From positions 1 to 64,000 of the IMG/VR virus record IMGVR_UViG_3300035070_002626: a stretch of 64,000 bases of DNA; one strand, 5' to 3'. Positions 1 through 64,000 of this stretch are shown here, piece after piece (the stretch's first letter is position 1; each line of letters begins with the position of its first letter). Both the position numbers and the translations under genes were made by a program. The notes beneath the pieces were generated by a model. The model worked only from the letters and a program-made list of their open reading frames with translations, ran no database searches and was not told the origin of the DNA.

Positions 1-267
1 GATGTACCTTGTGTTTTTGATGTTACCCACGCTGTCCAAAAGCCAGGAGGCAATGGGGAATCTAGTGGCGGTAATCGCGATTACGTTCCAGGTCTTGCTC
101 GTGCTGCCGCTGCTATGGGTGTTAGCAACTTCTTCTTAGAAGTACACCCTGATCCAGACAACGCACCTAGTGACGGACCTAATATGCTTAAACTAGAAGA
201 CTTTGAGGATGTGGTTAAACAAATCAAAGTTGTAGGTGACGCAGCAAGAGGATACACCTGGTCATGA
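1..267 (+). CDS. kdsA: KDO-8-phosphate synthase, C-terminal part (5' truncated by window edge)
   Basis: Frame 1 reads [17 protein letters not shown]...[18 protein letters not shown], the KdsA signature; its TGA overlaps the kdsB ATG (ATGA). Confidence 0.93.
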
Positions 268-941
268 CAACAGCAATACTAATACCAGCTAGGTATAACA
301 GCACACGCTACCCTGGTAAACCATTAGCTATGTTAGATGGCGTTCCAATGATAAAGCGTGTGTATGACGCTTGTGTTGCGTCTAACCTACCAACATACGT
401 GCTCACTGATGACATGCGCATCTTTAACTTATTCAATGTTGATAACTGCTGGGTTGATCAAACAGATTATGCCAATGGCACAGAACGATGCGCAGGTGCA
501 GTTAAGAATGACTTCTTTGCAAAATATAATCAGTTCATTAACGTACAAGGTGATATGCCTGATGTGACTTTAGAAATGATTGAAAAAACTAAATGGCATT
601 TACAACACTATTCAGTAACTACCATGTGCGCTATGATGCCAGCAGAACAGCAGAACGATCCAAACTCAGTTAAACTAGTAAGAGCAGCTGATAAGTGTTT
701 GTGGTTTGGTAGAGGCATGACAGGATATGGCGATTGGCACTTAGGCATTTATGGATATAAGCGTAATGCACTAGAAATGTATCCTAATTTGACCAGCACA
801 CGTGAAGAGCGATTAGAAGGTCTAGAGCAACTACGTTGGCTAAAAAATGGATGGGATATAGGTGTATTCCCATGTGTGTTTAATGGTACCGAAATCAATA
901 CACCAGAGGATGCAGAAGCGTGGCACAAAAACTTAAATTAA
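264..941 (+). CDS. kdsB: CMP-KDO synthetase (3-deoxy-manno-octulosonate cytidylyltransferase)
   Basis: [32 protein letters not shown] and LEQLRWL motifs. Confidence 0.93.
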
Positions 942-2458
942 AACGAATACTCGGAGTTAGTGCAGGATTTCATGATGCAGCATTAACTGTGTTGCATGAT
1001 GACGAAATTGTATTTGCTGGCCATAGTGAGCGTTACAGTAAACAGAAAAACGATAATAATATTTGCCTAGAACTTGAGATGGCAGCTCTTGCACACGGTC
1101 CATTTGATAAAATTGTATACTATGAAAAACCGTGGAAACGGCAGTTGCGTAAATTGCTCAGCGGTGAACCCTGGGGCGGTAACTGGCGACTAAGGTCGGA
1201 ACTTAAAAATACAATTCCAATAATAATGTCAGAACACAAAGGTGTTATAACCAGTGTTGGGCATCACATGAGTCACGCTGCTGGTGGATTTCAAACATCG
1301 CCTTACGAAGAAGCTGCTGTTGTTGTAATTGATGCAATCGGCGAAATAGATACTATCAGCATTTACAAAGCTAGATACGACGATGCTACCACTGGTTACT
1401 TGGGGTATAAGAAGCACAGACAGGCCCAGTACAAGCGTGTTTGGTGTCAGCAGTATCCTAACAGCATCGGCATGTACTATAGTGCTGTTACACAGCGTGT
1501 AGGCTTGCGCCCAATGGATGAAGAATACATCACAATGGGTATGGCAGCATATGGCGATGCATCAAAAGCATACCACACGTTGGTTGATAATTTAATAGAC
1601 AACACATCAACAGCAAAATTTAAAAGAAACCTGCACATTGGCATGCAAGACTTGGAGTTTTCTGCAGGCGTTGACGAAATGGATATTGCAGCCGCAGGAC
1701 AGCAACTTTGCGAAGAGCTGATTATGCAAGTGATGCACAAGGCCAAAGAATTAACAGGTTCAAACAATCTTGTTTACATGGGTGGTGTTGCACTTAATTG
1801 TGTAGCGAACAGCAAGCTGGGTGATATTTTTGACAACATATGGATCATGCCCAACCCGGGAGATGCAGGCAGTAGTTTAGGTGCCGCGGCACTAGCATAT
1901 GGTAAAAAGGTCAATTGGCGCACAGCATTACTGGGCACTGATATTCCTGGCAAGTATCCAGTAAAGAAATTAATCAAACAATTAAAGACTAAAAAGATAG
2001 TAGGAGTGGCAAGTGGTAAGGCCGAGTTTGGCCCACGTGCTCTTGGAAACAGAAGTTTACTTGCTGATCCACGTGGTGCCGAAATTAAAGACAAAGTAAA
2101 TGAAATAAAAAAGCGGCAAAAGTTTCGTCCTTTTGCTCCAGTGATACTTGAAGAACATGTACACGATTATTTCAACATGCCAAAAAATCAAAATACATCA
2201 CATTACATGCAGGTAGTAGCGCCAGTTAAACACCCGGACCAGTTTCCTGCTATTACACATGTAGACGGTACAGCAAGAGTGCAAACAGTGCCCAGCGACA
2301 GTAGTGGCATTAGACAATTATTAGAAGCTTGGTACGAAGAAACAGGGTGCCCGATGTTGTTAAACACATCATTGAATATCCGTGGCGAACCAATGGTTGA
2401 TGACAGAGCAGATGCAGATAGATTTGAAAAACAATATGGAGTAAAGGTGTGCAGCTAA
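920..2458 (+). CDS. Carbamoyltransferase, NodU/CmcH/TobZ family (copy 1)
   Basis: HDAA, ERYSKQK, HHMSHA, GGVALNC, EFGPRALGNRS, KRQKFRPFAP, HVDGTARVQTV, LNTSLN. Confidence 0.93.
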   Translation: MAQKLKLKRILGVSAGFHDAALTVLHDDEIVFAGHSERYSKQKNDNNICLELEMAALAHGPFDKIVYYEKPWKRQLRKLLSGEPWGGNWRLRSELKNTIPIIMSEHKGVITSVGHHMSHAAGGFQTSPYEEAAVVVIDAIGEIDTISIYKARYDDATTGYLGYKKHRQAQYKRVWCQQYPNSIGMYYSAVTQRVGLRPMDEEYITMGMAAYGDASKAYHTLVDNLIDNTSTAKFKRNLHIGMQDLEFSAGVDEMDIAAAGQQLCEELIMQVMHKAKELTGSNNLVYMGGVALNCVANSKLGDIFDNIWIMPNPGDAGSSLGAAALAYGKKVNWRTALLGTDIPGKYPVKKLIKQLKTKKIVGVASGKAEFGPRALGNRSLLADPRGAEIKDKVNEIKKRQKFRPFAPVILEEHVHDYFNMPKNQNTSHYMQVVAPVKHPDQFPAITHVDGTARVQTVPSDSSGIRQLLEAWYEETGCPMLLNTSLNIRGEPMVDDRADADRFEKQYGVKVCS

Positions 2459-3294
2459 AACACATAAAAACACGTTACAGTGAAAATTTTGCATATCATG
2501 CAAACGATTCGGTTATTGGCATGCAGTTAACACAGTATGGTGAGTATCAGCAAAGAGAAATCAATCTGTTATCCAATCTAATAAGACACAATGACGTAGC
2601 ATCGGTTGTGTGGGAAGTGGGCGCAAACATTGGAACACATGCTATGGCATTTTCCAAAGTGGCAAAACAAGTTGTATGTTGGGAAGCAAATCCTCAACAC
2701 TTTGCAATATTGAAATTGAATACCAAAGGCAAACTGGCTCCCAATATTCACTGTATTAACAAAGCCATTGGTGCACCTGATGTTGAAACTATTACAGTTG
2801 AGCAGTTCGACGACACAGTGCCTGGCAATTATGGTGCAGCAAGAGTTGGCAGCAAAACTGGAACAGTTGTTGAATGTCGCACACTGGACAGTTATCTAAT
2901 GGAACTGCCGCCACCTAGCGTGGTCAAGATTGATGTCGAGGGACATGAAATTGATGTACTAAAAGGTGCAATTGGTTTGATGTTAATCACAAAGCCAATT
3001 ATCTATATGGAAGCTGGTGAGCAAACTGACACCAGCGAACACTACAACATGCTTGACAAGCACGGATACAAGATGTGGTGGTATGCTTGCCCAAATTACA
3101 ATCCAGAAAATTTCAACAACAACACTGAAAATACCTGGGGCGACACACATATCTTTAGTATACTGGCTATACATGAAAGTGTTACTGGACTTGAAAACAT
3201 TGACTTGCCGCCAGTGGAAGGTCCTGATGATTCGTGGACAAGATTTTGCAATACAATTTCACCGTTAGGGGCCGAAGATTTTGCTGATAGATGA
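2449..3294 (+). CDS. FkbM-family SAM methyltransferase
   Basis: EVGANIG, EANP and KIDVEGHE motifs. Confidence 0.88.
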   Translation: MQLKHIKTRYSENFAYHANDSVIGMQLTQYGEYQQREINLLSNLIRHNDVASVVWEVGANIGTHAMAFSKVAKQVVCWEANPQHFAILKLNTKGKLAPNIHCINKAIGAPDVETITVEQFDDTVPGNYGAARVGSKTGTVVECRTLDSYLMELPPPSVVKIDVEGHEIDVLKGAIGLMLITKPIIYMEAGEQTDTSEHYNMLDKHGYKMWWYACPNYNPENFNNNTENTWGDTHIFSILAIHESVTGLENIDLPPVEGPDDSWTRFCNTISPLGAEDFADR

Positions 3295-3577
3295 TGTCAA
3301 AGAAGCACTACGTCAAGTGCACGATCCAGAAGTTCCAATTAATGTATTTGATTTGGGATTAATCTACAACATTGAAATAACCGGATCGCATTGCATGGTG
3401 GAACACACACTTACTAGCATGATGTGCCCGTTTGCAGATCAAATTTGCAATGACATCGACGTAGCAGTGCAAGGCGTTGAAGGTATTGAAACTGTAGATA
3501 GGCAACTAGTGTTTGATCCACCATTTAGCCTGGACATGGTGCCAGAAGATACTAAAATTATAATGGGCTGGGGTTAG
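3281..3577 (+). CDS. DUF59/SufT-like Fe-S cluster assembly factor
   Basis: DPE..NVFDLGLIY, TLTS..CP, LVFDPP motifs. Confidence 0.88.
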   Translation: MLIDDVKEALRQVHDPEVPINVFDLGLIYNIEITGSHCMVEHTLTSMMCPFADQICNDIDVAVQGVEGIETVDRQLVFDPPFSLDMVPEDTKIIMGWG

Positions 3578-4599
3578 AGATAACTCTCTAATCCACCTTT
3601 GCGCCTAATGTCTTGTGTGCAACAACTAATACCACCATCCCAGAAATAACTGTGACGCAGTTCGCTAATAATAGGATTGATTTTGTGCTTGGCGCAATAA
3701 TCAAATACTTCTTTATTATACGCACTAAAGACAACATTTTCTTCGTCTAACACAAGGCAGTTAACATCGAACACTGTGTCGCTGACAAAGCCAACCCATT
3801 TACTGAGATACTGGTCTACAAAGTTGCTGAATTCTTGTGTTGGGGTTTGTCCTTGCACATACCAAGAGCCGTTGAAGTTTTCTTCTTTAAACTTACCAAC
3901 TTCCATTGCAGCCCAGATACTACTATCCCATATTTTACAAACGTCCCATCCCGGAAAGTCTTCGGCTAAGTTGAGTTGATCATCCCACTTGCTTGAAAGA
4001 ATAACACCTGGTTTGAGAATGGCAAATACAGCATCGCCGTGGCCGTCTGTAATTGCTTCGTGTACACGATATTCTGGGCCTAATGCATTTTCTACAATCC
4101 ATTTAGTTTGATGCGGTTGTAAATAATCGCTATTGTCAAAGAACACGTCACGACCAACACGCACGATGCAACTAGCACTAGCACCATTTAAAATGCAATC
4201 AGGATCAAATGTTTCACCGTGTGGGTTAATAACTTGATCTCCGTATTCGGCACAAATATCATTTAATTCGTCAACTGGCAATACTCGCAACAGCTTGTCA
4301 CCTAAACTAATCTGCCAATCACGTGGTGTAAGCGGAGGCAATGGTGCGCCACCGTCGGCGACTTGGCCTCCTTGGAAATTGTCTTTATCGGGTAAACTAG
4401 GGCGTTTTACAACAGCACCATATTCTTCACAAGTCTTTTGCAAGTTGTCCAAGTCTTCGTTTGTTTCTGCTAAAATTTGTTGTAGCTGGTTACGAACTTG
4501 TGCATCGTCGATAAAGTCAAAGTAGTCAGGTGTGTATGCACGACCAACAATAACTTCTTCCAATGGTTGCCAACTAGTATAGCTGCTTACTTTGCTCAT
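3574..4599 (-). CDS. Amidinotransferase, glycine/inosamine-phosphate amidinotransferase family (copy 1)
   Basis: WQPLEEVIVG, PRD, HGD (catalytic H-x-D), DVNCL, C-terminal GGISCCT (catalytic Cys). Confidence 0.82.
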   Translation of the reverse strand: MSKVSSYTSWQPLEEVIVGRAYTPDYFDFIDDAQVRNQLQQILAETNEDLDNLQKTCEEYGAVVKRPSLPDKDNFQGGQVADGGAPLPPLTPRDWQISLGDKLLRVLPVDELNDICAEYGDQVINPHGETFDPDCILNGASASCIVRVGRDVFFDNSDYLQPHQTKWIVENALGPEYRVHEAITDGHGDAVFAILKPGVILSSKWDDQLNLAEDFPGWDVCKIWDSSIWAAMEVGKFKEENFNGSWYVQGQTPTQEFSNFVDQYLSKWVGFVSDTVFDVNCLVLDEENVVFSAYNKEVFDYCAKHKINPIISELRHSYFWDGGISCCTQDIRRKGGLESYL

Positions 4600-5771
4600 T
4601 TTAATTTTCCTAATATTGTTTCTAATCTATTGGCTTTGCTAGCCAAGAATAACTGTTGATTGTGCAGCAAATCTTCTTTACAATCTATATACATTTGATG
4701 TATTTTTTTAGATTTTGCAATTCGTTCCATTTCGTTGCACACTGCATTCCAGCGCTCAGTGTTGTTAGCAATGTTGTCATAGCTGTGATCAACCACATGA
4801 TCGAATGTCTTGTATCCCATGTCACGTAACTGTTGTATACTACCAGCGGCACCAACAATTACAAATGGCTGTGCATGCTTAATAGGTTTAAATGTTTTTT
4901 CTGTTAAGAACACACCATTGCTTTGATCTACATCTAAATGTGTTTCAATTACAAAATTAAAGTATGCATCGTCGTGATGTGCTGCCACAGTGTGATGGTA
5001 CAAATTATGTTCGTTGCTGCTCAACAGGTCAGCATGGAACGGGCATAGCTTTAAAAAGAATTCGGTGTGATGTCTAAGGCTACCAAAGCTATCAACTTCG
5101 ACTGGATTATCTTCTGGTAAATCACCCACACTAATATCAGCATTGTAACTAAAGAATCCTTTTTCGTGCAACCCTTTCATCCACAGTCTGGTCATTGTAT
5201 TAGCCCGCCACCATTTGTGTGTGCGCACAAGTGCAGTAAAATTTTTACTGCGTGGACGGTCATGGAATTCAGTTGCTAAACCTTCATTACGGAGCCGGTA
5301 TAACAGCTCGTCGTCACATAAGTAGCTGAATTGTGCAAGATCATGGCTTTTAGTGTTTGCGGTGGTAAAATGCAGGTTTTCTGGCGAAATGCCTGCTGTA
5401 ACCATTTGTTTTTTAATATGTTTTTTTATGCGAAAAGGGTTATCTCCTTCGCTGTAGAAAAACCAAATTTTTAGTTGGTTGTCTACGAGACGTTTTACAA
5501 CGTTTTTTGGGATAATATCAAACCATTCCACAGTGAAATCAAAAAAGCTAAGACTAATTGGATATATGCTGCCATTGGGTGCATCATCAGTTTTGACCAC
5601 AGTGTAGTCAATGCCTTCTTGTTTTAGATATTCGTAAAAATGCACTGGTTCGCTAAACGGGCTGTTCAAACTAAATTTGCGCCATTCTGGTGTGTACGGA
5701 GCTGCATCCCAAGTAGCACAGTTAGGAAAAGGCACATCGCCTTTAAATTGATCTGCACAAAATGTTACCAT
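4596..5771 (-). CDS. Putative glycosyltransferase-like protein ('ET..TEK..KPI..PF' family)
   Basis: C-terminal VIET...FLTEKTFKPI...QPF...GYKTF...SYD, reminiscent of the GT-B/GT10 donor-binding motif; start chosen at the ATG overlapping the upstream stop. Confidence 0.5.
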   Translation of the reverse strand: MVTFCADQFKGDVPFPNCATWDAAPYTPEWRKFSLNSPFSEPVHFYEYLKQEGIDYTVVKTDDAPNGSIYPISLSFFDFTVEWFDIIPKNVVKRLVDNQLKIWFFYSEGDNPFRIKKHIKKQMVTAGISPENLHFTTANTKSHDLAQFSYLCDDELLYRLRNEGLATEFHDRPRSKNFTALVRTHKWWRANTMTRLWMKGLHEKGFFSYNADISVGDLPEDNPVEVDSFGSLRHHTEFFLKLCPFHADLLSSNEHNLYHHTVAAHHDDAYFNFVIETHLDVDQSNGVFLTEKTFKPIKHAQPFVIVGAAGSIQQLRDMGYKTFDHVVDHSYDNIANNTERWNAVCNEMERIAKSKKIHQMYIDCKEDLLHNQQLFLASKANRLETILGKLK

Positions 5772-6877
5772 TGATTTGTCATTTCGTTGAGTTCGTCCCA
5801 TAGTATGTTCTCAAACTTGTCACTATAAAACCAGTCGAAGTTGTGTTGTACAGTATTACTTACAGCCTTTTGCAGAGAGGCTTTTTCTTTTTGGCTCATA
5901 TTGTTAATATCGTATAATACTTTGCCGATTTCCTGAGTTCGTCTGTCGTCTTCGTGCTCGTCGTAACTTTCGTCCCAGAATTCGCTGAATGTTTTAAATC
6001 CGTAACGGCGCAAATATTCTAAACTGCCTTTGCAACTCTGTATTATAAACGGCTGTTGCATTACTATAGGCTTAAATGATTTTTCAGTTAAGTGTTGCTT
6101 GTTACCGTCGTACGCTGTTTCTGTTACAACTTGTATTAAACTATTGTTTGCTTGTTCCCATAAATCAATTCTATGACTTTGTGCAGCGTATCCACTACCA
6201 TTGTCAATGGTAAGAGGTAATCGAACATTTGGTACCTGTAAGTTATACTTTTTGCATATAGCATTAATCGACAACCCTTCATATGGGCATGTGTCTGGAA
6301 ATGATATAAGATTTCGGTCCAACATATTTCTGTTTGCAAACTGATTTAAAAGTTCAATTCGATGTCGACGTTCACCACCAATTATATTATTAGGACAAAG
6401 AAATGTATTATATGGCTTGCGCTCTGCAAAAGGTTGTGCTAAACTAGTTCTGTTATATCCCCGATACCAGTCAAGTGCAGCCCATCCATGAAAAAAATAA
6501 TAGTCGCTAGTGAGTCCATAAGTATCACAAGCCCACTGAGCATCTTCGCTATTGTATTCACTGGTAACAAGTCTTTTGATGTTGGACTCAAACATATCTA
6601 AAAATGGTGTGATAAAATTATGAAATCTAAATCTATTCAACACTTCTTGATCCCAGAATATAACTCTAGTGCTATCTTTGGGATTTCCAGTTTGTTCTGG
6701 CAGCATGCTCCAATTGGCAGGCGGTTGACTACGTATGTTTTGAAAATCCGTTGTACCAAAGGGGTCAAACCAGTGCAAACCAACTCGATAGTTGCAATTA
6801 TCTTTGCAGCCTTCGTTGGTCTGTGCCAATGCACGTGGCAGAAAAACATTATCGTAAACTTCGTCGATTCTAATCAT
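5765..6877 (-). CDS. Putative glycosyltransferase-like protein (TEK family paralog)
   Basis: VTET...LTEKSFKPI..QQPF...GFKTF...ESYD. Confidence 0.5.
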   Translation of the reverse strand: MIRIDEVYDNVFLPRALAQTNEGCKDNCNYRVGLHWFDPFGTTDFQNIRSQPPANWSMLPEQTGNPKDSTRVIFWDQEVLNRFRFHNFITPFLDMFESNIKRLVTSEYNSEDAQWACDTYGLTSDYYFFHGWAALDWYRGYNRTSLAQPFAERKPYNTFLCPNNIIGGERRHRIELLNQFANRNMLDRNLISFPDTCPYEGLSINAICKKYNLQVPNVRLPLTIDNGSGYAAQSHRIDLWEQANNSLIQVVTETAYDGNKQHLTEKSFKPIVMQQPFIIQSCKGSLEYLRRYGFKTFSEFWDESYDEHEDDRRTQEIGKVLYDINNMSQKEKASLQKAVSNTVQHNFDWFYSDKFENILWDELNEMTNQW

Positions 6878-8450
6878 GTTTGATAAATTTTATTCCATAG
6901 ACATTAATGAAGCCTGCAAACTCAGCAGGACTAGGTACTTATGGGTATTAGATGACCGGTGTGATTATTCTAACTTTGACTTCTCCTGGGAGCCGGCACC
7001 TTGGGAAAGTGAACAAATACACGTGTGGCCCAGTCAGCACCAAGAAAACTCTGGCACTATGCTTGTCCCAAAACAAGGAGCTGTGGACAAAAACTATAAT
7101 CATGACATTATAAGACACACCGGGCAAGCACCTAGACTGCATATAAAACACAGCCCATCCAGTCCGGACTTGGGTGATATCAACACACGATATATCAGTG
7201 ATTACTTGGGCACAATGCGTCGAGTGTTAAAGAAAGTAGATTGGGAGTATTGTTGGGTTACAGCTGATGTTTGCAATTACGAAGATTTTGATTTCACTTG
7301 GCATCACAGTGAATACCAGCACGACATGCTGCACGTATTTCCTAGCAATGAACAAAAGTTTGGCGATACTTTTTATGTGCATGTGCCTAGTTTTTTAGCT
7401 AAAACAGAAAACTTAAAAATACTTGAATGGTTTGAAACACTGCATTTTGTTACAGATGTTTGGACAGTAAAACGTCAGCCTATGCCTTTTGTTGACTTCG
7501 ACGCAGACACTGTGGTTGATGCAGTATGGCAACACGAATTTGTTGAGCCTTATGCAGTATTTCGTCGTTATGACAATGCGCAGATTGATGTGCCAGCAAT
7601 TAGTTTGTGGCAAGAACAAACCAAGACAGTTGTCCCATTAGTAGCAGGTGCAAGTACTGTATTAATTCCGCGAGAAGTTAAGAATCATTTAAATGAGCAA
7701 ATTTATGACTATCCATGGTTGGATAAAAGCCGTCCTACACTTCCATCTCGGCCTCAGGATATTGTTTATATCAGTTATGATGAAATTGATGCTGAAAAGA
7801 ATTATAATACATTATTAGAAATAACAAAAGATTTGCCTAATACTGTGCATCGTGTGCACGGAGTCAACGGCATGCAACAAGCGTTGCAGGCAGCAAGCTC
7901 AAAAAGCAACACACCCTGGAGTTATCATGTGTTTGCAAAAACTGAACTAAATCCAGAGTTTAAGTTTGACTATGTACCCGATTATATGAAACAACCTAAT
8001 CACTATATTTTTAATTGCAAAAACATGAGCAACAATTTAGTATACGGGCACATGGGAGTTATATTATATAATAATCGCTTGGTAATTGAAAGTGCTGATT
8101 ACAGCGAGCTAGGACTAGACTTCACAATGAGCTTTCCAGTTGAAGTAGTTCCTGAGCTAAGTTGTTATGGAAACTTTGCTACTAGTCCGTATCAAGCTTG
8201 GCGTACTGCATTTAGAGAAGCTAGTAAATTGAGTTACTTCTTGGATGGAAATCCTAACATGGAAGCTCGTCATCGATTGCATGTATGGACCAGCGAAGCA
8301 TACGGCCCACACAGTGAATGGGTGTTAAATGGTGCCCGCGATGGTGTGGAGTTCTTTAAAGCAACTGGTCCAGATTTGCCTAAATTAAAGGCTGCATTTG
8401 ATTGGACCTGGCTGAGACAGTACTTTGATTCTAAGTACGGATCCCTTTAA
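6876..8450 (+). CDS. Multi-repeat GT-A-like protein
   Basis: Three related modules (W-V..D....FDF.W.P......HV(W/F)); C-terminal DIVYISYDE, YGHMGV and AWRTAFRE. Confidence 0.45.
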   Translation: MFDKFYSIDINEACKLSRTRYLWVLDDRCDYSNFDFSWEPAPWESEQIHVWPSQHQENSGTMLVPKQGAVDKNYNHDIIRHTGQAPRLHIKHSPSSPDLGDINTRYISDYLGTMRRVLKKVDWEYCWVTADVCNYEDFDFTWHHSEYQHDMLHVFPSNEQKFGDTFYVHVPSFLAKTENLKILEWFETLHFVTDVWTVKRQPMPFVDFDADTVVDAVWQHEFVEPYAVFRRYDNAQIDVPAISLWQEQTKTVVPLVAGASTVLIPREVKNHLNEQIYDYPWLDKSRPTLPSRPQDIVYISYDEIDAEKNYNTLLEITKDLPNTVHRVHGVNGMQQALQAASSKSNTPWSYHVFAKTELNPEFKFDYVPDYMKQPNHYIFNCKNMSNNLVYGHMGVILYNNRLVIESADYSELGLDFTMSFPVEVVPELSCYGNFATSPYQAWRTAFREASKLSYFLDGNPNMEARHRLHVWTSEAYGPHSEWVLNGARDGVEFFKATGPDLPKLKAAFDWTWLRQYFDSKYGSL

Positions 8451-9309
8451 GGGAATCAATAACATTAGCAACTTCTAATGCATTGCGTATGCCTGTGCTT
8501 GGTGTAGTACGATTAACAACACAATCTACCCAATGCTTTAATTCGTATTCCAAGGGCGAATATTCGTAATCGTATTCATATACTTTAGGGGAAGCATCGG
8601 TTATACTTCTGCGATCTTCTATACTGTGTTTGCTAACAGTAACAGTGTTAGCATCTTGGTCCCAAACAATTTGTCCTTTGGTTCCTAGCAACACAGTGCG
8701 ACGAATACGCACTGGACTATACCAGCTGACATCAATATCGTAACCGGGTGTGCCACTAAACCAAACTCTGTCAGGTACTACATTATTACTGTAGTTCCAA
8801 CTTTGTGCATTGGTTACAGTCATTGGGCCTTGGAAATAATTCACAATGCTGATATCATGTGTTGCTAAACTCAGCACTGGATCTGTTTTAGTCTGATAAA
8901 TTCCCCAATTTGATCTTTCACTGCGAATATAAGTCAAGTCGCCAATGTCGCCGTTATCCAGCATGCTTTTAATCAAATGTATTTGAGGATGGTGCAGGAA
9001 TATGTGACCTACCATTATCAATTGATCATCTTTAAGATGGCTGGCAATGTCTTCAATTTGTTCAGCAGTTTCGGCCATTGGCTTTTCGACATACACATCG
9101 TGCCCACGTTTAACCAGCTCAACTGTTTGCTCGTGGTGCTGCCACAATGGTGTTGCTAGTATAACTGGATCACTGTTGTTGATGTCATTGATGGTTTGGC
9201 CGTTGCGTATGTCAATTACTGTTGCATCAACATCGAACTGCTTCAAGCTTTCAAGGAGTTTACTTCCCCAGTAGCCCGCTCCGACCAAATTCATTTTCAT
9301 GATTTCCAA
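8431..9309 (-). CDS. Gfo/Idh/MocA-family oxidoreductase
   Basis: VGAGYWG, ATP..H, VEKP, MVGH, HD motifs. Confidence 0.9.
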   Translation of the reverse strand: MEIMKMNLVGAGYWGSKLLESLKQFDVDATVIDIRNGQTINDINNSDPVILATPLWQHHEQTVELVKRGHDVYVEKPMAETAEQIEDIASHLKDDQLIMVGHIFLHHPQIHLIKSMLDNGDIGDLTYIRSERSNWGIYQTKTDPVLSLATHDISIVNYFQGPMTVTNAQSWNYSNNVVPDRVWFSGTPGYDIDVSWYSPVRIRRTVLLGTKGQIVWDQDANTVTVSKHSIEDRRSITDASPKVYEYDYEYSPLEYELKHWVDCVVNRTTPSTGIRNALEVANVIDSLKGIRT

Positions 9310-10382
9310 CCTTTAACATTGTCTACTACATAATCAACTTCGCTGTCAGTCATGCTATACCAACACGGTATGCTGAGTATTTCGTCTACAGTGCGCTCAG
9401 TGACTGGCAAACTACGGCTCCACTGTGCAAATGCTGGTTGTTGGTGAGCAGCTCTCATATAATGAATGTTTGTTCCAATGCCAGCGTCATTGAGATGTGC
9501 TTTTAAACTTTCCCTATTGGCAGTTTGTATTACATACACATACCAGCTATGACTGTTACCTTCTACAGTAACAGGCGTTTTAATCACACTTGATAACTGT
9601 TCGGTATAATAGTTACAGATTTCTCTTTTGCGCTCAAGCCAGCCATCTAGCTTGGGCAATTTAGCCATAACAACATTGCTTTGTATGTTGTCAATTCTAG
9701 CATTGTATCCAACTTCTACAATGTTGTAACGACCAGTTCTACCATGATCTCTATACTTGCGAACTTCATTCATGTAATGCTTGCTGCCACTTACTGCGCC
9801 TGCATCACCTACTGCACCCAAATTTTTCACAGGATTAAAGCTCATACAAGTAATGTCACTGAGGCTTCCCACCGGACGACCGTTCCACCGGTTGCCCACA
9901 CTTTGTGCAGCATCCTCTACCATTGCAAGATTGTAATGATTGCATATGCTGCGCACTCGCTCAATGTCGGGGCATTGTCCGTAAATGTCTACAAATAGTA
10001 CAGCACGAGTGTTTTTATTAATCAGTGTTTCCAACTGATCAAGATCAACTAGCCAAGTGTCTGGATCAATGTCGCAGAACACCGGAGTAGCTCCACATAT
10101 AACAATACTTTCGGGCGTAGCAACAAACGTATGGCTCACTGTGATTACTTCATCACCTGGTCCGATGTTCAATGCCCGCATTGCACAATAAAGTCCTGTA
10201 GTGCCGCTACCGCAACTTGCTACATCATCGGCACCAAGGTATTCTGCAAACTTTAGTTCAAATTCTGTAACATCAGGTCCTGTAATAAAACTGTCGATAT
10301 CGAGGCAACGTTGTATTGCTGCATCGATATCTTGTTTACAATCCTGATATTGGGCTTGTAAGTTAGTAAATGGTATTTTCAT
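9297..10382 (-). CDS. DegT/DnrJ/EryC1/StrS PLP-dependent sugar aminotransferase
   Basis: SGT, GPGDEVIT, EDAAQ, SFNPVKNLGAVGDAG (PLP lysine). Confidence 0.93.
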   Translation of the reverse strand: MKIPFTNLQAQYQDCKQDIDAAIQRCLDIDSFITGPDVTEFELKFAEYLGADDVASCGSGTTGLYCAMRALNIGPGDEVITVSHTFVATPESIVICGATPVFCDIDPDTWLVDLDQLETLINKNTRAVLFVDIYGQCPDIERVRSICNHYNLAMVEDAAQSVGNRWNGRPVGSLSDITCMSFNPVKNLGAVGDAGAVSGSKHYMNEVRKYRDHGRTGRYNIVEVGYNARIDNIQSNVVMAKLPKLDGWLERKREICNYYTEQLSSVIKTPVTVEGNSHSWYVYVIQTANRESLKAHLNDAGIGTNIHYMRAAHQQPAFAQWSRSLPVTERTVDEILSIPCWYSMTDSEVDYVVDNVKGWKS

Positions 10383-11428
10383 GCAACTTGTGCTTTGTTA
10401 ACGGCCCAATAACTACTGTTTGTAAGCCAATCATAATAGATTTGAAAGCCTTCATCAATATCAACTTTTGGATCAAATCCAAAGTCTTTTCTTGCTGCAT
10501 CAATGTTTAGTGCACCACGACTTGGGAAGTCGTCGTCTTTTGCATGCATGCTAACTGAGCCTTTACCAGCTAGTTTAACTGCAAGATTTGCAGCCTCTTC
10601 CAGTGTGCAGCTATGACTCTTGGTGAGATTGTATGTGCCAACGTGCTCGCTGAATGTAGCAGCAATCATGCCATCAGCTGCATCATCAACATATGTAAAG
10701 TCCAGTTTCTCTGTAGCACCATTAACTTGAAGTGTTCCACCGGACATTGCACTAATAAGGAATTTGCTGATAACTCTATCACCTACATCTAACGGACCGT
10801 ACACTGCACTAGGACGAACAATCACATAATCTAAGTTGTGTGCACGTTTGTACTGACGCATGATTTGCTCGCCAGCTGCTTTCCAAATTGCATATGCACC
10901 TTGAGGATTTAGTACTGCATCTTCGTTTACATCATCTTCGAAGTCGCCATACACCATGCTAGAACTAGCATACAATACTTTTTTAACACCATGTCGTGCA
11001 CAACATTCCATGATGTTAATCAAGCCCTCGCCCATTGTGTGTGCTGCATCAATTGGGTTGTGCTTTACTGCTTTTTCTCTTGGAAAGCTAGCCAAGTGAA
11101 TAACATAATCTGGATTAAAGCTTGCAAAGACTTCATCAACTTTGCCATCACAAATATCTAATTTATAAATGTGGGTGTCTGGAGAAATCTTTTTAATACG
11201 TTCGTTGTATAGGTACTCTAGTTCTTCTTTGTTGATGCTGTTGTAGGTTGTGAGTACATCGATGATTTGTACTTCATGTCCTACTGATTGCAGCTTTGCG
11301 ACAACATTGTGACCAATAAGCCCCAAGCCGCCTGTTACTAGTACTTTACTTCCTACAGGTAATGTAGCTTCGGTTGCTACTTTTTCTGTTTGTTTTTTCT
11401 TTTGATTTGGGTGCTTCTTTTTAGCCAT
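10379..11428 (-). CDS. NAD-dependent nucleotide-sugar epimerase/dehydratase
   Basis: VTGGLGLIG, SSSMVYG, YAIWK (YxxxK), VYGP, DFTYVDD. Confidence 0.92.
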   Translation of the reverse strand: MAKKKHPNQKKKQTEKVATEATLPVGSKVLVTGGLGLIGHNVVAKLQSVGHEVQIIDVLTTYNSINKEELEYLYNERIKKISPDTHIYKLDICDGKVDEVFASFNPDYVIHLASFPREKAVKHNPIDAAHTMGEGLINIMECCARHGVKKVLYASSSMVYGDFEDDVNEDAVLNPQGAYAIWKAAGEQIMRQYKRAHNLDYVIVRPSAVYGPLDVGDRVISKFLISAMSGGTLQVNGATEKLDFTYVDDAADGMIAATFSEHVGTYNLTKSHSCTLEEAANLAVKLAGKGSVSMHAKDDDFPSRGALNIDAARKDFGFDPKVDIDEGFQIYYDWLTNSSYWAVNKAQVA

Positions 11429-11469
11429 GTTTGTTTACCTTTTATATTCTAGTAATTAGTTGCTTAATT

Positions 11470-12141
11470 CTAGGCTGTGTAGTTTTTAATGTTTGGAAAA
11501 ATATAGTTAATAACTTTTGCACAAGCATGAGCAATTTCCATATGCTCCTTTTGTGTGCCATTGGCACCACGCAAATCAATGTAATGAATCCAACTACGAA
11601 TAGTTCCGTTCATATACAGTCTTGTTTTTGTATTACCCTCGGGCAGCACTGCACGAGCTTGTTCTTTGGCAATGCCGTTTTTGATGGCCCAGTTGTAAGC
11701 TTCGCTGGCTGCATCAATTACTTTTTGCTGTTCAGTTGCCCAGGCATAGTGAATATCTTCTTCGCTGTCGACTTCTACACTGTTCTGCCTGTTCTTTGTA
11801 TCTTGCAAACGTGCTTCACGCAATACAAACATGTCTCCCATTTCTGCAGGATTAGCATAACGTTGACTGAACTCCTGGAATGAAAAACTTCTATGACGCA
11901 CAATTTGATGTGCAATATCACGTGTCGTTTCGATTTCCAAGCAAGCACTAACCATTTCAAATGGTGACCAATGCTGATGTTTAACAAGATAGTTAAGAAG
12001 ACGTTCGCTTGTTTCGTTGTTGATCTGTGCACTGGGATTTGATACCTTAGCGCAAAATGCAATCAAGTCTTGAAGGTCATCCAATCCTTCGGATACCAAG
12101 TCTTCTGTTGCCTTCGAATAGGAAATAAGTTTCACACTCAT
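11470..12141 (-). CDS. thyX: Flavin-dependent thymidylate synthase
   Basis: HWSPFE, RHRSFSFQEFSQRY ThyX motif, EQARAVLP. Confidence 0.96.
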   Translation of the reverse strand: MSVKLISYSKATEDLVSEGLDDLQDLIAFCAKVSNPSAQINNETSERLLNYLVKHQHWSPFEMVSACLEIETTRDIAHQIVRHRSFSFQEFSQRYANPAEMGDMFVLREARLQDTKNRQNSVEVDSEEDIHYAWATEQQKVIDAASEAYNWAIKNGIAKEQARAVLPEGNTKTRLYMNGTIRSWIHYIDLRGANGTQKEHMEIAHACAKVINYIFPNIKNYTA

Positions 12142-12440
12142 AAATTTGCCAAATACTTTCTAGTTAGGGGTTGAATTTGCTCGGCTACGGCAGCTACATC
12201 TATAACAAACATTAAGTTAACAATGTCTTTACCGAAGTCACCAATATTGCGATTAACTACAACTTCGATGTCTTCTATTAGTAAACCTTGTTTTCTTAAT
12301 TTACTAAGATTAATTGTTCGTTGCTTGCCACCACGAAGTTTAAACACTACCTTTTTAACACAATCAATTGGAATCATGTCCTGATCGATACTGTTTATAA
12401 CTTCGTCCCATTTTTCTGTTTCAGTGACGCTTAGATTCAT
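12138..12440 (-). CDS. Hypothetical protein
   Basis: ORF with tight overlaps to its neighbours. Confidence 0.7.
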   Translation of the reverse strand: MNLSVTETEKWDEVINSIDQDMIPIDCVKKVVFKLRGGKQRTINLSKLRKQGLLIEDIEVVVNRNIGDFGKDIVNLMFVIDVAAVAEQIQPLTRKYLANL

Positions 12441-13207
12441 TAAGCAACAGATGCTTTCTTAGACGGACGTCCACGTTTCTTGGGAGCATTGCCGTCAGCA
12501 GTGGTGTTAGTAGTAGTCTTGGTAGTTCTTTTTGCTTTGGCTTTAGGTGCTGGTTCACCTAGCATACTTGCTGCTTCTGCTTGCATGCGCTGTGATTCGG
12601 CAATCAAACTAGCTGCCTCAACTGCCATGCGGTCTGCTTGGGCTTTGAGGTTGTTTGCAATACTTGCATCATCAAGTGCACCTTGTGTTGGTGCAACCAT
12701 TGGAGAAGGGCGTGTACCCGGGTTAGATGTTTCATTCAACGAACCTTTGGCAATATCCTGCGGTGCACCAACTTCGCGACCGTAGTCATCTCTGCGACTT
12801 GCTTTACCAGTATAACCTGTGTTTGCATCAAGTTCGGCCATACGGCGCACTGCATCTTCGCCGGTTTTCATTTCATTGATAATCTTGTTCATTTCGTCTA
12901 AACGAACATGGCTCTGCGGAGTAGGCGTAACAATAACTTGTGCAGTTTGTACTTTCTTAATCATGCCTTCTTGGTGTAATCGCTGCAAGATAACTGTACC
13001 ATCACCGAACATTTTACTACCAAGCGCATCGCCTAGACTGTCAGCTTGTTGTGCTTCATTGCTTTCAATTGCTGCCATTAGTGTGTTATGCATGTTTTGC
13101 TGCAATGTGTCTGGGTATACCACTAGGCACATGTGCTCATCACCGGGCACTTCTCTAAAGATAATTGCTACTTTGCGATCACCTTGTTTACCAACATGTT
13201 TAATCAT
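12440..13207 (-). CDS. Hypothetical phage protein with basic tail (KKRGRP, AT-hook-like)
   Basis: ORF; GGAG RBS before MIKHVG; C-terminus PKKRGRPSKK. Confidence 0.7.
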   Translation of the reverse strand: MIKHVGKQGDRKVAIIFREVPGDEHMCLVVYPDTLQQNMHNTLMAAIESNEAQQADSLGDALGSKMFGDGTVILQRLHQEGMIKKVQTAQVIVTPTPQSHVRLDEMNKIINEMKTGEDAVRRMAELDANTGYTGKASRRDDYGREVGAPQDIAKGSLNETSNPGTRPSPMVAPTQGALDDASIANNLKAQADRMAVEAASLIAESQRMQAEAASMLGEPAPKAKAKRTTKTTTNTTADGNAPKKRGRPSKKASVA

Positions 13208-13430
13208 TTGTTTCTCCTTGCTCTGCAACATCTTCGTCGTCAGGCTTTGTTGTTTCAGTAACTGATGCTAACCAGCTTGATATTTTATCGTATGTTAATC
13301 CCACGACTTGCAATTCGTCTGCACGAAATGCACCTCTAGTGCTTGCTGTTTCAATTATTTGCTTACAGTATGCAATATCCTGTACTGATAAAGCAATTTC
13401 TTCTGCGGGTGTATCGTTTTCGTTTTCCAT
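13200..13430 (-). CDS. Hypothetical protein
   Basis: ORF preceded by the ATAAGTA motif. Confidence 0.65.
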   Translation of the reverse strand: MENENDTPAEEIALSVQDIAYCKQIIETASTRGAFRADELQVVGLTYDKISSWLASVTETTKPDDEDVAEQGETND

Positions 13431-13509
13431 ACTAATACTTATCGTTGTTATCGTTAACTGCGCAGTTTATCTGCTGTTATAAAGTGTTTTGACCATGATT
13501 TCGGTAAAA

Positions 13510-13686
13510 TTACCTGTCCATGTAGTAAGGTGTTTCAAATGGTTCGCCCCACTCGTACTTGTTATCAATTACCCATGAACGCTCTGCACCCAACGACACC
13601 TCCCAATCCCAATCTACCAAGATTTCGTTGCCGTTTTGCTCGGGCTGTTGATATTCGTATTCACATCCCGGAGTATCAGCCTTCAT
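13510..13686 (-). CDS. Small acidic hypothetical protein (MKADTPGC...)
   Basis: ATG overlaps the end of the VWA gene; the longer listed ORF is a shadow extension. Confidence 0.5.
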   Translation of the reverse strand: MKADTPGCEYEYQQPEQNGNEILVDWDWEVSLGAERSWVIDNKYEWGEPFETPYYMDR

Positions 13687-14923
13687 TGTATAGTGCCCAT
13701 GTTCCAAAGGGCGGGTCGGGATTAGGATCACCGTGAATAATCCAAACTGTGTCACAGTAATTAGAATCTCCCCAACTGTTCCATGGGTACCCATCTGTGA
13801 ACACCAACAAGCGTTTGGGTTCAATTTCTTCTTGTTTAAGATAGTTGAATATAGCATCAAAGTCAGTGCCGCCGCCGCCCATTAATTCATAGTCACCGAT
13901 GTCGTCTAAGTTGTCCGCAGTAAAGTCTTGTGGGTTGTAAACATTTGTGTCAAAGCAAAACAAGTGAATGTTGAAGTTACTAAACTCCTCCATAATACCT
14001 TTTACTTCGCTTAGAAAATCCATGCCCTGCTCTGCACTAATAGATCCACTCATGTCCATTGCAATTGCAACATCGATGCGCTCGTCGTAATCCATGCCCG
14101 GTAGAATAGCATCACAATCCCAACCTTTACGATTCAGTCGTGTAAATGTATAATCGCTTTTAATTGTGCTTTGCAATTGCATGCGCAACAATTCACGCCA
14201 GTCCATCTTGGGTTCTGTTAAATGCTGAACAAGTCGTTTCACACCACCTGGTATGTTTCCTGCATCTGATGTTTGTGCAGCACTCAGCATTGCTTCTTTG
14301 ATTTCTTGTTTAATCTGTTCACGTTCTTCCTTGCTGTACTGTGCTGGGCCTTTTTCATCACCGTCGCCTTCACCTTCACCGTCAAGATGTTGATCCAGCA
14401 TTTTATCTAACAAGTCTTGTAGATCAATTTTTTCTGCATTTTCGTACAAGTCATCGTATACTTCCTCTGCACTCCAGTCAGTGTACTTGGTGTCGTACAA
14501 ACACGGAACAGTGGTGATAAACTCGCCCACTCTGTGTTTTTTAAGATCAGCATTTACGCAATAATCAGCAGCAATGTTGAACAATTGCGGGTCACGCTCC
14601 CCCCGACGACCAAAATGGTCGTACACACAGTGCAATACTTCATGTCCAAACAAGAATTCAACTTCTTTGGGCTTGAGCATTTTGATAAATTTAGTGTTGT
14701 AATAAAAGTTTCTGCCGTCTGTTGCAGCGGTTGAACACCATTCGTCTGCGTTGACCAATTTTAAACGTGTAGCAAGGTTACCAAAAAAGCTGGCACGAAG
14801 CAACATGCCCACCCGGGCAGTTACTAGCAATTCACGCACTTCTCGATCTAGTTTGGGATCCATTGGGCCTAAGATGTCTTTGAACTGGTCAGATACATCT
14901 TTGTTTACTGTGGTAGTGCTCAT
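13676..14923 (-). CDS. DUF2201-type metallopeptidase + VWA domain protein (MoxR partner)
   Basis: TAATDG, HEVLH (HExxH), DMSGS MIDAS, GGGGTDF, FTDG. Confidence 0.88.
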   Translation of the reverse strand: MSTTTVNKDVSDQFKDILGPMDPKLDREVRELLVTARVGMLLRASFFGNLATRLKLVNADEWCSTAATDGRNFYYNTKFIKMLKPKEVEFLFGHEVLHCVYDHFGRRGERDPQLFNIAADYCVNADLKKHRVGEFITTVPCLYDTKYTDWSAEEVYDDLYENAEKIDLQDLLDKMLDQHLDGEGEGDGDEKGPAQYSKEEREQIKQEIKEAMLSAAQTSDAGNIPGGVKRLVQHLTEPKMDWRELLRMQLQSTIKSDYTFTRLNRKGWDCDAILPGMDYDERIDVAIAMDMSGSISAEQGMDFLSEVKGIMEEFSNFNIHLFCFDTNVYNPQDFTADNLDDIGDYELMGGGGTDFDAIFNYLKQEEIEPKRLLVFTDGYPWNSWGDSNYCDTVWIIHGDPNPDPPFGTWALYNEG

Positions 14924-14971
14924 GGCTTTCTCCTAAATGTTATATACATTGTAACACATGTGCATGCAAAG

Positions 14972-16075
14972 TCAACCTAATTCTTTCTCAGCTAATTCAA
15001 AATGTTGAGTTAAAAACAAGTCCATTGTGTATATTTGTCGCCCTTTGTATTCAAATACTGTGTTTTGATTGTGCTCTAGTATATCCGCGCATTCACTATA
15101 AAATGATTGTGTGCCATTTTTTATAATGTCCTGTAATTGTGCCAGCATTAATCTAACACGATCTTCGATACGTGGCTCGTTATCATAACTTTCGTCGATG
15201 ATACCGCTGAATGTCCGAAAGCCAAGTTGTTTCATATATTCTAATTGGTAACGAGTGGTTACTAATAAAAATGGAGTTTTTGTGATCAATGGTTTTATTG
15301 TTTTTTCAGTGATAAAATATCCACTATGATACAATGTCTCTGGAACAATTTCTAACCATGAGTCTGAATACAAATCCATTGACGGGTGAAAATCTGATGT
15401 TCCGGGGATAGTAGGTGGCAATTGATGCCCGGCCCAACTTGGTGTGTTGTATACTTGAGACTTGGTTGTATAGCTTGCATGCCCACAATCAAGTAATCCC
15501 GGAATATCATTAAGTTGTTTCCATAATACATTACGATGAGGACGTCTTCTTTTTTTGCTAGTAGTTAACAAGTAATCTTTTGAGCAATTGTGTTTATCTA
15601 CTGTAGACTTGTATATTCTTGCTGCAAATCCCAAACCTAATCCTAGGAAAAAATTAGTTGGCAATGTATGAATGTGTATGTTATTAAGATTATTTGCTGG
15701 ATGATTGTTAGTTAAACTTCCGTCAGGGAATAGAGTAACTGAGCCGGGTAATACATGCAAATCGAGATTAGATATCAATGAAAAATAAAGAATCATGTTA
15801 GGCAAATTATCTATGTCAGACCACACCCAAATTTTGTTGCCATTGTTACAAAATTTAATAAGTTGCGCCCTCAATGATTCCCATGTACATAGTTCATAAA
15901 AAATAGTATTACTAACAATTAGCAATGTAGAATCGTCTTGTGTTATACTTGGTTGCAAATTATATGTATTAGTATCACTGTCCCACAAATCATCTAGTGT
16001 GTAATCAATTTGATTAAAATCTAGGTAGCTGGTTAAGATATTCATTCCTTCGGCCCGAGAAACAACAATTTTCAT
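14972..16075 (-). CDS. Putative glycosyltransferase-like protein (TEK family paralog), AT-rich
   Basis: VPET...FITEKTIKPL..KTPF...GFRTF...ESYD. Confidence 0.5.
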   Translation of the reverse strand: MKIVVSRAEGMNILTSYLDFNQIDYTLDDLWDSDTNTYNLQPSITQDDSTLLIVSNTIFYELCTWESLRAQLIKFCNNGNKIWVWSDIDNLPNMILYFSLISNLDLHVLPGSVTLFPDGSLTNNHPANNLNNIHIHTLPTNFFLGLGLGFAARIYKSTVDKHNCSKDYLLTTSKKRRRPHRNVLWKQLNDIPGLLDCGHASYTTKSQVYNTPSWAGHQLPPTIPGTSDFHPSMDLYSDSWLEIVPETLYHSGYFITEKTIKPLITKTPFLLVTTRYQLEYMKQLGFRTFSGIIDESYDNEPRIEDRVRLMLAQLQDIIKNGTQSFYSECADILEHNQNTVFEYKGRQIYTMDLFLTQHFELAEKELG

Positions 16076-16308
16076 TTTTTTTCCTGTCTTAATTGTAATA
16101 TCCAGGCACCAGAATTAAATTTTACTTGTTCGTAGCTTCTGACATATCTATTAGACGATGCCCAATTCGGAAATTCTTTCATCATAGCACCTTGGCCAGT
16201 TATTACTCGTATTTGTTTTTTTCTTGCATGATAACTGTCCTGGACAAATACATTAAACTTCTTCCATGCATCATGTAGTACATAGCCGTGCAAGTCAATG
16301 GTCCTCAT
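16072..16308 (-). CDS. Stand-alone Smr-domain endonuclease
   Basis: IDLHG, VITGQG, NSGA Smr motifs. Confidence 0.82.
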   Translation of the reverse strand: MRTIDLHGYVLHDAWKKFNVFVQDSYHARKKQIRVITGQGAMMKEFPNWASSNRYVRSYEQVKFNSGAWILQLRQEKK

Positions 16309-16309
16309 A

Positions 16310-16654
16310 TTATACTCTTGAGTTAATTGGCCATTTGAGTTTAAAGAATGCAAGTTCTTTGTCACTCTTAATGTATATGCGCCGTTCGTTGTAACTGTTG
16401 GCCCAACTCCAGCTGTAGTTTACCATGCTCGGTGTATCTTCGGCAGTTAAGTTCCAAAGTAACTGTTGTTTGTGTGATTCTAATATGTACTGCCAGTCAC
16501 GTATTTCGGCGGTGTAACCGTAGACATCCATCATCCATTTTGTTGCAATATGGAATTGCAACGGACCTTCATGTTCCTTTTTAAATTCCAAGAAATATTT
16601 GAAATACTTCTTATGACTGTATCTACCGTCTAATTTTTTGGTAATATATTGCAT
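16310..16654 (-). CDS. Hypothetical protein
   Basis: ORF; ends in the F.LK(W/Y) pattern shared with 17621..17923. Confidence 0.65.
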   Translation of the reverse strand: MQYITKKLDGRYSHKKYFKYFLEFKKEHEGPLQFHIATKWMMDVYGYTAEIRDWQYILESHKQQLLWNLTAEDTPSMVNYSWSWANSYNERRIYIKSDKELAFFKLKWPINSRV

Positions 16655-17619
16655 TAGACTCCAAACCGCTTTACAACTGCGTTTTCCCAGACAAATTTGT
16701 CTTCAAATTGCAAGGTTTTTAGTTGGTTCTCCCAATGTGCAGCAAAGCTTCTTGCTTTATTGCTCACTGGAAATTTCACACAATCGAGGTATTCTAAATG
16801 CTCTATTGGAGTAGGATGATGATCGATCCGTCCACTTTTAATAAAATGCCGCCAGGTTAAAAAATCAAATTCTTCATCAATTTCTTTCATTACACTGGCA
16901 TCTACATTGTCGTCTTTTTCGTCAACAAAATCATTAAAAGCGGGCCAGCTGCTACCTGCTACTGCATTATATTGTTCAGCAAATCTTTCCAATTCTTCTG
17001 TTTCTTGTATTTTAGAATTACCTATAGCATGGTAATCCCGACTGTGCCAGTCGCCGTTGAAGATTGTTTCCCACACACTAGGTTTTACTTGCTGTATTAC
17101 ATGCGCATATAGTTCTAATATTTGTTTGGATATAACAGGAGATTGTTTTGTAAATATAGCAGGCACTATCTTTTCAACTGTTGACATCCATTTGTTTGAT
17201 TTAAAATCAAGATCAATTGGCATCATTGAAAAGAAATGTTGTTTGCACCCAATTTGAGTTAATAAATCATAACTACTTTGCATATAGGTAACAGTATCCA
17301 GTAGATACCCAGTTAAGTCCGTGAAGTTATCAACAAACTCTGCAGGATATGTACTATTGTATATACTACCTTGTGTAAACCATTTGCCGTTGAGGAATCT
17401 GTCTTCTCTTGCTTGACTACTCCACATTATAATAACAGTATCATCAGCAGTAATATTATTACGTTGGTTGCATTCAATTAAACTAGAATGGATATGTTTG
17501 TTTCCTGCTCCGTTTTCTCCCCAATTTTCGTAGTAATCATAGTCTTGGCCGACGATGTCAGCCCATGTAGGCCAAGCATAATTTGTAAAACTGCATCCAA
17601 ATGTAAAAAGACGTTTCAT
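16654..17619 (-). CDS. SGNH/GDSL-like hypothetical protein
   Basis: FGCSFT block I, GAGN, IMWS...R, C-terminal DHHP..H. Confidence 0.5.
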   Translation of the reverse strand: MKRLFTFGCSFTNYAWPTWADIVGQDYDYYENWGENGAGNKHIHSSLIECNQRNNITADDTVIIMWSSQAREDRFLNGKWFTQGSIYNSTYPAEFVDNFTDLTGYLLDTVTYMQSSYDLLTQIGCKQHFFSMMPIDLDFKSNKWMSTVEKIVPAIFTKQSPVISKQILELYAHVIQQVKPSVWETIFNGDWHSRDYHAIGNSKIQETEELERFAEQYNAVAGSSWPAFNDFVDEKDDNVDASVMKEIDEEFDFLTWRHFIKSGRIDHHPTPIEHLEYLDCVKFPVSNKARSFAAHWENQLKTLQFEDKFVWENAVVKRFGV

Positions 17620-17620
17620 G

Positions 17621-17923
17621 CTAGTATTTAAGTGAAAACATCACTGCATCTGATTCTTTTCGAAAATGAAATATTACATTAAGTGATTCAGGTTCGTCGC
17701 CTACGACATGATCAGGCCGCTGTATTAAGTCGAGTTCGTTGCTCCATTGCCAACGCTCACTGGGCCTGCCAAATGTACGGTGTACATCTTTTAACAAGTT
17801 CATCCAAGTTTCGTGATTATACGGGCTGATACAGTAACGCACCCGGTAATATCCTTCCAGGTGCCTGTCTAGTAATAAGTCTGTTTTGTCCAGTATTTCT
17901 TGTATATGGGTGAGACCCTGCAT
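17621..17923 (-). CDS. Hypothetical protein
   Basis: ORF in operon. Confidence 0.6.
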   Translation of the reverse strand: MQGLTHIQEILDKTDLLLDRHLEGYYRVRYCISPYNHETWMNLLKDVHRTFGRPSERWQWSNELDLIQRPDHVVGDEPESLNVIFHFRKESDAVMFSLKY

Positions 17924-17981
17924 AGCCCTATGCTTTCTTGATTACAGTTAGAAGATGGATCTCACCCATAACTTGTTCTAC

Positions 17982-19073
17982 CTAGCGCTCTTGGCTAGCT
18001 AGAATGTATTTGCCATACCGCTGATGGAACTCGTCGAAGTTCTTTAGCTTGGTTGGCTGGAACGGCAGATTGTATGTAGTAAGTGCAATTCGAGCACCCA
18101 TAACGACCAATTCAGTTTCAAAATTGTCCATGGCGTAGCGGAAGAAGTTGTCGCTCATCTTGTGAAACTCTGCATCTTTAACTTCGCCTAATGCTTGCTT
18201 GAGTTCGTAGCACATGGAGATAACCAGGCTATACATAGCCGATACTTCTTTAACTTCGAGTGTTTTAACTTTGCCACTCAACACATCTTCTGGATTGGGG
18301 AGCTTGCCTGCGATGCGTCGATGCGCCATAAACTTAACAGCGAGACCTTCACCAATGGAACCAGCAATCAAATCGGTCATTGTTACATCATCTACATCTT
18401 CGCTTAACAGCTCACTAACAAAGCTCCAGCTGCGGGGCGTAGCAAAACTACGGCTCACACTTTTAGCATCAAAGTCATACAAGTCTTGTTTAGCAAAGCT
18501 CAAATAACCAACTACATCTTCGTGGATGTCATTGTTAACAGCCCAATCCATCCAAGCTTCAAAGTCTGCCCGCATTTCGATGTGGATAAAGCGGTTAGCA
18601 AGCGGAGTAGGCATACGATACGTAACACCTTTGTCGCTTTCTCTATTGCCTGCTGCAATAATAACAACATTGTCGGGTAATTTATACTTGCCAATGCGCC
18701 GATTGAGAATCAACTGGTATGCTGCGGCTTGTACGCTAGGCGCTGCTGAGTTCATTTCGTCTAAGAACAATCCAACAACAGGATATTGTGCAGCAACTTC
18801 TTCGGTGGGAAGATCAATCGGTGGAGCCCAATCCATCAATCCCAAATCTTTGTTGAAAAATGGCATACCACGCAAATCAGTTGGGTCCATTTGTCCCAAA
18901 CGTAGATCGTACACAACACCATCCATATTTTCAACAATGTTGGTAACCACGTCCGATTTACCGATGCCTGGAGGTCCCCAAAGGAACACTGGGCGTTTTA
19001 CTTTAAATGCAACTTTGATTGCGCTAGCAGCGCCTTTAGCAGTTACGGTGCGATATTCAATTGCGTTTGACAT
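17982..19073 (-). CDS. MoxR-like AAA+ ATPase
   Basis: GPPGIGKS Walker A, LFLDE Walker B, AAGN, LANRF, TPRSW. Confidence 0.9.
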   Translation of the reverse strand: MSNAIEYRTVTAKGAASAIKVAFKVKRPVFLWGPPGIGKSDVVTNIVENMDGVVYDLRLGQMDPTDLRGMPFFNKDLGLMDWAPPIDLPTEEVAAQYPVVGLFLDEMNSAAPSVQAAAYQLILNRRIGKYKLPDNVVIIAAGNRESDKGVTYRMPTPLANRFIHIEMRADFEAWMDWAVNNDIHEDVVGYLSFAKQDLYDFDAKSVSRSFATPRSWSFVSELLSEDVDDVTMTDLIAGSIGEGLAVKFMAHRRIAGKLPNPEDVLSGKVKTLEVKEVSAMYSLVISMCYELKQALGEVKDAEFHKMSDNFFRYAMDNFETELVVMGARIALTTYNLPFQPTKLKNFDEFHQRYGKYILASQER

Positions 19074-19145
19074 GGGCTATTGTCCTTTGTTGTTTTCTAA
19101 CTGTATTACTATATTACTACAAATGATATACACTGTCAACCTTTT

Positions 19146-19571
19146 TTATGCTGCCTCTAAAACTGTAGCTGTGCAAACATATGGCTTGTTCCACTTGCCT
19201 ACATTGATGTCGGTGTAGTGGCTACGGCTAAAGTAGTCTGACTGAGAATCATCGTTGTTAAAATATTTGGGACCTTTCATAGCATCTACTAGCTCTACTA
19301 GAAAGTCACTTGCAGCACCGTATGTTTCTGGGTAGCAATCGTTTACTTGAAGGTAACCAGTGCACTCGTAATATGAGCGACCTGTGCGCTCAGCAAATTC
19401 CATGTTCTTTTTATTGGCTTCGCTGATAAAATCAATTGGGCCACTTTTAATATTAACGCAAATTGTGGAATGGTTGTAAACACTAATACTGGCTTTTACG
19501 TTGTATTTTTTCAATACCGCTTTAATAGCTGGAGCAAGTTCTTTTTTCATTTCTTGTGAAACATATGCCAT
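19146..19571 (-). CDS. Hypothetical early phage protein (MAYVSQE...)
   Basis: AGGAG RBS and an upstream sigma70 promoter. Confidence 0.7.
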   Translation of the reverse strand: MAYVSQEMKKELAPAIKAVLKKYNVKASISVYNHSTICVNIKSGPIDFISEANKKNMEFAERTGRSYYECTGYLQVNDCYPETYGAASDFLVELVDAMKGPKYFNNDDSQSDYFSRSHYTDINVGKWNKPYVCTATVLEAA

Positions 19572-19606
19572 CTTGTAGTCTCCTGTTTGCCTAACTGTTA
19601 CATACA

Positions 19607-19635
19607 GTATAGCCGAAACTAAAGAAAAGGTCAAC
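19607..19635 (-). promoter_or_regulatory. sigma70-type promoter
   Basis: TTGACC-N17-TATACT (approximate coordinates). Confidence 0.65.
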
Positions 19636-19650
19636 CTCTAAATGCCATTT

Positions 19651-20844
19651 TTAGAAAATTAATTTTGCAAATTCAGGAAAAGTTTTTTGAAAGTTTTCTT
19701 TGCGAATTTGATCCAACGCCCCGTTTACTTCTAGAAATTTGTCCCATTCGGCAGGATCCCTAGGTTGTTGGATAACATTAGTCAAGTCTTGGAATTCTTC
19801 GTCTTGACTGAGTTTTTCTATCACGGCTGTCTTTACCGATTCAGGCATGTTTTTAATAAACAAGTATGCCGGCTCGACCAGCAAATTCCAGTACGGTGGC
19901 AATGGCAGAATATTCATGATAGCTGCTTTAATTTCGGGTAGATAGAAAATGTTTAATACACCTACAGTGCAGATACAATCAATGTAGTATTTTACATTAT
20001 GCTCTTCAAAATATTTTTTCCAATCTGCGATATTGTTCTTAACAACTTCGTATTTTAACCCATGACGTATGTATTCAAAATGATCAGCAATACCGTCGAT
20101 GCTTACACCAATTTCAACTTCTTGGAAATGTTTAATATTTGGTATTTTGTGCACAATGTTAACACTGCCATTGGTATTGATGTATAATACAATATGAGAT
20201 GAGTGTCCAGTCTTTACTAATTGTTCAAGAAGTTTGATTACTTTTTTATTATACATAGGCTCGCCGCCGAATAATTCAAGACGCTTTAACCCAGGAGCCA
20301 TGTTGAGTATTTCTTCGAGTTGATCATCTGACCAATTTGTTGCAGCCTGATTGGTTACATAGTATTCTTTCCCGGTAAGTTTTTTTAGTTTTACGCTATC
20401 GGCTATCCAGCGATTGCTATCACCTGGATGACACACTCTACATTTAGCATTGCATATGTTTCCATTCTTGATAGTCAACACCTCTGGGCCACTGAGATAG
20501 TCACCGCTGTTAACTCGGTTAATTAATTCGTCAGCATATGTCTCGGAATCAATAAAAGAGTATTCACTTGTTGAATTAACTGGATCAAACAATCGCTGCC
20601 GCAAGCTTTTTTTATTGTTTTCTTCTTCGTGCCAGCAGCGGTTGCACACAGGGCTTTTTTTATTGTTAATAAAGTCCTGGCGCAGTTGTTCAATTTCGCT
20701 GCTACGCCATTGCTCTAGTATGCTGTTGCCTGATGCTTTCCATGTTGTGCCACCAAGATACGGGCAAGGGGAAAAGCTAGTTGACGGATGTGTAGTGCAT
20801 TGTATAAACGGGGCTACACAAAAATTCTCCGTCAACTTTTTCAT
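19651..20844 (-). CDS. Radical SAM protein with N-terminal twitch/SPASM-like Cys motif
   Basis: FCVAPF..PC..C..C N-terminus; CNAKCRVC; GGEP; TNGS; SIDG. Confidence 0.85.
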   Translation of the reverse strand: MKKLTENFCVAPFIQCTTHPSTSFSPCPYLGGTTWKASGNSILEQWRSSEIEQLRQDFINNKKSPVCNRCWHEEENNKKSLRQRLFDPVNSTSEYSFIDSETYADELINRVNSGDYLSGPEVLTIKNGNICNAKCRVCHPGDSNRWIADSVKLKKLTGKEYYVTNQAATNWSDDQLEEILNMAPGLKRLELFGGEPMYNKKVIKLLEQLVKTGHSSHIVLYINTNGSVNIVHKIPNIKHFQEVEIGVSIDGIADHFEYIRHGLKYEVVKNNIADWKKYFEEHNVKYYIDCICTVGVLNIFYLPEIKAAIMNILPLPPYWNLLVEPAYLFIKNMPESVKTAVIEKLSQDEEFQDLTNVIQQPRDPAEWDKFLEVNGALDQIRKENFQKTFPEFAKLIF

Positions 20845-20862
20845 TATATCAACCTTGTATTT

Positions 20863-20937
20863 TGGCATCCCGTAGGGGAATCGAACCCCTCTTGACGGCT
20901 TGAAAAGCCGTAGTCCTAACCGATAGACGAACGGGAC
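20863..20937 (-). tRNA. tRNA-Glu(UUC)
   Basis: Cloverleaf; anticodon arm ACGGC-TTTTCAA-GCCGT; GTTCGATTC T-loop; encoded CCA. Confidence 0.93.
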
Positions 20938-20940
20938 AAA

Positions 20941-21116
20941 TTAGGGGTGTATGTGAGTACCGCTTCAAAATAATCCTCTAGAGGTTACTCCACGCTTCCC
21001 ACTAACGACATACACTTGCCGGCATACTTGCATCGACCCTTTTTTTGTGACTGCGACATCACTTCAATCATATGGGATTTGGTAACCCATACTAGTTAGG
21101 AGCAACCTAACGTGTC
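20941..21116 (-). ncRNA. Candidate structured ncRNA between tRNA-Ser and tRNA-Glu
   Basis: No credible ORF; consecutive hairpins TTAGG/CCTAA, TATGGG/CCCATA, GTGA/TCAC and long-range GTGTATG/CATACAC. Confidence 0.4.
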
Positions 21117-21204
21117 TGGCAGACAGTGTGGGATTCGAACCCACGGAACCTTTCGGTTCGGCGGATTAGTAATCCGCTGCCTTCGACCACTCGGCCAACT
21201 GTCC
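21117..21204 (-). tRNA. tRNA-Ser with unusual ACU anticodon
   Basis: Class II cloverleaf with long variable arm; GCGGA-TTACTAA-TCCGC; G73; CCA. Confidence 0.88.
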
Positions 21205-21212
21205 ATTTATTC

Positions 21213-21287
21213 TGGCTCCGACGGTAGGGGTCGAACCTACGACCAATTGATTAACAGTCAACTGCTCTACCACTGAGCTACGTCGGA
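21213..21287 (-). tRNA. tRNA-Asn(GUU)
   Basis: TCCGACGTAGCTCAG...TTGA-CTGTTAA-TCAA...GTTCGAC...GCCA. Confidence 0.95.
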
Positions 21288-21300
21288 ATAACTTAATACT

Positions 21301-21329
21301 AATATAGTGGCTCACGTACCAAATGTCAA
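21301..21329 (-). promoter_or_regulatory. sigma70-type promoter for the tRNA cluster
   Basis: TTGACA-N17-TATATT immediately upstream of tRNA-Asn. Confidence 0.75.
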
Positions 21330-21347
21330 CCTCTATATTGCTTTTTT

Positions 21348-21938
21348 TTACTCTAATTCTAACTTTTTTATAGTCGCCAGCGGCAAACTAACTGGATGCT
21401 CGAAGCAACGTTTGGGAAATTCTTCTGGCAACGTTTCGATTAAGAAAGGAGTTTCTGCTGGTGACTGTCCCATTGGGCAACTACACTTTGCTAAGCCGTT
21501 CTTACCAATTTCGCAGTTCCAGCTAAAGCAATTGCTTGCATTGTAACCTTGCTTTAACTCACTTGGGCATTCTTGAATACTGGCTCGCATGTCTTTTTTG
21601 TTGTGAGAAAAATCATTTTGTTGGCGAGGATATTCGAAACGTGGCCAAAATGTGCTCCACACATGATTTTCATCTGTGGGTTCACATGAACCTTGCATGT
21701 TGCCTGCATTAACATCTGCTATGTTATTGCCTTTGAGAATTGGGCACGAGCATTCAACTTCCGGATATTCAACACCTTGACTGTTGGTAATTGTGCCGCC
21801 AGTTGGCACACATGCGCTAGCAGCACACAATGCAAACTGTCCATTACAAATAGTTAATCCGTCTGTGTCCTGTGCAAATGCAGGACTGGTTACAAATACA
21901 ATTGCAACAACTTGCAATAGCTTTTTAAAGAAATTCAT
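21348..21938 (-). CDS. Secreted cysteine-rich protein
   Basis: Signal peptide ending AFA-Q; 12 Cys in the mature region. Confidence 0.65.
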   Translation of the reverse strand: MNFFKKLLQVVAIVFVTSPAFAQDTDGLTICNGQFALCAASACVPTGGTITNSQGVEYPEVECSCPILKGNNIADVNAGNMQGSCEPTDENHVWSTFWPRFEYPRQQNDFSHNKKDMRASIQECPSELKQGYNASNCFSWNCEIGKNGLAKCSCPMGQSPAETPFLIETLPEEFPKRCFEHPVSLPLATIKKLELE

Positions 21939-21961
21939 TGTCAGTCTCCATGTTCTAATTA

Positions 21962-22219
21962 TTACACATAATTAGCCAGGTTATCTTCTTCTTCGTCTTT
22001 TTCTTCTTGATGCCTAGTGATGATTTCTTCCATTAGTTCACGACCAACCAACCCTTGTTCAATTTCGCGAAGTGCTGTCATAGCTTTGTTGCCCGGCTTG
22101 GTAATAAGTGGAGGGTCGCCGCGACCAATTTGCCGTGCACGTTCTACTGCAATCACAATGAGATCATATGGCGATCCACCAACGTTTTTGCGGCCTTTAT
22201 TGTTACTGATTCGAGCCAT
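21962..22219 (-). CDS. rpoZ: RNA polymerase omega subunit homolog
   Basis: MARIS...YDLIVIAVERARQI...K..TALREI..G, omega consensus. Confidence 0.85.
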   Translation of the reverse strand: MARISNNKGRKNVGGSPYDLIVIAVERARQIGRGDPPLITKPGNKAMTALREIEQGLVGRELMEEIITRHQEEKDEEEDNLANYV

Positions 22220-22300
22220 GGTATTCTCCTAATTATATGTCGTTACTAACTGCATACACAATCTAGAATCTCCAGACTGTGTATGCTTGTTTATAGTATT

Positions 22301-22329
22301 AGTATATAGGTTAGTAAATAATATGTCAA
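22301..22329 (-). promoter_or_regulatory. sigma70-type promoter upstream of rpoZ
   Basis: TTGACA-N17-TATACT. Confidence 0.75.
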
Positions 22330-22357
22330 CCATTATTGTTGACATTAGCGCAAATAA

Positions 22358-22627
22358 TTAGGCTGCGTCTTTGCCTTTTCCGCCAGATACAGTGCGTAGA
22401 TTGCTGCTTACAAAGCTGTACAGCTCGTTGGCTTTTTCAACAATCTCTTCTGGCTGATACATTTTAGGTGTGAAATCAGCCCAAAATTCGGCAATATCTT
22501 TGCCTTGCTCTTTCCATACGTCAAGTGCTTGTTTTGTAAAAGACTCTTGCATTTCAACTTGTTTGTCCAGCATGTCTTTTGCCATCTTTAGTGTTTCAAG
22601 GCGGATTTCAAATGGGTTCTTATTCAT
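22358..22627 (-). CDS. Hypothetical phage protein (NPFEIRLE.LKMA type)
   Basis: ORF with AAGGA RBS. Confidence 0.65.
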   Translation of the reverse strand: MNKNPFEIRLETLKMAKDMLDKQVEMQESFTKQALDVWKEQGKDIAEFWADFTPKMYQPEEIVEKANELYSFVSSNLRTVSGGKGKDAA

Positions 22628-23214
22628 GATATTTTTTCCTTTGTGTGTGTCATGTGTGTTTTAATATAGTCTACTACTCGTTGTGATTGCACAATTTCGT
22701 AGTGATTGCGGTCCACTGTTGCGTATTCTACATCATCCCTGCATGTCATACTGGAACGAGTAACCACACCGTCATTTTCCCCAACCAACCATGGTACATC
22801 TCCTACAGTGGTAACAATCTGCATCCATGGTATGTCGATATTTATCCCCTTGCTTGTTGAGATAAATTTACTTCTTGATGTTATATCTTTGAACAACTGA
22901 TAATGCGGAACAAACAATGTGCTCCATGCAGCTATTTCACTGCCATTAAATGGTGTTGCCAAACTTATAGCACCTACACTGTTTGGTATACAATTTTGCA
23001 AATGCACTCCGTATATACCTCCCAAACTGTGTGTTATATAATACACTGGTTTGTTAATGTTTGTCAACCTATTAATCATACGATCTAGATTATTTTCTGC
23101 ACTATCTTCCTTGTCATAATCAAGATATATTGGATCCATTGCTTGAATGCTTTGCTGTATATAAGCAAAACTTCGATTGCTTGCAGTTGCGCCGTGTATG
23201 TAAACTATTTGCAT
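22624..23214 (-). CDS. Alpha/beta hydrolase (lipase/esterase-like)
   Basis: YIHG, HSLGG nucleophile elbow, ATPFNGS, NDGVV, NH. Confidence 0.85.
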   Translation of the reverse strand: MQIVYIHGATASNRSFAYIQQSIQAMDPIYLDYDKEDSAENNLDRMINRLTNINKPVYYITHSLGGIYGVHLQNCIPNSVGAISLATPFNGSEIAAWSTLFVPHYQLFKDITSRSKFISTSKGINIDIPWMQIVTTVGDVPWLVGENDGVVTRSSMTCRDDVEYATVDRNHYEIVQSQRVVDYIKTHMTHTKEKIS

Positions 23215-23234
23215 CTAATATTTAGCCAGTAATA

Positions 23235-23256
23235 AAGGGGCGCCGAAACGCCCCTT
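23235..23256 (-). terminator. Intrinsic terminator downstream of the porin gene
   Basis: AAGGGGCG-TTTCGG-CGCCCCTT followed by TATT. Confidence 0.7.
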
Positions 23257-23285
23257 GGTGCCGTTGTTTTTATATTTTTAAATTC

Positions 23286-24104
23286 TTAGAATTTAAAGGA
23301 TAGGCTTACTTTTGGTGTTAGGTCTTCAGTGTTAAGGTCATAGTTGATGCCCGATGTTAATTCAGCACCTGCGAAACCCATTACATGCTCGCCGCCAATG
23401 TTTTGACTCATGTCATCTTCGTCACCGTTGATGTATGCTGTGAGACCATTATCAGCATTTACCGTACCCTCGTATGCCCAATGATTTGCATCATTGTCAT
23501 ATGTGAGTAGACTACCCAATTCTAGTGATCCTGCATTAATTCCGGAAAGTTCACCGCCCCATACATAGTTTTTACTTGTACGGTTATAATCTACACTTGC
23601 TGTTACGTCTGCAATACCTGCATCCATTGTGTATGCACCTTGTAGGTTGCTTACTTCTGCAATGTCTGTTGTGTAGCTGGAAAGACCAATTGCTACACTT
23701 GCTGCACCTGATGTTACCATTAGTGACTCGGTCATTGCTGGTTTTGTTAGTGTACCAGTAGCACCTGCAGCCGCTGTTGTTTCTGGCATTAGGTTGTTGT
23801 TGTCACCAAATGCTAGGTCGAGACCGTTTACTGTAGTTCCTACAGTCCATGTGTCTAATGTCAATGAATTGCCGTCTGTTGCTTTAAAGTCTAGGTCAAC
23901 AGTTGCAACATCGCCTGCATCAATGTCTAGTTCAACACCCATTGTGCCTTTGTATTTGTTGCTTCCGTTTTCAGCAAAGTCAAGATTTATTGCACCTGAC
24001 AATACTGGAGCAACCGGAGTTGCTGTGTCTTCTGCTAGTGCAGATGTAGCAATCATTGCAGCTACCGTTGCTAGTACGAATGTACGCATTTTAAATTTCC
24101 TCAT
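23286..24104 (-). CDS. Outer-membrane porin-like beta-barrel protein
   Basis: Signal peptide (ALA-E); acidic, Gly/Ala/Thr-rich alternating strands; C-terminal VSLSFKF BAM signal. Confidence 0.65.
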   Translation of the reverse strand: MRKFKMRTFVLATVAAMIATSALAEDTATPVAPVLSGAINLDFAENGSNKYKGTMGVELDIDAGDVATVDLDFKATDGNSLTLDTWTVGTTVNGLDLAFGDNNNLMPETTAAAGATGTLTKPAMTESLMVTSGAASVAIGLSSYTTDIAEVSNLQGAYTMDAGIADVTASVDYNRTSKNYVWGGELSGINAGSLELGSLLTYDNDANHWAYEGTVNADNGLTAYINGDEDDMSQNIGGEHVMGFAGAELTSGINYDLNTEDLTPKVSLSFKF

Positions 24105-24239
24105 AATTAATGATTTTCTCGTGAGCAGGATTCTCTTTTGCTCAACGTATTAATTATGTAGACCTAACCTGTAAAAATGCAAAATCCAGCGATTTTGTAA
24201 TAAGATAAAATGAGAATGTCACATTGCTGCAACACTCTC

Positions 24240-24520
24240 TTGATCGTTCTGTTGCTAGGTGATCCACCCCGGGAGCCTAACTAGGCTGCCATTGCCATTT
24301 CTGGCGCTCTATTTGCGTTTGCATTTAGAAAGTTTGTTCGCGGTAACGGCGCTTACATCCCGGTAACTCCACTCTGCTATCTCGTCAGTCGATCCTAGTT
24401 CTGCCCCATCATAATTACTCTACGCCGTAAATTTGTAGTTTTTACGCTACAAAGTAATTATGGTGGAGCAGCGCGGTACTGCCCCGCGGTCCTGTCCGTA
24501 TTCACATCACTTCAACGTTA
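24240..24520 (-). ncRNA. ssrA: Two-piece (circularly permuted) tmRNA, alphaproteobacterial type
   Basis: Acceptor piece ends ...CGCGGGGCAGTACCGCGCTGCTCCACCA at 24461; intervening spacer 24408-24460; coding piece starts GGGGCAGAACTAGGATCGAC at 24407; tag ANANRAPEMAMAA* at 24322-24281; 3' CTAGCAACAGAA. Confidence 0.92.
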
Positions 24521-24527
24521 CAATCTA

Positions 24528-24556
24528 TTTATACACTAGTATTAGTTGTTTGTCAA
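24528..24556 (-). promoter_or_regulatory. Promoter for tmRNA
   Basis: TTGACA-N17-TATAAA. Confidence 0.7.
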
Positions 24557-24703
24557 CCTATTTTTTAAAGGTTCAATTGCTGCCGTTGCTTGACTGCGAT
24601 TCCAATTAAACTTCTTCATAGCATCAGCATATAGTTGTTCGTTGTCCTTGGATGCAACAATAAGTCCACGCAAGAAGTTATCTATATCAATCCAATTGTT
24701 CAT
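24542..24703 (-). CDS. Small hypothetical protein (53 aa, MNNWIDIDNF...)
   Basis: Translated by hand; ATGA overlap with the upstream gene. Confidence 0.55.
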   Translation of the reverse strand: MNNWIDIDNFLRGLIVASKDNEQLYADAMKKFNWNRSQATAAIEPLKNRLTNN

Positions 24704-25140
24704 GCTGGACCACACAATTCAAACCCATCGAGATATTGTTTATAACTAGCAGCATCACCAAGGTACAAATGTTTGAATCCTTCTTGTTTGTAATAAGCAC
24801 AAATATAGTGCAGACTGCGAATACCCAGTCGTATTTTAGGTTTATGATATGTCCAAGCAAATTGATTTGCAGCTACATTTTTTGTATTATACCGAAACAT
24901 CAATGTAAACCCTACCATTACTTCGTTATCGTAGTATGCAAATACATCTGACTGTGGGTACAAGTATTCGTCACTGAACAGTGGCATAACACTGGGAAAT
25001 TTCTTGTACTGACAGTATGAGATATAAATTTTGTCAAGTTCGTCTGTGTTAAATGCTCGTATTAATCGAACTTTTAAGTCTATTTGCTGTATAGCATCCG
25101 GGCTGTAATTAGTTTTGTCTAAATCAATTCTGGCATGCAT
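24700..25140 (-). CDS. Aminoacyl-tRNA-protein transferase (ATE/Bpt C-terminal)-like GNAT-fold protein
   Basis: RLG..SL...C...K..G.KHLYLG...YK pattern resembles the ATE_C domain. Confidence 0.45.
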   Translation of the reverse strand: MHARIDLDKTNYSPDAIQQIDLKVRLIRAFNTDELDKIYISYCQYKKFPSVMPLFSDEYLYPQSDVFAYYDNEVMVGFTLMFRYNTKNVAANQFAWTYHKPKIRLGIRSLHYICAYYKQEGFKHLYLGDAASYKQYLDGFELCGPA

Positions 25141-25149
25141 GTTATACGA

Positions 25150-25566
25150 TTACTTGGAGGTTATAAACTCTCCATCCTGTATTTTAAATACTTCTACTTC
25201 GTGCGCACCACTACGGATATAAGCACGACCACCGTCAATCATCTTGTCTTCAATTACTTTGTAATCATGTCGATGCTGACTGTAATGATATTTACCATCA
25301 GCTTCAATCATGCCAAATGCCAATGCTTCAATGGTGTCGGCATTAGCAATTATTACATTTCCAGTAGCGTGAGGGTTTTTGTATAACCCGAAATAGTGAT
25401 TACCATATTCAGGATGCGGAGTGGCACGATAATAAACATCAGCTGCATATGTAGCATTTTTGTTGGTTGCACTTGTGCAAACATATTTTACTGTTACATT
25501 GTCTTTTTCAGAGTAGAGCTTTTCTATTTTTGCTGTATCGAAGATTGGTTGATGTTGGATATCCAC
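25150..25566 (-). CDS. Hypothetical phage protein
   Basis: GTG start after GGAG; YS.HRHDY...IDGGRAY; the listed N-terminal extension is a shadow frame. Confidence 0.6.
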   Translation of the reverse strand: MDIQHQPIFDTAKIEKLYSEKDNVTVKYVCTSATNKNATYAADVYYRATPHPEYGNHYFGLYKNPHATGNVIIANADTIEALAFGMIEADGKYHYSQHRHDYKVIEDKMIDGGRAYIRSGAHEVEVFKIQDGEFITSK

Positions 25567-25582
25567 CGTGCCACTCCGGCTG

Positions 25583-25747
25583 TTATTTTTTAGTCTTCTT
25601 AGCAGGTGCTTTTTTAGCTGCTGGCTTCTTGGCCACTGGCTTCTTAGCAGGTGCTTTTTTAGCTGCTGGCTTCTTTTTAGCAGGTGCAGGTGCTTTTTTT
25701 CCAAAAACACTGGCAATTTTGCTTGATAGTTTTTTAATCATACTCAT
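25583..25747 (-). CDS. Histone H1-like Lys/Ala/Pro-rich small protein (54 aa)
   Basis: MSMIKKLSSKIASVFGKKAPAPAKKKPAAKKAPAKKPVAKKPAAKKAPAKKTKK; AAGGA RBS. Confidence 0.75.
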   Translation of the reverse strand: MSMIKKLSSKIASVFGKKAPAPAKKKPAAKKAPAKKPVAKKPAAKKAPAKKTKK

Positions 25748-25789
25748 TTTTATTTCCTTGTATAGTATTACTATATTTAGTGCTGATTA

Positions 25790-25927
25790 TTATTCATCGT
25801 CATTAACTAAAAAGCATACTTTTACTACATTGCCTTTTTGTTTTTTAATAAGATACTCTAATCCATTGTCTTTGAATATTTTACGCAGATCTGCTGTACT
25901 GACTTCATTGAACGTTTGGGTACTCAT
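25790..25927 (-). CDS. Small hypothetical protein (45 aa, MSTQTFNEV...)
   Basis: Translated by hand; ATGA overlap with the SWIM gene. Confidence 0.5.
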   Translation of the reverse strand: MSTQTFNEVSTADLRKIFKDNGLEYLIKKQKGNVVKVCFLVNDDE

Positions 25928-26127
25928 GCTGATAACTTTTCTTCTACAGATTTTATATGCTTGCATTTTTTAAAAGCTGGACAATCGCAAGTAAAGCCTT
26001 TGTCCAACATTTCTATATTATAGATGTTACCTTTGCTGCCAACAGCATTCCACACTGTGTTAACCAACCAATGCTTTTTAGTATTGATGATCTCACTGGT
26101 GTAAACTTTTGGACCAAACTTTGACAT
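25924..26127 (-). CDS. SWIM zinc-finger protein
   Basis: FTCDCP...KCKHI. Confidence 0.78.
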   Translation of the reverse strand: MSKFGPKVYTSEIINTKKHWLVNTVWNAVGSKGNIYNIEMLDKGFTCDCPAFKKCKHIKSVEEKLSA

Positions 26128-26181
26128 ATTGCACCTCTATGTTATACGTTAATATAGCATATTAAAGACATGTTGTCAACC

Positions 26182-26424
26182 TTAATCGTAGCCTAGCACT
26201 GCAACTTTTTCACGTTCTTCTTCGTGTATTTCATTTAGCCTAAATTTGTAAGCTCGTTCAAACCCGTCCTCGTGCACAACATTTTCGTGATTACCCCAAA
26301 TTCTTTTGAAATATGAATCGTATAATTTTTTGATGGTTGTGTCTGATTCGGACTTGTCAATTAATTGGCCTTTGATGATCCAATTAAAACGGTTGGCTTC
26401 TTTACGTACATATGGACTGCACAT
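26182..26424 (-). CDS. Hypothetical protein
   Basis: ORF with RBS. Confidence 0.6.
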   Translation of the reverse strand: MCSPYVRKEANRFNWIIKGQLIDKSESDTTIKKLYDSYFKRIWGNHENVVHEDGFERAYKFRLNEIHEEEREKVAVLGYD

Positions 26425-26542
26425 GGTGGGACCTTTCCTTGTTGTATTTGTATTTACAACGGTTCCGCAATGTTAGCGTAAACTTGCACAAGTTATACCT
26501 GTTTAATACTGAATAATAAATACAGCACAAAGGATTTTTACT

Positions 26543-27037
26543 GTGAAACTATACACCCCATTCCAACTGTTTACACCCGAAGAATGTGAGCAAATTATTA
26601 AAGATACAGAAGAACTTGCTGAAAGTGATGGTATTGCCGGGGGGAAATATAATACTAGTATAAGAAATAATAAAATATTTTGGATAGATTATAAAGATAT
26701 TGAAAAGTTACGCAATCTTATGATGGATATCGAGGATTACAATATATCCTGGATACAAGAACCTATCCAAATTTCTAAATATGAAAAAGAGCAGTACTAT
26801 CACTGGCACACAGACCAATCAGTGGATAAAAGAACTAGCTCTCGAATACTTACACTAACATGCACACTTCAAACAGCGCCAGGCGCACATTTTGAAACAA
26901 GAGATCATACATTCGATCTACAGCAAGGCGAAGCAGTTATTATTCCGTCAACTGCCGAACACAGGGCGCTACCGCCAACCAGTGGCACACGCTGGGCGGT
27001 AACTGTTTGGGGTATGGGTGATAATCCTAATTTATAA
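26543..27037 (+). CDS. 2OG-Fe(II) oxygenase (prolyl-hydroxylase/PiuC-like)
   Basis: Y..WHTD (HxD), distal H-R..P...G.R....W. Confidence 0.85.
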   Translation: MKLYTPFQLFTPEECEQIIKDTEELAESDGIAGGKYNTSIRNNKIFWIDYKDIEKLRNLMMDIEDYNISWIQEPIQISKYEKEQYYHWHTDQSVDKRTSSRILTLTCTLQTAPGAHFETRDHTFDLQQGEAVIIPSTAEHRALPPTSGTRWAVTVWGMGDNPNL

Positions 27038-27041
27038 ATTT

Positions 27042-27129
27042 TGGAGTCAAGCCAGGGAATCGAACCCTGCCACAGCGGCGACTCGTGACGCCTAGTCGTG
27101 TCTATGCTGCTAGCAAACCTGCACTGACT
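27042..27129 (-). ncRNA. tRNA-like element with non-canonical D/anticodon arms
   Basis: Canonical T arm CAGGG-TTCGATT-CCCTG, acceptor-like AGTCA/TGACT and 3' CCA, but no 7-nt anticodon loop. Confidence 0.55.
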
Positions 27130-27308
27130 TATTTTATTCTTTTCCAATGTAATTCGCCATCCAACGGTAAACGCCCTCTGTATTCTACACCCGTTTCGTC
27201 GTCAATTAGTCGCCACTTACTTGGGCACTTGGTAATTACGTTAAGTTCAACAGCTACATCAATAGCGGGTACTTCTGTACCGTCTTGTAAAGTTCTAGTC
27301 AAGCTCAT
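27129..27308 (-). CDS. Small hypothetical protein (59 aa, MSLTRTLQDG...TKCPSKW..ID.ETG..Y)
   Basis: Translated by hand; GGAGG RBS. Confidence 0.6.
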   Translation of the reverse strand: MSLTRTLQDGTEVPAIDVAVELNVITKCPSKWRLIDDETGVEYRGRLPLDGELHWKRIK

Positions 27309-27723
27309 TCTTTATCCTCCATCGTGCAATAACGTTAGTTAACACTGTTGGAGTGTCAGTGAACCATTTACTTACATGATAGTCACATTCCAGTGGTTCT
27401 TCGAACATTTTATTTGTATCGTCAAATCGACTCTCTTTGATGGTATCCATCCAAACTGTAAAGTCTGCATCAAACTCTAATCGAAACCTGCGAGTAGGAC
27501 AAACAAAGTCTGCCACAGCAATTTTGCCTGCCATAACAACACCATCTGCCAAGTGTCGCATACGTACTGCTTGACGCATACGCCCTATTGGTGTAAAATC
27601 CCAATCGTTGTAATGTTTACGCACTGCATCTGCATTGATATGCACACCACCAATTAAATCTGCAAATGGTTTTGCTAATGTAGTCTTGCCACTACCTGGC
27701 AATCCAAAAATTAAAATTTTCAT
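27295..27723 (-). CDS. Adenylylsulfate kinase-like P-loop kinase
   Basis: GLPGSGKTT, NADAVR, DF...GR, ADFVCP, FEEP. Confidence 0.75.
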   Translation of the reverse strand: MKILIFGLPGSGKTTLAKPFADLIGGVHINADAVRKHYNDWDFTPIGRMRQAVRMRHLADGVVMAGKIAVADFVCPTRRFRLEFDADFTVWMDTIKESRFDDTNKMFEEPLECDYHVSKWFTDTPTVLTNVIARWRIKNELD

Positions 27724-27733
27724 ATTAAATAAA

Positions 27734-28456
27734 TTATGCCTGTTTAAAACTGTCCTCGATTAGATCTTTAATAGTGTGCAAGTTAGCACCAATATCTAAT
27801 ACCACTCTAGGCTCGTTGCTTCTGTTTAATACCCAATGGGCATATCTATAGTTATTAATCAAGTATGCATTGCGTTCAACAATTGGAAGATTTCCCCATT
27901 TATAAAAACCAAATTCATTGCCTTCACTCCATTTTAGAGGAATGTAAATTTTATTTAATGCACGGGCACCCTGGGTAGGATCAACGTGAGGGAAAAGATA
28001 TCCGCCTGGCGGCAACACATAAAAGTTAACAATGTTGATATCCTGGGGGTTTGGAAAAAGCTTCTCAACAAACTGTCTAATAGGGTGATCAACATTTAGT
28101 CGCCATTCAAATTTAAAGTCATTGCGGTGTAACATACACAGCCGGTCTTCGTCATTTGCTTTCTGTTTGTCTGCTGCAAATTTTACCCATGCATCCCAGT
28201 CTGCCGGGCCAAACAAAACTTGACCGTTCCATTCTTTGATTTGATAGTCAACCTCAATGTGTTCGTTGTCATTGGTAAACAGCCATTGCTGTCTCCAGTT
28301 GGTGCTTTGTTCTACTGCTTGGTCAAATACATTTTGATCAAACTCCGGGACATCAATGTTTAACTTGGTCCAAGGTACTCCGCTGTCTAGATAATGGTCA
28401 AGATCAAACTGGTTATTATTGCTTAGTTCTTCGATTAGTTTAGGGAATTTATGCAT
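27734..28456 (-). CDS. Asp/Asn beta-hydroxylase-like 2OG-Fe(II) cupin
   Basis: LPPGG.L.PHVD, IYIPL, H.V.N.S..PR. Confidence 0.7.
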   Translation of the reverse strand: MHKFPKLIEELSNNNQFDLDHYLDSGVPWTKLNIDVPEFDQNVFDQAVEQSTNWRQQWLFTNDNEHIEVDYQIKEWNGQVLFGPADWDAWVKFAADKQKANDEDRLCMLHRNDFKFEWRLNVDHPIRQFVEKLFPNPQDINIVNFYVLPPGGYLFPHVDPTQGARALNKIYIPLKWSEGNEFGFYKWGNLPIVERNAYLINNYRYAHWVLNRSNEPRVVLDIGANLHTIKDLIEDSFKQA

Positions 28457-28871
28457 CGTAACCGTCCATTAAAAACTTCCAAATTGGTGTTTTGATATCT
28501 AATTCAAATGTACCATTGTGATAAAACACGCTGCAAGGCTGATAGTAATCAGGTGGCAAAAATTCTCTATAAAAATTTTCATCATAGCAAGGAAAGTACT
28601 TTCCTTTGTAAAAATGATGTTGTAGATTTATGTCGTCTATTACTACTTTTACAAGTTCCACAAATGTGTCTTTTTCAGAATCGGGTATGTGTACTTTGTC
28701 AAAAAATTGTATTCTCAATTGATCAATTGGCGAAAAATCAATCTCAGTTGTTACTGTAAACTTTCCGTCTTGTACTGAATCATATTCTGTAGTGTTGTTG
28801 TGTCTATTAGAAACGCTGATTTTAGGATCGCCGCCAGCAACTGATCCTATAAATTCTAATTCAACCTTCAT
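28449..28871 (-). CDS. Hypothetical beta-rich protein (paralog family)
   Basis: GGGAG RBS before MKVELEF; similar to 33488..34081. Confidence 0.6.
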   Translation of the reverse strand: MKVELEFIGSVAGGDPKISVSNRHNNTTEYDSVQDGKFTVTTEIDFSPIDQLRIQFFDKVHIPDSEKDTFVELVKVVIDDINLQHHFYKGKYFPCYDENFYREFLPPDYYQPCSVFYHNGTFELDIKTPIWKFLMDGYDA

Positions 28872-29037
28872 AATTAACTCCCGCTGTGCATTAATCCTAT
28901 TAGTAAAGGATAGCAGTTTTGTGTCTTGCTCAGGACACTCTGGGCACCATTTGCTCAATTGTTTTACAAGAGGAACAAAACCCTATATGTGTAAGCTAAC
29001 CGTGGGCTTATACGAGCGTATTAAGTCGCTACACTAT

Positions 29038-29121
<84 letters not shown>

Positions 29122-29193
29122 ATGTATTACATTATATACTATCTACTTATAGTGTCAATCCTGCTCGGTTAAAAAAACTCTACAATACATAAC

Positions 29194-29424
29194 TTATTCC
29201 GGAATTGTTTTATATGTTCCTTCGGTGCTACTATATGCAAGTATTAATTTTTCCCACTGCCTGTCCGACATTTCAATCACTGATACCCACACATCATCGT
29301 CATTAATGGCTTGTGTAATTAACACTGATTCCTCTCCAAAATACATTTTTACATCTTGAAACTCACCTTGTGAGTCCAGTACTGTAACAACGGTTTCGTC
29401 AAACTCTTCTTCGACTGTGAACAT
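29194..29424 (-). CDS. Hypothetical acidic protein
   Basis: ORF between tRNA genes. Confidence 0.6.
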   Translation of the reverse strand: MFTVEEEFDETVVTVLDSQGEFQDVKMYFGEESVLITQAINDDDVWVSVIEMSDRQWEKLILAYSSTEGTYKTIPE

Positions 29425-29443
29425 TTTTACTTGCGTCCTAAAT

Positions 29444-29520
29444 TGGCGATCTCTGCAGGATTCGAACCTGCGACCTAGTGCTTAGAAGGCACTTGCTCTA
29501 TCCAGCTGAGCTAAGAGACC
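29444..29520 (-). tRNA. tRNA-Arg(UCU)
   Basis: AGTGC-CTTCTAA-GCACT; canonical D and T arms; CCA. Confidence 0.95.
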
Positions 29521-29533
29521 ATGTTATAATAAT

Positions 29534-29562
29534 AGTATATGATATAGTGTTACTGTTGTCAA
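29534..29562 (-). promoter_or_regulatory. sigma70-type promoter for tRNA-Arg
   Basis: TTGACA-N17-TATACT; the -35 box overlaps the upstream TGA stop. Confidence 0.75.
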
Positions 29563-30575
29563 CCTAAATAATCGATACACCCATCAGTGTCTCTATTCAA
29601 CTCATTTGTTAGGCAGGTCATGCCTTGGTTGAAAAAATGAGAATATGTAAAATCAACAAAAATTACTTCAATTTGATACTTGTTAAACTGATCTAGTAGG
29701 TATTGATTGTTTTTGTAATGGCTGTACATCATAACAGTGTTAGTGTCAAGACTTAATGTATTAACTGCTAGAACCGTGTTAGCAAAGTCATCGTCTTGAA
29801 TTTTATCGTCTACTAAAGTCTGAGGTAGACTCAACGATTTATCATGATCGGGATTAACATGAATGATATCCCAATTTCTAAAGTATTCTGGCAAGCTTTC
29901 TTTGCTATGATAAGTGAGCAACAGCCCTGGTCTCAGTATAGACAAATGACTATCCAAATGCCCACTAAAAACATTTTTATCCAACTGATGATATCGATAG
30001 TCTGGGTACATTGCTTGTAGCCATTGGCGCCCTAGTTCATTATGGCTTCCGCACCCGCTAACAAATATGTCTTTTCCGTACCTTAAAATTGCAGCACCGT
30101 CTAATATCGGATCTTGTTCTACTACAATGTCGTCATAGTCAACTTCTATGTTTTTGTAATCATGTCTGGGCAACGGCATGTTAAGCCAACGTGCGCCGCT
30201 TTGGAGTTTTTCAATTAGCAAATCTCTCCAGTAGTAAGTTTCAAACGTTCTTTCTTTTTGCCAACTAGCTGACTCAATAATGTCGTTGCCCATAACTAAA
30301 AACACATCTCTCGGGGTTAATGGTATTTTTGTTCCCATGCTATCCCAATAAGGAGTGCAAACTTGTGTGTTGTTAATACTAACCGGGCGATGAACTTTAA
30401 TATTCCTTGATTCAAGGATTTTTTGTATCTGATTGAGTTCTTTTTTTGTTTTGTTAAAAATATGAGTAAGTCTTGGGCGTTGTGCAGCATCGCAAAAATC
30501 TATCACATTGTGATCAACATCACCTAACATTATTTCTTTAACTGTGTCAAATGTATTAAACGAGTTTATTGTCAT
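29559..30575 (-). CDS. Amidinotransferase family protein (copy 2)
   Basis: PLTPRD, LDGAA, GHLDSH, LRPG, VNTLSLD, QGMTCLT. Confidence 0.78.
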   Translation of the reverse strand: MTINSFNTFDTVKEIMLGDVDHNVIDFCDAAQRPRLTHIFNKTKKELNQIQKILESRNIKVHRPVSINNTQVCTPYWDSMGTKIPLTPRDVFLVMGNDIIESASWQKERTFETYYWRDLLIEKLQSGARWLNMPLPRHDYKNIEVDYDDIVVEQDPILDGAAILRYGKDIFVSGCGSHNELGRQWLQAMYPDYRYHQLDKNVFSGHLDSHLSILRPGLLLTYHSKESLPEYFRNWDIIHVNPDHDKSLSLPQTLVDDKIQDDDFANTVLAVNTLSLDTNTVMMYSHYKNNQYLLDQFNKYQIEVIFVDFTYSHFFNQGMTCLTNELNRDTDGCIDYLG

Positions 30576-31111
30576 CTTTTTTCCCAAGGGTTGTTTGCAT
30601 TCTCGTCAAGGAATACCCAGTCTTCTTTGCTGCTAAGTATTTTTGATATAGGTGATTCTTTGTCAAATTTACTTTTCCAATCGTATCCTGCTGCAAATTT
30701 AAAAATTATTTGACCAAACCATCCAAACGTATTTCCATTGATGCCATATATAATATCTAAATAATGTTCCTGCTCGTCTTCGGTTAACTCATTCCACCAT
30801 TCTTGGTTTAGTATAGGTCTATAATCTGCATTATAAAAATTCAACCAAGCATTGTTGATCAAAATTGAATTTATTTTTAAATATTTGTGCTGTGCTTCTA
30901 CATTTCCTGAAAATTCAAAACAGATTGTGTTTTGCTCAGACTCAACATACTCGTTGTAAAATCTTATTGTTTCGCTGTGCACCACGCCTGGCGAGTATAC
31001 TTTTTCAAACATCACTGAATCATTAATGCTTACTTTGATTAAAACATCTGTGTTCTCATGATATACTTCGATTGGTATGCTATGTGAAAAAATCAATGAT
31101 CGGTTATTCAT
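30572..31111 (-). CDS. Hypothetical beta-rich protein (paralog family)
   Basis: VSIND...LKINSILIN...FGWFG...F.F. Confidence 0.6.
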   Translation of the reverse strand: MNNRSLIFSHSIPIEVYHENTDVLIKVSINDSVMFEKVYSPGVVHSETIRFYNEYVESEQNTICFEFSGNVEAQHKYLKINSILINNAWLNFYNADYRPILNQEWWNELTEDEQEHYLDIIYGINGNTFGWFGQIIFKFAAGYDWKSKFDKESPISKILSSKEDWVFLDENANNPWEKR

Positions 31112-31136
31112 ATCGTTCTTCGTCCTGCACATGTGT

Positions 31137-31211
31137 TGGAGCGGGTGATGAGATTCGAACTCACGACAACTTCGTTGGCAACGAAGAGCTCTACCACTGA
31201 GCTACACCCGC
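31137..31211 (-). tRNA. tRNA-Gly(GCC)
   Basis: CTTCG-TTGCCAA-CGAAG; U73; CCA. Confidence 0.95.
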
Positions 31212-31223
31212 TTGTAGTATTAG

Positions 31224-31940
31224 TTATACTGTATCTACTTGTTCGGTTAAAATTCTAAAAGTGTCGTTCCAGTCAGCAACTTTGTATGATTTGCCTCTGT
31301 TTTGTTCAGCTATTGCATCTGCTAAAGGGGCGTCATTGCCGCCGGGGAAAATCGCATCACCAAAAAAATGTAGTTCGTCAGTGTCGGCAAAATCAACTAA
31401 TATCTGACTTTTGTTATTGCCTTTTGGTGCAATATCTAATCCTGTTTCCCCACCTGATGTAGCAAGTAACTCTGGAAACATTAAGTTAAATGATTTAACA
31501 ATCCTAGCACGTTCACGTTGTGCTTTATCCCATGTAACGTATAATGCACGTTCGGTTAAACTAGCGTTACGACCTACTACACTAAAGTTTACCATACCAG
31601 ATCGTTCTTCGATGTGATTGCCAGTGCGTACTGGAAATTTACTTTCGTACTCACAACTGTCTAAGAAATACCTGGCAAGATCGGGTAACCTCCAATTACT
31701 AGTACGAACATTTTTATCGCCTTGCCACACATCACTACCAGAACATTGGTAAACACGCTGACATTTGTGGTAAATGTACTCGCCAATTTGTTCGACAGTT
31801 TTAGGTTTGTCGCTCCCAGTGACAAGATACACAAGATTGTTTTCACAAAACTTGCTAAACCACACAGCAAATTGTTTGTCCATGTGCTGCCTGCTATCAG
31901 TAAGTGTACCGTCTACATCAAATATGTACTTTTTTGCCAT
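31224..31940 (-). CDS. HAD-IIB phosphomannomutase-like enzyme (PMM family)
   Basis: FDVDGTLT, VTGSD, IE.R.GMVNFS..GR, GG...DI, FFGD...GGND. Confidence 0.85.
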   Translation of the reverse strand: MAKKYIFDVDGTLTDSRQHMDKQFAVWFSKFCENNLVYLVTGSDKPKTVEQIGEYIYHKCQRVYQCSGSDVWQGDKNVRTSNWRLPDLARYFLDSCEYESKFPVRTGNHIEERSGMVNFSVVGRNASLTERALYVTWDKAQRERARIVKSFNLMFPELLATSGGETGLDIAPKGNNKSQILVDFADTDELHFFGDAIFPGGNDAPLADAIAEQNRGKSYKVADWNDTFRILTEQVDTV

Positions 31941-33444
31941 CTTCTTTCCTGATTACATAATTGTTAATTATTAATACATCAAGACCGCATTTCTTAAATG
32001 TGGCAACTGCATCCTCGGGTGTTTCTACAATAGGCTCCTGGCAGTTGAAGCTGGTGTTGAGCAACATAGGAACGCCTGTTAGGGTATAGAATGCATTTAT
32101 TAAGTCGTAGTAGCAAGAATTAAACTCGCGCTGTACAGTCTGTATACGTGCTGTGCCGTCTACATGTGTTACACCAGGAATAGTATTACTTGTAACTGGC
32201 ATGATACGGCTCATGTACGGACTAGGCTGGTTGGTATCAAAATAATCTTGATAATGTTCATACAATACACTTGGCGCAAATGGTCTGAAGTCTTCACGCA
32301 GTTTAATTTTACTGTTGATAATATCTTTAATATCTGGCTTGCGTGGATCTGCAAGTATACTCCGATTGCCTAACGCTCTGTGCCCGCTTTCGCTAGCACC
32401 CTGATACCATCCAACTATTGCACCATCGGCAATAGCAGCGGCAACTTCAGTGTATACTTCTTCCATTGATTTTTGTTGATAGTACAATCCGTTGAATATA
32501 GCAGTGTCTACAATGTAGTCTTCTCCTGCATACACTGTAGGAATATGTGTGTTACCATTTAAAATGTAATCAGCATGCATGTAAACGCCTAATGCCTGGC
32601 CTTCGTCACCAGGAGCCGGCGGCACATGTACATTTGTGTAATGCTTTGTAAACTCTTCATTCATATAACCGTTGTATGCAACTCCGCCTGCAATGCATAA
32701 ATTGTCTGATGTTTTAAGAGGATATACGTGTTTTGTAACAAGTTCAAATGTAACTTGTTGTAGCGTAAATGCTACATCCTCTTTAGCAACACGCTGTATA
32801 ATATCATGTGCACCGTCAGGGAGTCGTTGATTGGGATTTTCTAAATAACGATGAATCATTGTGTAAACTTCATCGTTATATTTTCCAAATCCTACCAAGC
32901 CCATAACCTTGCCGGCTTGGAGGAATTCAAATCCAAGATTCTGTGCTAATGTGTTCCAACACCCGCCAATTGACAGTTCCTTGGTCAAGTCAGTGATTGT
33001 ACCGTGTTTATTAATAAAGATACAATTAAAATTATAACCCTTGTCGTCAATCGCTAGTACATCACTTTCTTTAAAGCCTGAATTTAGAAATGCATAAGCA
33101 GCATGACTTTGGTGATGGTCGATATAGTAATAACTATCTGTGTGTAATCTATCCCATAGATTGTTTGGCTTAAACTTTAAAAAATCTGTGTCCGGTAAGG
33201 TCTCTTCTACTAAGTCTTCAACATATTCATGTCCTAAATTAGAAATAGTAAATGCAAATACTTGCTCTTTATTATAGTTAGGCAAGAAATGGTCGTCGAA
33301 AAAATCCCTACAGGGCACAGGGTCACGCAAGAAATCCGGATTAAGATTATGCTTTACTCTGGTGTGCCGTTCTATTTGGTTATGAACCAGACCGTTGTAT
33401 GTATTGTGATCGTGGTGATTTACTGCTATAGAAAATATTTTCAT
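31918..33444 (-). CDS. Carbamoyltransferase, NodU/CmcH family (copy 2)
   Basis: HHQSHA, AGKVMGL, GGVAYN, RALGNRSILADP, REDFRPFAP, HVDGTAR, LNTSFN. Confidence 0.9.
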   Translation of the reverse strand: MKIFSIAVNHHDHNTYNGLVHNQIERHTRVKHNLNPDFLRDPVPCRDFFDDHFLPNYNKEQVFAFTISNLGHEYVEDLVEETLPDTDFLKFKPNNLWDRLHTDSYYYIDHHQSHAAYAFLNSGFKESDVLAIDDKGYNFNCIFINKHGTITDLTKELSIGGCWNTLAQNLGFEFLQAGKVMGLVGFGKYNDEVYTMIHRYLENPNQRLPDGAHDIIQRVAKEDVAFTLQQVTFELVTKHVYPLKTSDNLCIAGGVAYNGYMNEEFTKHYTNVHVPPAPGDEGQALGVYMHADYILNGNTHIPTVYAGEDYIVDTAIFNGLYYQQKSMEEVYTEVAAAIADGAIVGWYQGASESGHRALGNRSILADPRKPDIKDIINSKIKLREDFRPFAPSVLYEHYQDYFDTNQPSPYMSRIMPVTSNTIPGVTHVDGTARIQTVQREFNSCYYDLINAFYTLTGVPMLLNTSFNCQEPIVETPEDAVATFKKCGLDVLIINNYVIRKEDGKKVHI

Positions 33445-33487
33445 CAGACTCTCTGTTTTGTTAAACATATAATAACACTGATAGTTG

Positions 33488-34081
33488 CTATACGTCAACC
33501 ATTCTTTTTAAATCGTGAATAGTAAAATCACTATCTTTGGCGATAGTCACTATTTCGCCCATTCGTTCAAACACTTCTTCGCCATCTGCGGTCTCTGTTT
33601 GATTAACATGTGCCTGAGCTTCATCTAACCAAAACGTGGTAAAATAATCAATATCGCTATTGTCTGTAAAATTAAACTTGTATATACCATTGAATCCAAA
33701 ATAAAGGTTGTTAATAATGAACTCAGGCGGGGTTTCATTTTTTTCGTGGTAGTCACTAACAATATTCTCAGGCCAGTTAACATAAAACGGCATTGTGTGC
33801 AGCACTGTGTGCAGTATTGAATTATTATCTATTGTTATATCTAGTAGTTCAACGCTTAAATCAGCTACAATATTATTACTATCGTCAACAATGGTATCGT
33901 CGTTGGTTTTGTTATAGTGTTCAATGGACAATACATTTTGCAACAATGGTTGAATGTTTAACGTGTGTTCATTAATCTCAGAAATTTCAGTATCAACATA
34001 TACTGTATCGTTAACAGATAGTCTCACCTTAGGTGATTTTCCATTGGCACAGTTGCCACGGAGCTTAATCTTTATTTCCAT
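33488..34081 (-). CDS. Hypothetical beta-rich protein (paralog family)
   Basis: SPKVRLSVND...HYNKT..DT...VEL.DITID...LYFGFNG.Y.F.F. Confidence 0.6.
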   Translation of the reverse strand: MEIKIKLRGNCANGKSPKVRLSVNDTVYVDTEISEINEHTLNIQPLLQNVLSIEHYNKTNDDTIVDDSNNIVADLSVELLDITIDNNSILHTVLHTMPFYVNWPENIVSDYHEKNETPPEFIINNLYFGFNGIYKFNFTDNSDIDYFTTFWLDEAQAHVNQTETADGEEVFERMGEIVTIAKDSDFTIHDLKRMVDV

Positions 34082-34099
34082 TATGTGCTAGCCTGTTTT

Positions 34100-35653
34100 T
34101 TAAAAATTTTGCTTTGAATGTGCCCATGGTTCAATGATATCAGCTGATAAACTGTTCTGTTCTCGATCAAACTTTACATTGTTAATCATAGTTCCAGTAT
34201 TATCTGTTAGTAGCTGAACTTCGTTCCAGCTACTCAGCAATTGCTTTGTATAGTTTGCTGCTTCGAAAACTGGATACCCCAATTCTTCAACATGTGATTG
34301 TAGGATAATCCTTCTCTTCAATCGTTCCTTGTATGTTAATGTCGGATTATCAACACAAACCCAATCATTAACATGATCATTGTCCTGCACTAGGTTATAT
34401 TTTTCTCTATCATCATATAATGGAGTGCGTTTTAATAGATTCAGTGTAAGTCCTAAATTTACTTCTTCGATTGTGCCGTTATCTAGATATGGCTTGTATC
34501 GAGTAAACATCTCTTTTGTTAAATCAAAATCTTCTATGGTCTCTGTAGGATACCCTACAATCATTAACATACGTACTTTGATCCCTACTCTATCTAGTTG
34601 GGAAATGCTGTAGTTAAGATCTTCTTCGCTATATCCCTTTTTCATGTGTTCTCTCACTGCCGGAGAACCGCTTTCGATTCCAACTAACATTGTACCTGCA
34701 CCAGCTGCCTTCATGACATCAAAGTCTTCGGGTGGCATCTGTTTTGGCCCACGTACAATAAAATGGGTGTCCCATATAAACTTTTTTTCTTCTGGTAGTG
34801 TTTTTCTGTATTCAGCTAACTCTAGAGTCATTTCCCTAAATGCTTTCATACTACCATTAATTAGACTATCTGTAAATCTAAATGCAGTTGCACCATATGC
34901 TTCAACTTGTTGACGCATTTCGTCAGCAATATTTTTGCCACTGCGATAGTAAAACTTTGGCCACATACTTGCAACATCACAAAATGTGCATTTTCTTACA
35001 CATCCTCTACTGCCAGTAATCGGCAATGCTTCCAACCCTTTGGAATTAGTGTAGGTTTTTAGTTCGTAGTCGTCATAATTGGGAAAAGCTAAACTATCAA
35101 CATCTACGATTTGCTGAGGAGGCTTGCCATTAATTCCAGGATAATCAATGTTTCCTTTAAGTAACTCGACTAATGCAAGTTCTCCTTCGCCCCGTATATA
35201 TGCGTCAATGATACGATTTTCGTGCAGAGACTCTGCAAATTTAAAATCTGTAGCAATTCCGCCGCCTCCGATTACAATTTTAATAGCAGGGTTGAGCTTT
35301 TTAATTGCAACAGATAGTAAGCGAGTTGCTCGTTGACTATTATAACTAAACACACTCATACCAACCCATGTTGGATTTTGATTAACAATTTTTTCGGCCC
35401 ACGATTCGATAACAGGAGCTAATAATTTCCATGTTTTATTATTATAGAATGTGTGATAAAAAAAGAAGTTGTCAATGGCGTTATGTAGTTCGTGATTATG
35501 AAACTGCTGATCAATTTCGGCATTAAGGTCAAAGATAATACTACTAAATCCGTGTGCAGATAAACTTCCCTTTAGCAATGCTGCTCCTGCTGGAGTATAC
35601 CCAAAATCGTCAACGATTCTCGGCGGTATTACTAACACAATATCTTTATTCAT
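34100..35653 (-). CDS. B12-binding radical SAM enzyme (class B methylase-like)
   Basis: N-terminal cobalamin-binding fold (GMSVF, IVIGG, GEGE); SRGCVRKCTFC; GIESGS; IVGYPTET. Confidence 0.88.
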   Translation of the reverse strand: MNKDIVLVIPPRIVDDFGYTPAGAALLKGSLSAHGFSSIIFDLNAEIDQQFHNHELHNAIDNFFFYHTFYNNKTWKLLAPVIESWAEKIVNQNPTWVGMSVFSYNSQRATRLLSVAIKKLNPAIKIVIGGGGIATDFKFAESLHENRIIDAYIRGEGELALVELLKGNIDYPGINGKPPQQIVDVDSLAFPNYDDYELKTYTNSKGLEALPITGSRGCVRKCTFCDVASMWPKFYYRSGKNIADEMRQQVEAYGATAFRFTDSLINGSMKAFREMTLELAEYRKTLPEEKKFIWDTHFIVRGPKQMPPEDFDVMKAAGAGTMLVGIESGSPAVREHMKKGYSEEDLNYSISQLDRVGIKVRMLMIVGYPTETIEDFDLTKEMFTRYKPYLDNGTIEEVNLGLTLNLLKRTPLYDDREKYNLVQDNDHVNDWVCVDNPTLTYKERLKRRIILQSHVEELGYPVFEAANYTKQLLSSWNEVQLLTDNTGTMINNVKFDREQNSLSADIIEPWAHSKQNF

Positions 35654-35687
35654 ATTTCTATTTACCGCTAATCGCATATTTGTGTTA

Positions 35688-35763
35688 TGGTGCCCCAAGA
35701 GAGACTCGAACTCCCGACCTACTGATTACAAATCAGTTGCTCTACCAGCTGAGCTATTGGGGC
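35688..35763 (-). tRNA. tRNA-Thr(UGU)
   Basis: ACTGA-TTTGTAA-TCAGT; CCA. Confidence 0.95.
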
Positions 35764-35768
35764 ATTAG

Positions 35769-35849
35769 TTATCTTCTTACTCTACATTCCGGACAAAAGT
35801 CGTTAGTGTCTAGTTCTGATCTACATTCTGGACATGTTGTTTGCTGCAT
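35769..35849 (-). CDS. 26-aa zinc-ribbon microprotein
   Basis: MQQTTCPECRSELDTNDFCPECRVRR; ATAAATA motif just upstream. Confidence 0.5.
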   Translation of the reverse strand: MQQTTCPECRSELDTNDFCPECRVRR

Positions 35850-35935
35850 GAAAATATTTATCCAATGTGTAATACACCTTATTTTTTCTACTTTTGTTAC
35901 AAGCAATAACTATAGTATAACACAGGTAAAAGCAC

Positions 35936-36946
35936 ATGTCAATGAGTACATATATTCCAGATTCGTTCGCTGGACCAAATTTTAACAAGAAACTGCTAAC
36001 ACTACTTCGCGGTGCTGGAATTGATCCTATAATTGCATATTCAATACTTCAGCGGCCAATCGTTGGAGGTATGTGGACTGTGCAACTACCCGAAGTGCCA
36101 GAAGAGAAATGGAAGCAACCAAATTTTCGTTTGATATTGCATGCACAGGACTTTGTAAACTGGCACAATAACACATCTTGCCCCGAGTTGCTGTGGATTG
36201 AAAAACATTACACATACGAGCAACAGCGTAAAATTATAGTCGTACATTGGGATCACAGCCTAACTGACTACTATGAAGGAAATATACAATTTGTTGAATT
36301 TCCAAGTCATAGTTATGAACTAGTCAATCAGCTCAAAGAAAGATGGAACGAATGGAAGGATGTACACAATAAAGACTTCAAGTATAATTTTATTTGTTTA
36401 AACGGGCAACCAAAGCCGCATAGAAATAAACTGTTTGACCTATTGCGGAATGAACCAACTGTATACGCCACACACGGGCATAAGTGCCCGGCGCCGTTTG
36501 CTTTGTATGTGAAATACGACTGGAACAACACCAACAACTTTATTAACCTAATGCCATTGTATCAACAAGCCAAAGCTAGTATTGTGAGTGAAACAATATA
36601 TTCGGACGGCCCTGGCATTATCACCGAAAAAACATTATTAGCCATTGCTGCTAAACATCCGTTTATGTGCATAGGACACATGAACATACATCGAGAAATC
36701 GCTGAACGAGGGTTTGAAAATTTTGATGATCTATTAGATTTAAGTTACGACACACTGGATGCAACACATAGATTGGATGCGGCTATAGAGTTAAACTTGC
36801 CAATGCTGCAAGATCCAGACTGGGATACTAGTGTAGCAATTGAAAAAACTGAACGCAATTTTGATTTTTTAATGAATGATTATACAAAAAGCATCGAGCA
36901 ACGTGCACAAAAACAGATATACAAAATTATGGACCAAAACTATTAG
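35936..36946 (+). CDS. Putative glycosyltransferase-like protein (TEK family paralog)
   Basis: CLNG..K.HR; VSET...ITEKT......HPF...GFENF...SYD. Confidence 0.5.
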   Translation: MSMSTYIPDSFAGPNFNKKLLTLLRGAGIDPIIAYSILQRPIVGGMWTVQLPEVPEEKWKQPNFRLILHAQDFVNWHNNTSCPELLWIEKHYTYEQQRKIIVVHWDHSLTDYYEGNIQFVEFPSHSYELVNQLKERWNEWKDVHNKDFKYNFICLNGQPKPHRNKLFDLLRNEPTVYATHGHKCPAPFALYVKYDWNNTNNFINLMPLYQQAKASIVSETIYSDGPGIITEKTLLAIAAKHPFMCIGHMNIHREIAERGFENFDDLLDLSYDTLDATHRLDAAIELNLPMLQDPDWDTSVAIEKTERNFDFLMNDYTKSIEQRAQKQIYKIMDQNY

Positions 36947-37307
36947 TAAGCCATTTTTCAATATCACCGGTTAAGTTAACCATCATAGCATCTTGGCTAT
37001 TAAAAAAACTTATACGATGTTTACCGTAGTAGTAAGGCCATTTTATTTTGCGATCTAGTCCTAATATGACTCGCTTGTTATGTCGGTTCCAGTCTTCGGG
37101 CAACTCAAAATCCCAGTGCTGAAATTTTAATTTTTTCATTATGTGAAAGCCAGTAGCAGTTAATCTAAGTCCGCCCGAGTCTCGAGTGTTGTACCACCAG
37201 CTATTAAAAGCTGACTTGTATTCATACCCGCTAGCAGAATCTCCGTGCAAGTCCAAAAGAAGATGTGTTAATTCTTCTTTATTTCTCTTCACTGTAAACA
37301 ACTTCAC
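36927..37307 (-). CDS. Hypothetical phage protein
   Basis: ORF, GGLRLT..G motif. Confidence 0.65.
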   Translation of the reverse strand: MKLFTVKRNKEELTHLLLDLHGDSASGYEYKSAFNSWWYNTRDSGGLRLTATGFHIMKKLKFQHWDFELPEDWNRHNKRVILGLDRKIKWPYYYGKHRISFFNSQDAMMVNLTGDIEKWLTNSFGP

Positions 37308-37575
37308 CCTTAGTGAGCATTACCACACTAAATTTATCTGTTTTAAATTGTATGTTTAATTTTTTAGCTAGGCTAATAGCATGCCCTGGGTTAGCAAAGC
37401 TGACTTTCTTGTACTTAGGACCAGGGTATTGTACTAACATGTTTGATGTTTTCAAATTGATCGGTGACTTGTTGTAGTATACTGCCCAAATACCTTCACT
37501 ACCAAGAACTTGTTCAGTCTTGTAGGTAGCTTTATCGGTGATCTCAGCTAATATAGTAGGTTTAGGTCTGCTCAT
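37279..37575 (-). CDS. Hypothetical phage protein (MSRPKP...)
   Basis: GGAG RBS; ATAAATA motif upstream. Confidence 0.7.
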   Translation of the reverse strand: MSRPKPTILAEITDKATYKTEQVLGSEGIWAVYYNKSPINLKTSNMLVQYPGPKYKKVSFANPGHAISLAKKLNIQFKTDKFSVVMLTKGEVVYSEEK

Positions 37576-37641
37576 GATTTGTTATCTCCACAGTTATATT
37601 TATGATAACTGCGTAGATAACTAGGTTAACGGCTTAGTTAA

Positions 37642-37845
37642 CTACCAATCTCCGCCGCTTACTTCAACTTGCACTACTTCTTGATTGTTAGCATTTTGCT
37701 GTAATAATTCAATATCTAACAATAGTTTAGTAATGTCTCCGTGTAAGTTTTTTGCATCACTAAGTGGCCAGACAAAGTCATTGACTCCTTTAGCATCGCA
37801 TGTTTGCACACGATCAATAAATTTTCGTATGTAAAGTCCACTCAC
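37642..37845 (-). CDS. Hypothetical protein
   Basis: ORF with overlap coupling. Confidence 0.6.
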   Translation of the reverse strand: MSGLYIRKFIDRVQTCDAKGVNDFVWPLSDAKNLHGDITKLLLDIELLQQNANNQEVVQVEVSGGDW

Positions 37846-38288
37846 TTGTAAGTAAATCCGTCTTCATCTGTTGCAGGACCGCGATAAGGATAACGTTCAA
37901 GCAAAATAAGTTTAGGACAAAACTCGATAGTAGCTTTGCCGTTGACAATAATTTCGTACCAGCCAGCAGCATACCAGCTTTTTGATTTAGGTTCTTTGGT
38001 ATAGATAGGCAAACGAGTGTTTACATTATAAACAGCATTGTATGGTTTTGCATCAGTTTCGTATCCGTTGATTTGGTTTTCGGGATTAACAACTTTCTCT
38101 TGCTCATCCTCAAACGAAATCTTTGTAATATCACGAAGTGATTTGATGGTTTTATAGTTTGTAACACCACTGTTTGTGCGCAGTATATAACCACCTTGGG
38201 CTTTTTCTACACTTCCAACTTTGTGATCTTGATCTTTAACAATCCAAAATTTACCAGCAACAACTGGTCTAGCAATAGTTTTATTCAT
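37842..38288 (-). CDS. Hypothetical phage protein
   Basis: ORF with AAGGA RBS. Confidence 0.7.
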   Translation of the reverse strand: MNKTIARPVVAGKFWIVKDQDHKVGSVEKAQGGYILRTNSGVTNYKTIKSLRDITKISFEDEQEKVVNPENQINGYETDAKPYNAVYNVNTRLPIYTKEPKSKSWYAAGWYEIIVNGKATIEFCPKLILLERYPYRGPATDEDGFTYK

Positions 38289-38303
38289 TTTAATTTTCCT
38301 TTG

Positions 38304-39305
38304 TCATTGTTGCAATACTCCTTGATATCGTTGATTAAGCCAACGACCGTATTGCTCAGCTTGATCACTAAGTCGACTGAGTTCGTATTTACCACAAAAT
38401 TTCAAGAACTTTGAACCAACCTGTCCAATGTCTTTGTTAGTAACTTGGGTAATGATTGCTTGATCAACTCTGTTCTTAACATCATCAGGTTGTGCACAAA
38501 GATCAATTAGCTGCCGATTGCGATTGTAATCATCCAACACACGATGCTCGTCGCCGTTGTGATCAGTCCAACGCTGCAACATCATGTTGTTCCATGCATA
38601 ACCTTGTTTAACACGATCTTCAAATGCTTCAATAAGACCAACTTTGTTCTTAGTGCCTTTCTTGCGTACACCTGGATATGCCGAAAATACATTGTCGCTG
38701 CTATCGCCACGCATGCACTTTTCAAACAACAACCACTCTGGGTCAGGTATAGCTTTTGGTTCTTTAGTTTTTTTATCTAGCACTTTTTTACCTTTACTAT
38801 CGAAGATACCCTCTATAGTAATCAAATGGTCAGTGATACCGTTGAACTGTTTTACTTTATCTGATAGCAGCTGGTAAAAGTCACTGTCACTGCTGATAAT
38901 AACGTGTTCATCATCAGGGTGTAAATGTATCCAACGTGCTATAAGATCGTCTGCTTCTGCGTTAGGTTCTCTTAGTACACTGCAATTTGTCTTATCTTGC
39001 AAGTACTTATTGAAGTCATCAAAGGTGCTCCAAAAAAGTTGTTCTTCTTCTTGTTGTGCTTCTGTAAGAGCGTCACGAGCTGCCTTGCGGTTTGCTTTGT
39101 AAGGTGTGTAGTGATCCTTGCGCCAGCTGCGCCCTTCCAAACAAAACACAACATGGTCTGCATCAAACTTCTTGGCTACTTTGTTAATAGCTGCCATGCT
39201 AATGTGTAATGCGTATCCTACTTTTTCCCAAGGATCATTTGCACGAAATGCAACGTGTCTTGCACGGAAAAACATATTAGCAGTGTCAATAAGTAGATAT
39301 TTCAT
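38304..39305 (-). CDS. T4 RNase H-like 5'-3' exonuclease (FEN family)
   Basis: LIDTAN, WRK..Y..YKANR, EADD, SSDSDF.QL, GDSSDNV. Confidence 0.9.
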   Translation of the reverse strand: MKYLLIDTANMFFRARHVAFRANDPWEKVGYALHISMAAINKVAKKFDADHVVFCLEGRSWRKDHYTPYKANRKAARDALTEAQQEEEQLFWSTFDDFNKYLQDKTNCSVLREPNAEADDLIARWIHLHPDDEHVIISSDSDFYQLLSDKVKQFNGITDHLITIEGIFDSKGKKVLDKKTKEPKAIPDPEWLLFEKCMRGDSSDNVFSAYPGVRKKGTKNKVGLIEAFEDRVKQGYAWNNMMLQRWTDHNGDEHRVLDDYNRNRQLIDLCAQPDDVKNRVDQAIITQVTNKDIGQVGSKFLKFCGKYELSRLSDQAEQYGRWLNQRYQGVLQQ

Positions 39306-39356
39306 ACTAAGCCCTTTGTTGTTATAGTACTATACTAACACTATAACACGGTGTTG

Positions 39357-39539
39357 TCAACGGTTATATTCAACTACTTTAACTTTACATCCATGACTTT
39401 GTCCCCAATCTTTGGCTGCATTACGAGCTTGGTTGATGTTGGTGTATAAAACAGGAACCAGTAAATCACAACGTCCTGTATCTTCTGTAAGGTATATCCA
39501 ATCATCTTTTGCTAGCATTGCTTTAATTGCATACTTCAT
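39357..39539 (-). CDS. Hypothetical protein
   Basis: AGGAG RBS. Confidence 0.55.
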   Translation of the reverse strand: MKYAIKAMLAKDDWIYLTEDTGRCDLLVPVLYTNINQARNAAKDWGQSHGCKVKVVEYNR

Positions 39540-39547
39540 TTATTCTC

Positions 39548-40249
39548 CTATACAAGATTGTTAGCAGCTATATACTTGGTTAGATATTGTGCCCATACCC
39601 TGTGCCCATCTGGCCCGTAATGCCAGCTTGTTGGACTAACAGTGTTGCATGTATTACTTATCACTGCGTTGTATGTGGATTCTGGGTCATATGGCTCAAT
39701 ATAACTACTTCCCCATTCTTTGCGTGGCGAAGCCTTTTCAAAATGGTTGTTTCCATTGAAGAACACATGCTTGATTCCTAGAGACTCGAGTTCCAAATGA
39801 AACTGCCAGATTTTTTCATGCCATTCTTGTGTTATAGTGTTCCAATCTATGTCTGCAATAAACTCTTTGTATTGTTGTTGATGCGACTCGGGTACATCGT
39901 CGATTCCGGAAGCATTTAATTGATAGTACTCGCCATCAATTAACCATTCTTGGCGTTCCCATGTACTCCATTGTATAATCATTAATGTTTTATACAAATT
40001 GTGTGGATTTTCTTCTATCCATTTGCGTGTAGTCCTGATAATACGATCGTTACTACTAGCACTTTCTGCATCACACTTGAATCCGCAACTGAGCCGCTGG
40101 CTTAGTAATTTACCCCAACTTTGTGCAATATTATCTGGATGCGGTAGTCTCTGCATCATCCAGTACTTTGTATCATCGGCTGCAAACGCATGTGGATTTA
40201 CGCATTCTGCGGCTGCGGTATGACTGTCGCCGTTAACGTATAATATCAT
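39548..40249 (-). CDS. SGNH-like hypothetical protein
   Basis: NGDSH, SSNDRI.R, IQWS..ER, C-terminal H....H. Confidence 0.55.
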   Translation of the reverse strand: MILYVNGDSHTAAAECVNPHAFAADDTKYWMMQRLPHPDNIAQSWGKLLSQRLSCGFKCDAESASSNDRIIRTTRKWIEENPHNLYKTLMIIQWSTWERQEWLIDGEYYQLNASGIDDVPESHQQQYKEFIADIDWNTITQEWHEKIWQFHLELESLGIKHVFFNGNNHFEKASPRKEWGSSYIEPYDPESTYNAVISNTCNTVSPTSWHYGPDGHRVWAQYLTKYIAANNLV

Positions 40250-40632
40250 TTTACTTCTGTGTATCCGTCTCCGAGATCACGCTCTCTTGTAAAGCGTACT
40301 TCAGGATCTGCTTGGAATTGTTCGTATGTTTCCATAACAACATTACGGCATACATTTTGAAACCAGCGATCAACAATTTCGTGGTCAGGTTCATTTGGTT
40401 GTCCTTGGTAACCAGCCCTTACAAGATTTGCTATAAACTTTTCATTCCAGTCAAGTTCAAATGCGCCCTGGTCGATGTCACCTTCGGCAAGTTCCATGCT
40501 TAGTATAGCAACATAAGGCTCGCCCTTTTCAGTGGCAATCTCTTTGTCAGTTTTAGTTACTTTCTTGGGTTTAACAGCAGGCTTAACTTCTGGTTTTGTT
40601 AAGCCTAGTGTCTTTTTAAATTTATCAAACAT
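40246..40632 (-). CDS. Hypothetical phage protein
   Basis: AAGGA RBS before MFDKF; FELDWN..F motif. Confidence 0.65.
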   Translation of the reverse strand: MFDKFKKTLGLTKPEVKPAVKPKKVTKTDKEIATEKGEPYVAILSMELAEGDIDQGAFELDWNEKFIANLVRAGYQGQPNEPDHEIVDRWFQNVCRNVVMETYEQFQADPEVRFTRERDLGDGYTEVK

Positions 40633-41395
40633 GCGTGTTCCTTTTAAATACTGGGATAGGCTGCATCTTATGCAAATTGCGTTTGCGAATCTCAAGATAT
40701 TGTTTTACTTGAGTTTTGTCCTCTTCGCCAAGCGACTCAACATCAATACCTTGCTCGTCAATGTCCATGCATTTTTCTAAATCACTGTAGCTCATGCCAT
40801 GCAATTGATCCTCATCAACACGCCCATCATCCCACAATCCATCTGTGGGTTTGGCATCGATAATTTCTTGGCTAACTCCAAGTTGTTTACCTAATGCCCA
40901 TACTTCAGTTTTTGTTAAGTCTGCAATTGGAGAGATATCAACTCCCCCGTCTCCGTACTTAGTGTAAAAACCTACTCCAAAGTCTTCTACTTTGTTGCCT
41001 GTTCCGACTACAATACCGCCATGCGTTTGCGCTTTTTGATACAATGTCATCATGCGTAATCTGGCACGACTGTTTGCTAGTGCTAGTGGGGAATAAGCAT
41101 GTTGAAACAAGTCTTCAAACTTCTCGAATACATCTGTAAGATCGATTGTTTCAAAGCTGGCGTTCATGTACTGTGTGTTTAGGCGCAAGCAATGATCAAC
41201 ACCCAAGTCTGTTTGCTCTGCTTTTTGTCGAATTGGCATAACCAAGCACAACGTGGGCACACCGGATAACGCACACAGTGTACTGACAACAGCACTGTCA
41301 ATTCCGCCACTAACACCAACTACTAATTGATCAATCCCGTTTTTAAGTGCATATTCTCTAATCCATTGCGGAATATCTTTTGTTAAATCACTCAT
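40625..41395 (-). CDS. nadE: NH3-dependent NAD+ synthetase
   Basis: GVSGGIDS PP-loop, NSRARLRM, GTGN..E, GFYTKYGDG, PTDGLW, DEDQL. Confidence 0.92.
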   Translation of the reverse strand: MSDLTKDIPQWIREYALKNGIDQLVVGVSGGIDSAVVSTLCALSGVPTLCLVMPIRQKAEQTDLGVDHCLRLNTQYMNASFETIDLTDVFEKFEDLFQHAYSPLALANSRARLRMMTLYQKAQTHGGIVVGTGNKVEDFGVGFYTKYGDGGVDISPIADLTKTEVWALGKQLGVSQEIIDAKPTDGLWDDGRVDEDQLHGMSYSDLEKCMDIDEQGIDVESLGEEDKTQVKQYLEIRKRNLHKMQPIPVFKRNTHV

Positions 41396-41467
41396 AATTG
41401 CTTTCTTACTTTTTCGTATTGCTCTTCGGTAATCTTTTTGCCTTTAATATAATTCATGTCTTCTTTG

Positions 41468-42364
41468 CTAAGTCCCCCAGGCATTTCCGAATAAACTAAT
41501 GTGGAGTCGGGGAGTGAATCTCCATCCTTCGTCCATACACGCTTGGGCAACGTCATTAACATTGAGGGAATATTCTTCACTGCGACCGCCCATTGGCATA
41601 AGATATACTGGACATTGTACCCCGGCACTTTGATAAGCACTGACAGCTTTTTTGACTTCAACAAAATCGTCTTGATCAGCGACAACAAACTTAAAATAAA
41701 TGTCACTACCGTCAACAAGGCTGTACTCATGAGCAACATTAGGTTTAATAGCATCTTCCCAAGATTCTCCCGAAACACTAAGTTTTGGGGAACAACTCCA
41801 AGTGACTGTAAAGTCGTCATTGTTGTTGAGATAGTTGAAGAAATCATCGTGTAGGTGTTGTGTAGTGTTTGTTTCAAATGTAACATTTTTCAAGTCCTGC
41901 ATACGTGGGTGTTCAAATAGTTCAACATACAATCGTTGCCAAGCAAGCAATGGTTCACCACCAGTTAAGATAAGATGAACGTCTTGTCCATTGTCTTGCA
42001 CCCACTTACCATTGGGAGTAAGCGATAATAGATGTTCAACTACTTCGTCAATTGTTGCTTCTTTGTTAAAGTGCTTAAACTCGGGATAGATACTTGCATA
42101 TGTATCACAACCTGTGTGAATAATAGGCAAGTCATTAAACTCCTTAGTTGTTTTATCAACGCCGGCGTCCAATAATGCTTTTACTTCTGCATTGTAACGC
42201 TGCCCGTTTGCATGTTTTTCTGCACGACTGGGCTCATCTTTGCCGAGGCCAAAGTTCATACAACGCAAGTTACAACCAAAGGTGCGTAGGAATACACTGG
42301 GTACTCCTACAAACTTGCCTTCGCCTTGCACACTATAAAATGCTTCACTATATCTTAGTTTCAT
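41468..42364 (-). CDS. queE: 7-carboxy-7-deazaguanine synthase (radical SAM)
   Basis: FYSVQGEG, FLR.FGCNLRC...CDT, LTGGEP, FETN, SPK, RLH..LFG. Confidence 0.92.
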   Translation of the reverse strand: MKLRYSEAFYSVQGEGKFVGVPSVFLRTFGCNLRCMNFGLGKDEPSRAEKHANGQRYNAEVKALLDAGVDKTTKEFNDLPIIHTGCDTYASIYPEFKHFNKEATIDEVVEHLLSLTPNGKWVQDNGQDVHLILTGGEPLLAWQRLYVELFEHPRMQDLKNVTFETNTTQHLHDDFFNYLNNNDDFTVTWSCSPKLSVSGESWEDAIKPNVAHEYSLVDGSDIYFKFVVADQDDFVEVKKAVSAYQSAGVQCPVYLMPMGGRSEEYSLNVNDVAQACMDEGWRFTPRLHISLFGNAWGT

Positions 42365-42987
42365 TTCGATACCTCTTCGTTTGGATCCCAACGTTTCCAC
42401 CATTCTTCCCACGGAAATACTATCCAAGACGGGTCGTCGATTTTATTAATTTCTTCAGCGCAATATCTAATAGGTAATTTGCTTTCACTTGCAGTATTAT
42501 CATACAGCACAGCAACTCGTACTGTGTTCTCCCACACAAGATTCCACAACTGTTCGCTGTTGTCTCGACTAGGAGAACAATTGGCTTCCCAATCTTGCTT
42601 GATCCAGTTCAGCGTAGCACCACTGTCGTTAATATCGTCGACAATAAGGATTTTCTTTTTAAGAGATGGATCCCATCGTGCGCCAGACATACCAGTTTTA
42701 GTTTCATCATTGTAACCAAACGCTTCTTCGGCCATCCAGCAGTTACTTTCGCAATCTTCTGGTTTACCATCCCGCAACCGTACATCCAATGTGTGCATCT
42801 TAACATCGAGATACTGACTTATTAAGTTTGCAACTGTTAAGCCACCACGTGTAATACCGACAACATAATCTGGTTGCCAATTGTCAATTTGCATTTGTCG
42901 CAATATGTCTTGAGTTTGCCGTTGCACATCATGCCATGTTACAAATACTTTTTTCACACTTTTCTCGCTTTTACCATCATATGCCAA
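42361..42987 (-). CDS. Type I phosphoribosyltransferase (xanthine/guanine PRT-like)
   Basis: GITRGGL, LIVDDINDSGAT PRPP loop, WIVFPWE. Confidence 0.88.
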   Translation of the reverse strand: MAYDGKSEKSVKKVFVTWHDVQRQTQDILRQMQIDNWQPDYVVGITRGGLTVANLISQYLDVKMHTLDVRLRDGKPEDCESNCWMAEEAFGYNDETKTGMSGARWDPSLKKKILIVDDINDSGATLNWIKQDWEANCSPSRDNSEQLWNLVWENTVRVAVLYDNTASESKLPIRYCAEEINKIDDPSWIVFPWEEWWKRWDPNEEVSK

Positions 42988-43730
42988 CCCAGGTATTCGT
43001 TAACTGCTTCACGCATTTCCTCGCTCATAGCAGCAAACCAGGGTTCTAACACATAGTTTCCCTTCTTGTACTCTTCTATATTATACATGAAACAGTGGCT
43101 TTGGCGCAACCTTTCAATTGTCCATTTTGTAGTAGGCAACAACTCATATATCTCGTCTTTGCTATATGCTTGTGCATAAGGACACGCATCTTGTGCTTCG
43201 TATTGATCCAGACCTTTTTGTATCATTGCCATTTTCCAAGAGTTTTTAGCATATACCAAAAGACGCAGTTCGCCGCCGTCAACTAGTGCATTGTGCATGT
43301 TGTTCAAGCTCAATTCAATGTCTGGAAAATGGTGTATTACTCCCATGCTGTATACAAAGTCAAATTTACCAAGATCGCTAAGGTCATCCTGTACATTACG
43401 CACATGAAACTCTCCGGGTAATCCTAGTACATCAAATCTCTGTTTACAAAGATCGATGCTTACACTAGAAAGATCAATGCCTACATATTCAGCTCCGTGT
43501 TTAGCAAATTCTTCAGCTTCGGTTCCAATGCCTGATCCTACTTCAAGTACTCGTTTTCCTTGCCATTGGTGATATCCAGCAAATTCACGTAGGTGCGGCT
43601 CGACTTTAAATCGTCGCTTGCTAACTTCGGCAAAAAACTCTTTAGTACCAACAGGGCTTGTGCCATGATTGATATTACACGGCTGAGCATTCCAGTAATC
43701 TGCAATGCGTTGTTTTAAATCACTGCTCAT
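42954..43730 (-). CDS. Class I SAM methyltransferase
   Basis: VLEVGSGIG, GIDLS, FDFVYS.GVIHH. Confidence 0.88.
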   Translation of the reverse strand: MSSDLKQRIADYWNAQPCNINHGTSPVGTKEFFAEVSKRRFKVEPHLREFAGYHQWQGKRVLEVGSGIGTEAEEFAKHGAEYVGIDLSSVSIDLCKQRFDVLGLPGEFHVRNVQDDLSDLGKFDFVYSMGVIHHFPDIELSLNNMHNALVDGGELRLLVYAKNSWKMAMIQKGLDQYEAQDACPYAQAYSKDEIYELLPTTKWTIERLRQSHCFMYNIEEYKKGNYVLEPWFAAMSEEMREAVNEYLGWHMMVKARKV

Positions 43731-44556
43731 ATTTCCAAGTTCCTAAAAATCCTTGAGGGTCGTTTTCTCTCATGCGTGTCCAGACGTCATACCCGCCTTT
43801 ACGTGCACCATCTAAATATCCATTGTCTTGACCAAGTCGTTTGCGGAACCATTCCATTTTGTAACCCCATAGAATCCTTGTTTGCGCAGTCGGGGGATAA
43901 AGAAAATCCTTGGGGTTAGACATGTCGCCTTCGAGTCGTTCTGGCTGTCGCTCTGCATATGTTTCGTCGTCGTTGTTGCCAGTTAAGTCAGCTCTGTCGT
44001 GGATGCACTCGCTTTTGAGTTGAATCATTGCATCACATATATATGCTACTTGACTAATCCATCCGTCGGTAATAACATGCGGAGATACACAGCCAAAAAG
44101 TATCAACCAATCTCGGGGAATAACCGGAAAGATAGCATATGGATGACCGTGATTATCTGAGAATCTTTGTACTGCAAATTGCCCTGAATGGCTGAGAATT
44201 TCAGTGTCCCATCCCTTGCTCACCATTATAGCATCATCATTCCAAACACACAGCCATTCGCCTTTACTATGCTGGGCTAATATATTAGTGTATTCGTTTA
44301 GTCGATGATATCCCATGCGAGGTTGTGTAAACACATACAGATCTAAATCTGCTTCTTCAAAATATGGAATCATGTCACTTTCAACATAGTCAATAGTTTT
44401 TTGATCATCGTCATCAATTGCAATCATGAATTCAATATCATGCGGGTTATCAGCAGTATCAATCATGCTCTGCATACTGCTCAATGCTTGTACTGGTCTC
44501 CCGCGAGTTGGGAACATTACAGATATTTTCTTACTTGGATTAATTTGAAATGTCAT
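43720..44556 (-). CDS. GT2-like (GT-A) glycosyltransferase
   Basis: ISVMFPTRGR, IDDDD, WNDD (DxD-like). Confidence 0.75.
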   Translation of the reverse strand: MTFQINPSKKISVMFPTRGRPVQALSSMQSMIDTADNPHDIEFMIAIDDDDQKTIDYVESDMIPYFEEADLDLYVFTQPRMGYHRLNEYTNILAQHSKGEWLCVWNDDAIMVSKGWDTEILSHSGQFAVQRFSDNHGHPYAIFPVIPRDWLILFGCVSPHVITDGWISQVAYICDAMIQLKSECIHDRADLTGNNDDETYAERQPERLEGDMSNPKDFLYPPTAQTRILWGYKMEWFRKRLGQDNGYLDGARKGGYDVWTRMRENDPQGFLGTWKYEQ

Positions 44557-45173
44557 TATCGTTTCTCTATAATTTTATCAGCCAAGCCCCATTCAACTGC
44601 TTCTGCCGCAGTAAGGAATGTATCAAACTTCATAGTCTCTGACATTTCGTCATATGTCTTGCCGGCTGTGTTGTGCTTAACGTAAAGCTCTGTAAGGCGT
44701 CGATTTACTTTTTTGCTCTCTTCCATGCTGCGTACTGCATCTTCAAACTGTAGCTCTTGGACATACACACTACCGCTTGTTCCACGTGTACCTGAGCTCA
44801 CACGGTGAATCATTGTTCGTGATTCTGGCAATACAATACGCTTGCCTGCTGCACCTGCTTGTGCAAGGAATGAGCCCATGCTGCATGCTTGTCCGATAAC
44901 TACTGTGGATACATCGCACTTGATAAATTGCATGGTATCGTAAATACCAAGTCCTGCACTTACCTGCCCTCCTGGGCTGTTAATATAAAGCAAGATGTCC
45001 TTGTCTGGGTCTTCGCTTTCTAAAAACAACAGTTGTGCAATAATTGCATTAGCCATATTGTCCTCAACTGGACCATTCAGCATGATAATACGATCTTTCA
45101 GTAATCGACTGTAAATGTCGTATGCACGTTCGCCTTTTGAAGTAGTTTCAACTACCATTGGAATTAAGGACAT
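44556..45173 (-). CDS. clpP: ATP-dependent Clp protease proteolytic subunit
   Basis: [24 protein letters not shown] (Ser), MIH (His). Confidence 0.95.
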
Positions 45174-45649
45174 TATTCAGAAAACCTTTCTTTGCGTACA
45201 ATAAATGGTGTGTAAATTGCGCTGTTAGCACCGTGCTCCATGCACTCTGCAGATTCGCACCAACAACGATTGTCTGTTGCTTCTCTAATAAGTTTATCAG
45301 CAAACTTCCATGCGTGTTCTGCAAACTTTTCTGCACCCACTCCGTCTAGTACTGTAACTTCTGCTAGACCCATGTTTTCAAGTTCTGCAAACTTGTACAA
45401 GAACGGATCTTCTCTATCAATTACTGTCTTATGATCAAATGTATCTTCTAGCCATGCTTTAAGAGGTTTAAGTCCTCCAAAGTCAACGGCCCAGTTTTTA
45501 TTGTCTAGCTCGCTACATCCAAATGTAAACTTGAAACCCAAACTATATCCGTGTAAGAATTTACAATGTGAATGGTCTGCATGTGGTTGACGGAACACCG
45601 CTGAAAGTCCGATGTTGTGTCCGTAAGTTTTTGTTGAATAATGTGGCAT
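45173..45649 (-). CDS. queD: 6-carboxy-tetrahydropterin synthase
   Basis: [22 protein letters not shown]-terminal E...N.A. Confidence 0.9.
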
Positions 45650-45675
45650 TCTATTTTCCTTAATGTAACAGGTCA

Positions 45676-45708
45676 GAATGTTTTAAGACGGATGATCCTT
45701 CGACGTCT
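45676..45708 (-). promoter_or_regulatory. Candidate preQ1-I-like riboswitch upstream of queD
   Basis: AGACG-UCGAAGGAUCAUC-CGUCU-UAAAACAUUC: 5-bp P1, UCG...C loop, A-rich tail, possible GAA:UUC pseudoknot. Confidence 0.5.
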
Positions 45709-45718
45709 ATAATAGTTA

Positions 45719-46444
45719 TCAGTTCTTCCAGACGTGTGCAGAATAACCTTTACCATTGGTATCCCCGCCCTGATTGTCTAGTTCTTCTCCATTGTAAGAC
45801 ACACCGTCGATGATGTCTTCCCCGTTTGGATATTCATTGCAGTGGAACATCAGTTTCTTAGGATCAAATTCGCCTACTGTTTTGATGATAGCATCAAAAA
45901 AACTGCCTTTTTCACTGCTATACATTTGTAGTACGTATTCGCCTTGTTCTTCATACTCTTCACCTTCGCCCCAATCGGTGCCTTCAACCTCGTAATTGGT
46001 TTCCTCTTGCAACTTGTCAACTAGGTCGCTTACTTTGTCGTCAATTACATCAGCAACATGCTTGCTCATGTATTCATCACTGTCAACTTCGTTGATAATA
46101 AGATAAGCACTACTGTATTCAACTCCCATTTGGTGACAAAACTCATTAGGTGCTTCGTACCAAGGTGATTTAAATGCGGATTCGCCATATTCAGTTAGAA
46201 AGTCTGCTTCTTTCGGAATAGTTCCTAGTTCATCGTAATCACAATCGTCTGGATCATCATTGATCAGATACTCTACCAAGTCGCTGTCGTGATGCTCTTT
46301 TAAGTGTGCGTTCCAAAATTCATATGCTTCTTTGGTGATATTTATGTATGCTGCTTCACCACCATAACCTCCAATGCTAAGACGATAATATCGTGGGCCC
46401 TTGATAGTGTCAATTAGTTCTTCTTTTTGTTCAATACTAGCCAT
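45719..46444 (-). CDS. Hypothetical highly acidic protein
   Basis: GGGAG RBS before MASIEQK. Confidence 0.65.
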   Translation of the reverse strand: MASIEQKEELIDTIKGPRYYRLSIGGYGGEAAYINITKEAYEFWNAHLKEHHDSDLVEYLINDDPDDCDYDELGTIPKEADFLTEYGESAFKSPWYEAPNEFCHQMGVEYSSAYLIINEVDSDEYMSKHVADVIDDKVSDLVDKLQEETNYEVEGTDWGEGEEYEEQGEYVLQMYSSEKGSFFDAIIKTVGEFDPKKLMFHCNEYPNGEDIIDGVSYNGEELDNQGGDTNGKGYSAHVWKN

Positions 46445-46823
46445 TTGTATAACTCCCTGCGCCCGGAATAACATTGCGAACACCGCCAGTTGGGTCAGCG
46501 CAATCCCCTTCACGACGGAAAATTAAATGTACATGAGGATACATACAAGTTTGCCCGGCGCTCTCGCCTATGTTAATGCCAACATTGTATCCAGTGATTT
46601 CATTATTTTGTACTTGAACATTTTCGTGTCCCATGGTGCATGCATATTTGAAACACTTCATAATGCTATCCAGTGTAGCATCACGAGGTACAACAAGAGT
46701 ATGCCCAGGAGTAACCGGAAAACCATCGTTGAAAATTACAAAATCTCTAGTTTCAAACTGCACATTAGTCCAAGGTGCTCGACCTTCGGCTTGTGCTACG
46801 GCTAACGTATCTAGTCTATCCAT
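46437..46823 (-). CDS. HIT-family nucleotide hydrolase
   Basis: FPVTPGHTLVVP, GYNVG.N.G..AGQ...PHVHLI. Confidence 0.9.
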   Translation of the reverse strand: MDRLDTLAVAQAEGRAPWTNVQFETRDFVIFNDGFPVTPGHTLVVPRDATLDSIMKCFKYACTMGHENVQVQNNEITGYNVGINIGESAGQTCMYPHVHLIFRREGDCADPTGGVRNVIPGAGSYTNG

Positions 46824-46873
46824 TGTATTCTCCGTTGTGTATAGATTTATTGTACTATGTTTAATAGTATATG

Positions 46874-47746
46874 TCAACCTTTTTCGAGTAATCTGTGCAG
46901 TGACTTAGAATCAGTAGGAAAAATATTTAGGCCATCACATCGTATTTCGTAACCCAAAGATCGCAATCGTTGTTGTACAATTGAAGCAGCAACTATGTTT
47001 AGTTCTTTCCAACTAAACGCAACATCGTTAATAGTATTATCAACGACAACATCTAACAAATTAAACTCGTCTATTATATATTGTTGTTTTTTTATCCACT
47101 CTTCGACGAACAAATCTATGTCGACCATTGCTTGTGCATTGCAAAAACTAAAAATACGGGTGATAGCATCTTTGGTCTGAAATAACATCTCAGTAGTGGA
47201 TATTTTTAAAAAACTATCTGGTACTTCGTATTTTGAATTAATCCATTGTTGCACGTATGTAACATAAAACAAACTCATCCACTCTCGCCATTCCCAGGGT
47301 TGCATTTGACTCCAGTGTGTATACTCGCTGTTCCATTTTACAATATCACATTCATTTCCAATGGCAAATGTTTCGAGACCTAGCTGACGCCTTTTCCCTA
47401 CTGCAATTTTATGATACTGGAACAATAAGTTGAGTTCGGCTGCCCGTAATGATTCTGCATATATTAATATATTTTTACTAGAGGGGGTAAGCGGATACGT
47501 TTCTAAAATTTTAGAAAGGGTCCCGTCTCTGGTTGGATATATAGGAGTGGCTATTTCTGCGTCTATGGTTTGATTATAAGCCGACATACTAAGTGGATGC
47601 CAAGATTTTGCAAACCCGTGAACAGAACCGTCGGGTTGTAAACCACGATCCAACAGTTCCGGATTTGTAAAATTATTACTAAACTCTCTCAGTATATACT
47701 CAACTGTTGAGCCAAACATACCTGGCACAAAAAATATCGAGATCAT
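46874..47746 (-). CDS. Hypothetical protein, AT-rich insert
   Basis: Long ORF; no recognised motif. Confidence 0.6.
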   Translation of the reverse strand: MISIFFVPGMFGSTVEYILREFSNNFTNPELLDRGLQPDGSVHGFAKSWHPLSMSAYNQTIDAEIATPIYPTRDGTLSKILETYPLTPSSKNILIYAESLRAAELNLLFQYHKIAVGKRRQLGLETFAIGNECDIVKWNSEYTHWSQMQPWEWREWMSLFYVTYVQQWINSKYEVPDSFLKISTTEMLFQTKDAITRIFSFCNAQAMVDIDLFVEEWIKKQQYIIDEFNLLDVVVDNTINDVAFSWKELNIVAASIVQQRLRSLGYEIRCDGLNIFPTDSKSLHRLLEKG

Positions 47747-48445
47747 TTACTTTCCACAGGAAAACTCTTGTTGCAATTTGATGTTGTCAAAGAATTCTTT
47801 CTTTGTACCAGAGTCTTCCCTGAAACTACCTTTAAGCACAGTTGTTTGGGTAAGACTACTACTCGCCATAATGCCGCGATTCTCACAACAACCGTGTGTT
47901 GCTTGGATATACACACCCAGGTTTTCTGCACCGGTGGCGCTGGAAATCTCCCGTGCAATATCATTTGCAAGTTCTTCTTGTAGAGTTCCACGCCGAGCGC
48001 ACCATTGTGCAATACGTGTGTACTTGCTGAGTCCAATAAGTTTATCAGCAGCAATAATACCAATGTATGCTACACCGCTTACTGGCTGGTGGTGATGACT
48101 ACACATGCTCTTTAGCTCACTGCGCACTACTAGCATACCTTCATAGCGATCGTCGCTGTCATTGGGAAATGCAGTTGCACTTGGCATAGGATCATAACGT
48201 CCTGCCATGATCTCGTTAAAGTACATCTTAGCCAGTCGACGTGCAGTGCCGTGTGAGTTAGGGTCGTTCTCTCGATCAATCAACAGTGTGTCGAGCACAC
48301 CTTCAAACGCTGTAGTAGCCTCGTTAATCAAATCTTCTTTAATGTTAGGTGTAATATAATCTGAAATATTATCGCCGGCCCAGTATCGTTTGCCTTCTGC
48401 TGTCATATTATCACGCAGAATTTGCGATGTTGTTTTGTTTGTCAT
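47747..48445 (-). CDS. folE: GTP cyclohydrolase I
   Basis: T.RR.AKM, SMCSHH, IGLSK..R, LQE, H.C...RG. Confidence 0.95.
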   Translation of the reverse strand: MTNKTTSQILRDNMTAEGKRYWAGDNISDYITPNIKEDLINEATTAFEGVLDTLLIDRENDPNSHGTARRLAKMYFNEIMAGRYDPMPSATAFPNDSDDRYEGMLVVRSELKSMCSHHHQPVSGVAYIGIIAADKLIGLSKYTRIAQWCARRGTLQEELANDIAREISSATGAENLGVYIQATHGCCENRGIMASSSLTQTTVLKGSFREDSGTKKEFFDNIKLQQEFSCGK

Positions 48446-48451
48446 TTGTTT

Positions 48452-48478
48452 CTCCGAGTTAGGGTCGTGGATGACCAC
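48452..48478 (-). promoter_or_regulatory. Candidate compact pseudoknot leader sequestering the folE RBS
   Basis: GGUC-AUCCAC-GACC-CUAAC-UCGGAG; loop UCC is complementary to GGA of the Shine-Dalgarno. Confidence 0.4.
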
Positions 48479-48488
48479 AATTGTTTAT

Positions 48489-48517
48489 ATTGTAATGTAT
48501 ATTTAGACAGATGTCAA
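48489..48517 (-). promoter_or_regulatory. sigma70-type promoter for folE
   Basis: TTGACA-N17-TACAAT, with a nested CTAAATA motif. Confidence 0.7.
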
Positions 48518-48518
48518 C

Positions 48519-49115
48519 TTAGTCGGTAATTTTTATTTTAGTGAGATCTGGATAAGTTACTTTTTGTGTATCTGGGTCTTTGAGTTGATTTGCGGCAAGC
48601 ATTTCTAATCCTTTAACACAATCTTCAATGGTAGGACGATAATGGTATCCAACTTGAAAGTTAATTTGGTCTTGCCAAGGACTTATACTTAAATCTCTGC
48701 CATCGTAACTAGCACGTTTCAGCCAATGATATTCTTCTTCGTTGTCCAACAAGATTGCGCCACCATGTCCTATTTCCAGTGTTTTGCTGTAACCAAAGCT
48801 CAAACACTGTTGTTGTCCTGGACGGTACATATCACGCTCAAAGCGTCTTGCACTGTCCCAAATATTTGTTGGAGAAATTTTATATTCCCCTTCCCAATCA
48901 TATTCGTCCATTGAGTATGGTATTGCAAGTTTATGAAATATCATTGGCACACTGAGATAAGTTCTTGTAGGAATTCTACATCTTAGTAGGAACCTTTGTT
49001 GCCGTCTCAAACACAATTCAATTGCATGTGTGCAGCAATCTGTTAATACAACATAAGGAGCGCCAGTGAATTTGCTTAGTGCTTGTTCGAATTCAGTAAA
49101 CTTAGTGAAGCTCAC
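48519..49115 (-). CDS. Short DegT-like PLP aminotransferase
   Basis: DCCTHA, TYLSV, WDSA, SF...K.L..G.GGAIL. Confidence 0.72.
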   Translation of the reverse strand: MSFTKFTEFEQALSKFTGAPYVVLTDCCTHAIELCLRRQQRFLLRCRIPTRTYLSVPMIFHKLAIPYSMDEYDWEGEYKISPTNIWDSARRFERDMYRPGQQQCLSFGYSKTLEIGHGGAILLDNEEEYHWLKRASYDGRDLSISPWQDQINFQVGYHYRPTIEDCVKGLEMLAANQLKDPDTQKVTYPDLTKIKITD

Positions 49116-50067
49116 GTGTATACCACTTCCATGCATGTTCAACAATATCATCAGTATGATATTCATTTTGCCAATTTGCTACTTCAAAAAACTTTTTGTT
49201 GTCAGCAACTAATATGTTAGGATCACCGTCACGCATAGGTCCTTCGATTATCTCACGGGGCTTGCTGTTAGATACTACACAACATTTGTTGATAATTTCT
49301 AGATTGCTAGCACCAAGTCCGGTTGATAGATTGTAAAATCCAGCTGTTACTCGATGTTCTGTTGCATAATAGTGCGCTTTGGCAATGTCTGCAACATGTA
49401 CATAATCACGCACACAAGTTCCGTCATCTGTTGGCAATCCTACACCATTGAGTGTAAACACCTGATTATCTCTAATAGCTTCCATTACTCGTGCAATGAT
49501 GTGTGTAGCTGACTTTTCTTGCCCGTGCCGCCCAAGTGGGTCTGCACCAGCAGCATTAAAGTAACGAAATCCAACATAGTTAATGCCATATGCATGACTA
49601 TATGTTTCCAACAGTTGCTCTACCATGTATTTGCTCATGCCATAAGGAGAGATTGGAAACTTGGGGTCGTCTTCATGTATAGGTGTTGCAATTGGATTTC
49701 CATACACCGCAGCACTACTTGAAAAAATAAACTTGCTGTGAATTTTGCGTTCTACCATATAATCCAACAACGTTTTAGTAGCAATAAAGTTGTTGTCATA
49801 GTATGTCTTTGGATCCATAAGACTGGGCCCAACTAAACTTGATCCTGCACAATGCACAATAGCATCTGGGCAATGGAAACTAAAACATTCTAAACCAGAA
49901 GGCGTTGCATATGATTCTTCGTAGTATGAGTCATACCATTGTACAAGGTGCGAACTCAACGGCCGGCGATCTATGCCAACAACTGTCCACCCTTGTTCTT
50001 TGAAATAGATTGCTGTTTGCCCACCGATGTATCCAGCAGCTCCAGTAATAATTACTGTTTTACTCAT
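49102..50067 (-). CDS. galE: UDP-glucose 4-epimerase-like enzyme
   Basis: TGAAGYIG, FSSSAAVYG, SPYG.SK, RYFNAAGA, DGTCVRDYVHV.D. Confidence 0.9.
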   Translation of the reverse strand: MSKTVIITGAAGYIGGQTAIYFKEQGWTVVGIDRRPLSSHLVQWYDSYYEESYATPSGLECFSFHCPDAIVHCAGSSLVGPSLMDPKTYYDNNFIATKTLLDYMVERKIHSKFIFSSSAAVYGNPIATPIHEDDPKFPISPYGMSKYMVEQLLETYSHAYGINYVGFRYFNAAGADPLGRHGQEKSATHIIARVMEAIRDNQVFTLNGVGLPTDDGTCVRDYVHVADIAKAHYYATEHRVTAGFYNLSTGLGASNLEIINKCCVVSNSKPREIIEGPMRDGDPNILVADNKKFFEVANWQNEYHTDDIVEHAWKWYTRELH

Positions 50068-51257
50068 GACTCGATCTTTTTTACTGCATACTTTGCACTA
50101 GCTACATGGTCTCTATAACGATTGCCGGTACGTAGCCATTCTTCGCCATTGCCTTCCATAATATCCACAATTCGGTCAATTGTGCCATCAGTCCAGTCGC
50201 TAATTAATCCCATGTTGTGATGCGGCTCACGCAATAGGTTAGTTAGTTTGTTTTCAGCATCATCAATACTCCACGGAACATACAGTCTATCAGGATCGTT
50301 TGCAAATGTTTCCGGAAAGCTTCTATATGCTGGAAACAACACATTACATCCTAGTGTGTCTGCTTCGCTTACTGTGTTGGATACCCAGTCTTGTAACGCA
50401 CAGTTAAACAGCACACGACTGTCGTTAACAATCTTATAATACTCATCCTTTTTAAGATTTTCGTGAATCTCTAAGATGCCTTGGTCTTGTAATTTTCTAG
50501 CACGGGTTATATAATCTGGATTGTTCGATCGCAATGGACCGCCTTGCAGAATAGCAAATGTTTGCTTACCTGGATAAATCTCGCTATATCGTTCTACTAG
50601 ATCCATAAAGAAGTCAGGTTGCTTTTCTTGATCAAATCGTGCTGTAAATACAATTCGATTAGCACGTTCATAGAAAGGTTTTATTGCTTCTCCTACACGT
50701 TCTTGCACCTCTTGTTTGCCAAATGCAAGCCCAGATACATTGTAGATAGGTGCTTCCCAGCCTGCAATTTTCATGTGTGCTACCATTTCTTCATTGGTAG
50801 CCAGCACTGTTGCAAACTCGCAAACCATCTTTTCGTACAATCCCATCCACTTTGCCATGCCCCAAACATGAACAAAATCATCAGGGTCAATTGCTTGTGC
50901 TAGGCATCGAACAAACACTTTTGGACGTTGATCCGCTGGAATCTGGTCCATGATGTATGGAAGACTTTCGATGCCTGGTTGAAACATGTCTTCAAAATAA
51001 ACTGCATCTTCGCCGGTGCATTCTCCGTTGCGCATCATTTGCACTAGGTTCATAATCTGACTCATACCAAAATAACTGCGTCCGTGTGCATCAAGCACTT
51101 GCCCTACGCTAATACTTTGTGTATCATCAATTGTTTCACCTGGAACATAAACAACATCAAGTCCTCTACGGTCGAAGACACGTTTGTTCCAGTCAGTTAA
51201 TTGAAGGGTGTAACGTGCCTCGTAGCTTTCGAGGCCCATGTAGAAGAGTTTACGCAT
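50064..51257 (-). CDS. GT-B fold glycosyltransferase
   Basis: F.ARFDQEK.P, NCALQDWVSNTVSEA..LG..V..P...SFPE (GT4-like donor motif). Confidence 0.72.
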   Translation of the reverse strand: MRKLFYMGLESYEARYTLQLTDWNKRVFDRRGLDVVYVPGETIDDTQSISVGQVLDAHGRSYFGMSQIMNLVQMMRNGECTGEDAVYFEDMFQPGIESLPYIMDQIPADQRPKVFVRCLAQAIDPDDFVHVWGMAKWMGLYEKMVCEFATVLATNEEMVAHMKIAGWEAPIYNVSGLAFGKQEVQERVGEAIKPFYERANRIVFTARFDQEKQPDFFMDLVERYSEIYPGKQTFAILQGGPLRSNNPDYITRARKLQDQGILEIHENLKKDEYYKIVNDSRVLFNCALQDWVSNTVSEADTLGCNVLFPAYRSFPETFANDPDRLYVPWSIDDAENKLTNLLREPHHNMGLISDWTDGTIDRIVDIMEGNGEEWLRTGNRYRDHVASAKYAVKKIES

Positions 51258-51260
51258 AGT

Positions 51261-51539
51261 TTATCTCCGGCCGTTATAAGGAGTACGGCTTTGATTAGAG
51301 TTGCTTCGATTGTCATTTGAACGGCGAGGACTATGCCCTGCAAAACGCTTGGCATCTTCTTCCCACATATTTTTACAGTTTTTTCCAGCTTGGAATTTAC
51401 GGTATTGCTGATATGGATATTTTTTATTATTATAAAGATCTTCGGGATTATATCGATATCCATAATCGCGACAGAATGAAATGTATGACTCGAGGTCGTT
51501 CCACACTTGGGTTGTTCGAGAATTTTTATAGGTAGCCAT
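51261..51539 (-). CDS. Hypothetical protein
   Basis: AAGGA RBS; within the deazaguanine cluster. Confidence 0.65.
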   Translation of the reverse strand: MATYKNSRTTQVWNDLESYISFCRDYGYRYNPEDLYNNKKYPYQQYRKFQAGKNCKNMWEEDAKRFAGHSPRRSNDNRSNSNQSRTPYNGRR

Positions 51540-51619
51540 TGTATATTCCTTGATGACTAGTTAAAATAAGTGTAGTCAATTTTTTGCCTACAAATATATT
51601 TATACACTGTTTTTTTGTG

Positions 51620-52039
51620 TTATGAATTATTATAATTTATAGTACATCCGTTTTCGCCATCCTCGCTAACTTCAATGACAACATTTCGCCCTGGGTATTT
51701 GCCAGCTACATTAAGATAGATATCGTCTGCAATCATTTCGCAACTTTTGTAATCCAGTGACAAAATTCCATCGCCAAACAGTTTTTGCAACCAACGTGAA
51801 AACTGAATAAACTCGATGTCTCTGTCATTGTGGAATACATCAATTCCCACACGAAAATGAAACATATGCCTGTGCGGATGTCCTAGAAACGATACATCGT
51901 CCCAATCGCCTGTTGCTAATTTAGGATCAGTTAATGCTGCTGGATACTTGTGTATGCCTTCCTTTTGAAAGGTTACCCAAATTTGCCGACGTGCAGATTG
52001 CATCGTTGCATCAATCACGGTGCGTTCATCTTGATTCAT
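51620..52039 (-). CDS. QueD-paralog T-fold protein, DpdL-like (putative CDG decarboxylase)
   Basis: FLGHPHRHMF matches LxxxHRHxF; DRDIEF, SCE, VSEDGENG. Confidence 0.65.
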   Translation of the reverse strand: MNQDERTVIDATMQSARRQIWVTFQKEGIHKYPAALTDPKLATGDWDDVSFLGHPHRHMFHFRVGIDVFHNDRDIEFIQFSRWLQKLFGDGILSLDYKSCEMIADDIYLNVAGKYPGRNVVIEVSEDGENGCTINYNNS

Positions 52040-52545
52040 TATACTACCTTATCTTGTGTGTAAGCACTCCAGGGAGTGAATTTTTCTCTATCCATTAAGT
52101 TGTGCAAACTATGGCACCACACTCCTGGATTTGATTCATTGAAATCAATGTCATCAACTTTGACCATTGCGTTATATCCCCATTGTGATACATATGGAAT
52201 AGATACACGTATTTGTGGAATGAAGTTATCGTATTCGACCATACCGCCTTCTAAACACCATTCTAAGTTAATGTTACTTGGAATATCTAAACTACATATT
52301 ACATCCTTTTTTAGCAAAGGCACTAGCATTTGTTCCCACGCTTCAAACTCATCTGCTGTTTGAGGATTATAACTATGATTAGCTCCAAAGAAGATATGCT
52401 GGCAGTTGTTAGCTTTATATTTGGCTAGTATGCTATCAACCGGCTGGACACCTACTACAAACAAGGTTTTTAATCCATAGGCCGGTGTACGTTCTACTTC
52501 GGTTCCAACAAAGTAGTTAACACCGTCATGTCCTTCACGATCCAT
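52039..52545 (-). CDS. Hypothetical protein linked to the deazaguanine cluster
   Basis: GTEVE.T...G.KTLFV, HIFFGAN, N.GVWC; coupled to the DpdL-like gene. Confidence 0.65.
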   Translation of the reverse strand: MDREGHDGVNYFVGTEVERTPAYGLKTLFVVGVQPVDSILAKYKANNCQHIFFGANHSYNPQTADEFEAWEQMLVPLLKKDVICSLDIPSNINLEWCLEGGMVEYDNFIPQIRVSIPYVSQWGYNAMVKVDDIDFNESNPGVWCHSLHNLMDREKFTPWSAYTQDKVV

Positions 52546-52723
52546 CTTCGATTCCTAACTGTGTTTTTAGTTTTGTCATTTCGTCTTTTACTGCAAGTTT
52601 TTTCTTCTTGATACTGGTAATAGTTTCAACAGAGGTGCTATCACTCTCAAGGTACGAGATCATGTCGTGTAATCGTTTGTGTTCTTTGACTAAGAATTCG
52701 TAGCGTGTTTCTGGAGTTGCCAT
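52535..52723 (-). CDS. DUF465/YdcH-like small coiled-coil protein
   Basis: L..EH..L...I...KKKKL..KDE. Confidence 0.65.
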   Translation of the reverse strand: MATPETRYEFLVKEHKRLHDMISYLESDSTSVETITSIKKKKLAVKDEMTKLKTQLGIEDGS

Positions 52724-52753
52724 TACTAAATAATTCCTTCCTACATTAAACTT

Positions 52754-52782
52754 ATTATACACTAACTATACCATGCTGTCAA
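52754..52782 (-). promoter_or_regulatory. Consensus sigma70 promoter
   Basis: Exact TTGACA-N17-TATAAT. Confidence 0.8.
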
Positions 52783-54289
52783 GTAAATCTAGAGCATTTT
52801 GATCTAAATCTATTTCTTGTTCTGGCTCTTCTACTTCAAACAAACTATTAAACTGTGTTGCTGCATTAACAATACGCTTTCCGGTAAATCCTCTCGTACC
52901 TTTGACACTATCCCAAAATTTGCTGTATTCATTGATGATGCTCATACTTTTATTAAAGTCTTTTGCTGCAAATACACGTTCGACTACATCGCGGAACAAT
53001 ATTCTATCAAATGTTTCTTGTACTAACATGGCAGGAATAACTCCAGCATCGTATTCTCTGTTGGCACGTTGCACCGATTCGATGTGCATCCATACATTGT
53101 GCCCCATAAGCAATGCATACGAAAAACTATCCCATGAAGTTTTTCCTTCTTTGCCAATTTTGTTTAGCATACCTGGGGCATAATGGCATATATCCCCGAT
53201 GGTCATACGTTCTGTAATAGGACTGTTTTCAAAAAGTTTGTGCACACCGTCCTTGAGTACTGCATCTCGGAATGGTGTTGTGTCGCCTGCATATTTTTTG
53301 TTATCAATTGTGGGTTCCATTTGGTAACTCCACTTGCCACGATCTTCAATTCGAATACTATTGTATACTTGCCCGTTTGCTGTAGCAAGAAATGGGCTTG
53401 CACAGTCAAAGCTGATAGTGAAGTTTGCATTTGCATGACGTCTTACGCTGCGTTGAATATCAGTAAGCAAACACGCCCACTCTAGCTTGCTTGTTCCCAG
53501 GAAGTGCATCCAGTCATGCTGCCCTTTTTCAAGCAAACCTTCGTGTATAAGTGTAACCAAACGTTTTAGAACTAGATGCACATCACACATGTTTTGCCCG
53601 CCCATTGCCCAGCCGTTGAATGGTCGATCCATCTTGTCACTGCAAAAGCCTTTCATTTTGTCATACCAATGATCTGCTTCCTGGTGATTTGATCCTTGCA
53701 GCACGTTTAACACCTTTAGGTCGCCACCGCGATTTGCCATCCAAAATTCGTTGTTAAAGTGTGTAGCTGTTACTGCATCATCATAACTATGAATCCCGCA
53801 CAGTGCACTTGCTTTTTTATCCAAGTAAGTCCATGTTGGAATATCCATAGTCATGCCATGTGTAGCAATTCCGTGTTGCCATGCAATAACTTGCTCACGT
53901 TTCTTTTCTGCATTTTTGTCTTTGGGATTAGCCCATTCACCGGGCCACACACCTTTGGCAATCTGGAACCCGCCGCTGTCGGCTAGCATGATAGTGTCTG
54001 CTTCTCTATTACGAACCATGTCTTCTTTTGGCACATGCTTTGATAGATCCATGTCAGCATGCCCAGCACTATACAAACTATATTTGTATGGAAACAACCC
54101 TTCTTTGCTGTTAAGCCAGTTTAAGCTTTCCATATTAGGGATACCTTTAGGCAATCGATCACCGATTATGCTTTTTGATTCATCTGGGTATCGTTCTTTG
54201 CCAATATATCCAGCATAAAAACTGCTAATAGCAGGCAAAAATATTGCATAATCATTTTGTTTTTGTGTTAGGTTATCTTGTTTTAGCAT
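52766..54289 (-). CDS. TGT-superfamily base-exchange transglycosylase, DpdA-like
   Basis: DSGGFQ, MDIP, VLQG, GWAMGG, HFLG, SFD..S and HN motifs; no CxCxxC zinc site; next to clamp/PolB and que genes. Confidence 0.75.
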   Translation of the reverse strand: MLKQDNLTQKQNDYAIFLPAISSFYAGYIGKERYPDESKSIIGDRLPKGIPNMESLNWLNSKEGLFPYKYSLYSAGHADMDLSKHVPKEDMVRNREADTIMLADSGGFQIAKGVWPGEWANPKDKNAEKKREQVIAWQHGIATHGMTMDIPTWTYLDKKASALCGIHSYDDAVTATHFNNEFWMANRGGDLKVLNVLQGSNHQEADHWYDKMKGFCSDKMDRPFNGWAMGGQNMCDVHLVLKRLVTLIHEGLLEKGQHDWMHFLGTSKLEWACLLTDIQRSVRRHANANFTISFDCASPFLATANGQVYNSIRIEDRGKWSYQMEPTIDNKKYAGDTTPFRDAVLKDGVHKLFENSPITERMTIGDICHYAPGMLNKIGKEGKTSWDSFSYALLMGHNVWMHIESVQRANREYDAGVIPAMLVQETFDRILFRDVVERVFAAKDFNKSMSIINEYSKFWDSVKGTRGFTGKRIVNAATQFNSLFEVEEPEQEIDLDQNALDLLDSMV

Positions 54290-54291
54290 TT

Positions 54292-54762
54292 TTAGCCTTC
54301 AAGTTTATAGCATCCAGGACTGATTAGTGCCCATTGACAATGATCGTTTATTATAGCATCCACAGTAACATACTGTTGATCCTCAGTGACTATTCCCCAT
54401 TCGGGAAAAATATAAAAATTATGATCTTCAAGGTGCTTTAATTTAGTAACACCCATTGGACCATAATGTATACAGATGTTCCATGCCGCACCAACTATAA
54501 TCCAATTGTTTGTTTTATGTTGGTGCGACAAGAACTCGCTGGTACTATTTAGATAGATAGTATCATTGTCAAACGTTTCTTCAATTATTGCATCTATAGG
54601 ATCAGATTCAGTCTTTCCGCAGCAGATTTTACTCACAATAGTTAAATTGTTTAATTGTTCAACAACCCGTGTATAAAACTGCCTTGTTGCAGTTTCGTTA
54701 CGCATTCCGTCTACTTTAGAATTCGCTGCCCAGCAATCAATGAATACTACTCCCCAATTCAT
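54292..54762 (-). CDS. Hypothetical protein (weak cysteine-hydrolase-like pattern)
   Basis: VVFIDCW, IVG.AW..C. Confidence 0.5.
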   Translation of the reverse strand: MNWGVVFIDCWAANSKVDGMRNETATRQFYTRVVEQLNNLTIVSKICCGKTESDPIDAIIEETFDNDTIYLNSTSEFLSHQHKTNNWIIVGAAWNICIHYGPMGVTKLKHLEDHNFYIFPEWGIVTEDQQYVTVDAIINDHCQWALISPGCYKLEG

Positions 54763-55493
54763 TACTTGCTTTGTGCTGGCAGAATGTAGTTGTAAACTGC
54801 CAACCCACTATCAACTGTAATTTTAGCAGCGCCGCCATCTGAAATGCGTACAGTTTTATCGCCAGTTAGATTCATAATTGCAATAAACTGCGCAACTGGC
54901 CAACTCCATGATCGTGTTAAGTTGCCTTCTACATCATGATGAAATACAAAATCACCAGCGTGTGTGCTATGATCGCCAAACAAGAACTTCAAGTGCCCAT
55001 CTTCAGTTTTAGTCTGAAAAGTCAATTCTTCAGCATTTGCTTGTGCCATCATTTTTAAACGCATAATACTAGCAGATGTAGGTTCAAACTCAACATTCCA
55101 TGGAATGTCTTTCATCTTAGCATTTTTAAGTTTTTCGTTAACAATTTCACTTACCATGAAGCGATAATCGTTTTTAAAGTCGCCTGCGGCATTTTTAAAA
55201 TGCATACCAACTGGTGCTGATTCGCCGTTACGATCTTGCCGAGTTACGGTAATTTCAGCATTTTCCTTGTATTCAGCAATGTTTAACAGTATCTTTAGTT
55301 TACCCAAGTTGGGCATACCAAATGTACCTATAAATTCAGCAACAGGTGTGTGATACTTTGCATCTAAGACAACACTCTTGTCTTCTGCTAAGCCAGTAAT
55401 AGTTGTTTCAGTATCGCTGCCTGTAATTTTAATAAGTTGGATACAGCCCAAATCATGACTGTGTTCAACCAAGTCTAGTAGATAATCTCTCAT
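54762..55493 (-). CDS. Putative DNA polymerase sliding clamp
   Basis: 243 aa clamp-like beta/alpha pattern; C-terminal ITVDSGLAVYNYILPA; two genes from PolB. Confidence 0.6.
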   Translation of the reverse strand: MRDYLLDLVEHSHDLGCIQLIKITGSDTETTITGLAEDKSVVLDAKYHTPVAEFIGTFGMPNLGKLKILLNIAEYKENAEITVTRQDRNGESAPVGMHFKNAAGDFKNDYRFMVSEIVNEKLKNAKMKDIPWNVEFEPTSASIMRLKMMAQANAEELTFQTKTEDGHLKFLFGDHSTHAGDFVFHHDVEGNLTRSWSWPVAQFIAIMNLTGDKTVRISDGGAAKITVDSGLAVYNYILPAQSK

Positions 55494-56461
55494 TTATTTT
55501 CTCCGGTGTGTTGTATTAAGTGTTTAATTTTGCCCAGGCTTTGCCCGCCTTTGATGCTAGTTCTAATTCCTGGTTTTTGTATTTCTAACCAACTTACGTT
55601 CTTCTTCATATCAAAGCTTGCTACTACATTAAATCCATATCGGGTACACGCTGCTTTTACCAAGTGGCCCGGAGTATAAGTGTAATACGAATTTCTAAAA
55701 TTGTCAATACCAATTGGATAATCACAATTATTATAGGTAAAAATGGCTGTACCTCCTGGCTGTAAAACAGAAAAAATATCGGATAGATACTGTTCAATGA
55801 GCCTCAGAGGGCGAAAATTAAAGTAATCAATTGCAACAACTAACCCAATTTGCCCAGTTGGTAAGTCATGTAACACACTATCTTTTGTTTCATCGACAGT
55901 GTAGTATCGTACTCGGCGCTGATAATCAGTCTTCCATAATTTTTTAACTTCCTTAAACATATCTTGATGATCATCAACTAGGTACAACGGATCACAACTT
56001 ACTAGATGATCAGTTACATCACCTAGTCTAGGGCCGAGTTGCAATGCAGAATGTTTCCAGTTAACATGCTTTGTAATTCGTCCTACAAGAAAATCTCGAA
56101 TTTCGGGATCACCTAGTAGATTTTTAAATCTATCTCGATCAAGTTTATAGTCAGCATCGTCCCTTAACCCTTCTTGGTAAATCTCTTCACTTTTCTCATT
56201 CAAACACGGACCTTCTATTTCACCGAGCTCTTGGCCTAGACACACCCTAAACTTAGAAATATCCTGGTATACTGCGTCTAATTCTCTAATTATATTTTTA
56301 TGTCGGTCCAGTATATTGCTCTTAAGATTATTAACATCAATATCGTATGTATTTAGATCGTTGTTAAACTTCTGCAATAATTTTTCAATTGCTTGCCTTG
56401 ATTCCGTTAAATCTAACTCGTCTAACAGATGTTTATAGTTAACAAGGTTGACTAAATCCAT
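55490..56461 (-). CDS. Coiled-coil + degenerate methyltransferase-domain protein
   Basis: LQLGP..G, ...L.PGG.AIFTYN. Confidence 0.55.
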   Translation of the reverse strand: MDLVNLVNYKHLLDELDLTESRQAIEKLLQKFNNDLNTYDIDVNNLKSNILDRHKNIIRELDAVYQDISKFRVCLGQELGEIEGPCLNEKSEEIYQEGLRDDADYKLDRDRFKNLLGDPEIRDFLVGRITKHVNWKHSALQLGPRLGDVTDHLVSCDPLYLVDDHQDMFKEVKKLWKTDYQRRVRYYTVDETKDSVLHDLPTGQIGLVVAIDYFNFRPLRLIEQYLSDIFSVLQPGGTAIFTYNNCDYPIGIDNFRNSYYTYTPGHLVKAACTRYGFNVVASFDMKKNVSWLEIQKPGIRTSIKGGQSLGKIKHLIQHTGENK

Positions 56462-59121
56462 TATTCAAACTCAAATAAACTGTTAAATGTGTTGCTAGTG
56501 TCGGTGTCTTGCTTTAGATTCCAATCTAGCACACTAAGCAAATTATCAATTTTCTTATCAACAACAGCCGCTTCCATTTCAGCATCGTCAAACGGCAGCT
56601 CTTTGAACCAAGATGGGATGTGCAGCTCATCTGTTGGATACCCAATGCTAGTCCAATTAAGCGGATTTGCCTTTAGCTTACAAACAATAGTTTTCATACC
56701 GTCGATGATACTTTGTGAATAGTTGTCGCCATTCATTTTTTTCATCTGGTTCCAGTTCATTGCTGCTCTAACATGCCCGGGCATGTTTGCACGACCTAAA
56801 CGTTTTTCTTCTGCTGCGTACTTGGTTAAATTGTTAACACGTTTGGGCGCACCCTTTTCCCATGCAGGGCGTTCTTTAAAGTCATACTTAAAGCTCTTGA
56901 TCATCTCAACAATTTCAGTGCGCTCAGCACCCCCGAGTACGCTGGTTAACAATGTTAGCAAGAACTTTTGAATTACAACTGGCGTGTCGCTGCGTTTCAA
57001 GTCTAATCCCATTGCTTTGATTTTGCCTTGTTTGCCTTCTACATCAAGTCGCTTGCCTTCGTCATCATAGATGTTGATTGCATAACGTTTCTTTGTAATA
57101 AACAATCCACGATCAGCAACACTCTCACGACCGCCTTTGATAATTGCACCATTTTCTCGTGGCACATGAAATGCTTGTTCCATAAATCCTGGCCAGCTTT
57201 CATTTAGCTGATCACTAATAGCATCATAGAGCTGGATACAAGTTTCTTTGTTCCATTCCATTCTGCCGTCTTCGACGTCTTTCTTGATCACTGGCCAGGC
57301 GCTAAAGTATACACTGTCAGTATCACCATAGATAACACTTTGTCCAGTGTGATCGTATTTGCCTGTGATACATTCGTTTACAAAACTGTCCATATGATGT
57401 GCAATAGCCCTACCAGTTAGTGTAGTGCTTTGTCCAATACGTTTGTCAAAGAATCGACATCCAGGATTGAGAATAGCACCATACAAACTATTTAGATTAA
57501 TCTTCTTCACCAGCTGACGTTTATCTAAAAATTCACGCTCCTCGGGATCAGTTGATGCACGAAGTTTTGCTTGAATCTCCTGGCGTTCTCTATACCAACG
57601 TGCTAACAGCCCGGGCACAACGCCTTCTTTTTCATATGAAAAGATAGTACCGTTTGCACTTAATATCCAAGGTTGATTGCTGTCAAATATGATCTTCCAA
57701 ATCTCGGCTGCACTGTGCACACTTTCTTCGCCATTCTCCCAGTCGATTGTAATCTCGCTGCCGATCTCTTTGTTCATAACCGAAGTGTATTCCAACGATC
57801 CGAACAGTCCTTCCCATGCCATAGCAAAACTGCTTTTTTTGTCAATTTTGTTTTGGATATAGCGTTCAGTCATAGTTGGACGCAACTGCCCAATGATTGT
57901 TTCATTGCCCATGTTTAGTGCACGAATAGCACTAGGATACAAACTATTAATGTCAATGGCACCAATCCATTCGTGTATACCCTTCTTAGGATAAGCAACA
58001 TATGCACCTGCTGCCGCAGTATCCTCACTTGAGTCTCGTTCACGACGATTGGGAACAACCAAGCCTTGCTCGTGCGCTTCGTTGATAATTGCTTGCTCAG
58101 TAACAGCAACCGCACCCATTGTAGTTTGTAGTAGCACTGTGTTTGCGTGTGCTAGTTCGTTTGCAAGTGCAAGAAAGCGTAGTTTCTTATCCAACTTGTC
58201 CAACAGCAATGTATCCTGCCTGTTGTATTCGATAAAAGTTTTAAAGTTTTGGTTGTACAAGTGATCCAGTGTGCCTTCGTATGCAGTTTTACGTTCACCT
58301 AGCTCGTGTTCACCAATTGCATCCAAACTGTAGCTGTGACGCTCTTCGTATGTGTACTTTCGATACAATTGCATATAGTCCATGTGTACTCTGCCAATGA
58401 GATCAAACGTAACATTCTCTGCACCAAACCGTTCAAACATGCGTTTCTTAGGAAGTTGTCCCCACAAACAAAAACGTCTTGTGTCATCCTTGCTGAGTAT
58501 GCGATTTACTCGATTGACAGTGTACGGAATATCATAACCTTCGCTGTTCCATCCACTAAGCACATCTGCATCTTCAATAAGATCAAGAAACACCTTCAGC
58601 ATTTCTTCTTCTCGTTCAAACAACATAGTGTTTTCAAACTCGTTGCATATTTCCTGTGCGGTTTCCCAGCTCATGCCTTTTGGTGGAATAACCAGCGTAA
58701 CTAGTTGTTCCATCCATTGTAAGTACACAGAGATAGCAGTAATTGCATTAAACGGATCATTTGTTGGACTATAACCACGCTCTGGGTCAAAGTCAACTTC
58801 GATATCGAAAAATGCAGCTTGCAGTGTAGGCGCAGCTTGATCTTTGTAGTTCTCTTCAAAACAGCGAAACACTGGATTGATATCACTTTCAAAGATGTTT
58901 TTACCCGAATGCATGCGTAGTTCCTTGCGGAACTCTTTGTTGTTACGGGTACCTACTCTACTCACAGGACTGCCGTAAATGCTTTTGTGTTTACCTCGTG
59001 GATCCTCATAATAGAACACATAGTTAGCCGGATACTCTTTGTATATCCGTTGTCCCTCTACACGTTCTACCACATGAATGCGATCTTTTTCTCTGTCAAA
59101 CAGAGCGTCAACATAACTCAT
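56461..59121 (-). CDS. Family B DNA polymerase
   Basis: FDIE (ExoI), GWNSEGYD, YN.QD, DINSLYPS, K..LNSLYG, YGDTDS, KKRY. Confidence 0.97.
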   Translation of the reverse strand: MSYVDALFDREKDRIHVVERVEGQRIYKEYPANYVFYYEDPRGKHKSIYGSPVSRVGTRNNKEFRKELRMHSGKNIFESDINPVFRCFEENYKDQAAPTLQAAFFDIEVDFDPERGYSPTNDPFNAITAISVYLQWMEQLVTLVIPPKGMSWETAQEICNEFENTMLFEREEEMLKVFLDLIEDADVLSGWNSEGYDIPYTVNRVNRILSKDDTRRFCLWGQLPKKRMFERFGAENVTFDLIGRVHMDYMQLYRKYTYEERHSYSLDAIGEHELGERKTAYEGTLDHLYNQNFKTFIEYNRQDTLLLDKLDKKLRFLALANELAHANTVLLQTTMGAVAVTEQAIINEAHEQGLVVPNRRERDSSEDTAAAGAYVAYPKKGIHEWIGAIDINSLYPSAIRALNMGNETIIGQLRPTMTERYIQNKIDKKSSFAMAWEGLFGSLEYTSVMNKEIGSEITIDWENGEESVHSAAEIWKIIFDSNQPWILSANGTIFSYEKEGVVPGLLARWYRERQEIQAKLRASTDPEEREFLDKRQLVKKINLNSLYGAILNPGCRFFDKRIGQSTTLTGRAIAHHMDSFVNECITGKYDHTGQSVIYGDTDSVYFSAWPVIKKDVEDGRMEWNKETCIQLYDAISDQLNESWPGFMEQAFHVPRENGAIIKGGRESVADRGLFITKKRYAINIYDDEGKRLDVEGKQGKIKAMGLDLKRSDTPVVIQKFLLTLLTSVLGGAERTEIVEMIKSFKYDFKERPAWEKGAPKRVNNLTKYAAEEKRLGRANMPGHVRAAMNWNQMKKMNGDNYSQSIIDGMKTIVCKLKANPLNWTSIGYPTDELHIPSWFKELPFDDAEMEAAVVDKKIDNLLSVLDWNLKQDTDTSNTFNSLFEFE

Positions 59122-59148
59122 GATGATTCCATTATACTATAAGTTAAG

Positions 59149-59400
59149 TTAAAGTGTGCGGCCTGCTGTTGTTAGGATTTCTTCAAGAAGTTCTTGATCT
59201 TCTTTTTCAGCAGCATAGCTGGCTTTGTGTGCAATGCGAATTGCTTTTTTCAAGACACTGGGCTTGATTTGCAGTTCCTCACCAATGGCTTTGATTGTGT
59301 CTGACAGTCCTGCATTGAGTGCTTCGACTTCACTCATAACTTGCATGCCTTCATTGATAATCTGTGTTAGTTTAGTTTTAGAATTGCTGTCAAAATTCAT
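59149..59400 (-). CDS. Small dsDNA-binding protein (T4 DsbA/GapR-like)
   Basis: Helical 83 aa protein; ..I..E....P..L.K.I...HK pattern; upstream of PolB. Confidence 0.45.
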   Translation of the reverse strand: MNFDSNSKTKLTQIINEGMQVMSEVEALNAGLSDTIKAIGEELQIKPSVLKKAIRIAHKASYAAEKEDQELLEEILTTAGRTL

Positions 59401-59426
59401 AGTATGATCCTTATGTTTGTTTGTTT

Positions 59427-59455
59427 ATTGTAGTACAGTTGTTGCAGATTGTCAA
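59427..59455 (-). promoter_or_regulatory. sigma70-type promoter for the replication operon
   Basis: TTGACA-N17-TACAAT. Confidence 0.75.
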
Positions 59456-59460
59456 TAGAA

Positions 59461-59578
59461 TAGTTTGCCTACTCGTAAATTAGATTATGGCACTTCAAAC
59501 ATTAAGGGTAGCGATATCTTAAATGTTCAGGGCAGGTCCCGCCAGCAGCCATTAGACATCGGTCCTAAGGCTACACAA
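59461..59578 (-). ncRNA. Candidate structured ncRNA
   Basis: GC-enriched intergenic stretch downstream of TATAAGTA; three hairpins and a possible pseudoknot. Confidence 0.45.
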
Positions 59579-59611
59579 CTACTTATATAGGAGTTTTAAG
59601 GATGAATTATT

Positions 59612-60340
59612 TTAGTTAAGTTCCACACCAGTCATGTCTGCGGCCATGTCGCCCATTGCAAGACTAATTCTTCCATTGCGATTGTATAGAAAGAACTTCC
59701 CGTTTCCTTCATCAGGGCGCATTGTAATTTTACCAACCTTGGCTTTGCCAACAATGTTCTTAGCAACAACAGTAAATGTACGCTTGTTGTCTTTGCTAAT
59801 AGCTGAGTCATAACTAATTGTAAGTTTGTCGCCACGGTTAACACTATCCCACATGTCTTGTGACATAGCGCCTTCGTTGACGCCTTTCTTGTTAGCAAAG
59901 TCTTTCTTGGCAGATTTTGCTAAAGACTTGGCAAGATTTTTAGTCTTAATAATATTGCCAAATTGGTCTTTCTTTTCGCCTTTGTAATCTTGCCATCCAG
60001 AGTCGTACTCTACATCGCCTTCTGCTTCGCTAACGCCCTCTTTTTCCAGCATTTTCTTGCCGTAGTCCATCATCTTCATGATACTAGTACGACTAACGCC
60101 CGTTCTCTTTTCTAGTTCTTGAATGCTGCTAGCACCAAATGATGCACCGTAAGAAGTTAGTTCATTGCCCACTCGGCTAAGTGCAGTTGATAATGCATCG
60201 TCCTTGGTTGTTGCCGCTTTATCCATTAGCTTGCGACCAATGTTTGCAAGCTTTCTTTGTGCCGGGTTAATTTCAAACTTAGCCGGGATATCTGATTCAG
60301 AGACTGGTGTATTATCTTCAAATAAATCTAAAAAACGCAT
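59612..60340 (-). CDS. Hypothetical protein, possible internal head protein
   Basis: N-terminal MRFLDLFE; modules separated by VSE/VNE. Confidence 0.6.
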   Translation of the reverse strand: MRFLDLFEDNTPVSESDIPAKFEINPAQRKLANIGRKLMDKAATTKDDALSTALSRVGNELTSYGASFGASSIQELEKRTGVSRTSIMKMMDYGKKMLEKEGVSEAEGDVEYDSGWQDYKGEKKDQFGNIIKTKNLAKSLAKSAKKDFANKKGVNEGAMSQDMWDSVNRGDKLTISYDSAISKDNKRTFTVVAKNIVGKAKVGKITMRPDEGNGKFFLYNRNGRISLAMGDMAADMTGVELN

Positions 60341-60342
60341 TA

Positions 60343-61443
60343 TTATTCATCCATATAATCTAAATTGTGTGGCGTAGTCTTTTGTATAAAGGACTCGCAT
60401 GCTTGTACGGCATCCGCAAGTTTACCGAATGAACTTTTAGATTCTTTTCCGTTAATCTTTACTCTATATCCGTCATCTTCGTTGCCGAAGATTTTGAGTG
60501 ATTTACCGTTAGCAGCTTTATAGCTCTTAACTGGTTCTTTGATTACTTCTTGTACTGCACTTGTGTCAACATCTCTAAGGTAGTCCATAATACTACGCTT
60601 TTTGCTAACTTGATCTTCTTTGGTCATTTTTGATAATTGTGTAGGATCAACTGACCCCTCAGGGGCAACTGGGCCTTTATATCCACTGTTGCCTCCCCCG
60701 GCAACTTGGCTAGTACCCGGGCTTACACCGTCCCATGACTCTTCGTCGCCTGGGTTGGAACCTTCTTTCATATCACTGTAATCGTTATCCAATGCTTGAA
60801 AATCATCATAGCTAATGTACATATCAGTGTCCGGATCGTAGTACATGCCTTCTTTTGGATCGTAATAAACAACTTTGCCACTCAGTGTAGTGAATGGACC
60901 TTCAAGTCCTTTACGTGCTTGATACTTGTCATCCATTGGAGGCATAACTTTATAGCCTTCGTCCAATTCGTTTTTCATGTAATCACGAGCTGTGTCAAGA
61001 TAGTCGAGTGCTTTGGTAATCTTTGCTTGTACCCATTCAGGCAAGTTGTCACCATCGGACAAGATACTTTCGAGCTCTAGTGCAGCATCCGCAGCTCTAT
61101 TAAGATCGCCTTTGGCCATATCGCCTTCTTGATCGTATTCACCTACATCTTCAGGATCGATATTTTCGCCAACAAAGTAATCGCCATAAACATTCTTTTC
61201 TTCGTCGCTGCCCAGTACTGGACTTTGATTTGGCATGTCGTACTCTGCTGGTAGAGCTTTGGCACTTTCAAAAGGTGTCTCACGATACATATTCTCAAGG
61301 ATTGCACTCATGTCGTTTGCTGCCAAACCTTCTTCAAGATGATGTGGCTTAGACGAAGAAACACTTTCTCCGCTTTCTAGCTGATTCATCTTGGCGACTA
61401 GGTCTGCAAAACTTGAAACTTCTTTTGGGTCTACATTACTCAT
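60343..61443 (-). CDS. Hypothetical acidic modular protein, possible internal head protein
   Basis: LEE/VGE/LDE/MKE boundaries; LPEWVQAKIT and YYDPKEG.YYD modules. Confidence 0.6.
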   Translation of the reverse strand: MSNVDPKEVSSFADLVAKMNQLESGESVSSSKPHHLEEGLAANDMSAILENMYRETPFESAKALPAEYDMPNQSPVLGSDEEKNVYGDYFVGENIDPEDVGEYDQEGDMAKGDLNRAADAALELESILSDGDNLPEWVQAKITKALDYLDTARDYMKNELDEGYKVMPPMDDKYQARKGLEGPFTTLSGKVVYYDPKEGMYYDPDTDMYISYDDFQALDNDYSDMKEGSNPGDEESWDGVSPGTSQVAGGGNSGYKGPVAPEGSVDPTQLSKMTKEDQVSKKRSIMDYLRDVDTSAVQEVIKEPVKSYKAANGKSLKIFGNEDDGYRVKINGKESKSSFGKLADAVQACESFIQKTTPHNLDYMDE

Positions 61444-61886
61444 TATGCTCTACTTCCTTTGAGAAAACTGCGTAACATCCATCCGTGTTTGTTATGTGCA
61501 TCTAGCCTTTCAGCAATAAAGTTAGCAATGCCTTCGTTGTTTTCATCCACGGCTGATTTGAAAGTTTGTGTTAGTATTTGCAACATTGCATTGTTGTCGT
61601 CGGCTAATTCTTGTATCATTAGCATAGCCCGTGGAATTTTTGTCTGGCCACTGATAACACTAAGCTCTCCAAATCTTTCAAATGATCCCGGAGTGTATAC
61701 GTCGAGGGTTCTAATATATTCAGCTGTCTGATCAATTGTGTTTTCGTACACTTCGCTGTACAAGTCTCCAAAGAACTGATGGTACTGTGCAAAGTCTGGA
61801 CCTTCAACATTCCAGTGAAAGTTCTGTGCTTTAATTACAAATGCGTATTCTGTTGCCAATAGCGTTTTTAGATCATCTGCTAACAT
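61443..61886 (-). CDS. dps: Dps/ferritin-like DNA protection protein
   Basis: K..NFHWNVEG..F...H..F..LY...D..AE..R; H.K..WML. Confidence 0.92.
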   Translation of the reverse strand: MLADDLKTLLATEYAFVIKAQNFHWNVEGPDFAQYHQFFGDLYSEVYENTIDQTAEYIRTLDVYTPGSFERFGELSVISGQTKIPRAMLMIQELADDNNAMLQILTQTFKSAVDENNEGIANFIAERLDAHNKHGWMLRSFLKGSRA

Positions 61887-61945
61887 TATGTTTCCTGTTT
61901 GGTTATTATAAGAGTATTTATCTTGTGCTTGTATTTATTAAATGA

Positions 61946-62110
61946 TTATCCAAAAAGTGCTATTAACAATACAATAAGTATGAACCATCCTGTTATCCCA
62001 ATGCCATTGTTGCCGACAAGCCCTTTGCGTTTAGCACAGTTATAACAGTATCTATACTTTGAATTAGTTCGATTACTGCAAAAAAACGCAGCACAAGTTT
62101 TTTGACTCAT
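61946..62110 (-). CDS. 54-aa Cys4 zinc-finger + C-terminal transmembrane microprotein
   Basis: MSQKTCAAFFCSNRTNSKYRYCYNCAKRKG...GWFILIVLLIALFG; AGGAG RBS. Confidence 0.65.
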   Translation of the reverse strand: MSQKTCAAFFCSNRTNSKYRYCYNCAKRKGLVGNNGIGITGWFILIVLLIALFG

Positions 62111-62124
62111 TAAAAACTCCTATT

Positions 62125-63159
62125 TTATAATCCGGCAAACCATGTATCAGAAAAGTCTCTAACTTTAGCAAGTTCGATTTGTGCTGGTTCGTATTCAGGG
62201 TGCACAGGACTAAACACATGATGGAAGTTGTATTCCTCAAGCGACCAAGAGCCCCACATTTGCAATTTAGAATATTCCACTATGTCTACATCAAATTCCT
62301 TGCAAAAATAGTAAAATGGTTCTATTTCTTGATAATTTTGCTGTTGTAAAATCATCCTGGTATGTAATTTAAAACCTAATTCATGTTTCTTGTTTTGTAA
62401 AAAATGCATTGCTTGTAGTAACTTTGGCCATTTCCCACCGCGGCGTATTTTTTCGTATGTGTCGGCTTGTGATGCATCAATACTTACAGTTATTTTGTTA
62501 ATGTTATTAACTTTGTTTCCGAATCGATGCCAGTTTTGTTCGCACAGCAACCCATTTGTACCAAAGTCAAATTCTACATTGGGAAATTTATCAATATCAA
62601 TTGAGTTTACAAAATCCATTAACATAGGACTAGCAAACACTTCACCTGCCCCGCCAAGTTCTATTTTTATTTTTTTATCTGTTGCGTCAGCAAACAAGTT
62701 GTTAGAAAGAGTTTCGCCTAGCTTGCGCTGTTCTTCTTGTTTTGATAATGGAGTTTTTATAATATGACGTCGGCAGCTAGGACAACTTAGATTACAAGTT
62801 TGGTCCCCATTGAAACTAATATGATGAGGCATTTCAAATTTTGATGGATCGTCGAATAGTTCTCTTATGTTCGGCGGCACTGACTTGATCTTGTTTAGCC
62901 CGTTGTTAGCAATTACAGCACACCAATCTGCATCACAATAAACATAAGATCCATCAATGATACTTTGTCTAATTTTTTGTGCCAGTTCAGACGACAACAA
63001 TTCCTTTAGTGTGTTTTCTTTTAAATTTCCAATGGTAGTTGGCATCCATCGGTTACATCCACACATTCGAACATCGCCCTCTAGGGTAACCTCGATCATA
63101 ACAAATGGTGACAAACAGTACTTCCCTTGGTACTGTTTAGCCGGAAACATTTCAATCAT
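62125..63159 (-). CDS. Radical SAM protein with N-terminal SPASM-like domain
   Basis: YCLSPF..G.V..C, IGN; CNLSCPSCR; GE.FAS; TNG; SIDA...YEKIR.GG.W. Confidence 0.85.
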   Translation of the reverse strand: MIEMFPAKQYQGKYCLSPFVMIEVTLEGDVRMCGCNRWMPTTIGNLKENTLKELLSSELAQKIRQSIIDGSYVYCDADWCAVIANNGLNKIKSVPPNIRELFDDPSKFEMPHHISFNGDQTCNLSCPSCRRHIIKTPLSKQEEQRKLGETLSNNLFADATDKKIKIELGGAGEVFASPMLMDFVNSIDIDKFPNVEFDFGTNGLLCEQNWHRFGNKVNNINKITVSIDASQADTYEKIRRGGKWPKLLQAMHFLQNKKHELGFKLHTRMILQQQNYQEIEPFYYFCKEFDVDIVEYSKLQMWGSWSLEEYNFHHVFSPVHPEYEPAQIELAKVRDFSDTWFAGL

Positions 63160-63319
63160 ACTTAACAGCCCGTACTGTGTTGGCATATTTTCGTTTAATC
63201 TTTTTCACAGTGGGCTTGCTGCGAGAAATAACTGAACCTAATGGTGCCGAAACTGTGGCAATACTACCACTTGCTGTTCCGCCTGTACTTACATCTTCTA
63301 GTAACTCTCGAATCTTCAT
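63152..63319 (-). CDS. 55-aa protein MKIRELLE... (possible internal head protein)
   Basis: Translated by hand; ATGA coupling with the upstream gene. Confidence 0.6.
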   Translation of the reverse strand: MKIRELLEDVSTGGTASGSIATVSAPLGSVISRSKPTVKKIKRKYANTVRAVKYD

Positions 63320-63603
63320 GATGCTAATATCTCAAATGTTTCATTATCTATTATAGATACCAGTCCTTCGGTGCACTTTAATCCACGTATTTTAAATTTG
63401 CCTTTGTCAAGTTTTTTTATGCGTATCTTGTAAATACCAGCAGGGGCATCAAGTTGCAACATCTCTGTTAAGTATTGCGGCCCACTCCATATATAATTGC
63501 GCTCGGTAAACATCTCGTCATTGACATATACTCTATATGCAGGCGGATTGGTTTGCCAATCACAATATAAATCAAATTCAATTTTAGTAAAATCTGTTGT
63601 CAT
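63316..63603 (-). CDS. Hypothetical beta-rich protein
   Basis: P.YRVYVNDE.FTER; the listed longer start is a shadow extension. Confidence 0.6.
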   Translation of the reverse strand: MTTDFTKIEFDLYCDWQTNPPAYRVYVNDEMFTERNYIWSGPQYLTEMLQLDAPAGIYKIRIKKLDKGKFKIRGLKCTEGLVSIIDNETFEILAS

Positions 63604-63604
63604 A

Positions 63605-63952
63605 TTAGTAACGTGATTTTCTAGGGTATTTGTCTGCAAGTTTATCACGTTTGAGATTGGCAGAACTAAATGGATCATCCCAAGACGGAGGAAAAAAAGT
63701 ATCAACAAAATTATCAAATACATCTTGTGCACTTGCTGGTCTAGTCCGAGTATCAAATTGTTTGATAAGCAATCCAGCTGCTTTGCCTACACCTGCTTGT
63801 CCCTCACGAGACAGTTTTGCAGCTTGGGCAATAACTTCATCAGATACTTCGCCTTGTGGATCAATCTTTTTAAGATCTTTAATAGCTCTTGCAATAGCAG
63901 GCATTATATCTTCGGGGCCTCGATCTTCGTTGATTACTTCAAACATTTTCAT
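63605..63952 (-). CDS. Hypothetical protein (MKMFEVINE...)
   Basis: AAGGA RBS. Confidence 0.6.
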   Translation of the reverse strand: MKMFEVINEDRGPEDIMPAIARAIKDLKKIDPQGEVSDEVIAQAAKLSREGQAGVGKAAGLLIKQFDTRTRPASAQDVFDNFVDTFFPPSWDDPFSSANLKRDKLADKYPRKSRY

Positions 63953-64000
63953 ACTGTATTCCTTTATCTGCCTTGTGCGTAACTGTAACAGCCTTCGGTA

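Follow-up and report, generated by a model that had tools for sequence, protein, structure and literature searches.

We asked what the small hairpin is that lies in front of the queD gene of a marine jumbo phage, whether it is a real RNA element, whether it is a class I preQ1 (preQ1-I) riboswitch, and how it might regulate queD. The stretch analysed here (the window) comprises 64,000 nucleotides, positions 1 to 64,000 of IMG/VR record IMGVR_UViG_3300035070_002626, a 299,910-bp, 86%-complete jumbo virus. A sequence-only reading of the window had proposed a preQ1-I-like aptamer about 27 nt before the queD start and, since the pathway in the window appeared to stop at CDG/DG, had inferred a variant aptamer that senses another deazapurine and gives feedback control of a phage DNA-modification pathway. 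We found that the hairpin belongs to a conserved RNA pseudoknot located ahead of queD in hundreds of uncultured, mostly marine viruses, built like a class I preQ1 riboswitch but matching no Rfam family in our scans, and we regard it as a strong candidate for a new, virus-restricted metabolite sensor.

The hairpin upstream of queD

All genes in this part of the window are on the minus strand. Read on that strand, the stop codon of an unannotated ORF (45721-45719) is followed by a 10-nt spacer, the 5' arm AGACG (45708-45704), a 13-nt loop UCGAAGGAUCAUC (45703-45691), the 3' arm CGUCU (45690-45686), the tail UAAAACAUUC (45685-45676), the sequence UGACCU (45675-45670), a Shine-Dalgarno sequence (SD) AAGGA (45661-45657) and the queD AUG (45649-45647). 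C45676 lies 27 nt before the A of the AUG at 45649, so the hairpin exists exactly as it had been described, in letters, coordinates and distance, although the coordinates given (45676-45708) stop one base short of the 3' strand of the pseudoknot helix (45675-45670). The downstream gene, queD (45173-45649, minus strand), encodes a protein of the 6-carboxy-tetrahydropterin synthase (PTPS/QueD) family (Pfam PF01242, E 3e-13; PHROG 2389, 'QueD-like', E 6e-40).

On this sequence alone the hairpin is not above chance, as the minimum-free-energy fold of the 91-nt leader does not contain it and has z = 0.20. A search with the Rfam preQ1 models, which had been named in advance as a way of checking the idea, was negative: no Rfam family fitting the element reached its gathering score at this site in the window or in 20 related loci, RF00522, RF01054 and RF02680 included, and no preQ1 model appeared at E<=10 in a 601-nt scan or in scans of four leaders of 73-91 nt (the window and the homologous leaders L005, L072 and L086, our labels for individual loci). 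These short scans returned no SAM-II/V, THF or other plausible family, only chance hits of 8-14 bits to snoRNA-type models and 'freshwater-2'. The single-sequence fold and the start of the element 10 nt after the upstream stop codon would also suit a chance hairpin or the intrinsic terminator of the upstream gene; however, the hairpin is followed by UAAAAC and not by a U-tract, no terminator-like site was found in 44400-46700, and the covariation and the association with queD described below refute this explanation, which we consider practically excluded.

Conservation and covariation in homologous queD leaders

A search of viral contigs with the QueD protein gave more than 599 loci, of which we examined the best 80 (75-100% identity). 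The 110 nt upstream of each gene showed the same element at the same place in about 61 of them, and about 17 had no element, in which the promoter was followed directly by the SD. The stem changes by compensation (AGACG/CGUCU, AGAGG/CCUCU, AGUGG/CCACU, AGCGG/CCGCU, UGCGG/CCGCA and a 4-bp AAGG/CCUU), and a second helix, P2, which joins the loop to the 3' tail and makes an H-type pseudoknot, is highly variable in sequence but stays complementary (GUGU/ACAC, UACG/CGUA, GGCAU/AUGCC, GACUU/AAGUC). Conservation and covariation in related queD leaders was the criterion that had been set beforehand for the riboswitch proposal, and the outcome is strongly positive.

MAFFT alignments of mixed loop lengths pushed the gaps to the 5' end and misaligned the P1 5' arm, and we therefore used ungapped subsets of the same geometry (A3, A7 and A9) and an anchored alignment made in Python. 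In alignment A6 (29 sequences), P2 was paired in 73% of cells against 53% in shuffles, with a covariation score of 0.53 against 0.19 (0 of 500 shuffles as high); column pairs 19-38 (GC 20, AU 9), 15-42 (GC 18, CG 11) and 14-43 (four pair types) were never unpaired. In A7 (21 ungapped sequences), P1 and P2 together were 96% paired against 75%, with a score of 0.61 against 0.19 (0 of 500), slid controls reached at most 0.24, six of seven P2 pairs showed double changes, and P1 pair 3 was AU 11/UA 10. In A9 (12 sequences of the window's loop length, window included), P1 and P2 were 79.5% paired against 65%, with a score of 0.42 against 0.15 (0 of 500), P1 pair 3 was AU 8/UA 3/CG 1 and pair 4 was CG 7/GC 5.

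Because the descriptor used to collect sequences required a perfect P1 and two P2 pairs, the statistics for A7, A9 and the 116 unique sequences below are partly circular. As an unbiased check, a pattern fixing only the core (UCR-N-C, the 3' arm, L3 and YG) was searched in viral contigs and hit at least 120 stretches; of the 108 unique hits, 95 had a perfect complementary 5' arm at loop length 13-19 (chance about 0.016 per sequence), and the five P2 positions beyond the mismatch paired in 0.82, 0.96, 0.97, 0.81 and 0.73 of sequences against 0.45, 0.42, 0.44, 0.64 and 0.51 for non-cognate partners. The sequences are phylogenetically related, so that shuffle controls overstate significance and these figures are not probabilities, but the QueD proteins behind them do diverge to 30-40% identity. 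We consider it almost certain that this is a real conserved structured RNA.

Anatomy of the pseudoknot

P1 is A-G-W-S-G paired with C-S-W-C-U, and in the window AGACG (45708-45704) pairs with CGUCU (45690-45686). Its loop-side closing pair is G-C in 116 of 116 unique sequences (G45704-C45690 in the window), and P1 pairs 2-4 co-vary. L1 is N-C-U followed by 1-7 variable bases; in the window it is UCGAA (45703-45699), and its second base, C45702, is invariant. Over 95 sequences, L1 position 1 is A68/U21/C6, position 2 is C in 95 of 95 and position 3 is U in 87 of 95. The P2 5' strand ends in an invariant U-C-R, which in the window is U45695, C45694 and A45693 within GGAUCA (45698-45693). L2 is one base (rarely two) and then an invariant unpaired C; in the window it is U45692 and C45691, directly 5' of the P1 3' arm, which is the position of the preQ1-I specificity cytosine (PMC11625349). 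C45691 is the candidate ligand-pairing base. The C is present in 95 of 95 sequences and the preceding base is U45/A31/C19. L3, UAAAACAUUC in the window (45685-45676), has the family consensus H-U-A-A-A-N-A-Y-U-C with AAA, A, U and C invariant, and is 10 nt long in 95 of 116 unique sequences and 7 or 11 nt in the rest.

The P2 3' strand is Y-G-N followed by 4-5 variable bases. In the window it is UGACCU (45675-45670), which pairs in register with 45693-45698 as A-U, C-G, U-A, an A.C mismatch, G-C and G.U. The Y-G pairs with C-R (GC 20, AU 9, none unpaired in A6) and the distal pairs show up to four pair types. In total about eleven unpaired positions are invariant in 95 sequences; they are more conserved than the helices or the protein, which is typical of a tertiary fold or pocket. 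G.U pairs are frequent, so the structure belongs to the queD sense strand. The window belongs to a distinct 'AGACG' subtype (24 contigs, 14 unique sequences, all preceding MPHYSTK-type QueD), in which the base opposite the invariant U of P2 is A, giving a U-A pair, and L1 position 3 is G or A and not U. This link is confounded by lineage, and a mutual-information search for tertiary contacts gave only lineage-confounded signals.

Specificity and distribution

A strict descriptor found exactly one site in the 299,910-bp record, the site described here, and one site in 50 shuffles of that record. A first covariance model, R1, built from one subgroup, was too narrow and missed the window subtype even with filters off. 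A second model, R2, built from 21 sequences without any of the window's subtype, aligned 45698-45670 (minus strand) as its best hit in the window and its only hit in the record, although the window's own copy scored weakly (14.5 bits, E 0.13-0.66) and its P2 has one mismatch and one G.U pair. Over 85 sources R2 found 79 leaders and no second copies. Among 120 of the pattern hits in viral contigs, 114 were followed within about 45 nt by a QueD homologue, of 30-90% identity.

A scan of 185,579 prokaryote species genomes with a pattern of 19 fixed bases gave six hits, two by chance and four true ones, and the true hits all lie on short MAG contigs with a sigma-70-like promoter upstream and queD downstream. 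The three public MAGs concerned, labelled Rickettsiales MED657, Crocinitomicaceae and an uncultured Bacteroidetes, each hold two short contigs with the viral queD leader and queD (loci L201-L205 and L213-L215), and none of 150 other genomes from the family of the one MAG that was tested has the element, so these are most simply viral contigs binned into MAGs. BLAST of short leaders against GenBank phages gave only chance hits and tblastn of two QueD types found no cultured phage above 56% identity, so that no cultured carrier of the motif was identified. The phage QueD clade has C-x3-H-G-Y, preceded by H-x-H-C, at residues about 26-36, where E. coli QueD has C-x3-H-G-H, and the same HGY appears in distant motif-linked QueD proteins.

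Genomic context

In 55 of 114 leaders a sigma-70-like promoter matching at least 10 of 12 consensus positions lies upstream, its -10 hexamer mostly ending 6-12 nt before P1, so that the element starts the mRNA. In the window and its nearest relatives no such promoter was found directly upstream and the element is intercistronic, 10 nt after a stop codon and 20 nt before the AUG. A near-consensus sigma-70-like promoter (TTGACA, 17 nt, TATTAT; 11 of 12) at 46385-46413 (minus strand), about 680 nt upstream of the element, could be the promoter of the transcript that carries it; it lies inside the mechanically called ORF 45719-46513, whose true start is uncertain (gene callers give 241-251 aa). 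Marine and salt-marsh metatranscriptome assemblies contain contigs of about 90-95%-identical relatives that run across ClpP, queD, the leader (about 92%-identical relatives) and the upstream ORF (window 44600-46600), which is compatible with co-transcription but is not proof because DNA carry-over is possible, and such contigs do not show transcription or 5' ends.

The genes around queD vary between groups. In the window (40625-48478, minus strand) they are FolE, HIT, an unknown ORF, QueD, ClpP, a glycosyltransferase, a methyltransferase, an HPRT-like phosphoribosyltransferase, QueE (PHROG E 2.5e-53) and a NadE-like ATP-dependent amidotransferase; in other groups QueD is followed by an unknown protein, a glycosyltransferase and a radical-SAM enzyme, or by a FAD oxidoreductase and a DAHP-synthase-like protein. 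QueE lies within the fetched flanks in 32 of 199 loci and FolE in 14 of 199, and the only constant partner is QueD. No QueC or TGT/DpdA was detected in the 300-kb record, which agrees with the pathway ending at CDG that the sequence-only reading had assumed, although this absence rests only on Pfam-level searches. The cluster suggests a 7-deazapurine route that goes from CDG through a phosphoribosyltransferase, perhaps with amidation by the NadE-like enzyme, and not through QueC and DpdA, an idea that is untested, as is the link to DNA modification.

Comparison with known RNA families

The closest known system is the preQ1-I riboswitch (RF00522, types I-III; features from PMC11625349 and PMC10622847). 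Both are small H-type pseudoknots of about 40 nt with a 5-bp P1 closed by a conserved G-C (G5, the floor of the pocket), an unpaired invariant cytosine directly 5' of the P1 3' arm preceded by A (types II/III) or U (type I), an A-rich first part of L3, a P2 between the hairpin loop and the 3' tail, and a queuosine-pathway gene downstream. Both also have a cytosine at the second L1 position, C7 in the Thermoanaerobacter aptamer. P1 in many relatives reads AGAGG/CCUCU, L2 ends in AC or UC followed by the specificity C, and L3 begins AUAAA or UUAAA, so that an ordinary but diverged preQ1-sensing member might be considered.

However, the Rfam model does not recognise the element. L1 position 1, where preQ1-I has a conserved uridine that reads the ligand's minor-groove edge, is A in 68 of 95 sequences (the window itself has U45703), and the bases immediately before P2 are an invariant U-C and not the adenine that contacts preQ1, the invariant AAA lying at L3 positions 3-5 and a single A at position 7. 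P2 is about twice as long (6-8 bp; 2 bp, a conserved U.C or U-A interruption, then about 4-5 bp, against 3-4 bp), L2 is only 2 nt, L3 is 10 nt, and the SD most often starts 11-18 nt after the start of the P2 3' strand and does not lie within P2. In Pfam-level searches the record shows no QueC route to preQ1, and QueF was not searched. We therefore consider a diverged preQ1 sensor improbable, binding of preQ1 not having been measured, and the element should not be filed as a preQ1-I member but is best described as a preQ1-I-like variant, or sister class, with a remodelled pocket. The earlier interpretation is thus partly supported: the element and its pseudoknot architecture hold, whereas membership of preQ1-I and feedback logic are not supported as stated.

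Other systems are more remote. Adenine (add) and other translational ON riboswitches share the proposed logic, in which the 3' strand of an aptamer helix alternatively pairs with the SD/start region and ligand binding releases the ribosome-binding site, but the aptamer fold is unrelated (a three-way junction against a pseudoknot) and the logic here is predicted only. The THF-II (folE motif) and THF-I riboswitches are small aptamers in front of pterin or GTP-cyclohydrolase pathway genes that read a 2-amino-4-oxo (guanine-like) edge, and a pterin is one of the candidate ligands here, but the Rfam scans showed no sequence or structure match, the THF-II fold is different, and it is a bacterial element. 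The phage T4 gene 32 leader pseudoknot is an H-type pseudoknot at the 5' end of a phage mRNA that controls translation, but it binds a protein (gp32), has no conserved ligand-pocket-like loop bases and shows no sequence relation.

The last example raises the possibility of a conserved structured leader without a small-molecule ligand, either a translational operator bound by a phage or host protein or a 5'-terminal element that stabilises the mRNA. The element sits at the extreme 5' end of the transcript in half of the leaders, autoregulatory pseudoknots occur in phage leaders, and nothing here shows ligand binding. Against this, about eleven invariant unpaired bases are arranged as in a known ligand pocket, the element stays tied to one enzyme gene across QueD proteins only 30-40% identical while the neighbouring genes differ, an alternative pairing with the SD exists, and a stabilising element would not need a pseudoknot with fixed loop bases. 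We regard this explanation as unlikely, and sensing of a small molecule as probable.

Predicted regulation of queD

In the free fold of the window leader, 45680-45674 (CAUUCUG) pairs with 45653-45647 (UAGAAUG), which includes the AUG, and 45672-45670 (CCU) pairs with 45660-45658 (AGG) of the SD. These bases are the end of L3 and the P2 3' strand, so the pseudoknot and the sequestering helix exclude each other. For the window's leader sequence the probability that the SD is unpaired is 0.26 in the free fold and 0.96 with the aptamer sequestered. Across 115 leaders the means are 0.48 and 0.73, with a rise of more than 0.2 in 57 leaders and a fall in 3, and two thirds of the SD's pairing is with the aptamer region; this comparison alone is weak, because removing upstream bases from the pairing pool raises SD accessibility in any sequence. 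The duplex energy between the P2 3' region and the SD-AUG region is -6.40 for cognate pairs, against -5.67 +/- 0.12 for non-cognate pairs and -5.01 for shuffled sequences, and within the window's subtype the alternative helix co-varies (CCUAC..GUAGG against CCUAU..AUAGG). Competition between expression platform and aptamer is therefore predicted, but it does not overlap P2 in every subgroup and there are no experimental data, so the results do not settle whether such a platform operates throughout.

We presume that the element is a small-molecule-sensing translational ON switch: without ligand, the P2 3' strand and the end of L3 would pair with the SD/start region and block initiation, whereas ligand binding would lock the pseudoknot, take that strand away and free the ribosome-binding site. 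The architecture and the junction cytosine, stacked between P1 and P2 in this view as in class I preQ1 aptamers, argue for a ligand with a guanine-like Watson-Crick face, which could be a 7-deazaguanine such as CDG, preQ0 or 7-deazaguanine, or a pterin or guanine nucleotide upstream of QueD; a guanine-faced 7-deazapurine or pterin is our best guess. Our data demonstrate the sequence, its conservation, the covariation of both helices, its position between promoter and SD (in 55 of 114 leaders), its link to queD, its near-absence from cellular genomes and the lack of an Rfam match, whereas ligand binding, which was not assayed, the identity of the ligand and the direction of regulation are deduced from the architecture and from predicted folding. 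We hold this explanation as a whole to be slightly more likely than not, and an ON switch to be somewhat the likelier direction given that the element is a riboswitch.

The same aptamer could instead work as an OFF switch, as the proposed feedback implies, with an end product such as CDG, preQ0, preQ1 or a derivative stabilising a pseudoknot that hinders 30S binding sterically or through an extended stack with the anti-SD:SD helix. All characterised preQ1 riboswitches repress, and a preQ1-I pseudoknot still repressed translation when separated from the SD by spacers (PMC10018353); the spacers were up to about 10 nt long, and a compact pseudoknot 5-11 nt upstream of an SD can also repress translation sterically. 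In the AGUGG/AGAGG subgroup with ACUCC..GGAGU, the anti-SD overlaps P2 by only 2 nt, so the two helices could coexist, and in one large subgroup the apparent anti-SD lies downstream of P2 and does not overlap it, so ON logic may not hold throughout. On the other hand, in the window subtype and several others the SD/AUG partner is the P2 3' strand itself or the invariant UC-YG junction, so that the pseudoknot and SD sequestration are mutually exclusive, and an anti-SD acting in the ligand-free state would make both states OFF. We therefore consider an OFF switch possible but unlikely.

A further reading, which we put forward only tentatively, is that this is the first riboswitch class known only from viruses, a preQ1-I-like pseudoknot whose altered pocket (A/C/U, C and U in L1; U-C in L3) recognises a metabolite other than preQ1, such as CDG, 7-deazaguanine, a 7-deazapurine nucleotide or the pterin substrate of QueD, and switches translation of phage queD ON, giving the phage metabolite-gated control of its 7-deazapurine pathway during infection. 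Riboswitches carried by phages are rare and those known so far are copies of bacterial classes, such as the glutamine riboswitch in pelagiphage-like viruses (PMC9004378). Literature searches and a paper on phage 7-deazaguanine modification gave no earlier description of the present element, although the literature searched was incomplete and earlier publication elsewhere is not excluded. A structured RNA with riboswitch hallmarks that is abundant in marine viral contigs, absent from Rfam 15 and essentially absent from 185,579 cellular species genomes would show that viruses evolve or retain their own metabolite sensors. It also offers a very small (about 40 nt) aptamer with a pocket related to, but different from, that of preQ1-I, which is useful for understanding how ligand specificity shifts in this fold and as a compact, possibly activating, genetic switch, and it gives a handle on the purpose of phage FolE-QueD-QueE modules that lack QueC and DpdA.

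Additional features of the leaders and the window

A large subgroup of leaders (loci L081, L099, L101, L110, L201 and similar) shares a second conserved stretch 5-40 nt downstream of the pseudoknot, which reads AUCAAACUU(A/G)CU... and is followed by GGAG(G/A)C(A/U)AGAGAUG around the start codon. Its two versions, CUUACUC with GGCAAGAG and CUUGCUAC with GACUAGAG, go together, and no convincing pairing scheme was found for them. In the window, a 139-aa ORF at 51620-52039 (minus strand) has no Pfam hit but a strong match to PHROG 17812 of unknown function (E 3e-33); inspection by eye suggested a second T-fold/QueD-like protein, which is not established. The window also carries a permuted, alphaproteobacterial-type tmRNA gene and seven tRNA genes (24238-24573 and 20866-35763, minus strand; Rfam gathering hits), and permuted tmRNAs are a reported feature of pelagimyophage and Melnitz-like marine phages (PMC9004378).

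Follow-up and report, generated by a model that had tools for sequence, protein, structure and literature searches.

A tiny predicted pseudoknot that folds onto the Shine-Dalgarno sequence of phage folE

The folE leader of a marine giant phage

To establish whether the short leader of a phage folE gene could form an RNA structure that controls access to its own ribosome-binding site, we examined a 64,000-nt stretch of DNA (hereafter, the window) that forms the first 64 kb of the 299,910-b IMG/VR virus record IMGVR_UViG_3300035070_002626, which is estimated to be 86% complete. The record derives from a giant phage from the sea, as near-identical DNA is present in sequencing runs from at least 13 marine or seawater studies. 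No cultured relative was found: a megablast search returned nothing, and the nearest named FolE was that of Sinorhizobium phage Phosso (63%). A sequence-only reading of the locus had proposed that, between a sigma-70 promoter and the folE ATG, a minimal pseudoknot pairs loop UCC with GGA of the ribosome-binding site, that a GUGG/CCAC hairpin competes with it in a two-state translational switch on the first committed step of the pathway, and that the leader shares UCAUCC with the queD leader. All of these sequence elements are present on the minus strand, and the observation is therefore confirmed. The leader and its gene comprise the following features:

48512–48517 (minus strand): TTGACA, the −35 hexamer of the folE promoter; a TTGNNN hexamer is seen upstream of most related leaders.
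48500–48506 (minus strand): CTAAATA box inside the 17-nt promoter spacer, conserved upstream of folE in relatives.
48489–48494 (minus strand): TACAAT, the −10 hexamer, followed by 12 nt; the predicted transcription start, inferred from the usual 6–8-nt spacing, is about 48481–48483.
48473–48476 (minus strand): GGUC, the 5′ strand of stem P1.
48467–48472 (minus strand): loop AUCCAC, in which A is L1, UCC (48471–48469) is the 5′ strand of P2, and A followed by an invariant C is the junction.
48463–48466 (minus strand): GACC, the 3′ strand of P1.
48456–48462 (minus strand): L3, consisting of linker CU, then AAC, then UC.
48452–48455 (minus strand): Shine-Dalgarno (SD) sequence GGAG, in which GGA (48455–48453) is the 3′ strand of P2; AAACAA follows.
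47747–48445 (minus strand): folE, encoding GTP cyclohydrolase I (232 amino acids), with the ATG at 48445–48443, 6 nt after GGAG.
48465–48480 (minus strand): alternative hairpin UUGUGG/CCACGA, an extension of GUGG/CCAC, which overlaps the loop and is lineage-specific.

The gene was identified by Pfam (PF01227, 3.9e-37) and NCBIfam (FolE) profiles, and no alternative genetic code was needed. The promoter is an 11-of-12 match to the sigma-70 consensus, and TTGACA-N16-18-TAYAAT occurs 5 times in the window against 0.14 expected. The box YCTAAATA lies within 140 nt upstream in 144 of 180 distinct motif loci, whereas in this genome the TTGNNN/YTAAATA/TAnnnT arrangement occurs at folE and at one weaker site only. 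Two marine metatranscriptome runs contain parts of the region, but only as contigs, one of which spans the promoter and leader, and these carry no information on the start site or expression.

Judged from this one sequence, none of the proposed structure exceeds chance. The fold z-score was −0.74, with 39 of 200 shuffles folding at least as well, and the minimum-free-energy fold preferred the alternative hairpin; the 14-mer spanning the hairpin has no other close copy in the window beyond chance; and a 6-mer shared between two leaders of 40–70 nt is expected about half the time.

The element precedes folE in divergent phages

Conservation upstream of folE homologues had been named beforehand as the test of the idea, and we therefore turned to relatives. 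Comparison with them lifts the hairpin and the loop–SD pairing far above chance. A FolE-guided scan of viral contigs returned 80 loci with FolE 78–100% identical to that of the window, and their upstream regions revealed the same element in most of them, with different stem sequences; a strict pattern found it in 59 and a covariance model in four more. Two further FolE-guided scans, started from FolE proteins only 36–37% identical to that of the window, brought the tally sampled through FolE alone to 136 of 240 loci, and about 180 distinct sequences were collected overall. Pattern scans that ignored the downstream gene yielded 128 distinct stem-bearing hits, of which 123 are followed by FolE, one is cut by a contig end and four are spurious. 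In three loci a 130-amino-acid ORF of unknown function lies between the motif and an overlapping folE. FolE behind the motif ranges from 35 to 100% identity to that of the window, so that the RNA is far better conserved than the protein.

The nearest named FolE-bearing phages (Phosso, RHph_I1_18, Vibrio 2.275.O and NCTB) have no motif, and a blastn search with the 81-nt leader found only chance matches. In cellular genomes, the class-2 stem pattern gave 11 hits, of which eight are chance hits in coding DNA and three are real; all three lie on MAG contigs that carry the same promoter elements and FolE downstream, and we take them for mis-binned phage contigs. Motif-less relatives keep the same GGAG at the same spacing with no structure.

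Across about 180 distinct sequences, P1 has four pairs, with a fifth in about a third of sequences. The closing pair is A-U in 92, C-G in 81, G-C in 5 and G-U in 1; the second pair is C-G in 94, A-U in 45 and U-A in 38; the third is G-C in 174 and C-G in 5; and the fourth is G-C in 87, U-A in 26, A-U in 25 and C-G in 19, with 11% mismatches. In a 53-sequence alignment the P1 covariation score was 0.456 against 0.107 in shuffles, with 0 of 500 shuffles as high and slid controls at 0.04 or less; in a 133-sequence alignment it was 0.509 against 0.133, again with 0 of 500 as high, and 0.10 or less when the partners were slid. The corresponding alignment counts are closing pair C-G 66, A-U 62 and G-C 4; second pair C-G 64, A-U 34 and U-A 33; third pair G-C 128 and C-G 5; and fourth pair G-C 53, A-U 22, U-A 22 and C-G 16. 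RNAalifold independently predicted the same four pairs, all with double changes.

In contrast to the freely varying stem, the loop A-U-C-C-N-C is nearly invariant. In 113 distinct sequences A1, C3, C4 and C6 are invariant and U2 is present in 112; position 5 is A (111), U (65) or C (3) in the larger set. Six nucleotides after the loop, in 168 of 179 sequences, comes A-(A/U)-C, in which the first A and the C are invariant, then an optional A, then the invariant U-C-G-G-A-G, and the start codon follows 5–10 nt later. No further covariation was found for loop position 5, or for the A/U in the tail, against any other column.

Covariation supports pairing of the loop with the Shine-Dalgarno sequence

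In the FolE-guided sets the three proposed loop–SD pairs never varied, apart from two loci: L006, with loop ACCCAC and a normal SD, which is uncompensated, and L489, with loop ACCCUC and GGGAG in the SD region. The latter suggested a U-A to C-G exchange that keeps GGAG by adding a G. To test this, we first scanned metagenomes with a pattern that fixed class-2 stems and the ACCC loop but left the tail free to be GGAG or GGNAG. Of 35 distinct contexts returned, five are unrelated coding DNA and all 30 FolE-linked ones read GGGAG. In the pooled table of distinct leaders, AUCC occurs with GGAG in 150, ACCC with GGGAG in 29, ACCC with GGAG in 1 and AUCC with GGGAG in 0. On alignment A2 the variable pair is U-A in 116, C-G in 15 and other in 1. 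On a FolE tree of 188 proteins the state changes six times, and of five independent comparisons on supported branches four or five are concordant and none is discordant. We then predicted the same coupling in class-1 stems; two specific scans gave one real hit, a locus (L681) with FolE 72% identical, and it has GGGAG. Altogether, the loop U-to-C change comes with GGA to GGG in 30 of 31 distinct cases and in none of 151 other loops, at about 5 separate places on the FolE tree and in both stem classes. It should be considered that two of the three P2 pairs never vary and that the compensated set was gathered largely with patterns that fixed the loop change. A random sample of 120 hits from the reverse scan (normal loop with GGGAG) contained no real one, so that absence of this combination rests on those sampled hits plus the 240 FolE-anchored loci and is weak negative evidence only. 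Moreover, because the leader features lie within 25 nt of each other, exchange of whole leader cassettes between phages could inflate the count of independent changes. Even so, we consider the loop–SD helix supported.

A second coupling links the closing pair of P1 to the length of L3. Every leader whose closing pair is A-U has one extra A before U-C-G-G (96 of 96), and no leader with C-G, G-C or G-U has it (0 of 92). On the FolE tree both traits change 39 times together, and 16 supported independent comparisons are all concordant (p = 3e-5), although cassette exchange could also inflate these counts. Both forms occur in this one genome, so the rule is internal to the RNA. The simplest reading, which is an inference, is that the 3′ tail lies along P1 and contacts its top pair, as L3 does in H-type pseudoknots, supporting the same topology independently.

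Position in the transcript and copy number

The stem begins 8–14 nt after the −10 hexamer in most loci, placing the motif at the 5′ end of the predicted mRNA. The knot is thus essentially the whole 5′ UTR, leaving no room for a separate or longer expression platform, and the aptamer-like part and the SD are the same nucleotides.

The covariance model found two copies in the 300-kb genome: the folE leader (46.8 bits) and a second copy at 105544–105585, outside the window (44.2 bits). The latter has its own sigma-70-like promoter and precedes a 65-amino-acid single-helix membrane protein with no known link to the pathway, followed by ORFs of unknown function. This copy was part of the seed alignment of the model, so its score is not an independent result; it was first found by a separate stem-and-loop pattern scan. 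Nine of ten other contigs of 124–238 kb have one copy each, at folE. These copy numbers rule out a general phage leader or promoter module, and the element is folE-specific apart from the one odd second copy in this genome.

The alternative hairpin and the queD leader

In the window, the alternative hairpin is computed at −6.4 kcal/mol against −4.8 kcal/mol for P1. However, the upstream complement that it needs is present in only 1 of 119 distinct sequences, the lineage of the window itself, and the minimum-free-energy fold contains P1 in 96 of 119. The hairpin may matter in this lineage, but it is not part of the conserved mechanism. UCAUCC occurs in the queD leader at 45695–45690, but that leader has no hairpin and no match to the covariance model at E ≤ 10, and the shared 6-mer is at chance level. 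The interpretation given by the sequence-only reading is therefore partly supported: the very small folE-specific pseudoknot whose loop pairs with the SD is supported by comparison, whereas the competing hairpin as part of the mechanism and the link to queD are not supported.

Pathway context

The window encodes FolE, a QueD-like PTPS (45173–45649) and QueE (41468–42427; 79% to a relative's QueE). Next to them lie a phosphoribosyltransferase, a methyltransferase, a HIT protein and an NAD-synthase-like PP-loop enzyme. No QueC or TGT/DpdA family member was detectable here, and no convincing one in five related large contigs. The product is therefore probably a 7-deazapurine handled at the base-to-nucleotide level. 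Every intermediate from H2NTP onward keeps a guanine-like face, which an invariant cytosine at the P1/P2 junction could read; this inference is the basis on which we rank a riboswitch first.

Models for the folE leader

We propose that the first ~25 nt of the folE mRNA fold into an H-type pseudoknot made of the 4-bp P1, a one-base L1 (A), a 3-bp P2 between loop UCC and the GGA of the SD, a two-base junction (N then an invariant C) and a 7–8-nt L3 (N-N-A-A/U-C-(A)-U-C) that runs back along P1. When folded, it would hide the ribosome-binding site and so lower FolE translation. Because the unpaired bases are nearly invariant while FolE diverges to 35% identity, and because the element is tied to folE, the most likely mode is a translational OFF riboswitch, in which the knot would be stabilized by a small molecule with a guanine-like face made downstream of FolE: a 7-deazapurine such as CDG or preQ0, a nucleotide of one, or a pterin intermediate. 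The molecule would pair with the invariant C between P1 and P2, as preQ1 does in preQ1-I. Our analysis establishes the sequence, P1, the terminal pair of P2, the coupling of the closing pair to L3 and the gene association; that SD occlusion affects translation, that the element is a switch responding to a ligand or a protein, that any metabolite is bound, and which one, are inferred from conservation and gene association. We regard the pseudoknot fold as very likely real and regulation of folE translation as likely, but a small-molecule riboswitch as somewhat less likely than not, and the model as a whole as about as likely as not. The conserved, covarying structure in a 5′ UTR with a consistent gene association is what is expected of a riboswitch, but L3 is not A-rich and the loop is only 6 nt, so the preQ1-I pocket cannot simply be transferred, and the more stable hairpin computed in the window, the weak single-sequence z-score and the second copy before an unrelated gene also weigh against it.

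Two other modes, each of which we consider unlikely, survive about equally well. In the first, the pseudoknot would be the operator of an RNA-binding protein, either FolE itself as an autoregulator, as with T4 gp32 or thymidylate synthase and their own mRNAs, or a conserved phage or host translational repressor that recognizes the invariant loop and tail bases and locks the SD away. Invariant unpaired bases (A1, C6, A-C, U-C) next to a covarying stem are also the signature of protein-recognized hairpins, there is only one copy per genome in the nine contigs above, the second copy in this genome would fit a regulon of a trans-acting factor, and phage leader pseudoknots used for protein autoregulation are established (T4 gene 32). 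However, a co-evolving protein partner would be expected to let the site drift, the coupling of the closing pair to L3 exists as two forms inside a single genome and therefore reflects an internal RNA constraint rather than adaptation to different proteins, and no RNA-binding domain was seen in the neighbouring genes scanned.

In the second, the pseudoknot would be a ligand-independent element: a constitutive damper of FolE translation, a temperature- or Mg-sensitive fold, or a 5′-terminal structure that protects the mRNA from 5′-end-dependent decay while keeping a strong SD. The position at the extreme 5′ end fits this view, small H-type pseudoknots with conserved loop bases can be held together by base triples alone, as in luteoviral frameshift knots, and the coupling of the closing pair to L3 is explained by tertiary packing without any ligand. 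Against it, a constitutive damper could be achieved by a weak SD, yet motif-less relatives keep the same GGAG without structure; restriction to folE among hundreds of genes per genome argues for gene-specific conditional control; and an invariant unpaired C flanked by a freely varying base at the helix junction is typical of a pocket.

The two-state switch with the GUGG/CCAC hairpin, coordinated with queD through UCAUCC, is very unlikely and already largely refuted as a conserved mechanism by the comparisons above. Least likely of all is an element acting on DNA, as a repressor operator or as a terminator for the opposite strand: although GGTC-N6-GACC is an inverted repeat just downstream of the promoter and was listed as terminator-like on the plus strand, its half-sites change freely while complementarity is kept and the non-palindromic loop is what is conserved, the opposite of a protein–DNA operator, all long ORFs in this stretch (about 37,800–63,200) lie on the minus strand, so that nothing here needs a plus-strand terminator, and the U-A to C-G exchange linking the loop to the SD 15 nt away has no DNA rationale.

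If the fold and its regulatory role hold, this is a cis-regulatory RNA family found so far only in phage contigs, far smaller than almost all known riboswitch aptamers yet more conserved than the enzyme it controls, which would sharpen the question of how few nucleotides suffice for a specific pocket. It would give the first handle on how phages meter the GTP-consuming entry step of 7-deazapurine synthesis, a pathway that in other phages makes DNA modifications that defeat host restriction. With a sigma-70-like promoter and a 25-nt element, it would be accessible in E. coli and to chemical synthesis without the uncultured host, and would be a compact part for synthetic translational control. 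It is possible, though rather less likely than not, that this is a new riboswitch class and the smallest natural one so far, about 25 nt, with the aptamer and the expression platform being the same bases, confined to uncultured, mostly giant, aquatic phages and sensing a 7-deazapurine or pterin product, which would give the phage feedback control over GTP drain into its own nucleobase-modification pathway.

Comparison with known systems

Searches of Rfam 15 gave no match at the motif, at the gathering threshold in the window or at E ≤ 10 in the window leader and 15 other loci, and literature searches found no prior description of this element; it is therefore probably a new, exceptionally small gene switch on the first step of 7-deazapurine synthesis.

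The THF-II riboswitch (the 'folE motif', RF02977) likewise lies directly upstream of folE, masks the ribosome-binding site and has a simple architecture (PMC6800512). However, THF-II is a hairpin of about 55–60 nt with P1, P2 and an internal bulge and with the ribosome-binding site in the 3′ shoulder of P1, occurs in Rhizobiales chromosomes and senses folates, whereas here the whole leader is about 37 nt, the structure is a 4-bp hairpin plus a predicted 25-nt pseudoknot in phages whose FolE feeds QueD/QueE, and the Rfam model does not match.

Minimal H-type pseudoknots stabilized by loop–helix triples, for example the luteoviral frameshift knot of about 26–28 nt, share the size class and proportions: a 4–5-bp S1, a 1–2-nt L1, a 3-bp S2 and a ~7-nt A/C-containing L3 lying in the S1 groove. 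The coupling between the closing pair and L3 seen here is what such triples would produce, but those knots act inside coding regions on elongating ribosomes, whereas this one lies at the mRNA 5′ end and contains the SD. The T4 gene 32 leader pseudoknot is also a phage mRNA 5′-leader knot used for translational control of the downstream gene; it lies well upstream of the ribosome-binding site and nucleates cooperative protein binding, whereas here the SD itself is a strand of the knot and no protein partner is known.

The nearest in design is the preQ1-I riboswitch (RF00522), especially type III (E. coli yhhQ leader), which is likewise a minimal H-type pseudoknot in a 5′ leader with a one-base L1, P2 formed between loop pyrimidines and the SD, a 7-deazaguanine pathway context, and A-C or U-C with an invariant specificity cytosine before the 3′ strand of P1 (PMC11625349, PMC10622847), where our sequences have A-C (111), U-C (65) or C-C (3). 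In contrast, the loop here is 6 nt rather than 8–14 nt; the closing pair is mostly C-G or A-U rather than the G-C pocket floor that is invariant in all preQ1-I types (PMC10622847); the L1 uridine is replaced by an invariant A (113 of 113), the following U being a P2 base; L3 (N-N-A-A-C-(A)-U-C) has no A tract, holds only two or three A and has C rather than A before P2; and P2 reads UCC:GGA rather than CCU:AGG. The element is found in front of folE, not queCDEF, queT or yhhQ, only in phage contigs, and without a match to the preQ1 model. It would work like preQ1-I, but it is not a member of that family.

Promoter and leader variation upstream of folE

Within the spacer of the folE promoter we observed a conserved (C)CTAAATA box (window 48500-48506, minus strand), which in relatives is likewise found upstream of folE and lies within 140 nt upstream of the leader pseudoknot in 144 of 180 distinct loci. 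The box is also present in folE leaders that lack the knot, including that of phage Phosso. It resembles a T4-type late promoter (TATAAATA), but it is not a general promoter here. In this genome the TTGNNN / YTAAATA / TAnnnT arrangement occurs only at folE and at one weak site.

Comparison of the related leaders revealed further variation around the element. In eight folE loci (L008-L010, L034, L060, L063, L074 and L075), an extra inverted repeat that includes the -10 hexamer (for example, GGTACAA ... TTGTACC) is present between the -10 hexamer and the knot and lengthens the leader by about 15-20 nt. In another folE locus, L482, an apparently decaying copy of the knot lies about 30-70 nt upstream of folE, where the loop reads AUCCAU, so that the junction C is lost, and the tail is degraded to ..AUCAUCAGAGAG.

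Genomic contexts of the pseudoknot

In some relatives (loci L148, at 535-934, L158, L203 and L041/L043), a conserved ORF of approximately 130 aa (starting MQKFKSLEEI..) lies between the knot and folE and overlaps the folE start, an arrangement in which the knot would control a two-gene operon. The ORF gave no Pfam match. The only instance found that is not associated with folE is a second, class-2 copy of the knot in the same viral genome, located outside the window on the minus strand at G000:C1:105544-105585 (5545-5586 of locus L083). This copy consists of GGCA / AUCCAC / UGCC with the tail AUCAUCGGAG and has its own TTGACC-17-TATACT promoter. It precedes a 65-aa single-helix membrane protein, which is followed by 137-aa and 236-aa ORFs with no family assignment.

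Contigs carrying the knot together with FolE were also identified in three metagenome-assembled genomes (loci L672, L674 and L678), which are labelled Haliscomenobacter, Crocinitomicaceae and Neomarinimicrobiota. Because these contigs contain the same promoter elements (a TTGACA/CTAAATA promoter in L672 and L678, and the TTGCAA/TAAAAT type in L674), we take them for phage contigs binned into bacterial genomes.

Gene content of the window and the 7-deazapurine cluster

The following features were observed in the window:
19987-20463, 34511-35011 and 62314-62799, radical-SAM domain hits
20866-20937, 21120-21287, 29041-29121, 29447-29520, 31140-31211 and 35691-35763, tRNAs (seven genes in total)
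24238-24573, minus strand, tmRNA
40625-48445, minus strand, 7-deazapurine cluster
48519-49166 and 49102-50067, minus strand, the ORF just upstream of folE and an NAD-dependent epimerase/dehydratase ORF

The tmRNA is of the permuted (alphaproteobacterial) type and, along with the seven tRNA genes, may hint at an alphaproteobacterial host. The ORF just upstream of folE matches only about 38 N-terminal residues of the DegT/DnrJ aminotransferase family and overlaps the end of the epimerase/dehydratase ORF by 65 nt. It may be a truncated or divergent sugar-aminotransferase. Together with five more sites elsewhere in the genome, the three radical-SAM sites in the window bring the total to eight radical-SAM domain hits in one phage genome. 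The Pfam model did not detect QueE itself, which was instead found by similarity.

The 7-deazapurine cluster has an unusual make-up, comprising FolE, an unknown 290-aa protein, a HIT protein, an unknown 264-aa protein, a QueD-like PTPS, ClpP, a glycosyltransferase-like protein, a methyltransferase, a phosphoribosyltransferase, QueE and an NAD-synthase-like PP-loop enzyme. Searches for QueC and TGT/DpdA found neither in this genome and no convincing one in five related large contigs. This composition suggests, by inference from gene content, nucleotide-level (toyocamycin-like) handling of the base rather than DpdA-type exchange in DNA.

What the first reader, a model, noticed from the sequence alone, without database searches (positions are those of the whole stretch)
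59461..59578. Ribozyme/riboswitch-like RNA upstream of the replication operon
Seen (minus strand), after TATAAGTA: GUAGCC-UUAGGAC-CGAU-GUCUAA-U-GGCU, GGCGG-GAC-CUGCC, and AACAUUUAAG-AUAUCGCUACC-CUUAAUGUU. Loop GCUAC is complementary to the 5' GUAGC, and distal AGUGCC to GGC(U)GCU, allowing a pseudoknot or alternative folds. It lies upstream of the early promoter of the PolB operon, so it is probably a separate late transcript. It does not match any class I can recognise.
Basis: partly seen in the sequence, partly recalled or inferred. Interest (0 to 1): 0.65.

Follow-up and report, generated by a model that had tools for sequence, protein, structure and literature searches.

The report
Phage pseudoknot RNA complementary to 23S rRNA

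Summary
On its own the window sequence does not fold better than shuffles, but the same element occurs in at least 85 distinct sequences from related viral contigs. Their helices differ in sequence while the structure is kept: P1, P2, P3 and a pseudoknot between the P2 loop and the 3' tail.

The window copy is 59575-59488 on the minus strand (46.5 bits, E 1e-10). It is the only copy in the 300-kb genome. Rfam 15 has no match.

The real pseudoknot partner is the P2 loop.

Main result: the invariant P3 loop (U)UCGCUACC and P1 loop UUAGGACCG(U), read in that order, are a perfect antisense of 23S rRNA nt about 1919-1937. This is the helix 69 3' strand plus helix 70, and also the I-CeuI homing site.

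Flanking genes are heterogeneous, so a metabolite riboswitch is unlikely. No ribozyme signature was found.

Best reading: a new phage RNA that binds host 23S rRNA. What that binding does is unknown. Other phage contigs hold 17-25-nt contiguous copies of the same 23S segment far more often than control rRNA segments. They occur in both orientations, so a DNA-level reading is not excluded for those copies.

The parts
59482..59575 (-). Whole element as matched by covariance model R1. The conserved part is about 59575-59488.
   Evidence: 46.5 bits, E 1.2e-10, and the only hit in the 299,910-bp genome.
59569..59574 (-). P1 5' strand, GUAGCC
   Evidence: Pairs with 59550-59545. A P1 stem is present in most homologues with different sequences, and some carry an optional inner hairpin.
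59560..59568 (-). Invariant start of the P1 loop, UUAGGACCG. Together with the preceding CC (59570-59569) it is an 11-nt antisense of 23S rRNA C1920-G1930.
   Evidence: Invariant columns in A1, A2 and A5. The consensus forms a perfect 12-bp duplex at 23S 1919-1930, -21.8 kcal/mol, the best site in the E. coli rrn operon.
59545..59550 (-). P1 3' strand, GGCUGC
59541..59543 (-). P2 5' strand, GGC
   Evidence: P2 is 99.7% paired across 85 sequences with GC/CG/AU/UA exchanges.
59534..59540 (-). P2 loop, GGGACCU. This is the 5' strand of the pseudoknot.
   Evidence: Loop/tail covariation over 17 loop types, 0 of 2000 permutations. The window's own pseudoknot pairing is the weakest type (G-C, then C-G, C-G).
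59531..59533 (-). P2 3' strand, GCC
59518..59527 (-). P3 5' strand, AACAUUUAAG
59507..59517 (-). P3 loop, AUAUCGCUACC. UCGCUACC (59514-59507) is antisense to 23S rRNA G1929-A1936.
   Evidence: CGCUACC is near-invariant. The consensus forms a 9-bp duplex at 23S 1929-1937.
59498..59506 (-). P3 3' strand, CUUAAUGUU
59492..59497 (-). Conserved A-rich joiner. The window has UGAAGU; the family consensus is AAAGU.
   Evidence: Invariant or near-invariant A, A, G columns.
59488..59491 (-). Pseudoknot 3' strand, GCC(A)
59427..59455 (-). Context only: sigma-70-type promoter TTGACA-17-TACAAT for the 83-aa gene and PolB. It lies downstream of the element.
   Evidence: 11 of 12 matches. Equivalent promoters follow the element in 22 of 81 loci by a simple pattern.
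59612..60340 (-). Context only: upstream 242-aa ORF with no family. Its stop codon is 37 nt before P1.
59149..59400 (-). Context only: downstream 83-aa gene (phrog_12534/phrog_639), followed by T4-type PolB at 56461-59121.

Best explanation
**What it is (shown).** The element is a member of a new family of about 80-105-nt structured RNAs of uncultured aquatic jumbo myophages. It is transcribed on the gene strand, usually directly behind an ORF. The fold has four parts:
- P1, a stem whose loop begins with the invariant UUAGGACCG.
- P2, a short hairpin.
- P3, a hairpin with the invariant loop (U)UCGCUACC.
- A pseudoknot: after P3 and an A-rich AAAGU joiner, the 3' tail pairs with the P2 loop. 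This gives an H-type pseudoknot with P3 embedded in its long loop.

**How it likely works (inferred).** The pseudoknot scaffold holds P1 and P3 side by side. The P3 loop followed by the P1 loop then presents one continuous 17-20-nt antisense surface to 23S rRNA nt about 1919-1937 (3' strand of helix 69, then helix 70, in domain IV at the subunit interface). The loops nucleate kissing contacts with this segment when it is single-stranded, most plausibly in nascent or unassembled 23S rRNA or in rRNA fragments.

**Consequence (speculative).** Options are blocking domain IV folding and 50S maturation, marking rRNA for a double-strand nuclease, masking the site from a nuclease or modifier, or sensing free rRNA.
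For: **A structured family**
- 86 covariance-model hits, 85 distinct, at E 1e-21 to 2e-6.
- P2 is 99.7% paired with compensatory changes. Whole-structure covariation exceeds all 500 shuffles and all slid controls.
- The pseudoknot is supported by 17 loop types matched to their own tails, 0 of 2000 permutations.
- P3 forms with many different helices.

**Copy number and database status**
- One copy in this genome and 1-2 copies in five other 137-353-kb records.
- No Rfam match, including at E up to 10.

**Complementarity to 23S rRNA**
- The loop strings co-occur in published oligonucleotides that are antisense to 23S C1914-C1961 and to the I-CeuI site.
- In E. coli 23S, CGGUCCUAAGGUAGCGAA starts at 1920. 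The P1 loop consensus has its best rrn site at 1919-1930, and the P3 loop site at 1929-1937 is directly adjacent.
- Chance that two independent loops concatenate into a 20-mer found in the rRNAs is about 1e-8 (my estimate).
- Predicted hybridisation gain is -15 to -18 kcal/mol, against -3 to -4 for shuffled targets.
- The two loop variants that occur as transitions keep wobble pairs: A to G opposite U1926, and C to U opposite G1935.

**Independent scaffold**
A second architecture (variant 2, 9 examples) has a different scaffold but keeps both loops. There the P3-equivalent hairpin is an intrinsic terminator with a U-run on this strand.

**Target conservation and specificity**
- The segment is nearly universal in bacteria. 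Only 1.1% of 5,525 bacterial 23S sequences carry mismatches that could abolish I-CeuI cutting of its 26-bp site (PMC2790883).
- The same sequence was seen in 23S rDNA of Acidobacteriota, Gammaproteobacteria and Cytophagales.
- This 23S segment is specifically over-represented in viral contigs: 40 of 91 14-mer hits extend to 17-25 nt. Controls give 5 of 62 (sarcin-ricin loop) and 6 of 120 (16S 530 loop).
- Eight of 27 such families have a terminator just downstream on the antisense-bearing strand, against 2 on the other strand.
Against: - No experiment shows binding.
- In mature ribosomes nt 1919-1937 are base-paired and partly buried, and rRNA is in vast molar excess.
- The strand test by G-U versus A-C pairs is decisive only for P2 (16 G-U, 0 A-C). 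It is inconclusive for P1 and P3.
- The window's own copy has only 11 + 8 complementary nt, and part of its P1 loop can pair internally.
- Short P1 loops (11 nt) cannot form the full duplex without opening P1.
- The P3 loop alone has an equally good 9-bp site in 16S.
- Contiguous copies of the same 23S segment also occur in the sense orientation inside phage tRNA arrays. They are centred on the I-CeuI cleavage site, so a DNA-level meaning of this sequence in phages cannot be excluded.
- Metatranscriptome contigs cover the region but define no RNA ends.
Confidence: 0.45

Rival explanations
1. A cis-acting riboswitch-like aptamer. The conserved loops and the pseudoknot would form a ligand pocket, and ligand binding would stabilise the pseudoknot to control read-through or translation of the following gene.
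For: - About 25 highly conserved nucleotides sit in loops and joiners, and the H-type pseudoknot has an A-rich strand and an embedded hairpin, as in SAM-II/V or preQ1-II.
- In about 45% of loci an ORF starts 3-30 nt after the tail.
- Downstream genes include S-adenosylhomocysteine hydrolase (4 loci), radical-SAM proteins and a fatty-acid desaturase.
- Some copies have a U-run right after the pseudoknot strand.
Against: - Downstream and upstream genes belong to many unrelated families, mostly of unknown function.
- In the window and in 31 of 78 loci the next gene is the 83-89-aa gene, which in most of them, as in the window, lies behind its own strong promoter.
- The element abuts upstream stop codons.
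- There is no Rfam riboswitch hit.
- This reading leaves the exact 23S complementarity of both loops as an about 1e-8 coincidence.
Confidence: 0.12
2. A 3'-end element of the upstream mRNA. It would act as a terminator, processing site or exonuclease block that insulates the upstream unit from the replication operon. The rRNA complementarity would be incidental or secondary.
For: - In 60 of 79 loci the element starts within 15 nt of, or overlaps, the upstream stop codon.
- Variant 2 ends in a canonical terminator.
- U-rich tracts follow the pseudoknot in several subtypes.
- The element sits just before promoters.
- There are one or two copies per genome, in a variable region upstream of the replication module.
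Against: - No terminator-like site is present in the window copy.
- Generic terminators are not single-copy and do not need 20 invariant loop nucleotides.
- This reading does not explain why two scaffolds keep the same two loops.
Confidence: 0.15
3. A DNA-level or single-stranded-DNA element related to the I-CeuI-type homing or recombination site of 23S rDNA. It would be a folded recombination or nuclease site rather than a functional RNA.
For: - The two loops split the rDNA site exactly at A1928|G1929, next to the I-CeuI cut.
- Contiguous 17-25-bp copies of the site, of LAGLIDADG-site length and centred on the cut, occur in other phage contigs in both orientations, including tRNA arrays.
- G-U asymmetry is weak for P1 and P3.
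Against: - Covariation in three helices plus a loop-tail pseudoknot implies a folded single strand.
- P2 has 16 G-U and 0 A-C pairs.
- Terminator hairpins with U-runs lie on this strand in variant 2.
- The pseudoknot loop lengths (1 nt across the deep groove, a long loop across the shallow groove) fit only this strand (my inference).
- The half-sites are permuted, and no endonuclease or recombinase gene is consistently adjacent.
Confidence: 0.1
4. A self-cleaving ribozyme of a new class.
For: It is compact, pseudoknotted and conserved. It is phage-borne and intergenic, like many twister, hammerhead and pistol copies.
Against: - No hit to any Rfam ribozyme family.
- The conserved nucleotides are accounted for by the rRNA complementarity.
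- Metatranscriptome contigs run through the element in one run; breaks in others coincide with a strain indel.
Confidence: 0.04

Closest known systems
c4 antisense RNA of phages P1/P7 (Rfam RF01695); my own knowledge
   Same: A phage-encoded, structured, trans-acting antisense RNA. It presents two short recognition segments in loops that pair with two neighbouring target segments in the same 5'-to-3' order.
   Different: The c4 target is the phage's own ant/icd mRNA, not rRNA. It has no pseudoknot scaffold and no sequence or covariance-model similarity (no Rfam hit).
Box C/D and H/ACA guide RNAs (sno/sRNAs) of eukaryotes and archaea
   Same: A structured scaffold carrying short antisense segments against universally conserved rRNA, acting on immature rRNA.
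   Different: None is known in bacteria or phages. Box C/D and H/ACA elements were not looked for. The guide topology is permuted (5' loop pairs with the 5' target half) and the partner proteins are unknown.
H-type pseudoknot riboswitches (SAM-II/SAM-V, preQ1-II)
   Same: A short stem whose loop pairs with a downstream strand preceded by an A-rich tract. preQ1-II also has a hairpin embedded in the long loop.
   Different: No covariance-model match. There is no consistent regulated gene family. The most conserved nucleotides lie in the P1 and P3 loops, outside the pseudoknot.
Group II intron EBS1/EBS2-IBS pairing, and the I-CeuI / LSU intron homing site at 23S ~1917-1931
   Same: The same rRNA/rDNA site is a known hotspot for mobile introns and homing endonucleases. 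Two guide segments in separate loops pair with contiguous target segments in the same order, as EBS2/EBS1 do.
   Different: The element is only about 90 nt. It has no intron core and no hit to the Rfam intron models. No endonuclease or reverse-transcriptase gene is associated. The guide segments are 8-11 nt rather than about 6.
TURBS and Shine-Dalgarno type mRNA-rRNA complementarity
   Same: An element between a stop codon and the next start that is complementary to rRNA.
   Different: Those pair with accessible small-subunit rRNA. Here the target is a large-subunit segment that is paired in mature ribosomes, and the window copy has no adjacent downstream ORF.

Membership tests
Any Rfam 15 family (riboswitches, ribozymes, sRNAs, c4, group I/II introns, tRNA-like) | Covariance-model score at or above the family's gathering threshold | tested here: not met
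   No hit at the element in the window at gathering thresholds. Only noise at E up to 10. No hit in 15 related loci covering all subtypes.
tRNA / tmRNA-like | Cloverleaf or tRNA-like domain detectable by ARAGORN | tested here: not met
   ARAGORN finds 7 tRNAs elsewhere in the window and none at 59.5 kb.
Intrinsic terminator | G+C-rich hairpin immediately followed by a U-run | tested here: not met
   None on the minus strand at the element. The feature is met in the variant-2 architecture of other phages.
Metabolite riboswitch (generic) | Consistent position in the 5' UTR of a functionally coherent set of genes | tested here: not met
   Flanking genes are heterogeneous. A promoter intervenes in the window and in many other loci.
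Metabolite riboswitch (generic) | Ligand-dependent structural change | not testable with these tools
   Needs in-line probing, SHAPE or ITC.
Trans-acting antisense RNA | Extended Watson-Crick complementarity to a defined target, presented in accessible loops | tested here: met
   11-12 nt (P1 loop) plus 8-9 nt (P3 loop) pair with adjacent 23S segments 1919-1937.
Trans-acting antisense RNA | Discrete transcript and demonstrated pairing with the target in vivo | not testable with these tools
   Only assembled metatranscriptome contigs were available. They cover the region but show no ends or chimeras.
Self-cleaving ribozyme | Site-specific self-scission | not testable with these tools
   No known class matched. 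An in vitro assay is needed.

The most novel reading that the evidence does not exclude
Jumbo phages, and other phages with simpler designs, encode dedicated RNAs aimed at one universally conserved 23S rRNA segment (helix 69 3' strand and helix 70, nt about 1915-1937). The pseudoknotted element in this window would be a scaffolded bipartite guide that pairs with host large-subunit rRNA. Its role could be to block, mark, mask or sense ribosome assembly or rRNA damage. That would be the first snoRNA-like or anti-ribosomal guide RNA in the bacterial and phage world. It would belong to a broader, unnoticed phage interest in this rRNA site, with antisense copies behind stop codons and sense copies in tRNA arrays.
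Probability: 0.35. Interest if true: 0.95.

Novelty: categorically new. Interest (0 to 1): 0.85.

Why it matters
No bacterial or phage RNA is known to act by base-pairing with large-subunit rRNA. Guide RNAs for rRNA are regarded as a trait of eukaryotes and archaea.

A single-copy, strongly conserved phage RNA aimed at helix 69/70 would open a new mode of host takeover or counter-defence at the ribosome. Helix 69 forms intersubunit bridge B2a and takes part in release-factor and recycling function.

It would also give a universal, host-independent antisense design against a site already known as an antibiotic, PNA and homing target.

Even if the rRNA link proved incidental, the element is a well-supported new structured RNA family with a covarying pseudoknot, ready for Rfam and for biochemical testing.

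Tried and rejected
- **Rfam.** Scans at gathering and at E up to 10 gave nothing, in the window and in 15 related loci.
- **DNA search of cultured phages.** No match with the window region.
- **Cultured relatives.** The nearest by PolB are Sinorhizobium phage Phosso (52% identity), Agrobacterium phage Atu_ph07 (46%), and Vibrio phage 2.275.O and GAP32-like phages (43%). None has the element. One 16.5-bit hit in the Vibrio phage lies inside an ORF.
- **Bacterial genomes.** The pattern scan gave chance hits and true 23S rDNA, plus one variant-2 copy in a Paludibacter MAG contig.
GCUAC/GUAGC and tail/GGCUGCU were rejected because they are not conserved.
- **Late promoter.** ATAAATA is enriched 17-28 nt upstream of ORFs in this genome. 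TATAAGTA is rare and is not conserved upstream of the element elsewhere.
- **Strand test.** Sense versus antisense folding energy and G-U counts were inconclusive for P1 and P3.
- **Flanking proteins.** PHROG and Pfam scans found no common family.
- **16S 530 loop.** The commonest P2 hairpin, CGGCUGCUG (53 of 85), is antisense to 16S 519-527. It is absent from the window copy, it covaries with the tail, and anti-530 segments are not enriched in viral contigs. I treat it as chance.
- **Partner in the phage genome.** No contiguous 23S-like sense site was found in the window's genome.
- **Metatranscriptomes.** Logan contigs cover the region. Breaks at 59497-59499 coincide with a strain indel, so they say nothing about RNA ends.
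- **Literature.** No phage RNA complementary to 23S rRNA was found. A 2023 catalogue of more than 10,000 candidate viral structured RNAs (PMC10690425) may list the element anonymously. Its text does not mention it, and its supplements are not held.

Full report
**Setting.** The window is the first 64 kb of a 299,910-bp IMG/VR record, linear and 86% complete. It is a jumbo myophage. It has a T4-type PolB, seven tRNAs and a two-piece alpha-type tmRNA. The nearest cultured relatives by PolB are Sinorhizobium phage Phosso (52%) and Agrobacterium phage Atu_ph07 (46%).

The finding lies in a 211-nt gap on the minus strand. Upstream is a 242-aa ORF (59612-60340). Downstream is an 83-aa gene (59149-59400, phrog_12534/phrog_639), directly followed by PolB. 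A near-perfect sigma-70 promoter (TTGACA-17-TACAAT, 59455-59427) lies downstream of the element.

**Checking the observation.** The three hairpins are present as written. The sequence alone does not fold better than shuffles: z = -0.8 and -1.6.

I fetched loci encoding relatives of the two flanking proteins and read the upstream regions. About 40 distinct sequences shared the same core while their helices differed. A pattern scan of viral contigs added more.

A covariance model (R1) built from 80 sequences (A2) finds 86 matches, 85 of them distinct, at E 1e-21 to 2e-6. The window copy (59482-59575, minus strand) scores 46.5 bits, E 1e-10. It is the only copy in its genome. Five other 137-353-kb records have one or two copies each.

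**Structure.**
- P2 is paired in 99.7% of cells, with GC, CG, AU and UA exchanges.
- The whole structure beats 500 of 500 shuffles on paired cells, compensatory cells, further pair types and covariation score, and beats every slid control.
- The covariance-model alignment misregisters P1 and P3 (66% and 59% paired). Folding each sequence with the conserved loops kept open gives a P3 hairpin in nearly all sequences and a P1 stem in most. Helix sequences differ widely, and some P1 stems hold an inserted hairpin.
- The seven-nucleotide P2 loop pairs with the tail that follows a conserved AAAGU. Seventeen loop types (GGCUGCU, GGGAACU, GCCCACU, GGCCCCG, GCCUCCG, GGGUACCG and others) each match their own tail. 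Mean duplex energy is -7.1, against -3.5 +/- 0.6 kcal/mol after swapping tails, 0 of 2000 permutations.

The fold is therefore P1, then an H-type pseudoknot (P2 plus PK) with P3 embedded in its long loop.

**What the conserved loops are.** A full-text search for the invariant loop strings returned papers in which both occur within a single oligonucleotide. One is the reverse primer for the I-CeuI site of 23S rDNA (GGGTCGCTACCTTAGGACCGTTATAGTTAAA; PMC2790883). The other is a 48-mer complementary to 23S C1914-C1961 (PMC3241648).

In an annotated E. coli 23S gene, CGGUCCUAAGGUAGCGAA starts at position 1920. The pairings are:
- P1 loop UUAGGACCG(U) pairs with 1919-1928, extendable over G1929-G1930 by the preceding CC.
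- P3 loop (U)UCGCUACC pairs with 1929-1937.

Read P3 loop then P1 loop, the two loops form an uninterrupted antisense of 17-20 nt. I estimate the chance of this at about 1e-8.

The P1 site is the best in the whole rrn operon (-21.8 kcal/mol). The P3 loop alone is not unique, because an equal 9-bp site exists in 16S. Its adjacency to the P1 site is what counts. Cofolding predicts -15 to -18 kcal/mol, against -3 to -4 for shuffled targets.

The target is the 3' strand of helix 69 plus helix 70. It is almost invariant in bacteria, and identical sequence was seen in rDNA of three phyla. The window copy itself carries 11 + 8 complementary nucleotides (23S 1920-1936).

**A second scaffold.** Nine sequences from other contigs form variant 2 (L103, L116, L136, L142, L154, L155, L190, L191 and L240). 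They lack P2 and the pseudoknot but keep both loops:
- a 4-5-bp stem, ACGG/CCGU, around NUUAGGA;
- a terminator hairpin whose loop is AAGUGUCGCUACC, followed by a U-run.

This indicates that the gene strand is the functional RNA strand and that the loops are the conserved business end.

Other strand evidence is weaker. P2 has 16 G-U and no A-C pairs. P1 and P3 show no clear asymmetry. The pseudoknot's loop lengths fit this strand only (inference).

**Context.**
- In 25 of 79 loci the UAG inside CCUUAGG is the stop codon of the upstream ORF. In 35 more the stop lies 3-15 nt upstream.
- Downstream, 31 of 78 loci have the 83-89-aa gene. In most of them, as in the window, a sigma-70-type promoter precedes it. 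This holds for 13 of about 45 loci found by pattern alone.
- Other downstream genes include a family of about 360 aa (12 loci), S-adenosylhomocysteine hydrolase (4), a fatty-acid desaturase and radical-SAM proteins.
- Some protein families occur on either side of the element.

The element therefore behaves as an independent module in the variable region ahead of the replication genes. It does not look like the leader of a particular gene.

Metatranscriptome assemblies from marine and salt-marsh samples contain the region. One contig spans the upstream gene, the element and the promoter. Contigs cannot show RNA ends, and DNA carry-over cannot be excluded.

**The same rRNA segment elsewhere in phages.** The 18-mer TTCGCTACCTTAGGACCG occurs in 8 viral contigs, 3 of them rDNA-like.

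The 14-mer GGTCCTAAGGTAGC hits 91 contigs. Contiguous identity to 23S reaches 17-25 nt in 40 of them. Control 14-mers decay geometrically: 5 of 62 for the sarcin-ricin loop and 6 of 120 for the 16S 530 loop reach 17 nt or more. The long matches are mostly intergenic (26 of 40), whereas the short chance matches lie inside ORFs (44 of 49).

Two classes appear:
- Antisense copies on the gene strand, 5-16 nt after a stop codon and followed by a terminator. Examples are the L351/L363/L393, L408/L424 and L357/L437 families and L432. Eight of 27 families have the terminator on that strand, against 2 on the other.
- Sense copies on the tRNA strand inside large phage tRNA arrays (L428, L435, L418, L386, L397 and L362).

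The first class supports an antisense-RNA reading. The second class, together with the fact that these segments are centred on the I-CeuI cut and have the length of a LAGLIDADG site, keeps a DNA-level or decoy reading open. The window's genome has no sense copy.

**Interpretation.** Three things are shown:
- a new, widespread, low-copy structured RNA family with a covarying pseudoknot;
- two invariant loops that jointly match the antisense of 23S 1919-1937;
- independent scaffolds that keep these loops.

I infer that the element binds 23S rRNA. The most likely targets are nascent or unassembled molecules, or fragments, because the segment is paired in mature ribosomes.

The consequence is speculative. 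Candidates are interference with domain IV folding and bridge B2a formation, creation of a duplex for a double-strand RNase, masking of the site from a nuclease or modifier, or sensing of free rRNA.

The rivals are weighed in their own sections: a metabolite riboswitch, a 3'-end element, a DNA-level site and a ribozyme.

**Novelty.** There is no Rfam family, and no paper on a phage RNA complementary to 23S rRNA was found. The element may sit unnamed in a 2023 catalogue of viral candidate structured RNAs. I rate the family, and the proposed rRNA targeting, as outside known kinds. The function itself is untested.

Noticed in passing
window 24238-24573 (-): A two-piece (permuted), alphaproteobacterial-type tmRNA gene in this phage (Rfam RF01849 101 bits, RF04321 105 bits). 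It hints at an alphaproteobacterial host.
   Followed up: no
window 20863-35763 (-): Seven tRNA genes: Glu-UUC, Ser-ACU, Asn-GUU, Leu-UAG, Arg-UCU, Gly-GCC and Thr-UGU. The Ser anticodon ACU is unusual.
   Followed up: no
L428, L435, L418, L386, L397, L362 (viral contigs with large tRNA arrays): 17-21-nt copies of 23S 1917-1937 in the sense orientation on the tRNA strand, about 40 nt after a tRNA gene. They are flanked by conserved GGGAUUACA and repeated UAGCGA. Their nature (rRNA decoy, homing site or intron-like RNA) is unknown.
   Followed up: partly
L351/L363/L393, L408/L424, L357/L437, L432, L352/L353 (viral contigs): Simple designs: a stop codon, then 5-16 nt, then a contiguous 17-21-nt antisense of 23S (about 1920-1940), then a terminator hairpin with a U-run. 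In L352/L353 the antisense sits in a 14-nt hairpin loop.
   Followed up: partly
L348:10204-10248, L350:3436-3476; Paenibacillus phage Pd_22F 83122-83169 (L621): Longer 41-48-nt pieces matching 23S 1914-1960 in viral or phage records without a full rRNA gene. The Pd_22F piece lies near a serine recombinase gene and could be an attachment-site or host-flank remnant.
   Followed up: no
A5 alignment, P2 hairpin (not in the window copy): The commonest P2 hairpin, CGGCUGCUG (53 of 85 sequences), is antisense to 16S rRNA 519-527 (530 loop). It is probably chance: it covaries with the tail, and anti-530 segments are not enriched in viral contigs.
   Followed up: yes
L220:1501-1576 (second copy in a 353-kb record): A copy that keeps P2, the pseudoknot and the P3 loop (GGUCGCUACC) but has lost the UUAGGACCG loop of P1.
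   Followed up: no
L067:1577, L072:2847, L073:2847: In one subtype the element is followed by a conserved 23-codon hydrophobic mini-ORF (MGKL(S/A)IASVLIY..W) before the promoter of the 86-aa gene.
   Followed up: no
window 61443-63186 (-) and related loci: Auxiliary genes cluster around the element. The window has a radical-SAM/SPASM protein and a ferritin/Dps-like protein. Relatives have S-adenosylhomocysteine hydrolase, a fatty-acid desaturase and a TctC-like protein.
   Followed up: partly
whole genome (G000), minus strand: ATAAATA occurs 39 times, 20 of them within 40 nt upstream of an ORF start (mostly 17-28 nt). This is consistent with a T4-like late-promoter box. In several relatives an ATAAATA or ATAAGTA box sits between the element and the next ATG.
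   Followed up: partly
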